DNA of 60,946 nucleotides, the filler included, from Nitrospinae bacterium RIFCSPLOWO2_12_FULL_45_22 (GTDB taxonomy: Bacteria; 2-12-FULL-45-22), in assembly GCA_001803565.1 (NCBI GenBank). It is 6 parts of 6 records of this genome, joined end to end, with 100 filler letters (N's around TTAATTAATTAA, not from the genome) between each part and the next. Parts side by side here need not be neighbours in the genome. Positions count along the whole stretch, not along the records: positions 33,685 to 45,313 come from MHDQ01000126.1; 5 more parts are not named here. One strand, written 5' to 3'. Positions within the stretch are counted from its first letter, which is position 1. The number at the start of each line of letters is the position of its first letter. The notes beneath the pieces are model-generated. The model saw nothing but the letters and a program-made list of their open reading frames with translations. It ran no database searches and was not told the origin of the DNA. Made by a program: the position numbers and the translations under genes. Positions 1 to 60,946 of this stretch are shown here, in pieces.

Positions 1-2
1 AT

Positions 3-1397
3 TACTGGAAGATAGTGGCAACCGATAGCCAAGGGGCAACGGCAAGCGGGCCGGTATGGAGCTTCACTACTGGCTCAGTCCCTAATAACCCACCCAAGAC
101 TCCCAGTAACCCTTCGCCGGCTGATGGGGCAACCGATGTTTCGATCAGTGTCAGCTTAAGCTGGAGCGGTGGTGACACTGATACTGGAGATACTATTACC
201 TATGATATCTATTTTGGTGCCAGTAGCAGCCCTACCCTGGTCAAGAGTGGCCTAACGGAGACCAGGTATATCCCTGGTACCCTTGCTTATAGTACTAAAT
301 ACTACTGGCGGGTAGTAGCTAAGGACAATCATGGGGCCGAGGCCGGGGGGTCAGTCTGGAGCTTTGAAACTGGCCCAGCTCCCAATAATCCCCCTCATAC
401 CCCCAGCAATCCATCCCCAGCTAATGGTGCAACTGTGGCATCCATCAGCTTGAGCTTAAACTGGAGTGGTGGTGACCCCGACACAGGAGATTCGGTGGCC
501 TATGATGTCTATTGGGATGGTGCAGGTAATAACCCTGATCCACCCCTGTGGGCAAGCAACCAGAGGGATACTACCGTTGATGTAAGCCCTCTCCAGAACC
601 CTTCCACAGTCTATTACTGGAAGGTGGTCGCCAAGGATAGCCATGGGGCTGCCGGTACCAGCCCGATATGGAAATTTACTACCGCTGCTACCCTTACTAA
701 CCCACCCAATACCCCTACTGGCTTGAAGGCTACCATCACGGGCAAGGCCGTACATATCCAGTGGCAGGCCAATAGCGACTCCAACCTGGATCATTACAAT
801 CTCTATGTAGGGTATTCATCCAAAAAATATGACATGACCGGTAGTCCCTTCAATGTAAGCAATATTACCTCCCTTACTGCCTCTGATATACCGGAAGGTA
901 CTTATTACCTGGCCCTGAGTGCGATCAACAGTGCAGGCAAGGAGAGTAGCCTATCAGAAGAGATAAAGGTAATGGTAGGTGCTAAGCCGACCATTACCAT
1001 AAGCAGTAATAAGAATAGCTATTCCCCAGGCGATACCTTTACCCTTTCCTTTGCCCTCAGCAACCCTACGGCTACTACTCAGGTAGTAGATGCTTTCCTG
1101 GGTATTATAGCCCCCAGCGGTAGCATCTACTTTTTCGATTCCTCTCCCTTTCAAAGGACTCTGGTACCAGCCAGGGCCGATGACTCCAGAACTTTTACCC
1201 CAGCCGCCACTTCTTTGGAACTGAGCCCAGGTTATGATTTCCCTTTGACCCCTTACTTTTCTATGACCTTACCCTCTGGCTTACCTGAAGGCACTTATTA
1301 TGCCTTTGCTGCGGTAGCTGAGCCCGGCTCTGTCCAGGCAGGTAATCCTAAGATAATGGGAGAGATCAGTATTAGTTCCTTTATATATTCTCCTTAA
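3..1397 (+). CDS. Secreted/surface protein with tandem fibronectin type III-like repeats and C-terminal Ig-like domain (5' partial)
   Basis: Frame is open from the window start (YWKIVA...). Repeated units W(S/K)FxTx..NNPPxTPSNPSPAxGAT..LxWSGGDxDTGD..YDxY..YYWxVVAKD; Thr/Ser/Pro-rich. Confidence 0.8.
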   Translation, partial: YWKIVATDSQGATASGPVWSFTTGSVPNNPPKTPSNPSPADGATDVSISVSLSWSGGDTDTGDTITYDIYFGASSSPTLVKSGLTETRYIPGTLAYSTKYYWRVVAKDNHGAEAGGSVWSFETGPAPNNPPHTPSNPSPANGATVASISLSLNWSGGDPDTGDSVAYDVYWDGAGNNPDPPLWASNQRDTTVDVSPLQNPSTVYYWKVVAKDSHGAAGTSPIWKFTTAATLTNPPNTPTGLKATITGKAVHIQWQANSDSNLDHYNLYVGYSSKKYDMTGSPFNVSNITSLTASDIPEGTYYLALSAINSAGKESSLSEEIKVMVGAKPTITISSNKNSYSPGDTFTLSFALSNPTATTQVVDAFLGIIAPSGSIYFFDSSPFQRTLVPARADDSRTFTPAATSLELSPGYDFPLTPYFSMTLPSGLPEGTYYAFAAVAEPGSVQAGNPKIMGEISISSFIYSP

Positions 1398-1548
1398 TGG
1401 GGTCTTAGGAGCTTGTCCCTAATTACCCTTGATAAAAGCCCAGGAAATGACCTGATTCATACTGACCTTTAGTCTGAAAAGAAGGGGGGAATCTTAAGGT
1501 CAGAAAATCTTTGGAATTAATGCTTGCTACAGAATGTATGCATAATCC

Positions 1549-1577
1549 TTGACAATGAATGGGTTAGCAATTATCAT
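1549..1577 (+). promoter_or_regulatory. sigma70-type promoter for the 1664-3193 operon
   Basis: TTGACA (1549-1554), 17-bp spacer, TATCAT (1572-1577). Confidence 0.5.
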
Positions 1578-1663
1578 GAGTGATGGATCAACTAAATTCA
1601 TACAGAGGAGCAAATATTTGAAATATTTCGTATATACCCTGCGCTTGAAGGATAGTCAAACTG

Positions 1664-2326
1664 ATGATTGATAAAAGGGAATTCCAACTACGGACATTCT
1701 CGGTGGTAGTTGTGGCGAAGAATCATAACCCCTCTCTTCTAAATCCTGATTTCTTGCTAATACGTCACATCGTGCCCGACGGATATGAGCTAGCCGAACC
1801 ACCCATCACTACCCCTCCAGTGGCTATAGTCAAGTACAAACAGGGGATTTCCATCACGGTCGAGATGGAGAAACTTCAAGTTATCGAAACCACTGCTGGG
1901 GAATTCCCGGAATCGCCGTTGGCTACGGATATCGCATCCAAGTATGTTCATACGCTCCCACACGTTCGATATACTGGCGTAGGGATCAACTGGAGTGGTT
2001 TTTTGAGGAAGAAAGATCCCGACCTTTGGATATGCAATCGCTTCTTGTCGAAAGGACCATGGAGGGACGACCCGCACAAACTTGTTTCTTCGGTGGTACG
2101 TCTCACGTATGATCTCGGGAATATCCGGTGTAATCTCTCTCTGGCTAGTGGGCAAATTTTTGAGGAAGAGACACCGATTCCTGTTGTGACCGTAGATGTA
2201 AACTACCATCACGATATAACAGCATACCCAGGGGATGATGATGTTGTTGGAGTGATCAACTGCTGGAAGGATCGTCTTCACCATTTTCTACTATTGATTC
2301 GGGATGTGCTGGATTTGGAGGCCTAA
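1664..2326 (+). CDS. Hypothetical protein (HNPSLLNPDFL motif; possibly TIGR04255-like)
   Basis: 220-aa ORF, TAATG stop/start overlap with the next gene. Family assignment is from memory and weak. Confidence 0.55.
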   Translation: MIDKREFQLRTFSVVVVAKNHNPSLLNPDFLLIRHIVPDGYELAEPPITTPPVAIVKYKQGISITVEMEKLQVIETTAGEFPESPLATDIASKYVHTLPHVRYTGVGINWSGFLRKKDPDLWICNRFLSKGPWRDDPHKLVSSVVRLTYDLGNIRCNLSLASGQIFEEETPIPVVTVDVNYHHDITAYPGDDDVVGVINCWKDRLHHFLLLIRDVLDLEA

Positions 2327-2733
2327 TGAGACTCATAACAGAAACTACCAACCCTAAAAGTGCAGAGCTTGCCGATAAAGTTGGTGCGCTATTAAATGAT
2401 TTAGTTCTGGTTAATACTGAGCGGATGAGTCTTACAGGAGTGAGTTTAGGCTCCTGGCTAGAGACACTTCCGACCGGGAACTTAGCTACCGATCGAGTAG
2501 AAAAGATGGGCAGGATCTGGGTCAAACACTGGCCGGAAAAGAGTTTTGAAGTTGGAGGTGCACCGGTTTCGGTAGGTAGCGAAAGCACTGACTCACTGGT
2601 CTCGATGGAGGCGATGCTTAGCCCTGATAGGAGAGCTATTCTGGAACGCGCTAGAGCTATCCGTCGAAAGATCGGTCCAGTCCCATGGAAAATCTCTGAT
2701 ATTCTTCGCCAGATGGACGAAGAAAATGAATGA
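2326..2733 (+). CDS. Putative antitoxin with VapB-like C-terminal helix and long N-terminal extension
   Basis: Overlaps the PIN gene. C-terminus ILERARAIRRKIG..ISDILRQMDEE resembles VapB tails. Confidence 0.5.
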   Translation: MRLITETTNPKSAELADKVGALLNDLVLVNTERMSLTGVSLGSWLETLPTGNLATDRVEKMGRIWVKHWPEKSFEVGGAPVSVGSESTDSLVSMEAMLSPDRRAILERARAIRRKIGPVPWKISDILRQMDEENE

Positions 2734-3193
2734 AATGCTAGTCCTAGACGCCTCTGTGGTAGCCAAGTGGTACCTCAATGACGAAAAACTCATTGAGAAG
2801 GCTGAGGAGTTCCTCATCCGTATCCTCGCCGGTCAGATCGAGGCGCATGCCCCTGAGATATTGCGTTATGAGTTGGGCCATCTATTAACTAAAGCTCAAC
2901 GCCAGCCTCAGAGGCCGATTGATCCTGCTCAAAGCGAGGAGGTGTACCGCGAATTTTGTTTACTCCCGATCACTTTTCACCAGCTCGACGATACTGAACG
3001 GCAAGAAGTTCTTGCATTCGCCAATACTTTTCGGCGGGGATTTTACGATTCTTCCTACGTCTGGCTTGCAGGACACCTCGGCTGTCGGTGGCTTACGAGT
3101 GAGCAGCGTTACGGAGGCAAACTGCCATTAGACTACCCAACCCAACGGATCCTTACCCTGGAATCATATAAACAGTCATCCAGAAGGACATAG
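2726..3193 (+). CDS. vapC: PIN-domain VapC-family toxin
   Basis: VLDASVVAKW...APE..RYE...FYDSSYVWLA...LTSE PIN pattern. Confidence 0.85.
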   Translation: MNEMLVLDASVVAKWYLNDEKLIEKAEEFLIRILAGQIEAHAPEILRYELGHLLTKAQRQPQRPIDPAQSEEVYREFCLLPITFHQLDDTERQEVLAFANTFRRGFYDSSYVWLAGHLGCRWLTSEQRYGGKLPLDYPTQRILTLESYKQSSRRT

Positions 3194-3356
3194 CCATTAA
3201 CAAATAGGCTTTAATCAGTACTGGCTCACCATTGACTTTTTGATTGTGCAACAAAGGGAGTACAAAATATTCCTTTCCAGGAGTAAACTCCTATGACCCC
3301 ATTTTAGAGCCCTACAAAAGCCAAACATCTTCAGTACCAATTTAACCTGATCTCCC

Positions 3357-3387
3357 TTGACATCACATAGCATTTATGCGATATATT
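3357..3387 (+). promoter_or_regulatory. Promoter/operator of higBA-like TA
   Basis: TTGACA at 3357-3362 followed by imperfect palindrome ATCACATA-N5-TATGCGAT (3362-3382), directly before ATG 3392. Confidence 0.5.
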
Positions 3388-3391
3388 ATTT

Positions 3392-3781
3392 ATGGACTGG
3401 CGGGTATAATTCTACCAGGAAGCGGATGGGAAAGAACCTGTAAAAGATTTCCTCATGGAATTAAACATTCCCAGTCGCCAGAAGATATTTTCTTATCTGG
3501 ATCTCTTGGAAGAAAGGGGATTATTGCCTTATCCCTATTCCCGAAAGATTGAAGGGATAAAGAAGCTTCGAGAACTAAGGGTAGAATTCGCTTCCAATAT
3601 ATACCGGATTTTCTATTTTGTGCACAAGGATAAGCAGATCATTCTCTTACATGGATTCATAAAGAAGAGCCAGAAGATACCATCAAAGGAAATAGCCGTA
3701 GCCCAAAGACGGTTAAAAGATTTTTTGGCTAGAGACAAGAAGGAAGGGGGGGTTAGAGATGGCCAGGGAAAGCGGTTTTAG
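3392..3781 (+). pseudogene. higB: RelE/HigB (Gp49-like) toxin with in-frame TAA at codon 6
   Basis: ATG 3392 reads MDWRV*FYQEADGKEPVKDFL, in frame with the 3455 ORF that carries LRELR..YRIFYF..ILLHGFIKKSQK. Confidence 0.75.
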
Positions 3782-4070
3782 AAGATTATTAGACGAACAT
3801 CTTAAAGACCCAGAATTTGCTAAAGGGTATATGGAAGAACTGGCTAAGACCAGGATAGCCGTTCAGATAGCTTCCCTCCGGGCGAAACGTGGTCTATCCC
3901 AGACAGATTTGGCCAAAAAGATAGGTACTACTCAGTCAGCTATAGCCCGGTTAGAAAATCCCAATTATGGCCGTGCATCTTTGCCCACCCTGGAAAAGGT
4001 TGCTGAGGCTTTGGGTGCAAAGTTAGAGATTCGGCTTATTCTTAATAGGGAATACCAAAAGACAGCATGA
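3759..4070 (+). CDS. higA: HigA-type XRE HTH antitoxin
   Basis: LRAKRGLSQTDLAKKIGTTQSAIARLE HTH; overlaps the toxin stop. Confidence 0.85.
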   Translation: MARESGFRRLLDEHLKDPEFAKGYMEELAKTRIAVQIASLRAKRGLSQTDLAKKIGTTQSAIARLENPNYGRASLPTLEKVAEALGAKLEIRLILNREYQKTA

Positions 4071-4080
4071 AAGATTACTT

Positions 4081-4170
4081 TGGGGGATAGGGATGCTAGC
4101 CCCGATAAGCCGGTAGTCCCTGGCCGGTTTCCCCCATACTTAACCACCCAGGGAGCTACTAAGGGAGGTA
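4081..4170 (+). promoter_or_regulatory. Candidate structured cis-regulatory leader
   Basis: TGGGGGA(4081-87)/TCCCCCA(4130-36) outer stem; AAGCCGG/CCGGTTT inner stem; loop GTAGTCCCTGG complementary to CCAGGGAGCTAC (4148-59) next to RBS AAGGGAGG. Confidence 0.4.
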
Positions 4171-4173
4171 GCA

Positions 4174-5541
4174 ATGGACGATCAAGAATATTGGGACATA
4201 GAATTTAAGACTACCGGGGACTTTCTGAACCATTGCCCAAGTGATGTTCGGGCGCATGCCATCTTCCAAATAGCCAATTACCTTACCTCCCACCCGACAC
4301 TACCATTCACCCCACAGGATAAGACATTAGGGGATCGGTTTATCATCTCAGACCCCATCTTGCAACGTGTGATCTACTATACATACAGCCCCTTAGAAGA
4401 AATAGATATGCGATGCAAGATGCTTGCGACAACCGATATTATCAGGGATGTGGGCTATATATACTATGTCCTGGGATACCCCAAGCTTCAGGATAGTCCT
4501 TTACTCAAGAGTTTTTTAGAGAAGCTAAAGAAAGATTTCTCTAGGGTGCTGAATGCTGACATGCGTAAGCTTGCGGGGGCTGAAGGGTCGATAGCCGAAC
4601 TTAGGGCTAATAGCTACCATGTTGAAGTGGATAAAGATGGTAAACCTACCAAAATAATTATCGACCAGTCGCCCTGGTATAGGATTGAGCACTATATCAA
4701 GCAGAAGGAAGGCCATTACTACGTTCTTGATGATAGCCCCGATTCAATTAGTGCCCTTTCGTCACCTGACGAGCATCTAATAGAATGGTATCAATGGTTT
4801 GAAGATGAAAAAGGTCTTCAGGATAATGCTTATTCAGGTAAAACCAAAATCTATATCCACGACAAAGATGGAAAGCTAATTGAAAAGTACCCATTCGCCC
4901 TGGGGCCTAAATACACGCCCTTGAGGGAGAAGATTCATAAGAAATACTGGTTTGAGCGCAAGGCATTTTGGGTAGAGAAGGGACAAGGATGGGATACCAG
5001 AGAAGAGGACCGCATTGACCGCAGGTGGGACCTAGAGCAGATTTTCAGGAAGGCTATTATGGAGTGGGAAGGAGATGTGCCCCCTCCTGCTTACTTCAAA
5101 AAAGCTTTAGAATGGGGTTTTATGAACCTTGAGATGAGCTTTAGGAAGAGATTCGTCCCCCACCCTGATGATCCCTCTAAGTATATTCTTAGGGAGGATC
5201 TTGATTTTAGTGGTGGCTCCTTAAATGATCGTTTAAAAGATGAGAAGGGTGAAAGTGAAAAGGTCAAAGAATGGATTGACCTATTTCCTGATAAGAAAGA
5301 TGACATAACAACCATAGAGACCTTGAATACATTATCTCGCCTTATCGAACGTGAATCTCATCCAACAGATAAACTAATCTTGCTCGATTTTTGGGATATA
5401 TGCCAAAATGATACCGAACCAAGAAGTGATGCAGAGATAGCCCGCCAGCTCAAAACCCAAAGGGTTCACCTTTCCCCCCAGCGTATAGGCCAACGGCGCA
5501 AAAGGCTTATGCGCACCCTCCAAGAAATCTTCTGCAAATAA
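4174..5541 (+). CDS. Hypothetical protein with C-terminal sigma-region-4-like HTH
   Basis: 455 aa, strong RBS. C-terminal SDAEIARQL..LSPQRIGQRRKRL. Confidence 0.55.
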   Translation: MDDQEYWDIEFKTTGDFLNHCPSDVRAHAIFQIANYLTSHPTLPFTPQDKTLGDRFIISDPILQRVIYYTYSPLEEIDMRCKMLATTDIIRDVGYIYYVLGYPKLQDSPLLKSFLEKLKKDFSRVLNADMRKLAGAEGSIAELRANSYHVEVDKDGKPTKIIIDQSPWYRIEHYIKQKEGHYYVLDDSPDSISALSSPDEHLIEWYQWFEDEKGLQDNAYSGKTKIYIHDKDGKLIEKYPFALGPKYTPLREKIHKKYWFERKAFWVEKGQGWDTREEDRIDRRWDLEQIFRKAIMEWEGDVPPPAYFKKALEWGFMNLEMSFRKRFVPHPDDPSKYILREDLDFSGGSLNDRLKDEKGESEKVKEWIDLFPDKKDDITTIETLNTLSRLIERESHPTDKLILLDFWDICQNDTEPRSDAEIARQLKTQRVHLSPQRIGQRRKRLMRTLQEIFCK

Positions 5542-5724
5542 CTTATCCCACAACCAGAGCCTTTTAATCAAGCTCACCTTTGCTCAACCTCCCCAAACGT
5601 TTATTTAGACAACAATAGGAATTTTTTTTTGCCGGGGGTTTCGATTTCACCTCCTGGCTGCACACTTATATAGTATGACCAGGAATAGAATATCAGAATC
5701 CAATAGATAAACGGAGGAAACGGG

Positions 5725-5928
5725 ATGATTTTATATGTGGCTATCAGCCCAAAGGGTGTCCACTACGTTGAAGTCGAAGCGCTAATGGAGGAGGAAGAAG
5801 TGGCGAAGGACTTTTATCGTTTGGTTAAGCCATTGCTGAGAGACCTGGGTAAAGCTATTTGTCAGCTTAATAATCGCAGAGGGGAAGAAGATGCCAATAA
5901 TGGCAAGGGGAGAAAGATAAGCGGATGA
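5725..5928 (+). CDS. Small hypothetical protein
   Basis: RBS GGAGG; ATGA overlap with the helicase gene. Confidence 0.6.
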   Translation: MILYVAISPKGVHYVEVEALMEEEEVAKDFYRLVKPLLRDLGKAICQLNNRRGEEDANNGKGRKISG

Positions 5929-7259
5929 CTGTATCAAATCTTCATCCAGAGCACTTAGCCGACCTGCGCACGAGCGGGTTAGCGGATGAGGCTATAAGAG
6001 TCCATGAGATAAAGGGATTAAAAATGGCAAAAAGCGAGAGACCAGAGCCCATATTCATAGCTAATCGTGTGGAGCAGGAATTTGATCTGATCTTCTATGG
6101 GGGGCAGTTTTGGTATTACAATGAGGGCTGTTACAGGCCAGCCGAGATGGAGATTCGGGAATTCTTGCAGACCGTGCTGGGCAAGGACTTTTCATCACAC
6201 TTTGTAAAGGAAGTTTTTTATGTATTGGAGAGTCGTTGCTTTAAAAAGGCTATCGCTTCTGATCCTGGGTTCATAAACCTCCGAAATGGGGTATATGACT
6301 GGATAAATGCTAAACTGTATCCGCACTCAGAGATGCCAGATAAGAGATTTATTTATCAGTTGCCGGTCAGTTTTAACCCGAAAGCTAAGACTCCAAGAAT
6401 CGAGAAATTTTTGAGTGAGGTAGTAAGACCTGAAGACAAAAAGGCTTTGCTACAGTTTGTTGGTTATTGTCTTATTCCCACGACTAGGTTCGAGAAGGCC
6501 ATGATGCTGTTGGGGGAAGGGGCAAATGGCAAGAGTACCTTAATCAAGATACTTATAAGTTTGCTAGGCAAGGATAATGTCTCAACTTTATCACTCCATG
6601 ACCTCTCCCATCGCTTCAGGCTGGCTGATTTGGTGGGAAAGCTCTTGAACGTCTTTCCCGATCTGCCATATAGAAGACTTCAGGATACAGCAAATTTTAA
6701 GGGCCTGGTAAGTGGCGACCCCATAACTGCGGAACGGAAATATCAACGACCTTTTACATTTGAGAACTTTGCCAGGCTGGTCTTTTCCACTAATAAATTG
6801 CCACCGACCCTGGATGTATCTCCGGCATTTTTCAGGCGGTGGTTACTTATTGAATTCCCAAATTCGTTTTATGGCAAAGATAGAGACCCTGGATTGCTGT
6901 CCCGATTGACGACCAGAGAGGAACTAGAGGGATTCTTGCTAATGGCCATAGAGGGGTTGAATTCGCTTTATGAGGCTGAGGAATTTACGGAAAGTCAAGA
7001 CATGAAGGATTTGAGAACCGAATATGAAAGAACAAGTAACCCGGTTAATGCCTTTCTTGAGGAGCAATGCCAAGTCGACGCAGATGCTGAAATAGAGAAT
7101 GCAGAGCTGTTCACAGCATTTCGTAGGTACATGTTTAAAGAGAAATTACCTTCAATAGGACGTAACGACTTTTATAAAGAGTTGAAAAAAATAGTCCCTT
7201 CGCTTGTGGAAGTCAGGGATTCATCCAGACGGTACCGGGGGATAAAAGTTATATCCTAG
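5925..7259 (+). CDS. Phage/plasmid P4-family D5-like SF3 helicase (primase domain apparently absent)
   Basis: D5_N-like INLRNGVYD, Walker A GEGANGKST, FSTNKLP, FFRRWL, C-terminal winged helix. Confidence 0.9.
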   Translation: MTVSNLHPEHLADLRTSGLADEAIRVHEIKGLKMAKSERPEPIFIANRVEQEFDLIFYGGQFWYYNEGCYRPAEMEIREFLQTVLGKDFSSHFVKEVFYVLESRCFKKAIASDPGFINLRNGVYDWINAKLYPHSEMPDKRFIYQLPVSFNPKAKTPRIEKFLSEVVRPEDKKALLQFVGYCLIPTTRFEKAMMLLGEGANGKSTLIKILISLLGKDNVSTLSLHDLSHRFRLADLVGKLLNVFPDLPYRRLQDTANFKGLVSGDPITAERKYQRPFTFENFARLVFSTNKLPPTLDVSPAFFRRWLLIEFPNSFYGKDRDPGLLSRLTTREELEGFLLMAIEGLNSLYEAEEFTESQDMKDLRTEYERTSNPVNAFLEEQCQVDADAEIENAELFTAFRRYMFKEKLPSIGRNDFYKELKKIVPSLVEVRDSSRRYRGIKVIS

Positions 7260-7363
7260 ACACTTTAGACGGTTTCTACTTATACTGTTATTTTACAGAA
7301 TTTCAATAAGGATAATAAAAATAACAATAAGAAAAAAACTGTCTAAAGTGTCGAAACTGTCTA
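7257..7363. repeat. Putative replication origin: inverted repeats flanking an AT-rich core
   Basis: TAGACACTTTAGACGGTTT (7257-75) vs AAACTGTCTAAAGTGTCGA (7336-54), 17/19 complementary, plus an extra AAACTGTCTA (7354-63). Confidence 0.65.
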
Positions 7364-7387
7364 AGAAGTGAGGGGAGGGTTATAAGA

Positions 7388-8050
7388 ATGGATGAACTAT
7401 TGGCCTTTAGGAGAAAAAGAAAAAAGAATGGTGGGCATGTCTCTTCTTTCTTCCCCCAGCCAAACAATAAGGAGAATCAAGAGAGGGCTTCTTCAGTTTT
7501 GCCTCTCAGGGAGGAGGAAGCCAAGTTCTGCTCATGGCGAGAGATGGCCGTCTCTGCTGAAGAGTGCGTTAAGCCATGCTATGAGTTCGATCCGGGTAAG
7601 GTCAAAGAGTGCAGGCATCTAGTCACTTGGTGGAAAGGGCGGCTTAAATGGTTAGAGGCAAATAACATAGGGGCAAATAGGGATAAGCAACCATCCCAGG
7701 TGATAGCCTTGTCTCCTGAAGCTGATTGCTTTGACCCGGATGGCGCCCTTGCTTCCCTGCTAGAATGCGCTGAGAGAAAAGGTATAAGTGATGCCCAGGT
7801 AGCCAGCATCGTTGATGACCTTATCCGTGCACAGTCCCTTAAGAGCCCCTGGGGGATCAAGATAAAGGGTAGCCCGGCCTTAGGCGATTATTGGATTGTC
7901 TCAGATGAAGAGGCCAAAAAGCTGATCCCTACCCACGAGGTCATCTTTGCCCAGGATGATATCCGGCTACTGGCAGAAGTAAGGGAAATATTTGGTATCA
8001 AGTCCGTTGAGGTAAAGAAGTATGACACAGGAAAACAAGCTGGTATCTGA
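7388..8050 (+). CDS. Hypothetical element protein
   Basis: 220-aa ORF with RBS, co-oriented within the element. Confidence 0.55.
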   Translation: MDELLAFRRKRKKNGGHVSSFFPQPNNKENQERASSVLPLREEEAKFCSWREMAVSAEECVKPCYEFDPGKVKECRHLVTWWKGRLKWLEANNIGANRDKQPSQVIALSPEADCFDPDGALASLLECAERKGISDAQVASIVDDLIRAQSLKSPWGIKIKGSPALGDYWIVSDEEAKKLIPTHEVIFAQDDIRLLAEVREIFGIKSVEVKKYDTGKQAGI

Positions 8051-8261
8051 AATCCAGAAGAACGACATAGAGGTAGTCCGGGTATCACTTACCAAATACA
8101 AAGGGAAGGACTTCTTTGATCTCAGACTTTATTACAGAGATGATGAAGGGGAATGGAAGCCCACCAAGAAAGGTATATGCTTATCACAAGGGCTGTTTCC
8201 TGAATTAAAACAGGCTATACTTACGCTAGAAAAGGCTTTGATTAATCAGAAGAGAGAATAA
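8022..8261 (+). CDS. PC4/YdbC-family ssDNA-binding protein
   Basis: VRVSLTKYKGKDFFDLRLYY..EWKPTKKGICL PC4 signature. Confidence 0.85.
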   Translation: MTQENKLVSEIQKNDIEVVRVSLTKYKGKDFFDLRLYYRDDEGEWKPTKKGICLSQGLFPELKQAILTLEKALINQKRE

Positions 8262-8659
8262 TGGCATACGAAACACAACAAAAACTAACACGTAACCAGC
8301 TTAGGGCTATCCCCTATCTTGTGTCCTGCAAGACAATTGATGAGGCGGCCCAAAAGGCCCGGGTATCAAGGTGTCATATCTATAAGTGGTTAGAAGCCCC
8401 CTCCTTTAAGGAGGAGTTGCAGCGGCAAAGGGACATAGTAACCAGGGAGGCGCTGGAGAAGCTCAAGGCTTCTATCACCAAGGCCATTGATACCCTGGTT
8501 TCTTTGCTAATCTCAGATAATGAAAACATAAAGCTTAGGGCATCCATGTCCATCGTTGATTACACCCTCAAATCAATCGAGTTGCAAGACCTGGAGAAAA
8601 GAGTATCAATCCTGGAAGAACAACTGGCAAGCAAAGGGAGGCGGGTGAGATGGGGCTAA
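8261..8659 (+). CDS. HTH protein, phBC6A51-like / terminase-small-subunit-like
   Basis: N-terminal HTH (EAAQKARVSRCHIYKW), then helical/coiled-coil LEKRVSILEEQL. Confidence 0.6.
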   Translation: MAYETQQKLTRNQLRAIPYLVSCKTIDEAAQKARVSRCHIYKWLEAPSFKEELQRQRDIVTREALEKLKASITKAIDTLVSLLISDNENIKLRASMSIVDYTLKSIELQDLEKRVSILEEQLASKGRRVRWG

Positions 8660-8889
8660 AGAGACGAGTAGATAGGCTAGAGGAAATAGCGCAGGACGAT
8701 GAATTATCTGATCTGCCCAGAGTAATCATAGAGGTTAAGGGCCGATATTATGCTGGTCAGGTTCGGGGAAATGAACCCTTAAGCGAAGAAGAGATCAAAG
8801 CCCTCGAATCCAAAGACAAATACAGGCAAATCCTCTGGGTACATATTCATGACCCACGCACAACAGCAAAGGAGCAGCATGGGGGATAA
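8650..8889 (+). CDS. Small hypothetical protein
   Basis: Overlaps the previous gene; LKRRVDRLEE N-terminus. Confidence 0.55.
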   Translation: MGLKRRVDRLEEIAQDDELSDLPRVIIEVKGRYYAGQVRGNEPLSEEEIKALESKDKYRQILWVHIHDPRTTAKEQHGG

Positions 8890-8909
8890 CTAAGTCAACA
8901 CTTAGAATA

Positions 8910-9209
8910 ATGGGTTTGGATAAGCAAATAATCAGTTTGTACCAGCAAGGCAAAGGCATAAAGGCCATAGCTAAAGAACTGGGGACTTATCCTAATGCCA
9001 TAAAAAGGGTTCTAGTGAAAGTGGGAGCTTATAATTTCTCCAGGAACTATAGGCTGAAGGGTGACAGGGTGACAAGATCAGCATCTGAGAGAGAATGCGC
9101 TGTTTGCAGGAACGAAAGGGAAGGTATTTCCGTATGTCCTACATGCTGGGCCTTAATCAGACAAACATTAGAAATTAATCAGGCAATCTTGAGATATAGA
9201 CATAAATAG
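8910..9209 (+). CDS. HTH plus CxxC..CxxC zinc-finger protein
   Basis: GIKAIAKELGT HTH; CAVC...CPTC. Confidence 0.6.
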   Translation: MGLDKQIISLYQQGKGIKAIAKELGTYPNAIKRVLVKVGAYNFSRNYRLKGDRVTRSASERECAVCRNEREGISVCPTCWALIRQTLEINQAILRYRHK

Positions 9210-9403
9210 GGATAAACCACTATAACCCCCATTAGTGTATGGAGTTAAGCATGGAGAGCATAGACCACAAAATTAAAGCCCTGTCTAAGGGTGAACCCCT
9301 ATCCCATGATAGAGGACTGATGAACTGTATTACCAGGAATATAGACAATGCTACAAGATAATAACCTCCTGATAGCCCAATATTATGAAAAGGAAACAAA
9401 CCA

Positions 9404-9652
9404 ATGCGTAAGCTAGATGCCGCACAACGTTTAGGGGTTTCTACTGCCACCTTAAAACGGTTCTTACTCCAGGATAGCCGTTATCATGGTTATCTACTTA
9501 AGCGGACTCCTGGGGGCCACTATCGCTTTACCGAGGAAGATGTCCGGCGGCTTGATTATGCTATGACACAGGCGGGTATGCAACGCCATCCTGAGAGGGT
9601 TATGTTCCAGCAAAGAGGAAGAGGGCAAAGTAGAAGGATGAGAAGGTGGTAA
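9404..9652 (+). CDS. MerR/excisionase-like HTH protein
   Basis: AAQRLGVSTATLKR...RTPGGHYRF. Confidence 0.7.
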   Translation: MRKLDAAQRLGVSTATLKRFLLQDSRYHGYLLKRTPGGHYRFTEEDVRRLDYAMTQAGMQRHPERVMFQQRGRGQSRRMRRW

Positions 9653-10065
9653 GAAGCCTCAAAGAATACGAAGCATGGCTCTCATTCATGGAGCAGCGCA
9701 AAACCCGAATTAAGGAGCTTTATCTCCTCCAGGGCAAAGGGCAGCACCAAATAGCTCGGATTATAGGCATTTCTCAGCCGGGCATAAGGAAGCACTTGGC
9801 CAGGATGAATTTGCTAATCCCCAAAAACAGCACTTCTCCAGACGGTGTCCCCCTTCCCATTACCTTGAAAGAGGGTGAGTTTATCAAGGTAGAACCTGGC
9901 GGGTATTCATGGGGGAAGCCTAGCCTGGAGATAGGACGTTGTGAACGTTGCCGGGGTTTCTTTATCAGAGGATATACCGGAATGCGTTTCTGTTGTGATG
10001 CCTGCGGGTCTAGCAATCCGTGTACCTGTGGCACGTGCAAAAGGGGAAAAGTAGTTATCTCGTGA
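9646..10065 (+). CDS. HTH plus Cys-rich zinc-binding protein
   Basis: QIARIIGISQPGIRKHL; CERC..FCCDAC..CTCGTC. Confidence 0.6.
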   Translation: MVRSLKEYEAWLSFMEQRKTRIKELYLLQGKGQHQIARIIGISQPGIRKHLARMNLLIPKNSTSPDGVPLPITLKEGEFIKVEPGGYSWGKPSLEIGRCERCRGFFIRGYTGMRFCCDACGSSNPCTCGTCKRGKVVIS

Positions 10066-10073
10066 TAGGTTAT

Positions 10074-10289
10074 ATGGACAAACGACTTCTCACATTAAAA
10101 GAAGCGGCTCGATACCTGGGCAAAACCGATAAGGCCCTTTATCTCTCTGTGATGAGAAAGGAAGTCCCTTTTCGTAAATGGGGCAAGAAACTGATCTTTG
10201 ACCGGATGGAATTGGATAAGTTCATCTCTACCTTGCCAGGTGTGACATTTGAGGATGTATTGGCCAATAAATACTCCCCTCTAAGATAA
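10074..10289 (+). CDS. Excisionase-like HTH protein
   Basis: MDKRLLTLKEAARYLG..VPFRKWGKKLIF; ATG at 10074. Confidence 0.75.
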   Translation: MDKRLLTLKEAARYLGKTDKALYLSVMRKEVPFRKWGKKLIFDRMELDKFISTLPGVTFEDVLANKYSPLR

Positions 10290-10426
10290 TGCCTTTCCTG
10301 TAGCATTATTGACCTATTACACGGTTCTTAAAAACATTCACCTTTAGCACAAGATAATTTGATATATCTAGCAATTTCTAGTCGGCTTAAACAAACCCTT
10401 ACCAGATAAGCATTTCAGTAGAAAAT

Positions 10427-10562
10427 ATAGTAGTTAAAATAGTAGTTACTCCAGTGAAAAAATGGGGGGAAATGAGAGGAAATGAGAGAAGGTAGAAATT
10501 GCCGTTTTAGCTAATAAAATAAGGGGTTTAGCCTATCTAATAAGGATTTGACCAAACCCCTT
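10427..10562. repeat. att-arm-like direct and inverted repeats
   Basis: ATAGTAGTTA x2 (10427, 10439); GGAAATGAGA x2 (10468, 10478); AAGGGGTTT (10521)/AAACCCCTT (10554). Confidence 0.5.
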
Positions 10563-10565
10563 TAA

Positions 10566-10607
10566 CCGCCTTGGCAAGGCGATGCTCTACCGCTGAGCTA
10601 TTCCCGC
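10566..10607 (-). pseudogene. tRNA-Gly(GCC) 5' half only
   Basis: GCGGGAATAGCTCAGCGGTAGAGCATCGCCTTGCCAAGGCG gives acceptor 5' strand, D arm and anticodon arm. No T arm or 3' acceptor strand follows. Confidence 0.85.
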
Positions 10608-10684
10608 AATACATTATTTATCAAGCCTTTTAGAAGGAAGTAGTATAGAGTTATAATGAAAATAGCAATTATTTCAGATAAATT

Positions 10685-10713
10685 TTTTTAACACTTTTCC
10701 CGGGTTCTGTCAA
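10685..10713 (-). promoter_or_regulatory. Possible promoter upstream of the tRNA-Gly fragment
   Basis: Minus strand TTGACA-17bp-TAAAAA with TG extension. Confidence 0.35.
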
Positions 10714-10737
10714 GATGCTATCCCGTCCAGTCGGATT

Positions 10738-11215
10738 TTAATTATGGTTTTGCTTAATATATTCGACCCCGGCGCGCAGGGCCTTCTTGTTTAACCCTAT
10801 CATGGCCTCTTTACCTTCTTCTTTTAAGGAATCTGTCAAAGTCTCTTCAATAATATCCAGTGGCAATGCCTCGGTAAGGCCCAGATAAGCCCCTAGAAGG
10901 ACCAGGTTCGCCACCCGGGGAGAACCATTTTTCTGGGCTAGCTCGCTAGCCGGTAAAGCAATAACCTTTAAGTCTTCCCGTTTGATCTTCCCCACGATAA
11001 GGGAGCTATCATAGATAAGAGTTCCACCCGGTGCAATAGTACCTTCATACATATCTAACGATCTCTGGTCACAAATGATCATGATCTCTGGCTCTGAGAT
11101 CAAAGGAGAATATATATCTTCATCGGCAGTTATTACATAGCAAGCAACGGTGCCACCCCGCATAAAGGTCTCATAGGTAGGAAACCAGGTTACATTTTTA
11201 AAGTGGTTCAGGCCG
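10738..11215 (-). CDS. 2-oxoacid:ferredoxin oxidoreductase gamma subunit (5' partial)
   Basis: PTYETFMRGGT..C.V, GGTLIYDSSL, ANLVLLGA, NKKALRAG. Confidence 0.85.
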
Positions 11216-11315
11216 NNNNNNNNNNNNNNNNNNNNNNNNNNNNNNNNNNNNNNNNNNNNTTAATTAATTAANNNNNNNNNNNNNNNNNNNNNNNNNNNNN
11301 NNNNNNNNNNNNNNN
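11216..11315. other. Artificial contig linker (same at 18154-18253, 33585-33684, 45314-45413, 54309-54408)
   Basis: 100-nt N-TTAATTAATTAA-N block with stops in all six frames. Confidence 0.95.
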
Positions 11316-11317
11316 CA

Positions 11318-14077
11318 GAAGCTACTTCTGGCTATCTCTATAGGAGCTGGGAGGATTTATACCGCAAAGAATGGAGCTGGGATAAGGTAGGCCGTGGCAC
11401 CCACTATGGCAATTGTTGGTACCAGTTGGGCTGCTGTTTTGATATTTATGTAAAAGACGGTATTGTCTGCCGGGAAGAGCAGGCCGCAGAATATCCCCAA
11501 ACTAACCCCGAGGTGCCGGATTACAATCCCCGCGGTTGTCAGAAGGGCTCCTGTTATAGTGAGCGTATGTATAGCCCCGTCAGGATAAAATATCCTTTGA
11601 AGCGCATTGGGGAGCGGGGTGAAGGGAAGTGGCAAAGGGTCTCGTGGGATCAGGCCCTGGATGAGATTGCTGATGCTATGCTGGATGTGATCCTCAAGGA
11701 TGGGTCTGATACCATAATCTGGGACCCCGGTACTCAACTGAGTATTGGCAACCAGGGGATGGGCCTCTTCCGGTTAGGGAATTTGCTGGGAACACCAATC
11801 CTGGACACCAATACCGAGATCGGTGATGATCGCCAGGGTGCTGGTGTAACCCTGGGTAAGATCTCCTTTGGAAGCTCAGCGGATGATTGGTTTTATTCGG
11901 ACTTATTTTTTATCTGGGGTGCCAATCCCTTTTATACCCAGATACCGAACTGCCACTTTTTCTTAGAGGCCCGTTATAATGGCACCAAGATCATCGCCAT
12001 TACCCCGGATTATAACCCTTCATCTATCCATGCCGACTTATGGCTCCCTATAAACGTAGGCACCGATGCGGCCTTAGCCCTTGCTCTGGCCCAGGTCATT
12101 ATTGCTGAAAAGCTCTATCATCAATCCTTCATTAGAGAGCAGACCGATCTACCCCTGCTGGTAAGGGATGATACCGGCAGATTTTTAAGGGAGTCTGACC
12201 TGAAAGAAGGTGGCAGAGAGGATACCTTTTACTGCTTTGACCTTAATAGTAAGACCATAAAAGAAGTACCTAAGCTTAGCCTAGTCCTGGATAGGATATT
12301 ACCGGCCCTGGAGGGAGAATATGAAGCGGAGACCGCGCTTGCCCCTGCCCAAAAGATAAAGGTCAGGCCAGTATTTGAGGTTTTGAAAGAGAGGCTTAAG
12401 CAATATACCCCGGAGAGGGCTTCCCAGATAATCGGGATAAGACCCGAGATCATAAGAGACTTGGCCTTCCAGATAGCTAAGGCCAAATCAGCTACCTTTA
12501 TTTCTAGCCTTAATTTCGGAAAATTTTATCATGGTATCCTAACCGAGAGGGCGCAGGTCTTAGTCCTGGCTTTATGCGGCCATTTCGGCAAGAAAGGGAG
12601 CGGATTCAATAGCAACCCCTGGCTGTTTCCCGATGCTATGGATAAATTCACAGTCATGCAATCCCCAGGGTTGGAGGGCTTGAAAGATTATGAGAAGCTC
12701 GTGCAACCGCTCTTCGCGAATTTGAGTAAGCAAGGATACACTAAAGAGATGATACTCTATGAAGCAGCCCGCGAATCTTATCGGAAAGGGGAGTGGGTAT
12801 CAGCGGCCTTTTTCTGGTATATCCATGGTGGGTTGAAGGAGTTCAGTAAGGGGGCAAAGTGGGACCCTTACCTGAAAAGGGATATAGAGGATTATGCCAA
12901 AGAAGCCCTGGATAAAGGTTGGCAATTCATCACCCCAGCACCGGATAAGGCACCCCGTATCCTCTTTGAGTATGGGGGCAATATCCTGCGTCGGGTCAGG
13001 GGCTATACCAAATTGATTGATACCCTGCTGCCCAAGCTCAGGCTCCTGGTAACCATTGATTGGCGCATGTCCTCCACTGGCCTTTACTCAGACTTTGTCT
13101 TGCCCGCAGCCGGCTGGTATGAAAAAGCAGATATAAAATATAATGCTCTCTTTGTCCCCTTTGCCCATGTGACCAATAGCATCGTGAGCCCCCTATACGA
13201 ATCCAAGCCTGAATGGGAGATATTCTGCCTCCTGGCAAAGAAGGTTCAGGAAAAGGCAAAGGAAAGGGGAATAAGCAGTTTCAAAGATAAGGATGGCCAG
13301 GAGAGAAACCTTGATAGGCTCTATGAGACCCTGACCTTTAATGGGTATTATAAGGAAGATGACCATGAAAAACTGGCGGCCGATTTTGTCAAACTCTCCA
13401 GCAATCTCCAGGGGGTAGGGTGGAAGCAACTAAAGGATAAAGGGTTTGCTAAATTTACCAGCCTGGGAGACAACCCTGCCTGTGTCGGTAGTGTCTGTGA
13501 TATCAAGCCGAATGAGACTATTACTGCCTTAGTAGGGCACACAGAAAAGAAGATGCCCTATCCTACCCTTACCCGGCGGATGCAGTTCTATATTGATCAG
13601 GAGCTCTTTATGGAATTGGGCGAAGAGATGCCGGTACACAAAGAACCACCAAAGGTCGGTGGTGACTACCCGCTGGTGATAACTGGTGGCCATACCCGCT
13701 GGAGTATCCATGCCTCCTGGCGGGATGATCAGTATATGCTGCGGCTACAGCGCGGGGTACCTGTGATGTATATGAGTGTTAAGGATGCCAAAGAGCGGCA
13801 GATAAAAGATGGCGAGGAAGTAGAGGTCAAGAATGATCTCAATTCCTTCCGCATCCAGGCCAAGGTCTCACCAGCCGTGCGGCCCGGTCAGGTCATTATC
13901 TATCATGCCTGGGAGAATTTCCAATTTAAGGAGGGCAAGATGTTTCAGAACCTTATGCCTACACCGCTAAATCCTGTCGAGCTGGCTGGTGGTTATTTTC
14001 ACTTGCGGCCCATGTTTACTTGCTTCCAGCCCGGCCAGAACGACCGCGATACCCGTGTGGAAGTGATAAAGATATAA
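11318..14077 (+). CDS. Type II DMSO-reductase-family molybdoenzyme alpha subunit, ethylbenzene/steroid C25 dehydrogenase-like (5' partial)
   Basis: Frame is open to the linker: WEDLYRKEWSWDKVGRGTHYGNCWYQLGCC..DYNPRGCQKG (His/Cys FS0 motif); EIGD; TLTRRMQFYID; GHTRWSIH. Confidence 0.85.
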   Translation, partial: EATSGYLYRSWEDLYRKEWSWDKVGRGTHYGNCWYQLGCCFDIYVKDGIVCREEQAAEYPQTNPEVPDYNPRGCQKGSCYSERMYSPVRIKYPLKRIGERGEGKWQRVSWDQALDEIADAMLDVILKDGSDTIIWDPGTQLSIGNQGMGLFRLGNLLGTPILDTNTEIGDDRQGAGVTLGKISFGSSADDWFYSDLFFIWGANPFYTQIPNCHFFLEARYNGTKIIAITPDYNPSSIHADLWLPINVGTDAALALALAQVIIAEKLYHQSFIREQTDLPLLVRDDTGRFLRESDLKEGGREDTFYCFDLNSKTIKEVPKLSLVLDRILPALEGEYEAETALAPAQKIKVRPVFEVLKERLKQYTPERASQIIGIRPEIIRDLAFQIAKAKSATFISSLNFGKFYHGILTERAQVLVLALCGHFGKKGSGFNSNPWLFPDAMDKFTVMQSPGLEGLKDYEKLVQPLFANLSKQGYTKEMILYEAARESYRKGEWVSAAFFWYIHGGLKEFSKGAKWDPYLKRDIEDYAKEALDKGWQFITPAPDKAPRILFEYGGNILRRVRGYTKLIDTLLPKLRLLVTIDWRMSSTGLYSDFVLPAAGWYEKADIKYNALFVPFAHVTNSIVSPLYESKPEWEIFCLLAKKVQEKAKERGISSFKDKDGQERNLDRLYETLTFNGYYKEDDHEKLAADFVKLSSNLQGVGWKQLKDKGFAKFTSLGDNPACVGSVCDIKPNETITALVGHTEKKMPYPTLTRRMQFYIDQELFMELGEEMPVHKEPPKVGGDYPLVITGGHTRWSIHASWRDDQYMLRLQRGVPVMYMSVKDAKERQIKDGEEVEVKNDLNSFRIQAKVSPAVRPGQVIIYHAWENFQFKEGKMFQNLMPTPLNPVELAGGYFHLRPMFTCFQPGQNDRDTRVEVIKI

Positions 14078-16192
<2,115 letters not shown>

Positions 16193-16200
16193 CTATTAAT

Positions 16201-16590
16201 TTATTGGGTAGCTTTTCTATTTCTGAGGGATGCTATATAGCCATTGAGAACCTTAATACATCTATAGGACAATTCCTTTAATTCTCGAAATTTGTCTTCG
16301 TCTATATAATTCTCATCATAACTGGTTATTAAATGGTCTATAATCTCAAACAAGGAACCCCTGGCTTGTCGGCAAAATTGGATATTTTCCTGATAGTGGT
16401 AACGACCAAACCCCTCTGCGATATTGGCAGTGGATGATATGGCAGCCCTCTGTATCTGCGGCACTAAGGTATATTTCTCACTTTCAGGAAAGATTTTTGT
16501 AACCTTATAGATTTCTTTTCGGAGTACCCGGCATAATTGCCATAATTCGAGATCTTCAAAGGTATTGATTGGTTTCTCCCTATCCGCCAT
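16201..16590 (-). CDS. Four helix bundle protein (23S rRNA IVP / Avd-like family)
   Basis: FEDLELWQ..FPESEKY.L..QIQRAAIS..ANIAEG..ARGSLFE. Confidence 0.92.
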   Translation of the reverse strand: MADREKPINTFEDLELWQLCRVLRKEIYKVTKIFPESEKYTLVPQIQRAAISSTANIAEGFGRYHYQENIQFCRQARGSLFEIIDHLITSYDENYIDEDKFRELKELSYRCIKVLNGYIASLRNRKATQ

Positions 16591-16643
16591 TGACCTAATA
16601 ACCTAATAACCCAATAACCCAATAACCTAATAACCTAATAACC
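16588..16643. repeat. Seven 8-nt tandem repeats GGTTATT(A/G) on the minus strand
   Basis: The last unit, GGTCAATG, contains the start codon of the four helix bundle gene. Confidence 0.85.
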
Positions 16644-16644
16644 C

Positions 16645-17619
16645 TCAATAAACATGGTGGAATACAGTGCGGGCCTCAGCTATAAGCTCATCGTATCTAC
16701 CTTTATAGCGGGGTGAGAAATGGAATAAGACCAGCTTCTTTACCCGGGCTTCCCGGGCCAGGATAGCGGCCTCTCTAGCTGTGAGATGATAGGAAGACTT
16801 GGCCTTGTCTCTATCCGCCTCCAGAAAAGGCCCTTCACAATAAAATATATCAGAAGCGTTAGCAAAAGAGATAATTTTTTCTTTGGCTGCTTCGGTCAGT
16901 AGAGCATCGGTCAGATAAACCACCTTAAACCCCCTGGTCCATTCCAACAAATTAGCCTGTAAGTCTGAAGCCGGGTAAACTTTGTCCCCTATTTCCAGGG
17001 ACTGATCTTTCATAGAACCCGACAACACAGCCTCTTTAAGCTGCCGTAGCCAGGGGCCAGGCGGCAACTGCAGCTCTTGCAGCCTATCTTTATTTACTCT
17101 TATCACCGGCTTCTCGGTTATCCGGTACGCCAGAGAAGGGGTCTTATGATCCAGGGGTAAAAAATCTACTACCAGGTCATTATCTTCCAGGAAGATGTTT
17201 CTATGTTCCCTCCATTCCATTTCTTGATCTGGCTCAAACCTGTTTTTGCATTGATACCGGCTGATCCTGAGCCGCTCTCCAATGGCCTCATGGACTACAA
17301 TGGTCAATCCTATCTCCTGGGCAATGTTCCAATTATATCCTTTGAGCTTACCCTGGATATTCTGGGCAATGCCTTCCGGGCCATAAATATGGAGAGAGTC
17401 TTTCCGCTCCAGGATGAGCCGTAAGATATAGTCAAAACCGATAAAATGGTCTATATGGGTATGGGAGATAAAGAGGTCTTTTACCCGCAAAATCTCTCTG
17501 GGGGTCAATTCTGTCAGGAAGCCACAGTCAAAAAGCAAGGCCCTTTTCTTGCCTACTACCTCCACATAGAGAGAGGGGTCACCTTCCTCACCTCCACCTA
17601 ACTTTATTACCAGGGCCAT
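16645..17619 (-). CDS. RNase Z-like metallo-beta-lactamase-fold hydrolase
   Basis: SHTHIDH, YLTD, HLTAREAA, LFHFSPRY. Confidence 0.85.
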   Translation of the reverse strand: MALVIKLGGGEEGDPSLYVEVVGKKRALLFDCGFLTELTPREILRVKDLFISHTHIDHFIGFDYILRLILERKDSLHIYGPEGIAQNIQGKLKGYNWNIAQEIGLTIVVHEAIGERLRISRYQCKNRFEPDQEMEWREHRNIFLEDNDLVVDFLPLDHKTPSLAYRITEKPVIRVNKDRLQELQLPPGPWLRQLKEAVLSGSMKDQSLEIGDKVYPASDLQANLLEWTRGFKVVYLTDALLTEAAKEKIISFANASDIFYCEGPFLEADRDKAKSSYHLTAREAAILAREARVKKLVLFHFSPRYKGRYDELIAEARTVFHHVY

Positions 17620-18253
17620 AATTTTCTTTACCCATTCTCCCGGGGTAACCTTTGCCTACCACTAAGGCACAAAAGCAATAGGGATCAGGGCTCGGGGCTC
17701 AGGGTATAGAGATCCAAAAGCTGTTCCCCGACACCTGATCCCTGCTCTGGGGCCTTGGTGGCCTAACCTGTGAGTATCCGTGGTCATCCGTGGTTAAAAT
17801 CCTCATTTTGACTAAACAGTTGCGATAGTTATTATACCTGGGAAATCCTTAAGAGGAAACAATAGAGAAGAGAAGTAGTTTATTAGAAGAGTTTTAGGGT
17901 ACGGATTTTCACAGATGCCCACAGAACTGACCAGGGTTGCTCTAGCCCAATAGCGGCAGAGGTAAGCTCTGTGGCTACATTTTGTGATGAATAAATCTTT
18001 ATGCGGTTTTTGAGAAAAAGCCTGTCTGACCTGTCTGCCAAGGCACAGGCAGGCGGGTCCCTGACCCCGGTGAACTGTTACTACCTTTATTTATGATACT
18101 GGAGTATTCAAGATAAATCTCTTTATTATCTCAGCCCCACGGTCAGGTTCATCNNNNNNNNNNNNNNNNNNNNNNNNNNNNNNNNNNNNNNNNNNNNTTA
18201 ATTAATTAANNNNNNNNNNNNNNNNNNNNNNNNNNNNNNNNNNNNNNNNNNNN

Positions 18254-18436
18254 AATGCGCTCAATGTCACGTAACTCTTTGCGGCTGTAGCCGTAATTCT
18301 CTGCCAGCGTTACATCGGGGTCAAGCCAAAATTTGGCACTCCGATTCTCTCGGTCTACGTGCATATGTCGTGGCTCGCCGCAATCGTAAGAGTAAAAGTA
18401 AATACGATAAGGGCCAATTCTTAAAGCCGTCGGCAT
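18254..18436 (-). CDS. DUF4160-family toxin-like protein (3' partial), integron cassette
   Basis: MPT..RIGPYRIYFYS..EPRHMHV..AKFWL. Confidence 0.85.
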
Positions 18437-18543
18437 GGTTACAGGTAGCCCTCACCTTTGCTTTCGTTTTCGTTCAAGATACCACATTTCGCCATTAATG
18501 CACTGAACCCGCACTATGTTGCACCGCCGTTGTATGAAAAGCC

Positions 18544-18603
18544 GTGTAACGATCAGCCTGAGCGGCGCGGCTTGTCTGCGTCCGCTTGAATAAGTTGTTA
18601 GGC
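18544..18603 (-). other. attC site
   Basis: GCCTAAC AACTTA TTCAAGCGGAC...GCCGCTCA GGCTGATC GTTACAC on the minus strand. Confidence 0.85.
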
Positions 18604-18627
18604 ACTCGTTTTTCTGTTACACGAACC

Positions 18628-18921
18628 TTAAATTGCAATTGCCTTATTAAACTCCTCAACTTTGGTGGGTTTTTGTTCAGCGTTCCACAAGTATAACTTG
18701 GCCTGCATGTATAACCAACTTTCAGGTGATGTTCTTGTTGCCTTACTAACCCGAACGGCCATTTCAGGACTTAGAGAGGCTTTACAGTTTAGTAATTCTG
18801 ATAAGGTCTTTCGAGTTACTCCTAAACATTTAGCTGCTTCTGTTACGGTTAGACCCAGAGGCTTTATAACATCCTCTCGTAAAACCTCTCCAGGGTGAGT
18901 TGGTTTTCTTTTTCCAATCAT
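18628..18921 (-). CDS. higA: HigA addiction-module antitoxin
   Basis: PTHPGEVLRE..LTVTEAA..LGVTRKTLS..SPEMA..PESWL. Confidence 0.93.
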   Translation of the reverse strand: MIGKRKPTHPGEVLREDVIKPLGLTVTEAAKCLGVTRKTLSELLNCKASLSPEMAVRVSKATRTSPESWLYMQAKLYLWNAEQKPTKVEEFNKAIAI

Positions 18922-18941
18922 TTTAAGCGCTCCTTTTAAAT

Positions 18942-19220
18942 TTAATGATAATCACGGTAATCTACATCTATTGCATCTGCGCCATCAAACCTAAAAGTAA
19001 CTCGCCAGTTGCCGCTAACCCAAACAGACCATGTGCCTTTTTGTTTTCCTTTAAGCTCGTGTAATTTATAGCTAGGTAAATTCATATCATGAGGTCCTAC
19101 AGATGCATCTAAACGGTCTAAGATTCTGCCAAGCCTGGGAGCATGTTTCGCATTTATTCCCCTCCGAATATCATTGTAGAAAAATTTTTCTAGTCCCTTG
19201 TGCTTGAAAGATTTAATCAT
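18942..19220 (-). CDS. higB: HigB killer-protein toxin
   Basis: MIKSFKHKGLEKFF..LHELKG..WSVWVSGNWRVTFRF..DYH. Confidence 0.93.
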   Translation of the reverse strand: MIKSFKHKGLEKFFYNDIRRGINAKHAPRLGRILDRLDASVGPHDMNLPSYKLHELKGKQKGTWSVWVSGNWRVTFRFDGADAIDVDYRDYH

Positions 19221-19240
19221 CCATTATCTTACCCATTGAT

Positions 19241-19269
19241 ATATTAACATGTAACCCATAACGTTGCAA
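19241..19269 (-). promoter_or_regulatory. higBA promoter/operator
   Basis: TTGCAA-17bp-TAATAT (TG-extended) overlapping the palindrome TGTAAC-N7-GTTGCA (19250-68). Confidence 0.65.
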
Positions 19270-19297
19270 GTGATAAATAATGCTATCAATTCGATTT

Positions 19298-19388
19298 GCC
19301 TAACAAGAGTTTCAGCGGCGGCAGGCTTCCCAGGCGAGCACCCGCATGGACAATTTGCAGGTATTACCCGCCTGAAGGCTTGTTCAGT
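19298..19388 (-). other. attC site
   Basis: ACTGAAC AAGCC TTCAGGCGG...CCGCTGAA ACTCTT GTTAGGC, with an extrahelical base in the L box. Confidence 0.75.
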
Positions 19389-19438
19389 CAGCCATTAATT
19401 GAGGAGCTTTCTATCTTGCCTGCTACTACTCGTCAGAA

Positions 19439-19647
19439 TCAGATTTCGCCAGTGCCACCACAGGTCGGGCATTTACCATTTCCACCGCAGTTATAGCACT
19501 TGATATGTCCTTTTCCAAAGGGTTGAGGCCATCAACCAACTCGTCAAGGAAACCACCTACCCCCCCTCCATGACAAACCGAGCAGACACCGTCGCCTCTT
19601 TCCGGGATTGACAATGTTGCTACAGAATCACCATCTGGGCATTTCAT
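19439..19647 (-). pseudogene. Frameshifted DnaJ-type CxxCxGxG zinc-finger cassette
   Basis: CSVCHGGG in frame 0; KCYNCGGNGKCPTCGGTGEI* in the -1 frame after about 19516. Confidence 0.7.
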
Positions 19648-19700
19648 CTTACCACCTCCTCAGAGTACGGTAGAGGTGCTCCAGGGCACTTTGGTCTACC

Positions 19701-19781
19701 GCCTAACGTACACGCATAAGCCACCTTGGGTAACGCGGCTTCTTGCGTTACCCAAGGTCGGCCTTCATGCGATTGTTGGGC
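19701..19781 (-). other. attC site
   Basis: GCCCAAC AATC GCATGAAG GCCGACCTTGGGTAACGC..GCGTTACCCAAGGTGGC TTATGC GTGTAC GTTAGGC. Confidence 0.9.
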
Positions 19782-19814
19782 TTGTTCCCCTTTACCCCAA
19801 CGCAGATGCAAGTG

Positions 19815-20585
19815 CTATTTACTATGCCCCAACTCTTCTGGGTTCCATACCTCGTACTCCGTGTGCTTGCCACGTGTGATGAGCGCCGGTGGACGGTGTT
19901 CAGTGAAGCACTCCCAATTGGGGATTATCGCCGCGCAATCGTCATAAAAGATTTTTCGGACATAGTCCCATGATGAACGTACGAGCCCGGGGTCATGGTA
20001 AGTAATCCAACGCGACCTGCCTTCCGAGCCCCACCCAACGGCAACTACCGCATGATTCTCGATGCCGCCACCAGAAATAATCACGGGAAGGTGCCAAGAG
20101 ATAGCATTACAGATGTCACTGACATTCCAGATGCGTTCCAAGGCACGCAATTGACGATTGTACTTTCGCTTTCGCATCCTTCTACACTTGACCCGCTGAT
20201 GAATAAAATAATTTGTTGCTCTGCAGTCTGTGTAGTACTCACAAAAGAGCTTGTTGAGTATTCGAGTCGCGTCGGTCGTTCTCATTCCGTTGAAGAACCA
20301 ATCTCCCACTTCCTCTTTAAACTTCCGGTCGCTTCGTGCACGCTGCCGAAGTATCTGGAAGACCGGGCTACCTTCCCTCTTGTAGTGGGGGGCTTCGTGT
20401 ATTTTCCCGTGGAATTCTGGGTATAGAGCGACCAGTACCATGGACATGGCGTAATAAACACAGAGACCATCAGCTTCCCCTTGCAAGTAGTGAGGAACGC
20501 CCAAGAGCTGGATTTCATTGTATGTGCTGCTCATCCTCCTCGCTGGCATGCCTGTCCTCCACATTATTCGATCTATATAGCCCAA
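19815..20585 (-). CDS. Papain-like/C39-like cysteine peptidase cassette (true start probably a downstream ATG)
   Basis: Q..DGLCVYYA, HAVVAVGW, YHDP give a Q-C-H-D pattern. Confidence 0.7.
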   Translation of the reverse strand: MGYIDRIMWRTGMPARRMSSTYNEIQLLGVPHYLQGEADGLCVYYAMSMVLVALYPEFHGKIHEAPHYKREGSPVFQILRQRARSDRKFKEEVGDWFFNGMRTTDATRILNKLFCEYYTDCRATNYFIHQRVKCRRMRKRKYNRQLRALERIWNVSDICNAISWHLPVIISGGGIENHAVVAVGWGSEGRSRWITYHDPGLVRSSWDYVRKIFYDDCAAIIPNWECFTEHRPPALITRGKHTEYEVWNPEELGHSK

Positions 20586-20600
20586 CTACTAATTAGGCAG
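20580..20600 (-). other. attI-like site
   Basis: TGCCTAATTAGTA GTTGGGC resembles the attI1 simple site. GTTGGGC exactly complements GCCCAAC of this cassette's attC. No attC hairpin upstream. Confidence 0.6.
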
Positions 20601-20795
20601 AATTTTTTCTATATTTTCTAGGTAAATGCAGAAAAAATTCTGCATTTACCAATATATATTGTATTTTATAGAAAACTGACGTTTTAAGGAAAACCCTTTG
20701 AACCATCCAAATCCTTNNNNNNNNNGGAAAACCCTTTGAACCATCCAAATCCTTTCTGAGAATATCCTTACAAATTGTAACCCTCAAAACTTTGC

Positions 20796-20854
20796 CATTA
20801 GTCACCAGTCAGTTACCTTTCTCCTAATGACTAATGATCAGTGACTAATGACTA
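20796..20854. repeat. 7-nt tandem/inverted repeat element (CTAATGA units)
   Basis: CATTAGTCACCAGTCAG ... CTAATGA CTAATGA TCAGTGA CTAATGA, overlapping the mfd stop. Confidence 0.65.
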
Positions 20855-23800
20855 TTTTTCCGGCCGGATAGTAACATATCCATCCAGGGCTTGCAAGGTC
20901 TTTTTTATGAATACGCCCGGGTCATCAGGGGTTGATGCCTTTATCACGGCACAGTTTTCTCCTACCCACTCTAGAGGGACATTCCGGCCATCATCCAATG
21001 GCAGTCTTGGGTGGGGGATAAGAACTATCCGGGGGCTAAAGGTCAATGTGATTATATCCCTTTTCTTCTCCAGTCTCTCCAGCCGTATCTTTCTTGCTAA
21101 TATCTTCAGCTCCAGGAAGGTAAAGAGGTTAATAAAAGGCTCTGGGGGCAGACCGTATCTATCCTCCAGCTCTTCTTTCTGGCAATAAAGCTCTTCTATA
21201 TCATCAATATCGGAGAGCTTCTTATAGATATCCAGCCGCTGCCCGCTATGGCTGATATAATCGTCTGGTATATAACCCTGGAAGGGAATGATTATCTCGG
21301 GTTCCACCACTTCCTCTACCCCTTCTCGCTCGCCTTTCAGTTCTTTGACCGTCTCTTCTAATAACCGGCAATAAAGCTCAAACCCAATAGCGGCCATATG
21401 GCCCGATTGTTGTGCGCCAAGGATATTCCCGGTACCCCGTATCTCCATATCCCGGCTGGCCAATTGGAAGCCAGAGCCCAGATGGCTAAGCTCCTTAATA
21501 GCCTGGAGCCGCTTTCGGGCATCCTGGGACAGGTGGCTCTCACTTGGTACCAGCAGATAGGCATATGCCTGGTAGCGGTCTCGGCCTACCCGCCCCCGGA
21601 GTTGATATAGGTCAGCCAGGCCGAATCTGTCTGCCCGATTAATAATGATGGTATTAACTGATGGTATATCCAATCCTGACTCTATTATGGAGGTACTTAG
21701 AAGAATATCAAACTGCTCCCCCAAAAAACTAACCATCGCCTTTTCCAGCTCTCTTTCTGGCATCTGCCCATGGGCAATCTCTATCCGGGCTTGCGGAACC
21801 AGTTTTTGCAAATATTTCTTCATTGCCCTAATACTTTCTATGCGGTTATGGACAAAGAATACCTGGCCATTTCGCGCCAGTTCTTTATCTATTGCCTCTT
21901 TGATAATACCGGGGCTGAAGTGTTTTATGAAGGTCTGGATAGGTAACCGGTCTTCCGGTGGGGTCTCAATAATGCTTATATTCCGTATCCCTGCCAGAGA
22001 AAGGTATAGGGTACGAGGAATAGGTGTAGCAGTAAGGGTTAATACATCAATGTTCTTCCGGAACTGCTTCAGCCGTTCTTTATGAACCACTCCAAAGCGT
22101 TGTTCTTCATCAATAATCAATAAGCCCAAGTCTTTGAATTGGATATCCTTTTGTAAGAGTCGGTGCGTTCCAATGACAATATCTACCAGGCCATTCTTTA
22201 TACCCTGGATGATCCTGGCTTGTTCCTGTCGGCTCCTGAAGCGGCTCAGCATCTCTATATTAACCGGATAAGGGGCAAACCTGCGCTGAAAAGTCTGTAG
22301 ATGTTGCTGAGCTAATATGGTAGTGGGCACTAAAATTGCTACCTGCTTATTATTCATCACTGCTTTGAAGGCGGCCCTCATAGCCACCTCTGTCTTGCCA
22401 TAACCTACATCACCACATACCAACCGATCCATAGGATCGGGATTTTCCATATCCGCCTTTACATCCTGGATAGCCTGGAGCTGATGCGGGGTCTCTTCGT
22501 ATTCAAACATGGAATCAAACTCCTGATGCATATGATTATCTGGAGAGAAGGCGGAGCCAGAAGATACCTGGCGGGCCGCATACAATTTTAAGAGATCCTG
22601 GGCCAGGTGTCGTAGGGACTCTTTAATCTTCCGCTTCAGGTTCTTCCAGGCATTATGGCCCAGTTTATCTAACCTGGGAGTTACAGGCCCGGCCCCTATA
22701 TAGCGTTGGACCAGATTTAGCCGATCCAGGGGGACATATAACTTATCCCCATCTGCATATTCAAGCTCAAGGAACTCCCGGATATTACCACCTGCTTCTA
22801 GCCTGGTTATGCCCAGGTACTGGCCAATCCCGTAATCTACATGAACTACATAATCATTGACCTGCAGGGTAGAAAAAGTAGAGAGGGGAAGCTCTTTCTT
22901 TATCTTTTTGGCCAGGAGCCGTTTTTTCCGTACCCCGAATATCTCATCTTCTATCAGAAAAGCAATCTTTAGGTCAGGCAGTAGAAAGCCAGCCGAGAGG
23001 TTTCCGATAGTAATAGTTACTGGGTAAGGAGGGGCGGGGAGAGGTTTGGCTGGTACCACGCTAGCGATCATGGTGACAGAAGGGCTCCGGGGAAGTATTT
23101 CAGAGGGGATGTCATAGGCTTCTACCAGGCCCTTCAGACGGGTGGCCTGCCCTTTATTAAGACAGACCAGAAATATGCGGTAATAATCCCTTTGCCACTG
23201 TCTTAACTGACCGGCTAGCTCGGAAAACCTATTCCTATAATACCCGATGGGTTGAATAGTCAGACCATAACCATGGTTTTCCTCTGCTAGATCGAGGCTG
23301 GATAGTTCTATTGTTTGGTACTCATCCAGGTATAGTCGGACTTCTTCTGGGTCTAAGTAAAGACCATTTGATCCTTTCTCAGTTAAAGACTCTGTGAACT
23401 TATCCTTTACCATAGCCGGCTCGATCATTATAAGTAAGCTATTGGCCGGGAGATAGTCAAAAAGACAATCCTTTGCCCCGGAGGGGTCAGGGAATTCTTT
23501 AATAGGGAGGATTTTTACCTGATATATAGGCCGGATAGATTTTTGTGTTTCTGGATCAAACTCGCGTAAGGATTCTATCTCATCGCCATTAAACTCTATC
23601 CTGACAGGATAAGTCTGGGCCGGTGGAAAGATATCAACAATACAACCCCGGATACTAAACTCTCCCCTTTCTTCTACTAGCTCAGTCCTTTGATACCCGC
23701 TGGTAATGGCGAGGGTTATTAGCTCTTCCCGGGAGTAACAATCCCCCAGGTTCAGATGACTGGTCTGAGCTACCAGATTGTTTTTGGGATAAACTTTACT

Positions 23801-24175
23801 ACCAAGAGAGGCTACGGGGATGAGGATGGCGGCTTCAGGGCCAGTGGCTAATCTATCCAGGACCTCTATCCGCTGGCCTATTGTTTCTTGCGAGACAGAT
23901 GCTTCAGGGCCAGGGAAGAGATAGAGATTTTTAGAGTAGTTAGGGGATGAGCCAGAAGGGTTAAGGAAAAAATCTAAGTCCTGATAAAGGTCTTTTGCCT
24001 GGGCTTGATCCGGTACTATTATCAGCAGGTTACGCTTAGTTGTGGCAAATATTAAACCCAGGAAAAAGGCCTGGGTAGAGCCATGTAAATTACTCAGATG
24101 GATAACCCTTTTGCCATTATCAAGCTCCTGCCATAGAGGCTCCAAAGAAGATAGGTTAAGCGATTCCTTTTGCAT
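20852..24175 (-). CDS. mfd: Transcription-repair coupling factor
   Basis: GDVGYGKT, DEEQRFG, TATPIPRT, QLRGRVGR, TRCF C-terminal domain. Confidence 0.98.
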   Translation of the reverse strand: MQKESLNLSSLEPLWQELDNGKRVIHLSNLHGSTQAFFLGLIFATTKRNLLIIVPDQAQAKDLYQDLDFFLNPSGSSPNYSKNLYLFPGPEASVSQETIGQRIEVLDRLATGPEAAILIPVASLGSKVYPKNNLVAQTSHLNLGDCYSREELITLAITSGYQRTELVEERGEFSIRGCIVDIFPPAQTYPVRIEFNGDEIESLREFDPETQKSIRPIYQVKILPIKEFPDPSGAKDCLFDYLPANSLLIMIEPAMVKDKFTESLTEKGSNGLYLDPEEVRLYLDEYQTIELSSLDLAEENHGYGLTIQPIGYYRNRFSELAGQLRQWQRDYYRIFLVCLNKGQATRLKGLVEAYDIPSEILPRSPSVTMIASVVPAKPLPAPPYPVTITIGNLSAGFLLPDLKIAFLIEDEIFGVRKKRLLAKKIKKELPLSTFSTLQVNDYVVHVDYGIGQYLGITRLEAGGNIREFLELEYADGDKLYVPLDRLNLVQRYIGAGPVTPRLDKLGHNAWKNLKRKIKESLRHLAQDLLKLYAARQVSSGSAFSPDNHMHQEFDSMFEYEETPHQLQAIQDVKADMENPDPMDRLVCGDVGYGKTEVAMRAAFKAVMNNKQVAILVPTTILAQQHLQTFQRRFAPYPVNIEMLSRFRSRQEQARIIQGIKNGLVDIVIGTHRLLQKDIQFKDLGLLIIDEEQRFGVVHKERLKQFRKNIDVLTLTATPIPRTLYLSLAGIRNISIIETPPEDRLPIQTFIKHFSPGIIKEAIDKELARNGQVFFVHNRIESIRAMKKYLQKLVPQARIEIAHGQMPERELEKAMVSFLGEQFDILLSTSIIESGLDIPSVNTIIINRADRFGLADLYQLRGRVGRDRYQAYAYLLVPSESHLSQDARKRLQAIKELSHLGSGFQLASRDMEIRGTGNILGAQQSGHMAAIGFELYCRLLEETVKELKGEREGVEEVVEPEIIIPFQGYIPDDYISHSGQRLDIYKKLSDIDDIEELYCQKEELEDRYGLPPEPFINLFTFLELKILARKIRLERLEKKRDIITLTFSPRIVLIPHPRLPLDDGRNVPLEWVGENCAVIKASTPDDPGVFIKKTLQALDGYVTIRPEK

Positions 24176-24770
24176 TTAATTCATACCATGCCCTTTCTAC
24201 TTGTTCCTGTAACTCTTCTATCGAACCGTTATTCTTTATGATAAGGTCGGCATATTTAATCCGCTCTTCATTAGAAAGCTGAGTGGCGAGGCGCTTTTTG
24301 GCATCTTCTGGCGATAGGTTGCGATCTCGTTGGAGACGCTGAATAGCTACTTCTTTATCCGCGACCACCACCCATACTTTATTAACCAGGAAGAGCCAAT
24401 TGGCCTCTATCAAAATAGCCGCCTCCAGGAAGACATGTCCTTTATCCCCTCTCTTATCTCGCTGCACCGCAATATCTCTTTGGGTTTCCTCGACTATCCG
24501 GGGATGGGTGATCTGATTTAATTTATTCAGGGCCTCTTTATCATTGAAGACAATGACTCCTAACTTAGCCCGATCCACGGTCTGGTCGGGCTTAAGGATA
24601 GCCGGGCCAAAGGTTGCTACTATATCTCTCCAGGCATCCTTGTCCGGCAGATAGACCTGGTGGCCGATCAAGTCAGCATTAATGATATAGGCACCCAGGT
24701 CCGTCAATATTTTAGATACTAGAGTCTTGCCTGAAGCGATACCACCTGTTAGGCCAATCACCTCCATCAT
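24156..24770 (-). CDS. coaE: Dephospho-CoA kinase
   Basis: IGLTGGIASGKT..NQITHP; ATG 24770 with RBS. Confidence 0.95.
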   Translation of the reverse strand: MMEVIGLTGGIASGKTLVSKILTDLGAYIINADLIGHQVYLPDKDAWRDIVATFGPAILKPDQTVDRAKLGVIVFNDKEALNKLNQITHPRIVEETQRDIAVQRDKRGDKGHVFLEAAILIEANWLFLVNKVWVVVADKEVAIQRLQRDRNLSPEDAKKRLATQLSNEERIKYADLIIKNNGSIEELQEQVERAWYELNAKGIA

Positions 24771-24848
24771 CTTTTCCTTTCTCCTTATCTGAAACCATTC
24801 ACCTGTCTGACCTTCCCCTGCCACTAAACAATGACTAACCAACCCTTT

Positions 24849-25049
24849 GCCACAAAGTCACGAAGACGCAAAATTTCTAATTATAGTAAGGGACTAAATT
24901 AAGTTGTCATTTCGACCGAAGGGAGAAATCTTCAAGATTCCACGCTTCGCTCGGAATGACAGCTTCCATATGTCAACTTATTTAAGTCGTTCACTATAAT
25001 TGTTTTTAAAAGGGAAAAATAACCCTTTGTGCCTTAGTGCCTTTGTGGC
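24849..25049. repeat. Three nested inverted-repeat (MITE-like) elements
   Basis: Outer IR 24849-72/25026-49, middle IR 24879-906/24974-25001, inner GTCATT..AATGAC palindrome 24906-60. Confidence 0.75.
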
Positions 25050-25152
25050 TAATACAAGTTTTTATTGTATACTTTTTCATGAAACGCTCTACCAGTATGC
25101 CGTGAGCAGCGAGGAGTGAGCCAGGAACCGCTAACTCCTTACTGCTTACCGC

Positions 25153-27087
25153 TCACTTTTCCAGGGTAAGGTGGTAATAAATTTTGGGTAATTCCTGGGG
25201 CAGTTGGCAAACATCCTTAATGACCATATAATCGGGACCACCGCACATAGCCCTGAGATAGTCGTGGCCACAGGGGTCAACTGTTATACAAAAAGTCTTT
25301 AGCCCGGCCCTCTGTGATTCTTTGAGGGCTACCATAGTATCATGCAGAGCATATTCCCGGCTGGTACGGTCTTCACCATAATCGAAATCCTGGGGATAGC
25401 CGTCGCTTAGCAATAATAAGAGCTTGAGTTTAGCACATTGCCGGTTGAGCTTATAAGTCGCATGCCTGATAGCTGGGCCCATACGGGTACTGCGATGCGG
25501 TTTTATCCCCCCAATCCGTGCTTTGATGGTCTGAGAATACTGCTCACAGAATTCTTTTATGTTAAAAAATTCTACCTTATCCCGGCCATAACCAGAAAAA
25601 CCGAATATGGCATATTTATCTCCCAACGAGTCCATAGCCTCCGCCATAAGGATCATAGCCTCTTTTTCTATATCAATAATCCGTTTCTGGCTATCAGGTA
25701 CCCGCTCATCAGTGGAGGCGCTCATATCTAAAAGGAATATTGCCCCTACATCCCGCTCCACCTTTCTCCTTTCTAAATATATTTTTCCTGAGGGCGATTT
25801 ACCAGATTTCTTATCTACCACATCTTCTATTAAGGCGTCCAGTTCTAATTCCTCACCAGTAAAGAGTCTTTTGATCTTTAAATATTTTTGTGGCCTCAGC
25901 CTCTGGAACTGCTTTCTAAAATCGGTGATAAGCAAAGAGTGTTGTGACAGGGTCTCTTCCACAAAAGTACTGGTGTCAGCCTCTGGGATATTTTCTGTAA
26001 GGCAACACCATTTAGGCCGATAATCATGCCGTATATAATCCCACTCATCATAGTAATAATAATGGTTTAGGGCAATATTCTCTTTTGGTTTTTTCCGGTT
26101 CTCACAAAGAGTTTTGGTCTGGGCCTTTGCAACATTGTCCAACTGAGCCTTTGTCCTGAGTGATATGAGGGAGGATAGTTGATTAATAAATAGTCCCGAG
26201 CTATTAGGGAGAGCGCCCGATAGGATTTCGCTCAGCTCAATTTTTATCCCCTTATCCAGTAGGTCTTTGAGATACTCCCAGGGTATTGGGTAGCTCAGAC
26301 CTGGTATAGAGGGACTCTTTCGAGGCGCCTGGATTAAAGACCCAATATCAATGTCCTGGGGGGGATAAGAGTAGGAACTATCCTGGGTATAGTTTTTCTC
26401 CCAAGCAATAGGTATCGGTAAAGAACCTTCTTGGTGTAAGTTAGTTTTATCCATTTCGCAGGTTGGGAGTTGGGATATGATAGGATAAAGGAACAGTGTC
26501 CCGAGAGCGGAATCATATCCTGTAGCATCTGGATCGGTTAATCGGCTAATTACTTCCCAAACCCATGGTTCCCATGGGACAGCATGGGGAGATGGATGGT
26601 TGCTGGTAGTGCTATTAGTATTAAATAGTCTTTCCCAGATCATCGCTTCTATTTTTGCGGGCCAGGATTCTTTCCAGTTGCCCCCTTTTACCAGACGACT
26701 CTGACGGAATCTTTTTATATCCCTGGCCAGCCCTTGATATTCGCGCTGCAAACAGCTATCTACCCGGGCATCCTCTAGTATATAGAAAATACGGGTAGCT
26801 AAATCAGGCTCAGGAAACGAGAGGGAAAATTGGTCATGAGGGAAAGAAAAGGAATCATATAGGAAATATCCCAGTTGGTGGCTGGTATAAACCTTGTAGA
26901 GCCAAAAGTTATCACTCCAGTTGGCGAATTGGTGGATTTGTTCTGGCAGTTTAAGGGCTTCCGGGCAAGGGTGGGGATAGTTCTGGAATGTTTCTTTTGA
27001 AAGATTAATAGCAATATCGTCACCGGTAAGGGCTCTAATATAGAGCCGTAATATCAGACATATTTCTGAGAATGGAATATCAGACAT
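25153..27087 (-). CDS. NorD/CbbO-family VWA-domain protein
   Basis: ILEDARVD, YDEWDY, MIDAS DMSAST, TRMGPAIRHA, LSDGYPQD. Confidence 0.9.
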   Translation of the reverse strand: MSDIPFSEICLILRLYIRALTGDDIAINLSKETFQNYPHPCPEALKLPEQIHQFANWSDNFWLYKVYTSHQLGYFLYDSFSFPHDQFSLSFPEPDLATRIFYILEDARVDSCLQREYQGLARDIKRFRQSRLVKGGNWKESWPAKIEAMIWERLFNTNSTTSNHPSPHAVPWEPWVWEVISRLTDPDATGYDSALGTLFLYPIISQLPTCEMDKTNLHQEGSLPIPIAWEKNYTQDSSYSYPPQDIDIGSLIQAPRKSPSIPGLSYPIPWEYLKDLLDKGIKIELSEILSGALPNSSGLFINQLSSLISLRTKAQLDNVAKAQTKTLCENRKKPKENIALNHYYYYDEWDYIRHDYRPKWCCLTENIPEADTSTFVEETLSQHSLLITDFRKQFQRLRPQKYLKIKRLFTGEELELDALIEDVVDKKSGKSPSGKIYLERRKVERDVGAIFLLDMSASTDERVPDSQKRIIDIEKEAMILMAEAMDSLGDKYAIFGFSGYGRDKVEFFNIKEFCEQYSQTIKARIGGIKPHRSTRMGPAIRHATYKLNRQCAKLKLLLLLSDGYPQDFDYGEDRTSREYALHDTMVALKESQRAGLKTFCITVDPCGHDYLRAMCGGPDYMVIKDVCQLPQELPKIYYHLTLEK

Positions 27088-27266
27088 ATTTTTAGGTGTT
27101 TACGATGATTGGGAAATCAAAATCTGAGGCGTTACTCCTCAATCAAACGTAATTTATAATAATCAAACCCGGACTATAATGCAACCCAAGGGCTTTTGAG
27201 ATAGAATTTTCTCCCATTTTAGTGTATCTTACTGTCACTAACTGTAAGCCTTAAGGGAGGAGAAAA

Positions 27267-27752
27267 TTGAGGAATAAGAAACCACTGGTCACCATAGAAG
27301 CAGTTCAGAAGGATTTGACCTCAAGGGAAGAATATCTAGAAGAGGTAGAAGGGATAGGGATATTTGGTTCCTTAGCAAGGAACGATTTTTCGGGGCAAAA
27401 GAGTGACATAGATATCTTTGTTATCCTGGAAAAGGCTACCTATTCTGATGATGAACTGTGGATACGCAGGATTAAAGAACTGCTCGATAAATATGAAAGA
27501 GACATAACTGTGCTGGTATATGATCTGCCTAGCTTGAAAAAGGTTTGTAATTGGTATGTGCTCGAACTAGCTTCTGATAGTGTGTTGGTCTATGATAAAG
27601 GAAAGGTCAGATCCTATTTCAATAAGATCATCAAGGCCGCCGAAAAGGCTGGTTTAGTCAGGACAGTTTATGACAGACATCCTATTTGGGGATTAAGCAG
27701 AGCAGCGATACCCGGTGAAGTTATTCGGGTTGAGGTTACGGATGACCAATAA
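27267..27752 (+). CDS. Minimal nucleotidyltransferase (MNT)
   Basis: IFGSLARND..SDIDIFV. Confidence 0.88.
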   Translation: MRNKKPLVTIEAVQKDLTSREEYLEEVEGIGIFGSLARNDFSGQKSDIDIFVILEKATYSDDELWIRRIKELLDKYERDITVLVYDLPSLKKVCNWYVLELASDSVLVYDKGKVRSYFNKIIKAAEKAGLVRTVYDRHPIWGLSRAAIPGEVIRVEVTDDQ

Positions 27753-28200
27753 AGAAGAAATAGAACGCTGGTTATTGGATGCTGAGGATACCTTAAAGAC
27801 TGCGGAGGCAGATCATAAAGGAGGTTTAATCAGGGCAACGGTTCAGAATGCTCAACTATGTATTGAATTTTCTGCCAAAGCTATTATCTCATGTTTCGAA
27901 ACTCCGGAGTGGGAACACGACCCCGGTAAACAGTTGAAAAGAATAAATGAGAAAAACAGGGAAATAATTGCCAAGAAAATAGGCCCTGATATGATAAAGC
28001 AGATAGATTTACTAGCACAAAAATCATCTGACGTGGCTCTATGGCATGGGTGGTCAACTTATGGCAGGCGGGAATGCGATGGTAGTTGGTTACCCGCGGC
28101 TAAAGTTTGTACAAAAGATACTGCCGAGACGATGCTTCCAATAGCAGAACTATCCTTTAAAACCGCCAATGATTTTTATAATGGGTGGTTTAGTAAATAG
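27742..28200 (+). CDS. HEPN-domain protein
   Basis: WLLDAEDTL..AQLCIEFSAKA..HDP; overlaps the MNT gene. Confidence 0.82.
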   Translation: MTNKEEIERWLLDAEDTLKTAEADHKGGLIRATVQNAQLCIEFSAKAIISCFETPEWEHDPGKQLKRINEKNREIIAKKIGPDMIKQIDLLAQKSSDVALWHGWSTYGRRECDGSWLPAAKVCTKDTAETMLPIAELSFKTANDFYNGWFSK

Positions 28201-28477
28201 GGCTTGAGCGGGCAGATTGGGTCACAAATAGCGTGTATAATTGTGTATAATTTTATGATGGTTCTTCGAAAATGACTGGTAGTTTTGGAGATAGAGCCCT
28301 TCTTTACAAGCCAGGAGCCCAGGAAGTATTATCTTCTTACCGAGATGAAATTGGGTGTAAATGGCTGCCTGCATGGCATAGAAGGGCAAGGGGTTGGGAG
28401 TCATGGGGGGCAAAAATTTTTTTTATTAAAGGGGATCTCACTATCTGCCGATTATTTAGTTATATTCTAGAAACACC

Positions 28478-28608
28478 TAATTAGTTCCCACTGAAAAAAT
28501 CTTTGCAAAGCAAGCTTTGCCACTACCTATTCTATGATAGCGCTCTTTTGATAATACCTGTAGTGGTCGAGCTTGCTCGACATCTCATTTTTCAGTGGCA
28601 CCTAATTA
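28478..28608. repeat. MITE carrying a GTAG-type REP pair (related copies 47039-47100 and 58681-58813)
   Basis: 21-bp IR (19/21); GCAAAGCAAGCTTTGCCACTAC and GTAGTGGTCGAGCTTGCTCGAC. Confidence 0.8.
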
Positions 28609-28631
28609 ACGGAAAAAAGATAGAGTCTCCT

Positions 28632-31600
28632 ATGCCCTTTCCTATAAAAGTGCGACCCAATAGCATTTGTAGGCTATTTATACTGACCCTTCTTTCTACC
28701 GGCCTATTCCCAGCTCAAGAGATCATGGCAGTTAGGCAACCGGCTGAGGTTGTCTCAGTTCGGCCTGCTACTTTTCGCTCCCTCAAGCCAGACATCTGGA
28801 ACAATATAAACCCCGGGGATAGAGTTACGGAGGGTAGTTTTATCAAGACTGATCCCTATGGCCGTCTCTCCCTCCTGCTTCCCAACCAGATGCTTCTCAA
28901 AGTAGGAGGCAATACCCTATTCGCTTACGGGGAAGAGGCAGATACGGGGGCTAGCTTGCTCCGTCTACGTAAAGGGAAGCTCTGGATGCGGAGCGAGAAA
29001 ATGCCCAGGGGTTTTAGAGTGCATACCCCCACAGCTACTACCGCTATCCGGGGGACGGAATGGTTTATGGAGGTAGCTGAAGATGGGACAACCTCTGTGG
29101 GAGTTCTGGATGGATCGGTGGTAGTAGAGAATCCTTTGGGCAAGGTTATACTTGAGCCCCGGGAGCTGGCCCTGGTACTACCTGGAAAACCGCCTCAGAA
29201 AATGGTTTATCTCACCCCCACGGATGCCGTAAACTGGACACTGCGCTACCGTGGTATATGGTCTGAGTCTGGCCTTGCCCGTTCTACTGGTACTCTTTCC
29301 TCTGGTATCCGTGCTGCGATTGAGGCATATCACCGGAACAACTATAAAAAGGCATTCGAGATAGTCCGGTCATTAGAGAAGAGTCAGGGTAATAAGGCAG
29401 AATGGGCTGCTATAGTAGGATTTTTGAAGATGGTCTCGGGCGACCACCGGGGTGCTAGAGAGGCTTTTGGGAGGGCCAGGAGCCTTGCTCCCGATTGGGC
29501 CCTCCCAGTCTCTCACCTGGCATTGATGGATCTGGTGGAGAACCAGACGGCCCAGGCCCTCAAACGAGCCCGTGAGGCAGTAAAGATTGAGCCAAAATCC
29601 CCCACAGCCCATGTAGTGTTAGCTTATGCCCTGAAGGGGAGGTTGAAGATGGAAGAAGCTTATCGTGCAAGCCAGGAGGCTCTCCAGCTAGACCCCGGCT
29701 TTACCGAAGGAATCCTTGTTGCGGCCCGGCTTGCCCTGGAATTGGAAAGATATAAAGAGACCCGCACCCTTCTGGAGTCAATTAAAAAAGAATCATCGGC
29801 TGAAGCAATTTCTGAAACATTACTGGGATATCTTTCCTTACGGGAGGGCAAGAATTTTGAGGCATTAAGTCATTTCGAAAGGGCCATTACTCTTGACCGG
29901 GAATGGGCAGAACCCATGCTCGGCTCAGGCATAAGTCTATTTCGGCTGGGAAGAGAAAAAGAAGGACAGAACTCGGTAATAAAGGCCACTCTGATGGAAC
30001 CCCAGGTCTCCTTATATCAGGCCTACCTGGCCAAATCCTACTTTGAACTCAAGCGATTCCCTGAGGCAAAACAGTCTATTGAGCGAGCTAAACGGCTTGA
30101 TCCCAAAGACCCCACACCTTACCTTTACGAGGCTATCTTTCGCTTTGACCAGCACGAACCGATCCGGGCCCTTGCTGCGATCGAAAAGGCTTTTCGGCTC
30201 AATGGGAACAGGGCGGTCTTTCGCTCCAGATACCTCCTTGATCAAGACCAGGCAGTACTGATGGCCAATATTGCGCAAATCTATTCCCGGGTTGGTTTCC
30301 ACCGTAAATCGGTCCAGCAGGCTTATGATGCCCTACTATTCGATCCGACAAATGAGGGCGCCCACCGCCGACTCTATTTTGCGCTACTATTTGACCCGAG
30401 TTATTATGACCAGGGCGCTGCTTCAGAGAAGCTTCTCACCAAACTCTTGGTTCCTACCACACGTTCTGCTGTAATCTTTGATGAGGACCAACTGAGCCCT
30501 TATACCCATATGTTCGATAGATCCGGAGCAGATAAAACCATTGTATCTAACCGATTTCAACAGAGGGATAACGACACCAGGGCAATCGTACAATCAGGCA
30601 CAGCAGATTTTGCCGGTAAAACCAAAGGCCCTTTTGCCTATCATGTTCAAGGGTTCCTGGACCAGGACAAATTTCAGTCGAGTTTGGCCCCCGGCCCCCT
30701 CAAATCGGCTACGGACACAGAAACCCTCGTGGGGAGCTCCTTTTTCAAGTGGCGTCCTAGACCCGGTCTGGACTTGTTCCTTGAAGCTAATCGTAATAAG
30801 TCTGATACTTTTTCCGACTCTCTATACTTCTTTAACCTGCGCCCTTTTACCCTGAGTGACAACGAGCAAAATTCAGATGTTACTAACCTTGATGCTGGTC
30901 TACACGGGGCCTTTGGTGCCGGGAATCATTTATTTACTCACTTTTCTTATTACAGGCTTTCGGCTGATATGAATACGGACACTACTATTTATCAACCTAA
31001 TATGAAAACTGTCTTAGATGGGGAAACTGACGATGAACAAATTATATTCCATACCGCCTATTGGAAAAAATGGCAAGATCATTTTTTCCAGGTCGGTGGA
31101 AGGCATTTTGAAGGGGATCTGGTTAATAGTAGTCTCTTTTCATCAGGGCTGTTCAGAAATTCATTCAAGGAGAAACACAAAAGCGAATTTGATTCTATCT
31201 ATCTTTATCACCAATGGACTGCTAACCCAGCAGTGGTACTGATCGGAGGTGTCGCAGCCGATTACCACAGGTTTAAGGATGAAAAAGGAAGAGGATTGTC
31301 TGGATGGGACCTGAATCCTTCCTTTGGCTTTCAATGGAAATTGACTTCTCTTTGGTCTCTCAGGGCGGCGTATATAAGAACCACGCAGGGAGACAGGTCA
31401 GAGCGGCTACAACCCTCCCTTATTGCCCGGTTCCCTCTCTTACGGGTGAATCAGGTTGATCTTTTTACTCCAGAACAGTTACTGAACCTGGAGCGGGATA
31501 CCATTGCCTTTGGACTCGACCGAACAAGTCTATCAGAGAAACATTTTTGGGGCATTGAATTAGCCCATGATGTTGCCAATGCTTACCAGAGAGACCCGGC

Positions 31601-32003
31601 TCGTATAGGTGGGCGACTAAAAACGGATAACAATACTCTAAGCCTTTTTTTATTTCTCGAGAGCTGCTGGACAGATAGGTTCTCAAGCAATATTACTTAC
31701 CGGTTTGCTAGAACTGACCTTCCCGGAGAGTATGATGAGAACAGAATCGGGACACAGCTATATTATTTTTTGCCCGCTGGCCTCAGGTTAAACCTTAATA
31801 TTGAATATATTGATATTAATCCTGAGAAAAATGAGCCCCTTGTTGCGGAAGCCGGTTCGTGGAAGTTTCAGCCTAGACTCAGCTATCAATTCTTCCGGAA
31901 CCGGATCACCATCTCTCTCAATGGACTTTATGAAGCAAGAGATATGAGTCATGATCACAAGGAAACGAAAAGATTTCAATTATTATTTTCCTGGAAATTC
32001 TGA
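28632..32003 (+). CDS. FecR + TPR + outer-membrane beta-barrel (TonB-dependent receptor-like) protein
   Basis: Signal peptide from ATG 28632; FecR motif VHTPTATTAIRGT..V.VLDGSV; TPR repeats; C-terminal ..FSWKF. Confidence 0.82.
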   Translation: MPFPIKVRPNSICRLFILTLLSTGLFPAQEIMAVRQPAEVVSVRPATFRSLKPDIWNNINPGDRVTEGSFIKTDPYGRLSLLLPNQMLLKVGGNTLFAYGEEADTGASLLRLRKGKLWMRSEKMPRGFRVHTPTATTAIRGTEWFMEVAEDGTTSVGVLDGSVVVENPLGKVILEPRELALVLPGKPPQKMVYLTPTDAVNWTLRYRGIWSESGLARSTGTLSSGIRAAIEAYHRNNYKKAFEIVRSLEKSQGNKAEWAAIVGFLKMVSGDHRGAREAFGRARSLAPDWALPVSHLALMDLVENQTAQALKRAREAVKIEPKSPTAHVVLAYALKGRLKMEEAYRASQEALQLDPGFTEGILVAARLALELERYKETRTLLESIKKESSAEAISETLLGYLSLREGKNFEALSHFERAITLDREWAEPMLGSGISLFRLGREKEGQNSVIKATLMEPQVSLYQAYLAKSYFELKRFPEAKQSIERAKRLDPKDPTPYLYEAIFRFDQHEPIRALAAIEKAFRLNGNRAVFRSRYLLDQDQAVLMANIAQIYSRVGFHRKSVQQAYDALLFDPTNEGAHRRLYFALLFDPSYYDQGAASEKLLTKLLVPTTRSAVIFDEDQLSPYTHMFDRSGADKTIVSNRFQQRDNDTRAIVQSGTADFAGKTKGPFAYHVQGFLDQDKFQSSLAPGPLKSATDTETLVGSSFFKWRPRPGLDLFLEANRNKSDTFSDSLYFFNLRPFTLSDNEQNSDVTNLDAGLHGAFGAGNHLFTHFSYYRLSADMNTDTTIYQPNMKTVLDGETDDEQIIFHTAYWKKWQDHFFQVGGRHFEGDLVNSSLFSSGLFRNSFKEKHKSEFDSIYLYHQWTANPAVVLIGGVAADYHRFKDEKGRGLSGWDLNPSFGFQWKLTSLWSLRAAYIRTTQGDRSERLQPSLIARFPLLRVNQVDLFTPEQLLNLERDTIAFGLDRTSLSEKHFWGIELAHDVANAYQRDPARIGGRLKTDNNTLSLFLFLESCWTDRFSSNITYRFARTDLPGEYDENRIGTQLYYFLPAGLRLNLNIEYIDINPEKNEPLVAEAGSWKFQPRLSYQFFRNRITISLNGLYEARDMSHDHKETKRFQLLFSWKF

Positions 32004-32087
32004 TTTCATCCCCCCCCTACTATATTCTCGCAGTTTTCGAACGAATTGGCTGAGCACGCGGCACTCAATAGTAGCAGTGCTCCCGAT

Positions 32088-32126
32088 CCCTAACATTTCG
32101 CTCAAGAGGGACGGCTACGCCGCCCC
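32088..32126 (+). other. Truncated attC-like remnant
   Basis: CCCTAAC ATTTC GCTCAAG AGGGAC GGCTACGCC GCCCC; the right L'/R' arm is missing. Confidence 0.45.
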
Positions 32127-32132
32127 GCTATT

Positions 32133-32642
32133 CTATTTTCCCTTAGAAACACCAGCCATATCTATGGGGCTCAAAAGAGATAATTCTGCTTCTACTTCTT
32201 GCTTCAGAAAGTGGCGGATAGAATCGTGTAATTCTTTTAGGGTTTCGTTTCCACCAGCTTCTTTTATTGTCCAGAAGAATTCGATAACCTTTTCTAGCAT
32301 CTGTTTTAATGCACAGTTCTCATCTGCTAAAGGATTATTAGACTCATATTTTGTTTGCAACTGCTGGCTTATCTCCCCTAGTAACTCCGTTGCATCTTCT
32401 TCTTTAAAGACATTACTATGTTCAGACAGTATCCTTTCCATGCGCTGGAATATCTCTTTTAAGGAATTATTTTGGGCCAACTGGAACTTATCAATGCTAG
32501 CCATCCTGACCATCACATTCTGGAGTGTAGAAACGATAGCCATTGTTTGGGCCCGGGCATAGGGAGAAGATAGCTCAGGAAGAATTAGTCTATTAATGGC
32601 ATATATAATTCCCTTAAAGAGCCGATCAATAGGGAGCTGCAT
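32133..32642 (-). CDS. Helical hypothetical protein coupled to the phosphotransferase
   Basis: RBS GGAG; ILPEL..PYARAQ motif; directly downstream of the APH gene. Confidence 0.65.
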   Translation of the reverse strand: MQLPIDRLFKGIIYAINRLILPELSSPYARAQTMAIVSTLQNVMVRMASIDKFQLAQNNSLKEIFQRMERILSEHSNVFKEEDATELLGEISQQLQTKYESNNPLADENCALKQMLEKVIEFFWTIKEAGGNETLKELHDSIRHFLKQEVEAELSLLSPIDMAGVSKGK

Positions 32643-32653
32643 TTATAAACTCC

Positions 32654-33584
32654 TCAGAATTCAAGTAATTCTGTTAATTCTTTCAGACAGGCATAATGAA
32701 CAGAATCTTGAAGCGTAATCAGTCTCACATCCCGATTTTTACCATCACTAAAAGCCCTGATTGCACTAATAAAAACCGCAGCCAGCTTGAAGTAACCCAT
32801 AACCTCCCAATAAAAGACCCTGCCTTCGTCTACCTTAGTACCCGTAAGTTCTTCATAATACCGATAAAGATCTTCTCGTTCAATAAGCATACACATTAGG
32901 TTAGAATTAGGGGAGCGTAAAATCTTTAGACACATCCAGGCCAGATCAGCCATAGGATCGCCAATACCAGGCATTTCCCAATCCAAGAAAGCTACTATCT
33001 TGTCGTCCCGCCAAATAAAATTCCCTAATCTGAAATCGCTATGCGTAAGAGTAAACACCGGGGTATGGGGTTTATTTTTCCTCAGCCAGAAATATACTTC
33101 TTTCAATAGCGGTTGAGGGTAGGTTTTAAATTTTTGGATATTCTGTGCCCAGCGCTCGAGTTCAAATTCAGCCGGATCAGTAGGTCTCTGGGGAACCGGT
33201 AAAAAGTCCGTACATGTCTGGCGCCAGTCAATAGCCTGATAGTCAGCCAGGACCTGGATCAGATTCTTGGCCATTTTTAACCGTCTTTCTGGATCTTTAA
33301 ATACCTCATGGTTTTCAAATCCCCATGGTATTGGTACCTCCCCCTCCACCTTTTCCATAACAAAGAACGGTCTCCCGAGGATACCTTCATCCATTTCTAA
33401 CCAATAAGGCTTAGGAGCTGGTACGGGGGTATTCTCTACTACTTTTAAGATTCTGTACTGGGCTTCAATATTATAGGGTTCGACTGCCCCCGCTTCCGGT
33501 ACTCGCCTAATGGCAAAACCCTGGGAGACTATTTTTTCACCTATCCTCCATTGGGCATCCACCAGGTAAGTCTCATAAGAGAAG
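32654..33584 (-). CDS. APH-family phosphotransferase (ACAD10 kinase-like; 5' partial)
   Basis: PFFVMEKVEG, HSDFRLGN, LDWE..GDP..DLAW. Confidence 0.9.
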
Positions 33585-33684
33585 NNNNNNNNNNNNNNNN
33601 NNNNNNNNNNNNNNNNNNNNNNNNNNNNTTAATTAATTAANNNNNNNNNNNNNNNNNNNNNNNNNNNNNNNNNNNNNNNNNNNN

Positions 33685-33767
33685 ACAAAATTAGCACTGC
33701 AAAATTAGCAATTAACAAGAAGGAATTGCTTTTGAAATGCTAATTGCTAATTTTGTATTTTGCATTG
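33685..33767. repeat. 7-nt-unit inverted repeat element
   Basis: CAAAATTAGCA x2 ... TGCTAATTGCTAATTTTG. Confidence 0.6.
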
Positions 33768-33804
33768 AGTAATCAGGCCTTGGTGGCTGAAGAGTTCACA
33801 GATA

Positions 33805-36318
33805 ATGAAGCAGCCCCTAATCCCTCTGGTCGTATCTTATATCCTCGGCATCTTAATAGGTACTATTTATCCCCTGAAGCTTGTTCTTTTATTCTTCTAT
33901 GTCGGCATTGGCGCCCTTCTTTACATTATTTTAATCTTACCCTTACCTAGGTTTTTGCTGCTAAACAGGAAGGTTGCACCCTTACTCCTGTTTCTATTCC
34001 TACCCCTGGTAAGTGGCCAGGCCTACATGACTTTTCTTAGTATATATGGACAATATTACCCGACGAATCATCTAAAGAGCCTCTCCTTTCCCTACCGGCT
34101 TGATTTAGAAGGTCGGCTTTATGCCCCATCGGAAAAATTTCCTAAGAAGACCAGCCTCTATTTAGAAACCAGTCGGGTATGGGCTGGGGGTTCAGAGCGA
34201 CCGGTTATAGGCCGGGCCAGGATAAACGCTTATGGTCCGATGGATAACCTGGGATTAGGAGATAAGGTAATAATAAGGGGGGTCAAGCTTTATCCGCCTA
34301 AAGGGTTTAGAAATTTCTACGGGTTTGATTATCAAAAATATATGGCGCAAAAGGGAATATATGCCCTGGGTTGGGTAAAAGAAGGGTCGAGGATAGAGGT
34401 AGTGGATCGGGAAGGTGGCAATTATATCTTCCGGGGCATAGCTCAGTTAAAGACCAGGATGCTAAGCTTTGTTGAGCGCTACTCCCCTCAACCACAAGGG
34501 GCTATATTAAAGGCTATGGTCTTAGGGGATAAGGGCTTTCTCGACCGGGGCACTAAGCAGTTATTCAGGGATGCAGGTATTGCCCATCTCCTGGTGGTCT
34601 CTGGATTGCATGTAGGGTTTGTGGCCCTGGCTTTTATTGTGCTAGTCCATCCCCTATTGCGCTTTGTCCGATTCCATTTCCTGGCTGATTGGCCTTATGT
34701 CTTGAGGCCCCGTAAGCTGGCTATTGGCCTATCGCTTTTTCCTATCATCTTCTATTCGTTATTAGTAGGTGGAGGTTATGCTACCCTACGGGCAACCATA
34801 ACCGCCCTGGTATTTTTGCTAATATTATTGCAGGATCGGCCCAAAGACCTTTATAGTGCTACCGCTTTTGCCGCCTTATTGCTGCTCATCTGGCAACCCT
34901 ATGGTCTTTTTGATCCAGGGTTTCAGCTCTCTTTTGTGGCCGTGCTGGCTATTGCCCATATAATCTCCAGGATAAGCTCAGCCTATAAGAAGGGAAACAG
35001 CACACAGAGAGCGGAAAACAGGTTAGAGGATAAAGCTAACTCCTCTGGTCTGTTTCCTGCTTTCCTGTTTCCATATATATTAGTAGCCCTGTTCACTAGC
35101 TTAGCTACTTATCCCTTGACGGCTTATTATTTCCATCAGGTATCCCTGGTAGCCCCCCTGGCCAATATGGCTATTATACCTTTGGGGTCTGTAGTTGTGC
35201 CTCTTGGGTTAGCAGCTTGTGGGGCTGCCCTGGTTTGGGAACCGCTAGCCCAGATACTCTTGCAAGTAAATATCCTGATCCTGTCAGGGATCCTCTATTT
35301 GGCCAAATTATTTATCAGCCTACCCGGCGCTTCCTGGCGCATACCTACACCATCTCTACTGAGTATGCTAGCCTTTTATCTTTTGTTATTCACTGCCAGC
35401 AGTTACAAAAAAGCACAAAGGGTCTATCTATGGTCGGCTGTGTTTGCAGGGACGGTTCTGATCATATCCCTATTGGCCCAGTATCTCCCCAGGGGAGAGG
35501 ATGGGTTGCTAAAGGTAACCTTCTTAGATGTAGGGGAGGGGGACGCAATCTTTATAAAGACCCCTTATGGGAAGACCATGATGATTGATAGCGGGGGTAT
35601 CTATTCTGATACCCTGGATATTGGTGAAGATGTGATAGCACCATTTATCTGGAACCAGGGGTTTACTGGAATAGATCATATGGTAGCTACTCACCCTGAC
35701 CGGGATCATATCCAGGGGTTTTCTGGCCTGGTAAAGAATTTCCGGGTAAATTCTTTTTGGCATAATGGCGATCGAAAGGCATATCATTTCCCTGAAGGGT
35801 TTGAAGGGTTGATCAGCCGAAGGGGGGCGAATTATAGTGCCCTAAAGGATAAACATCGTTTTCTTGGGGATCATGGCGTCCTAATCCAGGTCTTTAACCT
35901 AAGGGAGGCCCTAGCGAAAGAGTCTGGGCCAGAAGATCAGCTTAGGGATAACAATAAGTCCCTGGTCATAAAGCTCCATTATGGACGGATAAGCTTCCTG
36001 TTCACGGCAGACATAGAAGAGTTAGCAGAAGGTTATTTAGCAGGCCGGGCAAAAGGTTTGCAGAGTACAGTCCTTAAAGTACCCCACCATGGCAGCCGCT
36101 CCTCCAGTAGCAAAAAATTTCTGGAAAAAGTTAACCCCGAGGTCGCGGTAATATCTGTGGGCAACCATAACCCCTTTGGCCATCCCTCACCCGCAGTGAT
36201 AGAAAGATTAAAGGAATTAGGTGCCAGGATATATCGCACGGATCAGCACGGCTCTATCCAGATAACCACTAATGGCCAGGATTACTCCATACAGACCTAC
36301 ACGGAACTTCAGGATTGA
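33805..36318 (+). CDS. comEC: DNA internalization competence protein ComEC/Rec2
   Basis: HLLVVSGLH, GFQLSF, FLDVGEGDA, THPDRDH, KVPHHGS, GHPS. Confidence 0.96.
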   Translation: MKQPLIPLVVSYILGILIGTIYPLKLVLLFFYVGIGALLYIILILPLPRFLLLNRKVAPLLLFLFLPLVSGQAYMTFLSIYGQYYPTNHLKSLSFPYRLDLEGRLYAPSEKFPKKTSLYLETSRVWAGGSERPVIGRARINAYGPMDNLGLGDKVIIRGVKLYPPKGFRNFYGFDYQKYMAQKGIYALGWVKEGSRIEVVDREGGNYIFRGIAQLKTRMLSFVERYSPQPQGAILKAMVLGDKGFLDRGTKQLFRDAGIAHLLVVSGLHVGFVALAFIVLVHPLLRFVRFHFLADWPYVLRPRKLAIGLSLFPIIFYSLLVGGGYATLRATITALVFLLILLQDRPKDLYSATAFAALLLLIWQPYGLFDPGFQLSFVAVLAIAHIISRISSAYKKGNSTQRAENRLEDKANSSGLFPAFLFPYILVALFTSLATYPLTAYYFHQVSLVAPLANMAIIPLGSVVVPLGLAACGAALVWEPLAQILLQVNILILSGILYLAKLFISLPGASWRIPTPSLLSMLAFYLLLFTASSYKKAQRVYLWSAVFAGTVLIISLLAQYLPRGEDGLLKVTFLDVGEGDAIFIKTPYGKTMMIDSGGIYSDTLDIGEDVIAPFIWNQGFTGIDHMVATHPDRDHIQGFSGLVKNFRVNSFWHNGDRKAYHFPEGFEGLISRRGANYSALKDKHRFLGDHGVLIQVFNLREALAKESGPEDQLRDNNKSLVIKLHYGRISFLFTADIEELAEGYLAGRAKGLQSTVLKVPHHGSRSSSSKKFLEKVNPEVAVISVGNHNPFGHPSPAVIERLKELGARIYRTDQHGSIQITTNGQDYSIQTYTELQD

Positions 36319-36709
36319 AAATCCTCTCTCTTTTCTAGTAAGTGGGGTATTGGAGAAGACAGTAAGGAAAGGTCATAGAAATCTTTATAAATGCAAAAGG
36401 CGTACTGTTCAAATTCAACAAGCATTATGTAATGTAATGACTGTTATAAGAGGATTTTTCTTACCTTTAAGACACCCATGACTCAATCGAGCAGGGAACA
36501 ATCATGAAAATTTTGTTATACTTATTACTCATGAGATATAGTGGGTCCATTATTCGTTGTGGTTATTGTTTGTTATTGCCGCCGATAGTGTATAAATACA
36601 TGTTTTTCAGACATGAGCCCAAATAAGATCGAGGCATTATAAGACCGTTAAAACCGGTTTTATAATGTTTATGTAACATCAAATCGTTATAGATAATAGG
36701 GGAAGGAAG

Positions 36710-37324
36710 TTGACCCTTAGCGCTGATAAGCCGGATATGCATATGGAGGAGCTTGCTAAGAGGATGGTTGCCTTGGACCAGGAAGCATATCGCGAGTTTG
36801 CGGATATTTTCGGCCCACGGTTCAGGTCCTTTTTCTTGAAACGGGGGCTTACGGCTTCAGATGCAGAGGATCTGGCAGTCTCTTGCATTACCGATATTGC
36901 TCTCAAAATAGAAAAATACAAGTCTGAAAAAAAGGGGAGTTTTGTAGCCTGGATATACACAATCATACGCCATGAGTTGGTGAACTGGTGGCGTAAGAAA
37001 CCTGATGAAGTCCCCCTCACCAATGACGGGTTGTTAAATATCGCTCAGGAGGATGATCCAAGGCAGAATATTGACATCATCTGTGCGGTCGAAAATGCGG
37101 TAGCCAAGCTTTCGGATACCGATCAAACCATTATTCAACTCCGGGACCTTGGAGCACAACACTCATATGCCGAAATAGCCGAACTCCTAGATATCAAACC
37201 CGGTAATGTAAGAGTCCGTCATCATCGGGCATTACAACGACTGCAATCTATCCTGGAAGAAGACCCGCACATCAGGAAACTACTGAATCGGAAAGAGAAT
37301 AATGATCGGAGGGAATCCAAATGA
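36710..37324 (+). CDS. ECF-type sigma factor
   Basis: DAEDLA..SFVAWIYTIIRH (region 2); SYAEIAELLDIKPGNVRVRHHRAL (region 4). Confidence 0.9.
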   Translation: MTLSADKPDMHMEELAKRMVALDQEAYREFADIFGPRFRSFFLKRGLTASDAEDLAVSCITDIALKIEKYKSEKKGSFVAWIYTIIRHELVNWWRKKPDEVPLTNDGLLNIAQEDDPRQNIDIICAVENAVAKLSDTDQTIIQLRDLGAQHSYAEIAELLDIKPGNVRVRHHRALQRLQSILEEDPHIRKLLNRKENNDRRESK

Positions 37325-37947
37325 GAAGAAAAAAGGAATATCAAGCTTCGCAGATAGAAACCTATCAGGAGCCAGAGTGGTTCACTGAAGCCTTACGGGC
37401 AACCCGCGATGCAGCCTATTTCGTTAATCCTGTTATTGAGCCGGAACAAATCTCTTTGTCTTTCCGAGAGAGATGCCGCAAAGCGGCGGAAGTCGCATTG
37501 ATTCTTGAAACCCTTCGCAGGGAACGGCGGCGTGTTGGTTTCGTGCCATTATCGCTGGCTAACTATATAGAAGGGCTTGCCAAGGTAACTAACGTGTCAC
37601 TGACTCCTGTACTGTTATGGCTGGGTATTACCGATCTTGCCGGGTTTGATCATGGCTCAGTGAAGGCCCTTGCCCGGTTAGCGAAAGATATTGAGATCAG
37701 CATCCGTGAGACGCTTGTTCATTTGCGCATTAGCTTTGCTGACCGGTTCGGCCTGGCGCCTATCTCCATGTTGCTCGCACACCGTCGTTCAACCGATGCT
37801 AGGCACAGCCAGTTGGAGGAATGCGAAGCGGCGCTTGATCAGGTCGAGCTGGAATTTGATCCCAAAACAAAAAGGGATTTCCGGCAAATCAGCGCTGAGG
37901 TTCGCTCGGTATATAAGTCTTCAGAAGAGGGTTCTTCTCTGTTCTGA
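37321..37947 (+). CDS. Hypothetical protein, possible degenerate XRE-like HTH or anti-sigma
   Basis: ATGA overlap with the sigma gene. LSLANYIEGL..VSL..V..WLGI..LARLAKDIEI resembles an XRE helix pattern. Confidence 0.5.
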   Translation: MRRKKEYQASQIETYQEPEWFTEALRATRDAAYFVNPVIEPEQISLSFRERCRKAAEVALILETLRRERRRVGFVPLSLANYIEGLAKVTNVSLTPVLLWLGITDLAGFDHGSVKALARLAKDIEISIRETLVHLRISFADRFGLAPISMLLAHRRSTDARHSQLEECEAALDQVELEFDPKTKRDFRQISAEVRSVYKSSEEGSSLF

Positions 37948-37963
37948 TTGGGGTGATGCTATT

Positions 37964-39511
37964 ATGACCGACAGAGAGGTTTCGATAAGCGCTTTGTTAA
38001 ATAAGCTGGCCGATGGTTGGTCTGCCTCCCATCGTAGTCTCTTAGATGAGGTGATACTGCGATGGGAGAAGAGGTTCGACACACGGGTTCAGGTCAAGGA
38101 TATTGATGAGAATATCTGCAACTTTGTGACCTACCTGAGTAAGATTCGCCTCCGTGGAATGTATCGGCTTCCATGCCTGATCGTCGGCGGAAAAACTTCA
38201 GATTTAACCCCGGCTGTTAAGAAGTTCTGGGAAAAGGTAAAATGTCCAGGTCGCATACCGTTTGTGTTGACCTTATCCGACATTGCTTACCAACAAGCGC
38301 TGTATGTTGTCCCTCGTTCGGATTGTCTATTGCTCCCTCCTGATCAAGTCTTGTCCCTGCTGGATAGCGCTGATCCTCAGGATACGCTTAAAGCATATCT
38401 CCGACAACAGATTCCAATACGACGGCTTAATCCATATACCATACTTCACTCAACCGACGGGAATATGTTTTTTGGGAGAAGCAAAGAGTTGGATAGGCTT
38501 CGGTACGAGAAAGATGTCAGCTTTGCCATCGCCGGCCCGAGTCGTATCGGAAAGACCTCTCTTTTGAAGCAGTACAATCGTGAGATGATCCGCGAGGGTG
38601 ATTCACGGGTTGCTCATATACGTGAGGTTGACTTCCATGATTGTCAGGATAGAACCCCGAATGGGGTGGCACGTTTTTTTGCGATGGAGATTAATCCATC
38701 AAATCGGAGTAACAGGATGACTGCCGAGGGCCTGGTTAATTTCTTGAAGTACCAGCGTTCTGAGCATGGACACCGACTGGAGTTGTTATTAGACGAGGTG
38801 GATGAGGTTTGTCAGGGAGGGGCCTTCAATTGTCTCGGCAAGGCGGCCAAGGAAGGTATCTGTCGATTGATACTTTCCGGAAGAGGATCTTTGCTGAAGA
38901 TGGCGTTGAGCTCACACTCTCCCATAGGTCATCGCCTGGATCTGATCCGTCCTGAACCCCTTGATACCGAATCAGCGAAAAAGCTGATTTTGGAACCACT
39001 GATGGACCTCGGCTTTCGTGTGATAGGCGTAGATCAAATTATCCACGACGTATTTCATTTAACAGGTCGTTTACCCCATCTTCTTCAATCCTATGGAAAT
39101 AAGCTGGTGGATATTGCTCTTGTTGAGGGCACAGATACGATCTCCATAGAGCATATTGATAGACTCAAGTGGGATTTCGAATTCGCTCAATATTTGACCA
39201 GCCCGCTTCAAGACATTGTGGATCCCAAAGGGCGTCTTTTGGCCCTAAGTCTACTGAAGGAGAGCCATCGAGACTTCGATATTCCGTCTATCCAGAAATT
39301 TGCTGAAGGTCTAGGATTTAACCTTGATTATCAGAAAACTAAAGAAATGTGCAATGATCTAGTTATTCACAATATTCTGGCTTGGAACCAAGGGTTGTAT
39401 CGAATCGCCACAGGAGCGCTGTCATACTATGCACGCGAGATGAGGTTTTTAGATGATGCTATAGACAAAGCACGCCATGCGATTAAGACGTGTCCTGACT
39501 CCGGCATGTGA
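37964..39511 (+). CDS. STAND-class P-loop ATPase with intact motifs
   Basis: NPY..FFGRSKEL, GPSRIGKTS, LLLDEVD, LTGRLPHLLQ, C-terminal winged helix; ATG 37964. Confidence 0.85.
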   Translation: MTDREVSISALLNKLADGWSASHRSLLDEVILRWEKRFDTRVQVKDIDENICNFVTYLSKIRLRGMYRLPCLIVGGKTSDLTPAVKKFWEKVKCPGRIPFVLTLSDIAYQQALYVVPRSDCLLLPPDQVLSLLDSADPQDTLKAYLRQQIPIRRLNPYTILHSTDGNMFFGRSKELDRLRYEKDVSFAIAGPSRIGKTSLLKQYNREMIREGDSRVAHIREVDFHDCQDRTPNGVARFFAMEINPSNRSNRMTAEGLVNFLKYQRSEHGHRLELLLDEVDEVCQGGAFNCLGKAAKEGICRLILSGRGSLLKMALSSHSPIGHRLDLIRPEPLDTESAKKLILEPLMDLGFRVIGVDQIIHDVFHLTGRLPHLLQSYGNKLVDIALVEGTDTISIEHIDRLKWDFEFAQYLTSPLQDIVDPKGRLLALSLLKESHRDFDIPSIQKFAEGLGFNLDYQKTKEMCNDLVIHNILAWNQGLYRIATGALSYYAREMRFLDDAIDKARHAIKTCPDSGM

Positions 39512-39543
39512 AGGCCGTAAATAAAGCAGATGGAGGATAAACA

Positions 39544-42500
39544 ATGATTCCTTTTTATTACAAAAAAATCAGTCTTTCGTTTGTCCAGGAATTGTGCGAT
39601 AAGGTCCATGACGGTGAGAGCGCGGTCTTGCTGGGATCTCGCTATGCTGGTAAGAGATGGATAATAAACCGGCTCTACTTACATTTACCAGAGTCGGGGT
39701 TTATACCTATTATTCGAGTCTATTTCCAACGCGAATCCACGGTAAAATCTGCATGGGAAGTACATCAATTAATAGAAAAAGAGATTAATGAAACAGGTGT
39801 GAACCTGAAGTTAGGGGAATATCAGGGAGATGAAATCTTTGAACCCATAGACCAATTATACTTGGAAACCAAGAAACCGATCATCCTGCTTGCAGCCAAT
39901 GTGGATAGTATGGCCCATTACCTGGCACGGCAATTCCTCGAGGGGGTAAGGACACGGGTTGAATCAAGACGGTTAGTTGTCGTATTAAGTGGAGAGGATG
40001 ATTTCCGTGACCTTGTTCATGGGCCAAAGTCCGAATTCAATTGCGCCAATCGGTATTTTGTCCAGGGTTTTGCCAAAGACGATTTTAAAGCCATTATTTC
40101 CCAATACGCAACTAGCCTGAACATCACATTCGAGGACGACACCGAGGCATATCGCATTCTTTGGGAACTGACTGAGGGGAACGTATTTTTGCTCAAGTCA
40201 TTGCTGTGGTCCGTGGTTGAGGGTCGTGTCCATTCAGACATTTCTCTAACCGTACCTGTTAGAGTTTCAGATATTCCGGACTCATTCGAAAAGATGCAAA
40301 TACCCGGTGTCTATGGACCTGATTTTCTTCGCTATGCGATTCGAGTCATTACCCGAAGACCGGATTGTTGGCAGGATTTAGAATGCCTTATTAATAATAA
40401 ACCTACAAATACGATCCCAATAGCTAGCGCTCCTGGCCCACTCGAGTTAGTCGGTATCGCTGTACGTGGTAATAACAATCGACTCCAGTTCGCCTCCCCA
40501 TTGATGGCAAATTTTATACGACATTATTATGATGATCGTTGTTTCGGAGACCTCTATGCGGGTGACGGACAGTGGGATATGGCATTTAAAAAATATAGTT
40601 TTCTCGGTCCACAGGAAAAAATTCGACCTTTAAACATTGAAGACAGGGTGAAAGTTGAAGAGACGCTCAATGCGTTTTGTTCTTCTCTGCATTTGGCCGC
40701 TACAGTGAATATTGATGCCGTAAAGGATCTTTTTACTCAAGGCTGTTTGCACATACTTGGATTCCAGGAAATTACATTCTGGGAATACAATAACGGGTGG
40801 CATTTCCAACCGATGACCGAAAGCCCTGTCAAAATAGATATCAAAGATAATGTGCTGAAAATCCTTCCTCCTATGCCGCCAATGTTGCGTGGATTGCTAC
40901 CGATGCCTGATCCCTGGAACGAAGATGCACTGTGCGTGTTACTCCCACCACTCCGTGCCAATCAATGTGGCGCGGTGGTAATGAGTACCTTTGAAAAAGA
41001 GAAAGCTATCTCTCGTGAACGTGGGAGTTTGGCCCGTAAACTGATTCACCATTTTGTGGATGCATATACCCATGCCGTCTCGGTTGAAAAGAATACTATG
41101 CGTCTTCGTGTACGGGATCAGCATATTGCGATCATAAACTCTATCTTTGATTCCCTGGGGAGCCGCATTCTGAATGTAGATCAGGCCATTGCCATGGCGG
41201 CACGGGGATTGCGTAATTTGGGATACAAGCGCGTCCTGTTCAGCTTGGTAGATCCGGAGGGCAAAAGGATTCAAGCCGTGCTGGATGACTCCAGTGATTC
41301 ATTAATTGACATCACTCAAATGTCTGATTGGCCTTTGGCCGAACCTACGGCCGATCTCCAGCCTTATATTATTCATACAAAACAGCCAAAGATCATCAAG
41401 GACGCCAGGCGGGAACCCCTTGCAAATAAAAAAATCGTCCGACTTGCACGCATGAAGGCCGAGGCCCTGGTTCCCATTTTGAATCAAAATGGCGATGCCA
41501 TTGGCACAATCCATGTCGAGCGTGAGGATGAGGCCGTCCCAACGCAAGAGGAAGTGGATGATCTATTAGTTTTTGGTCGCCAGCTTTCCATAGCCATCGA
41601 ACAGAGTAAGAGGGTAAACATGTTGCAGTCGACGCTGGATAAGATCCCTGAACCTGTTGTCATCATCGATCGGCTTAAACGGCTCCTGTATGCAAATAGA
41701 CCCGCCAATGATCTTTTTGGAACCAAGGCTGGTTGGCAGGACCAGCCAGGGGCTAAACCACCCAATGGGGGCGAGATGGATAAGATGTTGGAATACCTCG
41801 ATGAATCCCTGATATCTGGGCGCCGCATAGTTCATCACGCCGAAGGAATTGGGAAAAAGCCGACATATTGTGGTGCGGTCCTGTCCGATGTCATTCAAGA
41901 TTGGCAAAATAAAACAATTGGTGCGCTATTACATATTCAAGATATGAACTATCTCTACCATGTGTTCGCCGCATTTCGCGTTATTGCTGAATCTAACGAC
42001 ACTGACTCTGCTATACGCTCCATGATGGAAGCGACGCAGTTATTGGGGCATAAATGGGGACGTTTGTACCTTGTTGATGAAATGGATCCTGATTGCCTCG
42101 TGAGTGTGCGGTCTTTCGGTTTTGGGGACAAGACAATCCAAGAAGAATTCACCAAGGGTCACATTAGATTGCCGCGCTCCGATGAACCTGGGTATGTTTC
42201 GTGGAAATGTATAGACCTCAAAACCCCTCTGGTCTTTTGCTGGAAGGAGGATCTCCCAAATGATACTGAAGTAGTAACCCGGCAAGGTTTGCGGGCAACC
42301 AATGTAAACCCTCCAAGATCTCCCAAGCCGGTGCAGAAGCAACCCGGGGATTTCTGGATCGACTTTCCTCTCATCTCCCAGGCAAAAGTCTTGGGCAAGG
42401 TGGTCCTCCAGTGCGACGAGAGCCTACGCCCTGAAGAATTTGAGCTGCTCAAAGTGCTTTCTGATATAACAACCGGACTGTTGGGTGCCTTTCTTCGTCG

Positions 42501-43236
42501 AGGCCAAACATTCCATGAACGCGAGGATTGGATAAGAAGGGCGGCTGATGAAACCATGGCGGTCACGGCACACAATATTGCCACTCGCTTTTCCGCTTTG
42601 CCGGTATTACTGGACAGATATAAAAAGCTCCAACAAAAAGTGCCGAAATTGGAGGAACTAAATAGAGATTTCTCTCACATAATGAAAGAGACCCTGGATT
42701 TAGTCAAAAGGACAAAGGACCGACTGTCGCCGGTGACTCCCCTCCTTACCAAGATCAATATTTCAGACCGAATAAGAAATGCCCTAAGGTCTGCACTTCC
42801 TGCTGATGCATGGGATATTAAGTGTGAGGATCCTGATTTAATCGTGCACGCTGATACCCACCTATTAGAGAATGCTATACAGGAATTCCTTCAAAATTCA
42901 CGGGATGCAATCCCAGATGTCACGGATATGCATGTATCGGTCAATATTCGAAGCAAGGATAATTGGGTGAAATTAGTATATAGCGACAACGGTCCTGGTG
43001 TGCCTGGAGATTTTAAGGAACGGATTTTCGAAAATTTCTTTAGCTATCGGCCTGGGCGAAAGACCGGGACGGGTCTTGGTTTGGGGTTTGTCCGTAGAGT
43101 GATTGAAGCTCACGGTGGAACTGTTCGGGAAGAGGGAAGGCCTGGCCAGGGAGTGAAATTCGTAATTGAAATACCAAAATCGGGAATAATTAATGAAAAG
43201 GAGGAAGAATTTCATGTTTCGAATCCTAATCGTTGA
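39544..43236 (+). CDS. Degenerate STAND ATPase fused to GAF-PAS-GAF histidine kinase
   Basis: GSRYAGKRW, LLAANVD, LTEGNVFLL; GAF (ALVPIL..AIGTIHV); PAS (IPEPVVIID..YANRPA); AHN H-box, QNSRDA, DNGPG, GTGLGL. Confidence 0.85.
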   Translation: MIPFYYKKISLSFVQELCDKVHDGESAVLLGSRYAGKRWIINRLYLHLPESGFIPIIRVYFQRESTVKSAWEVHQLIEKEINETGVNLKLGEYQGDEIFEPIDQLYLETKKPIILLAANVDSMAHYLARQFLEGVRTRVESRRLVVVLSGEDDFRDLVHGPKSEFNCANRYFVQGFAKDDFKAIISQYATSLNITFEDDTEAYRILWELTEGNVFLLKSLLWSVVEGRVHSDISLTVPVRVSDIPDSFEKMQIPGVYGPDFLRYAIRVITRRPDCWQDLECLINNKPTNTIPIASAPGPLELVGIAVRGNNNRLQFASPLMANFIRHYYDDRCFGDLYAGDGQWDMAFKKYSFLGPQEKIRPLNIEDRVKVEETLNAFCSSLHLAATVNIDAVKDLFTQGCLHILGFQEITFWEYNNGWHFQPMTESPVKIDIKDNVLKILPPMPPMLRGLLPMPDPWNEDALCVLLPPLRANQCGAVVMSTFEKEKAISRERGSLARKLIHHFVDAYTHAVSVEKNTMRLRVRDQHIAIINSIFDSLGSRILNVDQAIAMAARGLRNLGYKRVLFSLVDPEGKRIQAVLDDSSDSLIDITQMSDWPLAEPTADLQPYIIHTKQPKIIKDARREPLANKKIVRLARMKAEALVPILNQNGDAIGTIHVEREDEAVPTQEEVDDLLVFGRQLSIAIEQSKRVNMLQSTLDKIPEPVVIIDRLKRLLYANRPANDLFGTKAGWQDQPGAKPPNGGEMDKMLEYLDESLISGRRIVHHAEGIGKKPTYCGAVLSDVIQDWQNKTIGALLHIQDMNYLYHVFAAFRVIAESNDTDSAIRSMMEATQLLGHKWGRLYLVDEMDPDCLVSVRSFGFGDKTIQEEFTKGHIRLPRSDEPGYVSWKCIDLKTPLVFCWKEDLPNDTEVVTRQGLRATNVNPPRSPKPVQKQPGDFWIDFPLISQAKVLGKVVLQCDESLRPEEFELLKVLSDITTGLLGAFLRRGQTFHEREDWIRRAADETMAVTAHNIATRFSALPVLLDRYKKLQQKVPKLEELNRDFSHIMKETLDLVKRTKDRLSPVTPLLTKINISDRIRNALRSALPADAWDIKCEDPDLIVHADTHLLENAIQEFLQNSRDAIPDVTDMHVSVNIRSKDNWVKLVYSDNGPGVPGDFKERIFENFFSYRPGRKTGTGLGLGFVRRVIEAHGGTVREEGRPGQGVKFVIEIPKSGIINEKEEEFHVSNPNR

Positions 43237-43906
43237 AGATATTGAATTAACCCTCGAACAACTTGAAAAAACTCTATCCGAGGAGTTTCCTCAGTCAACA
43301 ATTGACACCGCTGAAACGGTTAAGGAAGGGCTTGAACGGATTGAAGCGGCAGTGGATAAGGGCCAACATTATCATGCGGCTGTCCTGGATTTCAAGTTGC
43401 CTGAAGATAAAGGAAAACAAGATGAGGTGGACGAATCGCTGTGTGAAAAAATCAGGCATGAAATGCCGGATATAATCGTCGCTCACATTTCCGCATACCC
43501 AGGTGACCCCAAAATTCAGGATCATGTGAAAAATTATCATCTAGATCGCAGGGACTCTAGCGCGGCATTAATCTCCAAGGACGAAGTAGACTGGCCCTCG
43601 GAACTCGTCAAAAAGTTGAAGGAATTTCTCTATGGAACACGCATTGAAGAACAGATAAATAATCTATTTCGCAAGCAACCAGTGAGCGCATATCGTGAAC
43701 CGATTTATCGCAGAAGAACAGGAACAATAGGTAATGGAAGCGTCACCCATGAACTCGCCGCCTTGTTTCGTGACATTTTGGAAAACTGGACAGCGCTGGA
43801 TGACAGATTACGGACCAGGATTATGTCTCTGTTTCGCGTAGATACCTCAAGTGATCCCATACGCATCGGTTTGATAAAAGACATAGATGCCATGATGAAG
43901 GAGTAA
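43214..43906 (+). CDS. Response regulator: receiver domain plus unknown C-terminal domain
   Basis: ILIVED, VLDFKLP, ISAY, ISK; overlaps the kinase stop. Confidence 0.88.
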   Translation: MFRILIVEDIELTLEQLEKTLSEEFPQSTIDTAETVKEGLERIEAAVDKGQHYHAAVLDFKLPEDKGKQDEVDESLCEKIRHEMPDIIVAHISAYPGDPKIQDHVKNYHLDRRDSSAALISKDEVDWPSELVKKLKEFLYGTRIEEQINNLFRKQPVSAYREPIYRRRTGTIGNGSVTHELAALFRDILENWTALDDRLRTRIMSLFRVDTSSDPIRIGLIKDIDAMMKE

Positions 43907-43909
43907 AAT

Positions 43910-45193
43910 ATGCCGGTTCTTAGGATGGAAGACATCCTTGAGAAACTCCCGCTAATACTGGAATCCGACCACTTTATTGTCCGCTTTGCCCTTCGAAATC
44001 CACAGGAAGGCAGGGGAGAGAAGCGAGGTGGTGTTAGAAACCAACGATTACTCCTGGCTTATCTTGATGCCCTTGAAAGGCTATATGCGACAATGACCGA
44101 GGGGCCCTGGAAACGTTATCCGCCTAATACCGGTGGCCAGGGAAAGACTCTTGTATTCGTCTTTGACACCTCGGAGTTTTTACGAAGCGCTGACTGCCCC
44201 TTCACTAGTGTTGACCACAAAGGTATCCCTTTTATTGGCCTCCCATACCAGAACAATGAACCTATCATACATGGCGAGCTCCAGCGAGCAGCGGTAGAAG
44301 CCATTCATGAGGCAACGCATGTTTTTAATTTTCGCGAGCGGCCTCTTCTTGATCCCCAAACGGGCATTTGGGATCCTGCTGTAAAATTATGGGTATGGTT
44401 TGACGATGCTATGGCTGTTTTCATGGAGACGCTGGTCTTGTCAGGATGCCCCGAGCATCTTCGTTTTATCATGGAATGGAGTGACAGGCCGGATATGCCG
44501 CTTGATGGCTTTTATTCAAGATACCAATCGAGCATGTTTGTCCGTTATCTGGGAAGGAGAATGGGGCTAGAATTTATCAATAGGGTATGGACAGAGTCTA
44601 AGAGGGATGAGATACCAATCCAGGCGCTTGATAGATTGTTACGGCAGGAAAACCTGGAGTTCTCTTCATCCAATCCAGAGATTCGAGACATCTTTGCCTC
44701 GGGCTACTGCATGGATTCTTATTTTCTGATCGATCCCAGGAGTCCAGGCTTCGCGCCTGAGGTATACGAGAGATTTCGTGAACGGGCAATATCGGAAAGT
44801 TTCTTATTAGGTGCAGGGAAAACCGCAGAGACTGAAGGTTGTCTGGACCACCTCGCTTGTCAATACTACCGGCTCTATGTCATGAATAGCGTCAAGGCTA
44901 TTCAAGTTCAGCTTGAAACCAAAGCCCTTGGAGGAGATACCCCACTCAAGGCAGAGATAGCGACAGTAACTGATGAAATGCAGCGGGGTAAAGTCCGGCC
45001 ATTGAAACGGACCACTTTCCCTGGGCAAGATGATACGGTGCAATTATCCACTGTATTGAACGAAACAAACCTAGAGGATATTGACCATCTCGTCCTTGTT
45101 GTCAGCAATTGTGGAGTCAGAGCTGTACAGGAAAAACCTGGCATTGAGCACGATGACCAACAGGAGTATAAAATTGTTGTTGCAGCTTACTAG
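43910..45193 (+). CDS. HExxH zinc metallopeptidase-like protein
   Basis: AIHEATHVFN, WFDDAMAVFME, Y.SSMFVRYL; no evident signal peptide. Confidence 0.75.
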   Translation: MPVLRMEDILEKLPLILESDHFIVRFALRNPQEGRGEKRGGVRNQRLLLAYLDALERLYATMTEGPWKRYPPNTGGQGKTLVFVFDTSEFLRSADCPFTSVDHKGIPFIGLPYQNNEPIIHGELQRAAVEAIHEATHVFNFRERPLLDPQTGIWDPAVKLWVWFDDAMAVFMETLVLSGCPEHLRFIMEWSDRPDMPLDGFYSRYQSSMFVRYLGRRMGLEFINRVWTESKRDEIPIQALDRLLRQENLEFSSSNPEIRDIFASGYCMDSYFLIDPRSPGFAPEVYERFRERAISESFLLGAGKTAETEGCLDHLACQYYRLYVMNSVKAIQVQLETKALGGDTPLKAEIATVTDEMQRGKVRPLKRTTFPGQDDTVQLSTVLNETNLEDIDHLVLVVSNCGVRAVQEKPGIEHDDQQEYKIVVAAY

Positions 45194-45413
45194 AAAATTT
45201 TAGAGAGGAGCGTCAGTCTCTTCTAAGTTCACCTTGGTAAAATTAAACCTATTCTGCATCTAAAGCATGGTGCTCCATTTCTATCCTCCACTCAAAAAAA
45301 ATCCCTAACCAATNNNNNNNNNNNNNNNNNNNNNNNNNNNNNNNNNNNNNNNNNNNNTTAATTAATTAANNNNNNNNNNNNNNNNNNNNNNNNNNNNNNN
45401 NNNNNNNNNNNNN

Positions 45414-45495
45414 GGATGGCCGAGTGGTTTAAGGCGACGGTCTTGAAAACCGTAGACCGAAAGGTCCGTGGGTTCGAATCCTACTCCCTCCGCCA
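45414..45495 (+). tRNA. tRNA-Ser(TGA), 5' end cut by the linker
   Basis: ACGGT-CTTGAAA-ACCGT anticodon arm, long variable arm, GGTTCGAATCC, CCA. Confidence 0.95.
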
Positions 45496-45507
45496 GTAAA
45501 ACAACAT

Positions 45508-45556
45508 ATGACAAATGACTTATAACTAAGGACAAATGACTTATAACTAAGGACAA
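45508..45556. repeat. Seven 7-nt tandem repeats
   Basis: ATGACAA followed by (ATGACTT ATAACTA AGGACAA)x2. Confidence 0.85.
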
Positions 45557-45566
45557 ATTGGAGTAG

Positions 45567-45923
45567 GTGGAGTTATTTAGATTTTTAGCATGGCAGGTCT
45601 ATAAAGATGCGAAAGAACTATTTAAGTTAGTTTATGAAATAGCAAATAGATTACCAAGTAATATAAGGTTTGAGTTGGGTACCCAGCTAGTAAGGGCTTC
45701 ATTTTCTACGGTATTAAATATTTCCGAAGGCAGTGGGAAAAATTCGGACAGAGAACTAAGAAGGTACTTTAATATATCAATCGGATCGCTGAATGAGACA
45801 GTTGCTGGAATGGATATTTTAAGGGATAATGAGTTAATCACGGAAGAAGAATTTGATTTGGTGCTTCAACGGGCGAAAAGTATTTCTAAACAATTAGGCG
45901 GATTTAAGAAAAAATTGGTATAA
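45567..45923 (+). CDS. Four helix bundle protein (23S rRNA IVP / Avd-like family)
   Basis: FRFLAWQVY..QLVRASFS..LNISEGSG..SIGSLNE. Confidence 0.9.
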   Translation: MELFRFLAWQVYKDAKELFKLVYEIANRLPSNIRFELGTQLVRASFSTVLNISEGSGKNSDRELRRYFNISIGSLNETVAGMDILRDNELITEEEFDLVLQRAKSISKQLGGFKKKLV

Positions 45924-45936
45924 TATTATCAGCAAT

Positions 45937-45971
45937 TAGTTGTTGGTTATAAGTTATTAGTCATTAGTTAG
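45937..45971. repeat. Five 7-nt repeats inverted relative to 45508-45556
   Basis: TAGTTGT TGGTTAT AAGTTAT TAGTCAT TAGTTAG. Confidence 0.8.
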
Positions 45972-45977
45972 TTTTTG

Positions 45978-46070
45978 GGAGAGGTGGCCGAGCTGGCCTA
46001 AGGCGCTCGCCTGCTAAGCGAGTAAAGGTCGAAAGATCTTTCGAGGGTTCGAATCCCTCCCTCTCCGCCA
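45978..46070 (+). tRNA. tRNA-Ser(GCT)
   Basis: GGAGAGG/CCTCTCC acceptor stem, CTCGC-CTGCTAA-GCGAG, long variable arm, CCA. Confidence 0.97.
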
Positions 46071-46284
46071 GGCAGCATATAGCTGCAGTANNNNNNNNNN
46101 NNNNGCTCCTACGCCTCACGCATCCGTGTCCATCCGTGGCTAAAAACCTAATGGTAGCTAAACAATTACATTCCTTCATGTTTTTGGCCTTCTTGAAAGA
46201 GGGCGTAATGGAGCAAGAGTGAGGGGTGGGCAGTTACGTGCTCAATCCTTTTAGTGCCTCCGTGTCTTAGTGGCACATAAAAGG

Positions 46285-46968
46285 TTACCCGGGGAGATGG
46301 GTGAGGGTCTTCTCTTCAAAGAGGATAAACTCGTTGATTAATTGGGCTATCCCTCTATAAAAATCGCTCTGGGTCTTCTGGCAGATCTGCTTACAGAGTT
46401 CTGGGAGCCAGGGGGTCAGGTGATTTATAACGAACTCAGCTTCTAGTTTTTGCCACTGAACAGCCTCTTCTTCCTTTCCTTGTTGCCAGGCCTCACGTTC
46501 CCTCTGGCAGAGGTAGTGCATAAAGGCCAATTCTATCCCGGCATGGTCTGGCAGCTCGGTACAGTGCTCATCCAATTCTGTCCCAGCACGCCGGTAAATC
46601 TTTCTGACTGCCTGGGCTGAGGGGCCCAGGAGCAAGCCCTTCTTTTTTTTACCCGCTATCTCCCAGGTATCGCAATACACCGATTCATATGGGGTAACGT
46701 ATTTTCCCAGGGGGACATGAAAAAGGTCGTAATACTCCTGCTGGAGTTTATCCAGGTCGCCATTATAGCCCTGGGAAAATTCCTCTAGTATAGCTAACAC
46801 TGAGGGATCAAAGTACTGGGAGAGTTCTTCGAGAAGGCCTGGTTCTTGAAGCTGCTTTATCAAATTATCCTGAGGAGGGTTAAGGAATATGGAGGAGAAA
46901 AATAAATAGAAAATCTCCCGCACAACGGCTATTTGCGCCTGGGCTTGTATTTGTAATTTATTACCCAT
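46285..46968 (-). CDS. TorD/DmsD-family molybdoenzyme chaperone
   Basis: PYESVY, ELPDHAGIELAFM, HL..W. Confidence 0.92.
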   Translation of the reverse strand: MGNKLQIQAQAQIAVVREIFYLFFSSIFLNPPQDNLIKQLQEPGLLEELSQYFDPSVLAILEEFSQGYNGDLDKLQQEYYDLFHVPLGKYVTPYESVYCDTWEIAGKKKKGLLLGPSAQAVRKIYRRAGTELDEHCTELPDHAGIELAFMHYLCQREREAWQQGKEEEAVQWQKLEAEFVINHLTPWLPELCKQICQKTQSDFYRGIAQLINEFILFEEKTLTHLPG

Positions 46969-47038
46969 TTCTTATGCTTTGCCCAGAAAATAAAAATTTA
47001 TAACTGTTTAGCCAAACAAAGCATCTCACGAATTATTT

Positions 47039-47100
47039 GTAGTGGTCGAGCTTGCTCGACATGCCTAGCATCACCCCGGCAGAGCAAGCTCTGCCACTAC
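47039..47100. repeat. Inverted GTAG-REP pair (REPIN-like)
   Basis: GTAGTGGTCGAGCTTGCTCGAC...GGCAGAGCAAGCTCTGCCACTAC. Confidence 0.8.
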
Positions 47101-47303
47101 ATTGTCCCTTTGCGATTTTATAATATTAATTCGTCTAAACCTCTTGGAATTCTTATCTCACCGCTGAAGACGCAGAGAACACTAAGACCGTGGGACGTGT
47201 CCGTGATCCGTGTCCATTACTCAACGGACACGTAGAACGGACACGGTTACGAAAGTGCATTCTCTGTGTCCTCTGTGGTGAACGGTTACATATTTTTTAT
47301 GTT

Positions 47304-47879
47304 TTAAGGCAGCGTCGTGGCCTCGAACCGGGTAGCGGGATGGGTATAGCTGGGGTCGGGAAACCCATCCGGCTTATTTTGTCCAGAATTACTGATATTA
47401 AAGTCCTCGGAATGCAGTGCCCGACCTGTACAGGTAGTCTCGCAGGCTGGCTTCAGGCCCGCATCAATCCGGTGCACACAGAAGGTACACTTCTCTACCT
47501 TCTTGGTATTGGCATTATACTGCGGGACACCATAAGGACAGGCCCATTCGCAGTAGCGGCACCCGATACACTTATCCTGGTCAATCAAGACAATGCCGTC
47601 AGCACTCCTTTTGCTGATGGCATCAACCGGGCAGGAGGCCAGGCAGGCTGGGTGCTGACAATGGTTACAAGCCGAGGTAACGAATCGTTTCTTGACATTG
47701 GGATAAGTACCGCTATCTTTAAAAATAACCCAGCGCCAACTGGTATGGGTCGGGATCCCCTCTTCGGTAATCATAGGGGAAAAGAGGGGATAGGTATTGT
47801 TTTCGGACTTACAGGCAATGGTGCAGCTCTCACAGCCAGTGCATTTATCCAACTGAATAAGCCAACCTTTTTGAGCCAT
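47304..47879 (-). CDS. 4x[4Fe-4S] electron-transfer subunit (DmsB/TtrB-like)
   Basis: CTGCESCTIAC, CNHC..PAC..CP, CIGCRYCEWACPY, KCTFC..PAC..C. Confidence 0.93.
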   Translation of the reverse strand: MAQKGWLIQLDKCTGCESCTIACKSENNTYPLFSPMITEEGIPTHTSWRWVIFKDSGTYPNVKKRFVTSACNHCQHPACLASCPVDAISKRSADGIVLIDQDKCIGCRYCEWACPYGVPQYNANTKKVEKCTFCVHRIDAGLKPACETTCTGRALHSEDFNISNSGQNKPDGFPDPSYTHPATRFEATTLP

Positions 47880-47893
47880 CTTCTCACCTCCAT

Positions 47894-47980
47894 ATGATTA
47901 ACTTATAACGATTAACCAATAACTTATAACGGGGAGGGACCTTTTGTTATCAGTTAATTGTTATTAGTTATATGTTAGAT
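47894..47980. repeat. 7-nt tandem/inverted repeat element without a gene
   Basis: ACTTATA/ACGATTA/ACCAATA units, then GTTATCA/GTTATTA/GTTATAT units. Confidence 0.75.
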
Positions 47981-47983
47981 TTG

Positions 47984-50854
47984 TTATACCTTTTCTACTT
48001 TAACTTTCGTGTCATAAAAGGAACAACTACCGCCAACCTTGGACTGGAGGGACACATTGCCCAGCTTGGCATCCAGCCGCATGACCAGATTGGCCTGAAG
48101 ACCGGCACCACGGCTGGCATCGTATTCGGTCTCTGCACCATCTATGATATGGGGCCGGGAGCCTAATTCCCAGTGGCCATAGTGGTGCGAGATGGCTACC
48201 ACGCCAGGGCGAATTCCTTCCATCACCTTGGCATAGCCCACAATACCGGTAGTATTACTGGCCGATGTTACCCGCACCTTATCCCCGGTAGAGATACCTA
48301 AAGATTTCGCATCAGTGCTGTTTATCTCCACATAGTTTTCGGGGGCCAGCAGCATGAGCCAGGGGTTAGTGGCGGTCCGGGCCTGGCCGTGCCGCACAGA
48401 CTTATAAGTGATGAGGTGCAAGGGATAGGCACTGTCATCTACCGGGGTATCGTCCGCATGCCTGGGAACCTCGTATTTGGGCAGCGGATCAAAGGTCTTC
48501 CCGGTCATAGAATCTTTGGTAGTGGCTAGCTCTTCTATATAGAGATGGATCTCATTGCCATAGGTATTTTTCACATAATCGCCACTATATTCCTTGCCCG
48601 GGTCTTCAAAGGCCCCTCCTTTAGCCTTGATCTCTTCTACAGTAACGGTCCTTCCCAGGGCACTGGTGGCATTTTTGGCCAGGTTGTCCAGTTGCCTGCG
48701 GGTAAAATCCCAGGCCCTATCCAAAGAACCACCATCCTCAAAGGCCCCCGCACCGACGGAGGGGAGGTTCATCTTCTTAGCTAGCTCTATCAGGATATCC
48801 ATATACATCTTGGTATTGGGCAGGATAGGCGTATAGTTCATATCGGCATCGAAGCTCCCTACTACCGGTTGCTGGAAGGCAGTGGCCTTGGCCAGGATAG
48901 CCGGAGATGTCCCGGTAAAGGCAAACTTTTCCAGATAGGTAGTATCGGGCAGGATATAATCGGCCAGAGCCGCTACCTCGCCTATATTGAGACTGATAGC
49001 CACAAAGAGGGGTAGCTTGCTCTCATCCTTGACATAGTCTTCAAAGACCTTTTTCAGGGCCGGGGTAGAATAAGGCCAGGCATTCCAGTAAGTAATTATG
49101 GCCTTAGCGGAATAAGGATAGCCATCGGCCGCACTGGGTATTGCCTCTTGAAAATTACCGTGGGTAGCATAGGGGAACCAGGGTCTCTTGGCCGGGTAAC
49201 CATCCCGCTGGAAAAAGCTCTTGCCATCGGTTTCGTAAAATTTCAATTTTGTCCTATCTATCCGCACTCCCTTGTAACTTACCTTCTTAGGTACCTTGGT
49301 AACATCAACAACACCGGTATTATTGGCATAGGCCCCGCCACCTGCCGTACTGCCGCCTTTCCAATCGTAGTTACCGATGAGGGTATCTAAGGCTATAACC
49401 GCCAGGGAAGAGTAAGCGCCATTGGTATGCTGGACAGTACCCCGATAATGTTCAGTCCCGGCCTTCTTCCCATGGCTGGTAAACTCCCTGGCCAGACTCT
49501 CTATAGTGCTGCTCTCTATGCCGCAGATGGAGGCATATTCAGCAATGGTCTTCTCCTGCACCCGTTCTTTGAACAGGGTAAAGGCCGATTTGCAGCTCTT
49601 ACCCCCAACGGTGACAGTGCCAGTATCCAGGGTCCCTTCTACGGCAGTAGTGGTATCATCACTCTTTACGGCTAGGCCCTGGGTCCCATCCCAGACCACA
49701 AACTTGCTCCCATCACCACCCAGGACATCATCCCGCAGGTATTTATTGGTGCTAAGATCCACCAACCAGGTAGCATCGGTCCAGGTCTTTTCGCCATCGG
49801 CCGTAGCTGCGGCCTTATTGGCATTCTTGAGGTATTTCTCGTCATATTTTTTATTATCAATGATCCAGCGGGCCATACCCAGGGCCAGGGCACCATCAGT
49901 GCCGGGCTTTACTGGTATCCAGCCGCCATTGGCCTGGGCTGCCGAGTGGGAAAAGCGGGGGTCTACCACTACATACTTACCACCGTTCCTCTTCATCTCC
50001 ATCAGCTTGCGGGCAATGGGGACAAAGGCGAAGTTAGATTCAAGGGGGTTTGAGCCGAAAAGGAGGACATATTCCGAGCTGAGAAAATCGGCCTTGAAAT
50101 GGTTCTTCCTCCCAGCCTTATTCGTTTTATCCCAGGTGACCAGCTCGTAGGCCACATGGTGGTCTACCTCACAGATACTGGTATGGTCCAGGCGATAATT
50201 GGCGGTACCAAAACCGTCCTTCCATATCCGGTCGCTAAAATCTCCTTCTACCGTGCGGCCCGGTGCGAATAGGACTTGATTGGCCACCGGTCCGGCCTCC
50301 GGGGCATCAGGATTGGCCGGGGTAGTCAAATCCCGCAGGGCCAGGAGGCGGGAGGCAATATCACTGAGGGCCTCATCCCAGCTCACCGTCTTCCATTGCC
50401 CCGATCCCCTGGGCCCCACCCGCTTTAATGGCGCCTTTACCCGATAAGGGTCATAGAGGGTCTGGATACCGGCCTGTCCCTTGAGGCACATACGGCCCCG
50501 AGACTTGTTGGCCTCAGTAGCGTCAGTGCTATAAGGGAGCCGCTCATCGGGGTGCATATTGTTGGGATGATAAGGGTTACCGTCCAGCTTCACCAGGACA
50601 CCATCTACTACCTTGGCCTGTAACCCACAACGGCCGTGGCACATCTGACAGAAGCTGCGGACTATCGTGACGCCCGGGGCAGTCTCTACTGGGTCTGCGG
50701 AATATTGCCCTAGAGTGATGGCTGCCGCCTCTTTGGTCTTAAATATTGTCGAACTAAGGGCAGCAGCGGACGCCAGGGCACCACTTATGGCCAGGAACTT
50801 CCTGCGATCCACTTCTGGATTCAACCAATTCTTCCCCTTTTCCTCTCTCTCCAT
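47984..50854 (-). CDS. Tat-exported molybdopterin oxidoreductase, tetrathionate-reductase/ArrA-like clade
   Basis: DRRKFL Tat motif; CQMCHGRC..C; GNPYHP; HTSICE; ADYILPDTTYLE. Confidence 0.85.
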   Translation of the reverse strand: MEREEKGKNWLNPEVDRRKFLAISGALASAAALSSTIFKTKEAAAITLGQYSADPVETAPGVTIVRSFCQMCHGRCGLQAKVVDGVLVKLDGNPYHPNNMHPDERLPYSTDATEANKSRGRMCLKGQAGIQTLYDPYRVKAPLKRVGPRGSGQWKTVSWDEALSDIASRLLALRDLTTPANPDAPEAGPVANQVLFAPGRTVEGDFSDRIWKDGFGTANYRLDHTSICEVDHHVAYELVTWDKTNKAGRKNHFKADFLSSEYVLLFGSNPLESNFAFVPIARKLMEMKRNGGKYVVVDPRFSHSAAQANGGWIPVKPGTDGALALGMARWIIDNKKYDEKYLKNANKAAATADGEKTWTDATWLVDLSTNKYLRDDVLGGDGSKFVVWDGTQGLAVKSDDTTTAVEGTLDTGTVTVGGKSCKSAFTLFKERVQEKTIAEYASICGIESSTIESLAREFTSHGKKAGTEHYRGTVQHTNGAYSSLAVIALDTLIGNYDWKGGSTAGGGAYANNTGVVDVTKVPKKVSYKGVRIDRTKLKFYETDGKSFFQRDGYPAKRPWFPYATHGNFQEAIPSAADGYPYSAKAIITYWNAWPYSTPALKKVFEDYVKDESKLPLFVAISLNIGEVAALADYILPDTTYLEKFAFTGTSPAILAKATAFQQPVVGSFDADMNYTPILPNTKMYMDILIELAKKMNLPSVGAGAFEDGGSLDRAWDFTRRQLDNLAKNATSALGRTVTVEEIKAKGGAFEDPGKEYSGDYVKNTYGNEIHLYIEELATTKDSMTGKTFDPLPKYEVPRHADDTPVDDSAYPLHLITYKSVRHGQARTATNPWLMLLAPENYVEINSTDAKSLGISTGDKVRVTSASNTTGIVGYAKVMEGIRPGVVAISHHYGHWELGSRPHIIDGAETEYDASRGAGLQANLVMRLDAKLGNVSLQSKVGGSCSFYDTKVKVEKV

Positions 50855-50928
50855 AATTGCATTAACCTCCTTTCAAATTTTTTTATCCTGAATTATGTAG
50901 GTTTCATTTAAAAATGCTTTACTCGCTT

Positions 50929-51010
50929 GTCATTCTGAGCCGCAGCCCTGAACAAAGTGAAGGGTCAGGCGAAGAATCTAACCAAGACCCTTCGCTCCGC
51001 TCCGGGTGAC
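50929..51010. repeat. GTCATTCTGAGC..GAAGAATCT/AGA..CTTCGCT..GTGAC palindromic repeat (also 24906-60 and 52340-98)
   Basis: Three related copies in the window. Confidence 0.75.
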
Positions 51011-51064
51011 AACCCCTGGTGAACGGTTACGAAAAAGCCATTCAGTACTGAAAGATATATGTCA

Positions 51065-51835
51065 TTATTGATAGAAGGGTTTCGTAGAGCCTTTACTATG
51101 GCAGGCCACGCACCGGGTAACATCGGTATTACGCCGGAGGCTGACAGCCGATTCGTCCCGCATATCTACCCCTTTGCTATGGCAGGCCTGGCAGGTCTCG
51201 TTTGTAACCGTAGTAGTGCCAGGATAATAGGGAAACATGGCGGCATGGGCAGGTTTTATGCTGGGGTCTAAAGATTTTTCGCTTACCCGGTCACCATGGC
51301 AGATCAAGCAAGCCTTATTATAACTAGGGGAGTTAGGGTCATGGGCGGCCATGATGGCCGAGGGGGATTTGAAGGGCTTTATTAAGTTAAAAGAGGTACT
51401 AGAATATGATGTAAAAGGGGGGGTAATAGAACCTGGTTTGGTAAATACTGCCCAGAAGGTGTAAGCACCACCAGTGATATCTGGTACCTGAAAATCGAAT
51501 AAGGTCCCTGCGGCATTACTTACGTTCCAGGAAGTAGCTAGTGGGACAATCTGGTCTGTCCACTGCGTCTGTGGGGTCAAGAATTGAAAGGTATTATCCG
51601 GCAACTGTAAGGCAAAATATATATCTACCTTATTATTTTCTGTCCCGGCCTTAATATCGAATTTCAAGGTTAAGCGATCCTGGCCCTTAACATAGTTGTT
51701 CTTATTAGCGATAAGGGTGATAGAGGGGTTACCGGCTAATGCGGTCACGGCAGGTAAAAAGAGTAATCCTACTGCGAAGATACAGATTAAAACTAAACCT
51801 AAATACTTCAATTCTACTCGATTACCTCGCTCCAT
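51065..51835 (-). CDS. Exported triheme c-type cytochrome with N-terminal Ig-like domain
   Basis: Signal peptide; CLICH, CQACH, CVACH. Confidence 0.85.
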   Translation of the reverse strand: MERGNRVELKYLGLVLICIFAVGLLFLPAVTALAGNPSITLIANKNNYVKGQDRLTLKFDIKAGTENNKVDIYFALQLPDNTFQFLTPQTQWTDQIVPLATSWNVSNAAGTLFDFQVPDITGGAYTFWAVFTKPGSITPPFTSYSSTSFNLIKPFKSPSAIMAAHDPNSPSYNKACLICHGDRVSEKSLDPSIKPAHAAMFPYYPGTTTVTNETCQACHSKGVDMRDESAVSLRRNTDVTRCVACHSKGSTKPFYQ

Positions 51836-52054
51836 AGCTTATCATTCCTCCTTTCTCTCTGCTCAATAGTAAGTAACACTCCGGTCCCAAAAAGTTTCTC
51901 AGTTTTTTCCCTCTTTAGCCTTGCATTTTGTTTTTTTAGACCTATCACCCCCTTCTTCTTTTAATCTGAATCTAGGGCGAATGTTAATGAGTGCTTTCCA
52001 AGTAAAAAATTGCTCATCACAATTAGATGAGATTTATTTGCTCTGGATCCAGGT

Positions 52055-52255
52055 TTAACTGATAGAAATGTTTTCTCCTTTAAGTTTTCTGACAATATTC
52101 TCTGCATTACCTAAATAGATATTTGTGGTCACGACCCGGCTGGGGCCGGACCCCGGGCCCTTACCGTCCTGTGAGCCATCCAGCTTTATCCGCTGGGAAT
52201 GACGGTAGTAGTAGTGATATTTTCGCCCCCGTTTGATCTCGTATATCTTACCCAT
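52055..52255 (-). pseudogene. N-terminal fragment of an IS1634-like transposase
   Basis: RBS GGAGG; K.G.KYHYYY..S.R...GK...RVV...YLGNAE pattern; stops after 66 aa. Confidence 0.55.
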
Positions 52256-52300
52256 TCAGACTTCCTCCTCCAAGGATTATTGCAAAATGGGAAAGCTAAT

Positions 52301-52440
52301 CCCAAATTATGCACGAATTTAGGAAGAACCGGTTGTATTGTCACCCTGAGCAACGCGAAGGGTCTCTTTTTAGATTCTTCGCTACCGCTCATAATGACAG
52401 GCTAGTAAAGCGTTTTAAAACGATTCCTGCATAATTTGGG
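52301..52440. mobile_element. 140-bp MITE with 18-bp TIR and 5-bp target duplication
   Basis: CCCAAATTATGCACGAAT / ATTCCTGCATAATTTGGG (17/18); CTAAT at 52296-300 and 52441-45. Confidence 0.8.
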
Positions 52441-52475
52441 CTAATATACCCTTATTAAGGAGGAAATATAATGTA

Positions 52476-52492
52476 AGCAAAGGTCATGCCAG
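52476..52492 (-). promoter_or_regulatory. sigma54 -24/-12 promoter
   Basis: CTGGCAT-GACCT-TTGCT on the minus strand, pointing at the cytochrome/Mo-enzyme operon. Confidence 0.8.
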
Positions 52493-52707
52493 GATGGATA
52501 AAGAATTGGGGCGGCTTATGTAATCCCAAGGTAATAGAGGACTTGCTGGATCTCAGGAGACAAAAATGGAGATAATTATTGACACCCAACGGGGGTGGAT
52601 AACGTTACCTCTGGGTAATGGATTTGGGCGTATAGTTAAGGAAAATATAACGCATAGGGGAATGTAACATTTAAGTAACTATGTTACCCTATGGAAACAC
52701 AGGGGGC

Positions 52708-54078
52708 TTAATTCAGGCCGAGGGCCTTGATCTTTTCCCAGAGGCATTTTCGGCTGATGCCCAGCCTTTCTGCGGCCCGGCCTTTTTGGCCATTACAGGC
52801 TCGCAATACCTGCCTGATATAATCTTTTTCATATTCTTTTATGGCATCATTCAAGGGTCGGAAGCCTTCTCTGGGAAGGGTACGGGGGGCTGTTGAGGTG
52901 CCCTGTAGTTCGGGCGGTAGACATTGGGCTGGTATTTCATCCTGATCCGGTGGGCATAATACTACAGCCCGTTCCATGATATTTTCTAATTCCCGGACAT
53001 TGCCGGGATAATGGTACCCTAATAAAGGGCTTAACCCTTCCGGGGAGATACTCTTGATCTTTTTTCCGGTTCGGGCATTGTAGCGCGCAAGAAAATGCTG
53101 AACCAGTAGAGGAATATCTTCCCTCCTGTCCCGGAGGGGAGGTAAGACCATGGGGACTACATTGAGCCGATAGAAGAGGTCATCCCGGAACACCCCTTTT
53201 TCTACTTCGGCCTTAAGGTCCCGCTTGGTAGCGCTTATTACCCGGACATTTATCTTTATGGTCTCTGTCCCACCAACCCGCTCATATTCCTTTTCCTGGA
53301 GCACACGCAATAATTTCCCCTGGAGCGATAGAGGCAGGTCATCAATATCATCAAGGAAGATAGAGCCGCCTTCTGCCAGCTCAAACTTTCCTTTTTTTTC
53401 TTTAATGGCACTGGTAAAAGCGCCTTTCTCATGACCGAATAGCTCGGTCTCCAGAAGGGATTCCGGTAAGGCAGCACAATTGACCTTAATGAGGGGACAA
53501 TTTCTCCGGGGGCTCCTCTGATGAATGGCCCTGGCAACCAATTCCTTGCCCGTACCAGTCTCTCCTTGGATTAGGATAGTAGAATCAGTCTTAGCCAGAA
53601 TATTGATCAGATCGAATAGTTCCTGCATCGGGGGGCTCTTCCCGACCAGGTCTTCCAGGGTATAGCTCTGGCTGATCTCCTGACGGAGGCGCTGGTTCTC
53701 CCAGACTAGTTGTTTTTCCCGGATGAGCCGCTCGATCATAAAGAGCAGCTCATCCATAATAAAGGGCTTGGTAAGGTAATCGTAGGCCCCTTGTTTCATG
53801 GCCCCGACAGCCGACTCTACCGTAGCATAGGCAGTTATAAGGATTACTGTAGTATCTGGAGAGACCTTTTTGCATTCCTGGAGGATCTGCAAGCCATCGT
53901 ACTTAGGTAGGCGTAGATCAGTAATTAAAACATCATAGCTGTCTTCCCGGAGCATTTGGATGCCCTGGGCACCATCTTCAGCACTACGGACCGGGTATCC
54001 TTGCCCCTTGAGAGTATCGGTAATGGATACCCGCATCAGGGGTTCATCATCAATAACCAGGACCTTAGGTATAAACAT
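52708..54078 (-). CDS. sigma54-dependent NtrC/AtoC-family response regulator
   Basis: REC domain, GETGTGKE, GAFTSA, FRDDLFYRLNV, Fis HTH. Confidence 0.95.
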   Translation of the reverse strand: MFIPKVLVIDDEPLMRVSITDTLKGQGYPVRSAEDGAQGIQMLREDSYDVLITDLRLPKYDGLQILQECKKVSPDTTVILITAYATVESAVGAMKQGAYDYLTKPFIMDELLFMIERLIREKQLVWENQRLRQEISQSYTLEDLVGKSPPMQELFDLINILAKTDSTILIQGETGTGKELVARAIHQRSPRRNCPLIKVNCAALPESLLETELFGHEKGAFTSAIKEKKGKFELAEGGSIFLDDIDDLPLSLQGKLLRVLQEKEYERVGGTETIKINVRVISATKRDLKAEVEKGVFRDDLFYRLNVVPMVLPPLRDRREDIPLLVQHFLARYNARTGKKIKSISPEGLSPLLGYHYPGNVRELENIMERAVVLCPPDQDEIPAQCLPPELQGTSTAPRTLPREGFRPLNDAIKEYEKDYIRQVLRACNGQKGRAAERLGISRKCLWEKIKALGLN

Positions 54079-54094
54079 AATAATTAGTAAGAAG

Positions 54095-54263
54095 GCCACA
54101 GAGGCACAGAGTACACAGAGGTAGCAGCACCGTCTTACGGTGCGATAAACCTTTGGCAGGCTAAGAGCCTGCAGCTACACTACTCATTAGCACAGCCAAT
54201 TATCTTTTCTGTTACTCGATTCAAATCCTCGTTTATTCTCTGTGACCTCTGTGATTCTGTGGC
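54095..54263. repeat. 9-nt-unit inverted repeat element enclosing a GTAG-REP pair (54121-54178)
   Basis: GCCACAGAG GCACAGAG TACACAGAG ... CTCTGTGAC CTCTGTGAT TCTGTGGC. Confidence 0.75.
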
Positions 54264-54410
54264 AAATATTTATTTTTATGATTTTGTCTGCAAAGGCAGG
54301 GTGACGGTNNNNNNNNNNNNNNNNNNNNNNNNNNNNNNNNNNNNNNNNNNNNTTAATTAATTAANNNNNNNNNNNNNNNNNNNNNNNNNNNNNNNNNNNN
54401 NNNNNNNNTG

Positions 54411-54791
54411 TTTATCGCCCTGATTAAGCTACGTTTCTCTGATCCATATACTCCAAGACCTTATAAAATCCCTCTGAACCTCAAGATAAAGTGGAGAGGG
54501 CAAAAGGTGGAGTTTCCTGTCTTGGGGGTTATAGGCATGATAGGGGTAAGTCTGATCCTGTTTGAGGTGATTTTAACCCATACTATTGGCCGGATTGCTG
54601 GTCCGGCCTGGATCCTACTCTGCTTCATATATTATGCCTGGTACAGAAGGAAAGAGGGGCATCCTATCTTCCGGAGTGTTGAACGGGACTGGGAAAGGGA
54701 GCAGATCCGGGTCTTAGAGTCAGCCGAAGAATATGAGCTCTTGGAACAATATAAGCTGGCTTTAGCCGAAAAGGCCAAGGAGAAGAGATGA
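54411..54791 (+). CDS. APC-family permease C-terminus (5' partial)
   Basis: LIKLRFSDPYTPRPYKIP followed by two TM helices. Confidence 0.75.
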   Translation, partial: FIALIKLRFSDPYTPRPYKIPLNLKIKWRGQKVEFPVLGVIGMIGVSLILFEVILTHTIGRIAGPAWILLCFIYYAWYRRKEGHPIFRSVERDWEREQIRVLESAEEYELLEQYKLALAEKAKEKR

Positions 54792-55351
54792 CTCCTGAAG
54801 TACAATTATCTTACCTTGGTATTTTGCTGGCTATCATCTTTTCCTTTTCATTGGGCGGGGTAATCTGGTGGATGCTAAGGGTACCACGGGCTATATCGCA
54901 TGAAGTGGCGAAGGCCCGGGTCTCTGTCAGTTCCTTCAAACGGATCTTAGTGCCTACCCTGGGAATGCCCTATTCTGAAAAGGGTATCGAGCTGGCTTGC
55001 CGTCTGGGACATGAGCAGAAGGCAGAGCTTGTTTTGACCTTTGTGCTTGAAGTACCAAGAATATTACCCCTTAATGCCAGACTACCAGAGGCAGAGCTCA
55101 AGGCCCAAGAAGCTCTGGAGCGGGCTAAGGAGATTGTCTCCCTGCACGGTTTAGAAGTTAAAACTCATATTGAACGGGCTCGAGAAGCCGGAGAGGGGAT
55201 CATCCGGGCAGCTATGGATCATGGTGTGGATGCAATAGTATTAGGTATTCGGCCACGGCTGAGCCTGACCCAGGATATGCTGGGCAGGACTACCGATATC
55301 TTGTTACGTAAGGCTCCTTGTGAGGTCATTATAGACAAACCAGCCGCTTAG
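54788..55351 (+). CDS. Universal stress protein with N-terminal TM helix
   Basis: ILVPT..DAIVLG..LGRTTDILLRKAPCEV. Confidence 0.9.
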   Translation: MTPEVQLSYLGILLAIIFSFSLGGVIWWMLRVPRAISHEVAKARVSVSSFKRILVPTLGMPYSEKGIELACRLGHEQKAELVLTFVLEVPRILPLNARLPEAELKAQEALERAKEIVSLHGLEVKTHIERAREAGEGIIRAAMDHGVDAIVLGIRPRLSLTQDMLGRTTDILLRKAPCEVIIDKPAA

Positions 55352-55355
55352 AATA

Positions 55356-55450
55356 GGTTATTAGGTAAGTGGGTCATTCGGTTATTAGGTTATTGGGTTA
55401 TTGGGTTAATGATTTACTTCTTTTCTCCTAATGACTCAATGACCTAATAA
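55356..55450. repeat. 8-nt tandem/inverted repeat element without a gene (same unit as 16110-16643)
   Basis: Seven GGTTATT(A/G)-type units, a spacer, then three inverted units. Confidence 0.85.
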
Positions 55451-55469
55451 TTAAAGTGAGGTATTATAT

Positions 55470-55874
55470 ATGAGAGTAATTATTTTTGGTTGTGGTAAAC
55501 TGGGGGCCTTTCTAGCCCGGTCCCTTGCGAAAGGAGAGTTTGAGGTAACTGTCATTGACCGCAATCCCAGGGCCTTTAGGCAATTGGGCCCAGATTTTTC
55601 GGGCAAGACGATTATAGGTACCGGGATTGATGAGGACATCTTAAAAGAAGCAGATATTCAAAATGCCGATGCCTTTGTGGCCGTGACGGATGGGGACAAG
55701 ATTAATATCATGTCGGCCTTGATAGCTAAAGAGATGTATGGTATTTCAAAAGTAATAGCCCGGGTGGCTGATCCCGGGATAGGGGCAATATATAAAGACT
55801 TAGGGCTCAAAATCCTCTGCCCAACCAGCTTAGGGACAGAAACTATTTACAAAATTTTACAAAACCAAAAATAG
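55470..55874 (+). CDS. trkA: TrkA-N (RCK) potassium uptake regulatory protein
   Basis: IFGCGKLG..ADAFVAVTDGDKIN. Confidence 0.88.
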   Translation: MRVIIFGCGKLGAFLARSLAKGEFEVTVIDRNPRAFRQLGPDFSGKTIIGTGIDEDILKEADIQNADAFVAVTDGDKINIMSALIAKEMYGISKVIARVADPGIGAIYKDLGLKILCPTSLGTETIYKILQNQK

Positions 55875-55892
55875 AGAATAGAAAGGTGGCTG

Positions 55893-56552
55893 ATGTATAT
55901 TATTATAGTTGGCGGTGGAAAGGTAGGCTTTTATCTTACCAAAGACTTGATCCAGAAAGGTCATGAAGTAACCCTGATAGAGCGAGATGAGAAGAACGAG
56001 CCCCGCCTCTTGCGGGAATTTGGCGATAGCCTCTTTATCGGCGATGGGTGCGATCCTCAACTCCTAGAAGAAGCTGGAATAAAACGAGCCGATACCCTCA
56101 TTGCCGCTACTGGCGATGACCAGGACAATCTGGTGGTTTGCGAGATGGGGATAAGGCATTTTAAAGTACCCAGGGTTATCGGCCGAGTAGTAAACCCTAA
56201 AAATAAAGCACTATACAAAAAAATGGGCATTGAACTCACGGTAAATGCCACCGAGATCATCACTAACCTTATTGAGCAAGCGGCTATCGCACAAGAGATC
56301 ATCCCCCTACTCCCTTTACGCCGCGGTGATTTAGAGATTGTTGAAATCAGCATTCCTCAAGATTTCCCTACCATCACCCGGACAGTGCGAGAGTTAGAAC
56401 TACCAACAGATTGTATCCTGGCTGCTTTGATTCGGGGTGAACATATTGTCATCCCCCGGGGTGATACCACCCTATTACCTAACGACCATCTTATAATCCT
56501 GACCAGTATGAGCAATGCCGATGGATTAAAGAAATTATTTTATATCAAATAA
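55893..56552 (+). CDS. trkA: TrkA-family protein (TrkA-N plus TrkA-C)
   Basis: VGGGKVG..ATGDDQDN..IPRGDT. Confidence 0.92.
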   Translation: MYIIIVGGGKVGFYLTKDLIQKGHEVTLIERDEKNEPRLLREFGDSLFIGDGCDPQLLEEAGIKRADTLIAATGDDQDNLVVCEMGIRHFKVPRVIGRVVNPKNKALYKKMGIELTVNATEIITNLIEQAAIAQEIIPLLPLRRGDLEIVEISIPQDFPTITRTVRELELPTDCILAALIRGEHIVIPRGDTTLLPNDHLIILTSMSNADGLKKLFYIK

Positions 56553-56572
56553 CAAAGAGGGAGGGAATAATC

Positions 56573-58555
56573 ATGGCTGGGGAAAAGGAAGAAAAATTAC
56601 TTTTTGATACCTTAAAGCCTATGCATGAAGAAATGCCTCAGATACCTCCGGAAATGATGCAGATGGCGGATGTCACTGAATTAATGACCCAGGTAGTAAA
56701 AGAAGAGGAGATAAAATATTGTTTTGGTTTAGTAGGCAGCGGTGCGGTCAGGATTGATGTCTTGCTCCAAAAAAGTGGTATCCAACGAGTCCATGTCCGA
56801 CACGAGGCATCGGCTACATTTGCCGCTGATGCCGTAGGCCGATTAACCGGCCGGCCAGGGCTATCATTTACCGGTCCTGGTACTGGTATGACTAATGCAG
56901 CCAGTGGCCTCTTGCAAGCCAAGGCCGCACAATCACCCGGAGTAATCCTAATAGGCGGCACCGGTACACTATATGACGATCTGTTTACCCAGCAAGGGGG
57001 TGCTAGCGCTGAATCGGTATACTCTGCCGTAACCAAGCATACTCGCCGGGTATCCAATGCTATGTCTCTACTTTACCAAATAAAAAGGGCCTTCCGGTCG
57101 GCCGTTACTCCACCAATGGGCCCGGTAGGTGTAGAGATAGCCGAGGAGTTGACTTTTTTATCGGGGATATTCGGCCGATTGCCCCTGATGCTTTTATACA
57201 GCATGTATCGCCCTGGCTGGCCCCCTAAACCCCAGGAAAACGGTGCTAACCCCGCGGAGGTAGAAAGAGCTATAAGATGGCTCCTGGAGGCCGAAAGGCC
57301 GGCTATGATAGTAGGAGAATCTATCCATTATGATCATGCGCAGGAAGAGCTAAGAGAGTTTGTGGGCCTGCTGGGTGTCCCGTGCCATTGCCGCAGGGTA
57401 GCCAGAGGGGCTATTTCGGAGTACGATCCCTTGAACTACTATGGCCGAGCCCGGGGCCGGGTCTTAAAGACCACTGACCGATGCTTAGTGATGGGCCTTC
57501 GTATAGCTTATCTGGAGAACTGGGGACAGCCACCCTTCTGGGGCCTTATGACTAGATACATTCAAGCCCAGACCTGTCAAGAAAATGTTTGCTTCAACTT
57601 GCCTACAGAAGTTGAATTGCGGGGCAATATGAAGGCCATCTTGAAGCAGATGATAGAGTGTATAAAATCTATGGGTATAACCAAGCCACCAGAAAAATGG
57701 GCCAGGTGGCGTCAGCAGGTCGCGGAAGAGAAAGAAAAGATGGAGAAAATAACCTTAGAAAGGACCGAGAAGATGATGGGCAAGTTACCTGTGCATCCAG
57801 ACCTTGCCGGGAGGATCATCTCTGAAGTTTTGCGGGAAGAGCTTAATGATGAATATATAGCAGTTATTGATGGCTTTACTGCCTCAGCATATTTTACTGA
57901 CTGGAACAAGGCCATCCATTCTGGCCAGGTACTGGACGCGGCTGAGACTATTGGTATGGGCCATGCCCCAGGGATGGCTATTGGTGCCGGGATGGCTACA
58001 GATAGGAAGGTACCTATCTTTGCTATTATGGGTGATGGGGCCATTGGCGCTGGTGGGATGGATATTGAGACGGCCGCTAGATGGGGTATCCCGGTAGTCT
58101 TCTTACACGAGAACAACAATACTATGATCTCTGGTGTTTGGGACCGGTTTTTCAGTGAAGTTGCTAACCCTACCGGGAACCGTATGCGCGATTCGTGGGA
58201 AACCCTCCCCAATATCAGGTATGAGAAGATCTTCGCTGAATTAGGCTGTCACCCTGAGTTTGTCCAAAGAGGTGAAGAGCTTAAGCCCGCCCTCAAACGG
58301 GCCTTTGATTTTGTCAGGGAAAAATCTATGCCCGCTTTCGTAGAGGTCGTTGTTGACCCAACAGTTATGCATGATGTGATAGCGAAGTTCTTCCCGCTGC
58401 TAGTGGGGTTCTTGAAGTGGGAAGAGGTACCGCTAGAGACCAGGAAGATGGTCCTGGAGCAGGGCCTGATTACCGAAGAAGCCTTAATGTTTTCTGGAGA
58501 ACCTAGTTGGAAGCAGGCTTTAGCAAGGTACAAGAAGGGAGAAAAAGTCTTCTAA
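56573..58555 (+). CDS. Thiamine-pyrophosphate enzyme (acetolactate synthase / 2-hydroxyacyl-CoA lyase-like)
   Basis: VRHEASA, GPGTGMTN, GDGA..ENNN. Confidence 0.85.
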   Translation: MAGEKEEKLLFDTLKPMHEEMPQIPPEMMQMADVTELMTQVVKEEEIKYCFGLVGSGAVRIDVLLQKSGIQRVHVRHEASATFAADAVGRLTGRPGLSFTGPGTGMTNAASGLLQAKAAQSPGVILIGGTGTLYDDLFTQQGGASAESVYSAVTKHTRRVSNAMSLLYQIKRAFRSAVTPPMGPVGVEIAEELTFLSGIFGRLPLMLLYSMYRPGWPPKPQENGANPAEVERAIRWLLEAERPAMIVGESIHYDHAQEELREFVGLLGVPCHCRRVARGAISEYDPLNYYGRARGRVLKTTDRCLVMGLRIAYLENWGQPPFWGLMTRYIQAQTCQENVCFNLPTEVELRGNMKAILKQMIECIKSMGITKPPEKWARWRQQVAEEKEKMEKITLERTEKMMGKLPVHPDLAGRIISEVLREELNDEYIAVIDGFTASAYFTDWNKAIHSGQVLDAAETIGMGHAPGMAIGAGMATDRKVPIFAIMGDGAIGAGGMDIETAARWGIPVVFLHENNNTMISGVWDRFFSEVANPTGNRMRDSWETLPNIRYEKIFAELGCHPEFVQRGEELKPALKRAFDFVREKSMPAFVEVVVDPTVMHDVIAKFFPLLVGFLKWEEVPLETRKMVLEQGLITEEALMFSGEPSWKQALARYKKGEKVF

Positions 58556-58680
58556 AAGGCTATATCCTTGACATCGGCTATAAATTGTTATACTTATCAC
58601 CTGGCAACTAGTGACTGCAGAGAGCGCAATTTTCTGGCGCTCTGCGCGCTCCGCACTCTCTGCGATGAAATCGGATAAAA

Positions 58681-58813
58681 CTAAATAGTCGCCGCTGGGA
58701 AAAATCAGCAAAGCAAGTTTTGCCACTGGTTATTGATATAACAAGTCGGTCTTCATAACTTATGTAATGGTCAAGCTTGCTCGACATCCCATTTTTCAGT
58801 GGCAACTAAATAG
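58681..58813. repeat. Second copy of the REP-carrying MITE
   Basis: GCAAAGCAAGTTTTGCCACT, GTAATGGTCAAGCTTGCTCGAC, ATTTTTCAGTGGCAACTA. Confidence 0.7.
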
Positions 58814-58827
58814 ATCAAGTGGGTATT

Positions 58828-60147
58828 ATGGAACAGAAAAATTTAGCTATTATAACTTATGGCTGCCAGATGAACGAGTATGACTCTGAAATGGTAGCCG
58901 GGGTCTTACAGGCACAAGGCGGGTATCGCCTGATAGATGATCTGGAGCAGGCTCAGGTAATCTTGCTGAATACCTGCAGTATAAGAGAAAAGGCCGAACA
59001 GAAAGTCTTCAGTGAACTCGGAAGATTAAAACAGCTAAAGCATAAAAATCCAGATTTGATTATTGGTGTTGGGGGGTGCATTGCCCAGCGTGAAGGCTAC
59101 CGCATCATGGAACGATCTCCCCAGGTAGACCTGGTCTTTGGTACCCGCAATATCAAGCTCCTCCCCCAATTGCTCGCAGAAGTAATAAATAAAAAGGCCA
59201 AAATAGTTAATACAGAACCCTTGCTGGAAGACATTAATCCTACTTACATAGAGCGGAAGGGCAAGGTTAAAGCCTGGATCAGTATCATGCAAGGATGTAA
59301 CAATTTCTGTGCATATTGTGTAGTACCCTATACCCGGGGGCCTCAACAGAGTCGGCCCAGTTGGCAGATAGAGCAAGAAGTAAAAGATTTGGCCCAGCAA
59401 GGTTTCAAAGAAATAACCCTATTGGGACAGAATGTAAATTCCTATGGTCAGGACTTAAATGGAGAGATAGATTTCCCTGATCTTTTAGCCTTACTTAACC
59501 AGGTTGAGGGGATAGAAAGGATCCGTTTCGTAACCTCCCACCCAAAAGACTTCTCAGAGAGACTGATAAAAGCGATGGCAGAATTGCCTAAGGTTTGTGA
59601 ATCTATCCATCTACCTGTTCAATCGGGCTCCAATTATATTATGGAGCGGATGAACCGTAAATATCGGATAGAGGACTATGTAGATAAAGTCGAGCAATTG
59701 CGAACCCGGCTCCCGCAGGCAGGAATAACTTCTGACATTATCGTAGGCTTTCCTGGAGAGCGGGAGGAAGACTTTTGCCAGACCGAAGAGTTAATCCGTA
59801 CCATAGAATACGATAATATCTTCCTCTTCAAATATTCTGCCAGACCAGAAACCCCGGCTGCTTCTTTTCCTGGGCAAGTCAACGAAAATATTAAACAAGA
59901 GCGCTTCAACCGCATCCTGTCCCTGCAAAAATCCATAACCTTCGAGAAAAACCAGTCCTTAGAAGGCTCCGTACAAGAAATACTGGTGGAAGGAGGAAGT
60001 AAAAAGAATCCGGAAAGGTTGACAGGGAGGACTAGAAATAATAAGATAGTTAATGTAGACGGAAGTGATAGTTTAATCGGCAAGAAAGTGATGATAAAAA
60101 TTGTCAGGGCTAAACTTTATAGTTTAGAAGGGCAATTGTTGAATTAA
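58828..60147 (+). CDS. miaB: tRNA ms2i6A37 methylthiotransferase
   Basis: TYGCQMN, NTCSIREKAE, GCNNFCAYC, TRAM domain. Confidence 0.97.
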   Translation: MEQKNLAIITYGCQMNEYDSEMVAGVLQAQGGYRLIDDLEQAQVILLNTCSIREKAEQKVFSELGRLKQLKHKNPDLIIGVGGCIAQREGYRIMERSPQVDLVFGTRNIKLLPQLLAEVINKKAKIVNTEPLLEDINPTYIERKGKVKAWISIMQGCNNFCAYCVVPYTRGPQQSRPSWQIEQEVKDLAQQGFKEITLLGQNVNSYGQDLNGEIDFPDLLALLNQVEGIERIRFVTSHPKDFSERLIKAMAELPKVCESIHLPVQSGSNYIMERMNRKYRIEDYVDKVEQLRTRLPQAGITSDIIVGFPGEREEDFCQTEELIRTIEYDNIFLFKYSARPETPAASFPGQVNENIKQERFNRILSLQKSITFEKNQSLEGSVQEILVEGGSKKNPERLTGRTRNNKIVNVDGSDSLIGKKVMIKIVRAKLYSLEGQLLN

Positions 60148-60165
60148 GGAAAGGAGGGGGTAGTT

Positions 60166-60666
60166 TTGACAGAGGTAGAGATGAAAGTAAAGGGCCTGAC
60201 CCTGGATCCTCTAACGAACATGCCCATTGTTATTTTGAAAGATTTGGAAGGGCAGAGGGCTTTACCCATTTGGGTAGGCATATTTGAGGCCAATGCCATT
60301 GCCTTAGAGATGGAAAAAGTACCTACCCCCCGGCCTATGACTCATGACCTTATAAAGAATATTTTAGATGGACTAAAGGCCAAGGTTAACCGAATAATAG
60401 TGAATGACTTAAGGGATAATACCTTCTATGCTATAATCGCTCTGAGTTTGAATAACTCTGAAGTATATATTGATTCCCGTCCCAGCGATGCTATCGCCCT
60501 AGCCTTGAGGGTTAATGCCCCTATTTATGTAAGCAAAAAAGTATTAGAAGAGGCCAGAAGTATAGATCTCACAGCAGAAAAGGGCTCAGAGGAAGGCGAA
60601 TCAGAAAAGCTTAAAGATTGGCTCGAGAACCTCAAGCCGGAAGACTTTGGCAAGTACGAAATGTAA
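60166..60666 (+). CDS. Bifunctional nuclease family protein (DUF151)
   Basis: [30 protein letters not shown]. Confidence 0.95.
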
Positions 60667-60741
60667 TAAAAAGGCTATAGTAGCGGACTTAAGCGGAGCT
60701 ATCCTCGTGCAATAGGCTATTTTGAACGGACTTTAATTAGA

Positions 60742-60868
60742 TAAACTCTAAACTCGAAATCCTAAACAAATTCAAATGACCAAAATTCAAAACGATAAAA
60801 TGGTTTTGAGATTTGAATTTAGGATTTTGATATTGTTTAGGATTTAGTGTTTGGGATTTAGGATTTTT
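60742..60868. repeat. 7-nt-unit inverted repeat element
   Basis: AAACTCT AAACTCG AAATCCT AAAC ... GTTT AGGATTT AGTGTTT GGGATTT AGGATTT. Confidence 0.75.
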
Positions 60869-60946
60869 CGACTTAAAGGTCGGGCCGGATATAGACTTCC
60901 CGGGGTTTAGACCCATCTGCGGGACCAACAATACCCTCTTTCTCCA

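Follow-up and report, generated by a model that had tools for sequence, protein, structure and literature searches.

A conserved six-gene cassette that may couple a pair of STAND-type NTPases and a phosphorelay to a dedicated ECF sigma factor

Layout of the Locus

The window, i.e., the whole stretch of DNA analyzed here (60,946 nucleotides), consists of contigs chained by N...TTAATTAATTAA...N linkers, and those at 33585-33684 and 45314-45413 border the 11.6-kb contig of interest (33685-45313, identical to locus L032). On this contig, six tightly packed genes follow a conserved DNA element:

36672-36702, plus strand: conserved element TGTAAC-N7-CGTT(A), starting 38 nt upstream of g1
36710-37324, plus strand: g1, ECF-type sigma factor with sigma-2 and sigma-4 regions
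37321-37947, plus strand: g2, all-helical cytoplasmic protein of 208 aa without a fold match, predicted to be an anti-sigma factor
37964-39511, plus strand: g3, 515-aa STAND-type NTPase, predicted to be active (nSTAND1/AAA_22)
39544-43236, plus strand: g4, 1230-aa cytoplasmic sensor histidine kinase, its N-terminus a predicted inactivated paralogue of g3
43214-43906, plus strand: g5, receiver (REC) domain protein
43910-45193, plus strand: g6, 427-aa cytoplasmic HExxH protein (DUF6055/MXAN_6640-like)

The spacings from g1 to g6 are -4, +16, +32, -23, and +3 nt. The start of g3 was placed at the ATG at 37964 on the basis of homologues and the ribosome binding site, the raw open reading frame (ORF) opening at 37691. 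The raw ORF of g5 opens at 43193, from which g5 residues are numbered here, while the alignment and the Atlas record begin at M8. No transmembrane helix was detected in any of the six proteins, the highest 19-residue Kyte-Doolittle window being 1.32 and none reaching 1.6. An earlier note on this DNA had described a block of six co-oriented genes for cytoplasmic proteins at 36710-45193, which our analysis confirmed together with its list of gene products, apart from the label given to g2. The same note had placed the block after comEC; this is true in the window, where comEC lies upstream at 33805-36318, but not in the relatives, as no comEC match was found across L001-L031. The contig ends 120 nt past g6, and the sequence downstream of g6 in the window is therefore not its real genomic context. 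No gene for a TIR protein, a reverse transcriptase (RT) or another effector was found on the window copy's own contig.

Conservation and Distribution of the Cassette

In tblastn searches, all six genes were found in order in 22 of the 36 non-redundant loci with room for them, and 7 further loci of the 36 missed only the match for the fast-evolving g2. Where g2 gave no tblastn match, its position is occupied by an ORF bearing the same F-x-x-R-C motif. The earlier note had allowed for the possibility that this order never recurs; the six-gene synteny is in fact conserved, and since the same order is read directly from dozens of unrelated loci, the arrangement is far beyond chance.

The related loci are spread over Acidobacteriota, Planctomycetota, Verrucomicrobiota, and Proteobacteria, with 30-50% identity across phyla. 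The occurrence of the cassette is patchy and rare: within one family it was present in 9 of 81 genomes, and in none of 300 other genomes of that family's phylum. Genomes carry one or two copies, and one contig bears a frameshifted copy next to an intact one (L030 and L005). Searches of plasmids and viral contigs did not find the cassette, and the flanking genes in relatives (76 scanned) are mostly of the housekeeping kind, including those for PolA, transketolase, an esterase, and a sulfatase.

The cassette shows a nested modularity across loci. The g3 gene and the N-terminal part of g4 were always found together, g1 and g2 are lost together, and g3-g4-g5-g6 persist without them in L055 and L030. 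L001 and L009 carry a TIR gene between g5 and g6. In L055, a TIR domain is fused N-terminally and in frame to g6, so that the TIR is no incidental neighbor there; this locus also has a free TIR gene besides the TIR::DUF6055 fusion and is adjoined by genes for an OLD-family nuclease and a UvrD helicase (a Gabija-like pair).

None of the six proteins had a significant match in PADLOC. The best matches in PADLOC-DB 2.0.0 were PDC-M60B (2.4e-4) for g5 and PDC-S01 (3.6e-3) for g3, with none for g2, g4, and g6. The combination is unnamed both in PADLOC and in the literature searched, in line with the earlier statement that it is not a recognized named system.

The Sigma Factor, Its Predicted Anti-Sigma Factor and the Upstream Element

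The g1 protein matched TIGR02937 (sigma70-ECF) at 72.8 bits, compared to a cut-off of 42.9 (2.4e-20), and Sigma70_r2 and Sigma70_r4_2 above their gathering scores, whereas regions 3 and 1 were unmatched. By this domain content, g1 is assigned to the ECF (group 4) sigma-70 factors. Clustering found g1 in 24 loci. The 25 specific NCBIfam sigma models listed for g1 scored far below their cut-offs (the best, BldN, 64 vs. 206 bits), and no named ECF group was assigned. Membership in the 2CS-linked ECF groups was likewise rejected, the context of the cassette being unlike those described in the main text of the ECF classification (PMC7826278).

For g2, no family was found in Pfam, NCBIfam, PADLOC, or a PDB profile search. 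Its AF2 model (pLDDT 87) comprises nine helices and matches no fold (Foldseek best E 0.11, VIA best Z 4.4). The previous label "HTH-like" is consequently withdrawn, as neither an HTH nor any family or fold was matched; instead, g2 is predicted to bind both domains of the sigma factor. The modeled g1-g2 complex gave a median ipSAE of 0.73 (best of three controls, 0.00), a mark that 58 of 80 solved complexes and 2 of 110 mismatched pairs attained, although this calibration is only rough because the prediction was built on our own alignments, and some of the score may reflect resemblance to the sigma/anti-sigma complexes that are common among solved structures. Across runs, contacts agreed by at least 71% with a partner pLDDT of at least 76. 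In the model, the N-terminal helices of g2 (residues 15-67) contact residues 22-68 and 120-195 of the sigma factor, i.e., sigma-2 and sigma-4, and g2 is thus predicted to clamp g1 like an anti-sigma factor. Such binding across both regions suggests that g2 may act as an anti-sigma factor outside the known anti-sigma families.

The element upstream of g1 was identified by Gibbs sampling and anchored alignments and is followed after about 5 nt by TAATAG/GGAAG-like bases. The window contains a single GTAAC-N7-CGTT (36673-36688), compared to 0.14 expected occurrences. In 27 of 45 non-redundant loci the element precedes g1, whereas only 16 of 1080 random 330-nt windows from the same loci contain it. 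It also precedes an RDD and RT gene pair in L002, L027, L004, and L014; the RT accessory of the relatives matches the PADLOC RT model at 4.5e-48, and its partner in this cargo is a Zn-ribbon/RDD membrane protein. The -35 and -10 boxes of ECF promoters are usually 16-17 nt apart. Given the 7-nt spacing between its blocks and the palindromic inner part TAACG-N5-CGTTA, the element may be an operator for a dimeric regulator and not the g1 promoter.

The STAND Pair, the Kinase and the Receiver

The g3 protein matched PF20703 (nSTAND1) at 30.5 bits, above the cut-off of 27.1, and its Atlas structural neighbors are labeled nSTAND1 (TM 0.80-0.82). Walker A residues G191, G196, K197, and S199 (consensus GxxxxGK[T/S]) and Walker B residues D277 and E278 (hhhhDE) do not vary across 23 sequences. 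The NTPase module follows a conserved N-terminal domain of about 165 aa and precedes a C-terminal helical region. There are 221 homologues of g3, and all 120 listed cover at least 93% of the query. Judged by these motifs and matches, g3 is classed as a STAND NTPase of the nSTAND1 clade with intact Walker motifs.

The g4 protein comprises the following regions:

residues ~1-330: inactivated STAND-like NTPase (predicted)
to residue ~540: helical linker and a first GAF domain
residues 545-686: second GAF (Pfam)
residues 693-728 and beyond: PAS (Pfam)
residues ~800-990: region without an assigned domain
42571-42573, plus strand: DHp histidine H1010, unchanged in all 24 sequences
42853-43179, plus strand: HATPase_c, residues 1104-1212 (Pfam, 2.7e-19)

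Aligned by hhalign, the g4 N-terminus and the NTPase module of g3 are paralogous (probability 94.4%, E 8.8e-8, 223 columns). In g4, G36 and K37 are nearly invariant and D121 is invariant, whereas the Walker A Ser/Thr is lost (GxxxxGK[R/K/G], mostly Arg) and Ser/Ala-Asn stands in place of the Walker B Asp-Glu. An AF2 model of residues 1-540 (pLDDT 89.4) gave Foldseek matches to PAB2304 (7.5e-9), Cdc6/ORC, Avs3, CED-4, NLRPs, and MalT. Residues 1-330 accordingly appear to adopt a STAND/AAA+ fold whose hydrolysis residues are lost, and are predicted to be catalytically inactive. Paralogy and loss of the Walker residues together uphold the previous claim of an active plus an inactive STAND.

In line with the phosphorelay proposed in the earlier note, the kinase His and the receiver Asp of g5 (D66) are both kept in 24 of 24 sequences. 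In g5, P70 and K129 are also invariant, and E15/D16 nearly so. The receiver scored 23.7 bits with Response_reg, under the cut-off of 30.2, and a g5 profile found response regulators among PDB sequences at 3.7e-10 over the REC part only. The conserved His, HATPase_c, acidic pocket, Asp, and Lys suggest that g4 and g5 form a two-component phosphotransfer pair. The C-terminal ~100 aa of g5 are conserved but belong to no known family; they bear the motif GxTHxLAxLxRDIxxHWxDLD, with W199 invariant. The Atlas neighbors of g5 are REC proteins.

The HExxH Protein g6

The g6 protein matched DUF6055 at 35.3 bits (cut-off 27) and MXAN_6640_HExxH at 9.5e-11, short of that model's cut-off. DUF6055 was matched in 16 of 23 g6 members, Peptidase_MA_2 weakly in 3 of 23 (E 0.027).

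44306-44320, plus strand: HExxH motif of g6 (H133, E134, H137)

The motif reported in the earlier note proved invariant in 23 of 23 sequences, and E166, 29 residues downstream, is nearly invariant. HExxH and the downstream Glu mark g6 as a putative gluzincin-type metallopeptidase.

In ImmA/ImmR, IrrE/DdrO, and CapP/CapH, a zinc metallopeptidase cleaves a transcription regulator encoded next to it upon a signal, turning on a stress, mobile-element, or defense operon, and the anti-sigma factors RseA and RsiW are under regulated proteolysis. By analogy, the cassette places a putative zinc metallopeptidase, g6, beside a transcription regulator. Unlike the ImmA/IrrE-type enzymes, g6 is a member of DUF6055/MXAN_6640 rather than of M78; here the substrate would be an anti-sigma factor and the proposed trigger a phosphorelay.

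Comparison With Known Systems

Detocs comprises three genes, for a kinase with a TPR sensor (DtcA), a stand-alone "buffer" receiver (DtcB), and a receiver-PNP effector fusion (DtcC), as far as described in the available text (bioRxiv 10.1101/2023.01.24.525353). It shares with the cassette a cytoplasmic kinase-receiver pair, modular effectors, and the lack of a DNA-binding response regulator at the end, and the two top-ranked structural neighbors of the g5 REC domain are REC+PNP clusters. By the same text, the cassette differs in having no second receiver, a sensor made of a STAND pair and GAF/PAS domains, a receiver carrying a domain of no known family, and in addition an HExxH protein encoded on its own, besides a sigma/anti-sigma pair. 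With a single receiver gene, no effector family at the g5 C-terminus, and no significant PADLOC match, the cassette was rejected as a Detocs system.

[quoted passage not shown] ATPase or metalloprotease contexts are absent from that main text, so that STAND NTPases and a peptidase set the cassette apart from the systems it describes. PhyR carries a sigma-like domain, whereas none was detected on g5: Pfam and NCBIfam searches gave no sigma-70 region and the PDB profile matches were confined to the receiver, and g5 was therefore rejected as a PhyR-type anti-anti-sigma factor.

Kaur, Burroughs, Iyer, and Aravind described iSTAND ternary, nSTAND1-containing, and EACC2-caspase systems, the last with an ECF sigma factor (PMC7159879, PMC8195603). 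In the sections available, these STAND/NLR-like conflict systems resemble the cassette in their active and inactive STANDs, receivers, TIR effectors, and occasional ECF sigma factor, the match of g3 to the nSTAND1 model being shared with the nSTAND1-containing systems. Their receivers are said there to occur without histidine kinases, whereas the cassette fuses a full kinase to the inactive STAND, and the six-gene combination is not described in those sections. The iSTAND systems are defined there by a MoxR-vWA pair; both domains are absent from all six genes, and this assignment was rejected. A VWA gene at 25153-27087 sits on another contig of the window.

Proposed Mechanism and Alternative Explanations

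The cassette resembles an inducible response system not described before, perhaps one directed against invaders. We propose, with confidence and doubt evenly balanced, that it is a self-contained, horizontally scattered unit in which a STAND-gated phosphorelay frees a dedicated ECF sigma factor, probably in a conflict-type role. On an intracellular cue, g3 and its inactivated paralogue in g4 would cooperate in gating autophosphorylation of H1010, and the g4 kinase would then phosphorylate D66 of g5, whose C-terminal domain may act jointly with the always-adjacent HExxH peptidase g6. At the output, g2, as a cytoplasmic anti-sigma factor with a new fold, would hold g1 until the relay inactivates it, most likely via cleavage by g6. 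Freed g1 would transcribe the cassette from TGTAAC-N7-CGTT sites, along with the RT and Zn-ribbon/RDD cargo of some relatives, in a probable response to an intracellular invader or insult. As g6 is kept in variants without the sigma factor, cleavage of g2 cannot be its sole role. The interpretation in the earlier note, in which a STAND pair controls a phosphorelay with output through the sigma factor and/or proteolysis, is thus partly supported: the component genes and residues stand, the assignment of g2 does not.

If this mechanism is true, the cassette unites STAND/NLR-type NTPase sensing, two-component phosphotransfer, and ECF sigma/anti-sigma control, which are usually studied apart, and it would be the second case after Detocs of a phosphorelay outside classical gene regulation. 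It would also provide a new anti-sigma fold, an inactivated STAND paralogue serving as the input domain of a kinase, and a compact orthogonal set of sigma factor, anti-sigma factor, and cis element open to testing as a synthetic switch. A role in conflict or immunity is suggested circumstantially by the TIR and RT accessories, the one Gabija-like neighbor, and the patchy distribution in relatives. Taken further, the cassette might be an inducible immune system of a new class, in which the STAND pair senses an invader and drives the His-Asp phosphorelay, g6 under control of the receiver destroys the new-fold anti-sigma factor, and a private sigma factor transcribes exchangeable effectors. This we consider doubtful and rather unlikely; its cargo would be the TIR proteins and the RT with its membrane partner, served by a private promoter or operator element.

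It is also possible, if somewhat doubtful, that the cassette is a non-immune regulator, whose 2CS and ECF pair detects a metabolite, the redox state, or a second messenger via GAF/PAS and tunes host genes for stress, development, or a niche trait, with the STANDs as nucleotide-dependent, MalT-like scaffolds and TIR and RT as incidental insertions. GAF and PAS are indeed typical of ordinary metabolic or environmental sensing, and a sigma factor as output, mostly housekeeping flanks, low copy number, absence from plasmids and viral contigs, the lack of a significant PADLOC match, and a window copy without an effector gene all fit such a regulator; the flanks and the missing accessory also speak against a conflict role. 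It accounts less well for a cassette so sporadic even within one family, nil in 300 other genomes of the phylum, and yet present in several phyla at 30-50% identity, for the in-frame TIR::g6 fusion, for the same cis element before the RT/RDD pair in four loci, and for the frameshifted copy beside an intact one. Even as a plain regulator, a well-conserved, sporadic six-gene cassette that is unannotated in the libraries searched merits a name.

Two further explanations retain the phosphorelay but assign g6 differently from the proposed cleavage of g2. Phosphorylated g5 might bind g2 with its C-terminal domain and pull it off the sigma factor without proteolysis, as PhyR does with NepR, leaving g6 as a downstream effector or sensor of foreign proteins. 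The intact receiver, the conserved C-terminal domain, the receiver-containing anti-anti-sigma factor used by ECF15 systems (PMC7826278, main text), and a g6 that is kept without g1-g2 and fused to an effector-type TIR would suit this partner switch. We nevertheless judge it unlikely, as g5 has no sigma-like domain by Pfam or PDB profile and is kept in sigma-less variants, so that binding g2 cannot be its sole task. Decidedly unlikely, in our view, is abortive infection, in which the HExxH peptidase, with or without TIR, would be the toxic effector of the STAND-gated phosphorelay and the sigma/anti-sigma pair would merely autoregulate cassette dosage. Detocs, whose two-component phosphotransfer switches on a killing effector (bioRxiv 10.1101/2023.01.24.525353, available text), offers a precedent, and the REC+PNP neighbors of g5, the TIR::g6 fusions, and the extra TIR genes are consistent with it. 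The sigma/anti-sigma pair is nevertheless present in most loci (g1 in at least 29 of 36 by tblastn), and the presence of the element before cargo genes as well suggests a broader transcriptional output.

Layout of the Cassette

The ORF listing and translation placed six plus-strand genes between 36710 and 45193, with intergenic spacings from g1 to g6 of -4, +16, +32, -23 and +3 nt. The genes and the N runs of the window are as follows:

g1: 36710-37324, + strand, ECF sigma factor
g2: 37321-37947, + strand, 208 aa, no family model matched
g3: ATG start at 37964, + strand, 515 aa, nSTAND1 (PF20703) and AAA_22
g4: 39544-43236, + strand, 1230 aa, GAF, PAS and HATPase_c
g5: start at 43214, + strand, receiver protein; start set by alignment and Atlas record
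g6: 43910-45193, + strand, DUF6055; MXAN_6640 HExxH model below cut-off
N runs: 33585-33684, 45314-45413 and 46092-46105; the first two with an embedded TTAATTAATTAA linker

The absence of transmembrane helices claimed in the earlier note held, as none of the six proteins contains a hydrophobic stretch typical of such helices. The window consists of contigs of one bin chained by N/TTAATTAATTAA linkers, and since these are separate contigs, gene neighbourhood across the N runs is not real. The cassette contig extends from 33685 to 45313 and is identical to the 11,629-nt locus L032. Therefore, the tRNAs and other genes past 45313 are not neighbours of the cassette. The sole matches of an Rfam scan were two tRNA genes (45410-45492 and 45978-46067; 43.3 and 58.3 bits, respectively), both located off the cassette contig on a separate short contig piece. 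Between them lies a gene whose product is a 23S rRNA intervening-sequence protein (45567-45923; PF05635, 8.9e-25).

The STAND Pair, the Kinase and the Proposed Relay Proteins

The start of g3 was assigned to the ATG at 37964 and not to the first in-frame start at 37691. At least 221 homologues of g3 were found, which carry no functional name in the source annotation except for two generic or odd labels; the 120 that were listed are 486-530 aa long and align over 93-100% of the 515-aa form. Invariant residues comprise G191, G196, K197 and S199 of the Walker A motif and D277 and E278 of the Walker B motif. Widespread nSTAND1/AAA_22 proteins of about 500 aa match the whole of g3, including its N-terminal domain of about 165 aa. 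A search of g3 against PDB sequences gave only one chance-level match (E 0.63).

In g4, about 540 residues without an assigned family precede the GAF, PAS and HATPase_c domains. BLASTP of g3 against residues 1-540 of g4 returned nothing, and neither did a single-sequence search of this N-terminal part (g4N) against PDB sequences. The AlphaFold2 model of residues 1-540 (pLDDT 89.4) matched AAA+/STAND structures, with PAB2304 as the best match (E 7.5e-9) and Cdc6/ORC, Avs3, CED-4, NLRPs and MalT among the others. Homology between g3 and g4N is visible by profile-profile comparison only, where g4 residues 15-247 align to g3 residues 174-401 (probability 94.4%, E 8.8e-8). In g4N, the P-loop retains its Gly-Lys (G36, K37), Arg mostly takes the place of the Ser/Thr after it, and Ser/Ala-Asn that of the Walker B Asp-Glu. 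The AAA+/STAND fold, the alignment to g3 and the altered Walker motifs thus agree with the earlier reading of an inactive-STAND histidine kinase and identify the N-terminus of g4 as an inactivated g3 paralogue. At the kinase end, H1010 is present in 24/24 sequences and the ATP-binding boxes are retained.

The receiver protein g5 retains the acidic pair, D66 and K129. Its final ~100 residues hold a conserved motif with an invariant W199, for which no relative was found with the PDB profile search or in the Atlas. In g6, the H133-E134-x-x-H137 motif is present in 23/23 sequences, and nearly all of them have a Glu located 29 residues after it; the g6 profile matched nothing among PDB sequences.

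The Sigma Factor and Its Predicted Partner

The assignment of g1 rests on a TIGR02937 score of 72.8 bits (cut-off 42.9) and on the presence of both sigma-2 and sigma-4 regions. Its neighbour g2 evolves fast (mean column identity 35%) and had no match among Pfam, NCBIfam and PADLOC models; its profile gave nothing useful against PDB sequences. The predicted structure of g2 is all-helical (pLDDT 87), and neither Foldseek (best E 0.11) nor VIA (best Z 4.4) found a PDB structure that matches it. The label "HTH-like" given to g2 in the earlier note could not be upheld, as the family, Foldseek and VIA searches supported neither an HTH nor another fold label. This missing fold match proves neither a new fold nor the absence of an HTH.

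Co-folding of g1 with g2, made from alignments built for this analysis, gave an ipSAE of 0.73 (0.71-0.80 in three runs) compared to 0.00 for three controls; 58 of 80 solved complexes attain the ipSAE mark applied, as do 2 of 110 mismatched pairs. The runs had at least 71% of contacts in common and a partner pLDDT of at least 76. In the predicted complex, residues 15-67 of g2 contact both sigma-2 (22-68) and sigma-4 (120-195). Contact with both regions is the usual grip of anti-sigma factors on ECF sigmas. The co-folding model is a prediction that speaks for binding of g2 to g1 but does not prove it.

An Element Upstream of the Sigma Factor Gene

Gibbs sampling recovered TGTAAC-N7-CGTT(A) upstream of g1. 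The strict form GTAAC-N7-CGTT occurs once in the window (36673-36688; 0.14 expected by chance), 37 nt before the g1 start. This pattern was found no more than 300 nt upstream of g1 in 27/45 non-redundant loci, compared to 16/1080 random windows drawn from the same loci, and its orientation is always that of the gene. Its core, TAACG-N5-CGTTA, is palindromic, and weaker TAAT(A/G)G/GGAAG-like bases trail it at a fixed distance.

Since only 7 nt separate the two blocks, a reading of TGTAAC and CGTT as a standard ECF -35/-10 pair was set aside. With spacers of 15-18 nt, an exact bipartite -35/-10 search upstream of g1 yielded nothing above shuffles, and a CGCCG...GTTT lead from this search was dropped. 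Scans for sigma-70-type promoters and terminators likewise gave no matches above shuffles. The element can be read as a putative promoter, with TGTAAC as the -35 and a weak -10 located 16 nt on, that is overlapped by an operator; alternatively, it may be an operator alone.

Conservation of the Cassette

The g3 profile identified 31 loci in species-representative genomes and 54 in metagenomes. Synteny was determined by tblastn searches that used the six proteins of the window as queries, g4 being split in two, over 36 non-redundant loci with enough DNA on either side after near-identical loci had been collapsed. The six-gene synteny on which the earlier note had proposed to check its operon was recovered, as all seven segments occur in the order and strand of the window in 22/36 loci. 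A match to g2 alone was missing in seven of the 36 and a match to g1 alone in one; three further loci hold only g3-g6 and three only g3 and a g4-like gene. The loci without a g2 match have, in the position of g2, a similarly sized ORF that shares the F-x-x-R-C motif. The location after comEC was not borne out as a conserved feature in the loci compared by tblastn. In L036, L037, L038, L040 and L043, a gap of ~400 nt separates g2 from g3, compared to 16 nt in the window; a further small gene or element may lie there.

By record title, Acidobacteriota predominate among the hosts, which also include Pirellulaceae and other Planctomycetota, Verrucomicrobiota, a Gammaproteobacterium, a Beijerinckiaceae bin and three bins labelled Heliobacteriaceae/Heliomicrobium. 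The cassette is rare: with the g4 N-terminal profile (E ≤ 1e-30), it was detected in 9/81 genomes of one carrier's family and in 0/300 other genomes sampled across that carrier's phylum. Five carriers contain one or two copies per genome. Neither g3 nor g6 matched the plasmid collection, and no cassette relative was found in viral contigs.

Accessory Genes and Variant Loci

An accessory pair encoding a Zn-ribbon/RDD membrane protein and a reverse transcriptase (PADLOC RT 4.5e-48; Pfam RVT_1) lies upstream of g1 in L002, L003, L004, L009, L027 and L050 and beside L014. The TGTAAC-N7-CGTT element directly precedes this pair in L002, L027, L004 and L014. Models match residues 21-194 and 358-444 of the accessory reverse transcriptase (L002 7093-8604 and relatives) separately, so the protein seems to carry an insertion of ~160 aa; by its PADLOC matches, it may be group II intron-like or CRISPR-associated-like.

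In L001 and L009, TIR genes separate g5 from g6 (TIR_2 3.9e-19 and 3.8e-23). In L055, TIR and g6 are fused in frame (588 aa; TIR_2 and DUF6055), followed by a second TIR gene, and L030 has the same layout by tblastn. Both loci are sigma-less variants in which g1 and g2 are absent. Just upstream of g3 in L055 (5873-9813) are genes for an OLD-family ATPase/TOPRIM nuclease and a UvrD helicase, by domain content the Gabija pair. L030 is the frameshifted second of two cassette copies on a single contig, where it lies head to tail-end with the intact L005; it has breaks in g3, g4 and g5, TIR genes and a TnsA-like gene nearby. The same arrangement is seen at L041/L078.

In the minimal variants L026, L031 and L067, only g3 and a g4-like protein that lacks the kinase domain are kept. 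In two of them, a protein of ~530-555 aa is encoded in the same orientation after the g4-like gene (L026 14970-16565, L067 14676-16340); it matched no Pfam family and may be an alternative output. The other immediate flanks (76 ORFs scanned) are a housekeeping mix.

Comparison With Known Systems and Putative Function

The earlier note had not recognized the combination as a named system, and none of the six proteins had a significant match in PADLOC-DB 2.0.0. Detocs is the closest characterised system, but its gene set and sensor, as far as available accounts go, differ from those of the cassette. Among the groups accessible in the ECF classification, the two-component-linked ECF15, 246, 32, 39 and 234 have other architectures. 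The conflict-system papers of the Aravind group describe, in their main text, nSTAND1, MoxR-vWA-iSTAND systems, kinase-free receivers and ECF sigmas coupled to caspase systems; the six-gene combination does not appear in that text, and the supplementary tables may list it. Literature titles and abstracts retrieved with combined terms do not describe the combination, which context tables of ECF and conflict-system papers may hold. Given the lack of a significant PADLOC match and the differing architectures in the text consulted, we rate the cassette a new assembly of known kinds of parts with a putative function.

The nested pattern suggests four layers: a sensing core (g3 and g4N), a relay (kinase, receiver and HExxH protein), a detachable output (the sigma/anti-sigma pair) and optional cargo (TIR or RT/RDD genes). 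In such a system, the STAND pair would gate the g4 kinase, which would phosphorylate g5; g5 together with g6 would then inactivate g2, and the freed sigma factor would transcribe the cassette and its cargo. This route of release has a rival in a PhyR-like partner switch, in which g6 would be the effector. The genes may also form an abortive-infection system in which the sigma factor merely autoregulates, or a plain metabolic or stress regulator.

Other Genes of the Window

In a 1166-aa ORF at 28503-32003, FecR occurs together with many TPR repeats and a weak match to a TonB-dependent-receptor barrel, a fusion unusual among FecR-type anti-sigma or sensor proteins. Genes for a NarJ-like chaperone (46285-46968, - strand), a 955-aa molybdopterin oxidoreductase (47984-50854, - strand) and a multihaem MtrC/c7-like cytochrome (51065-51835, - strand) are grouped together, which suggests a respiratory oxidoreductase cluster.
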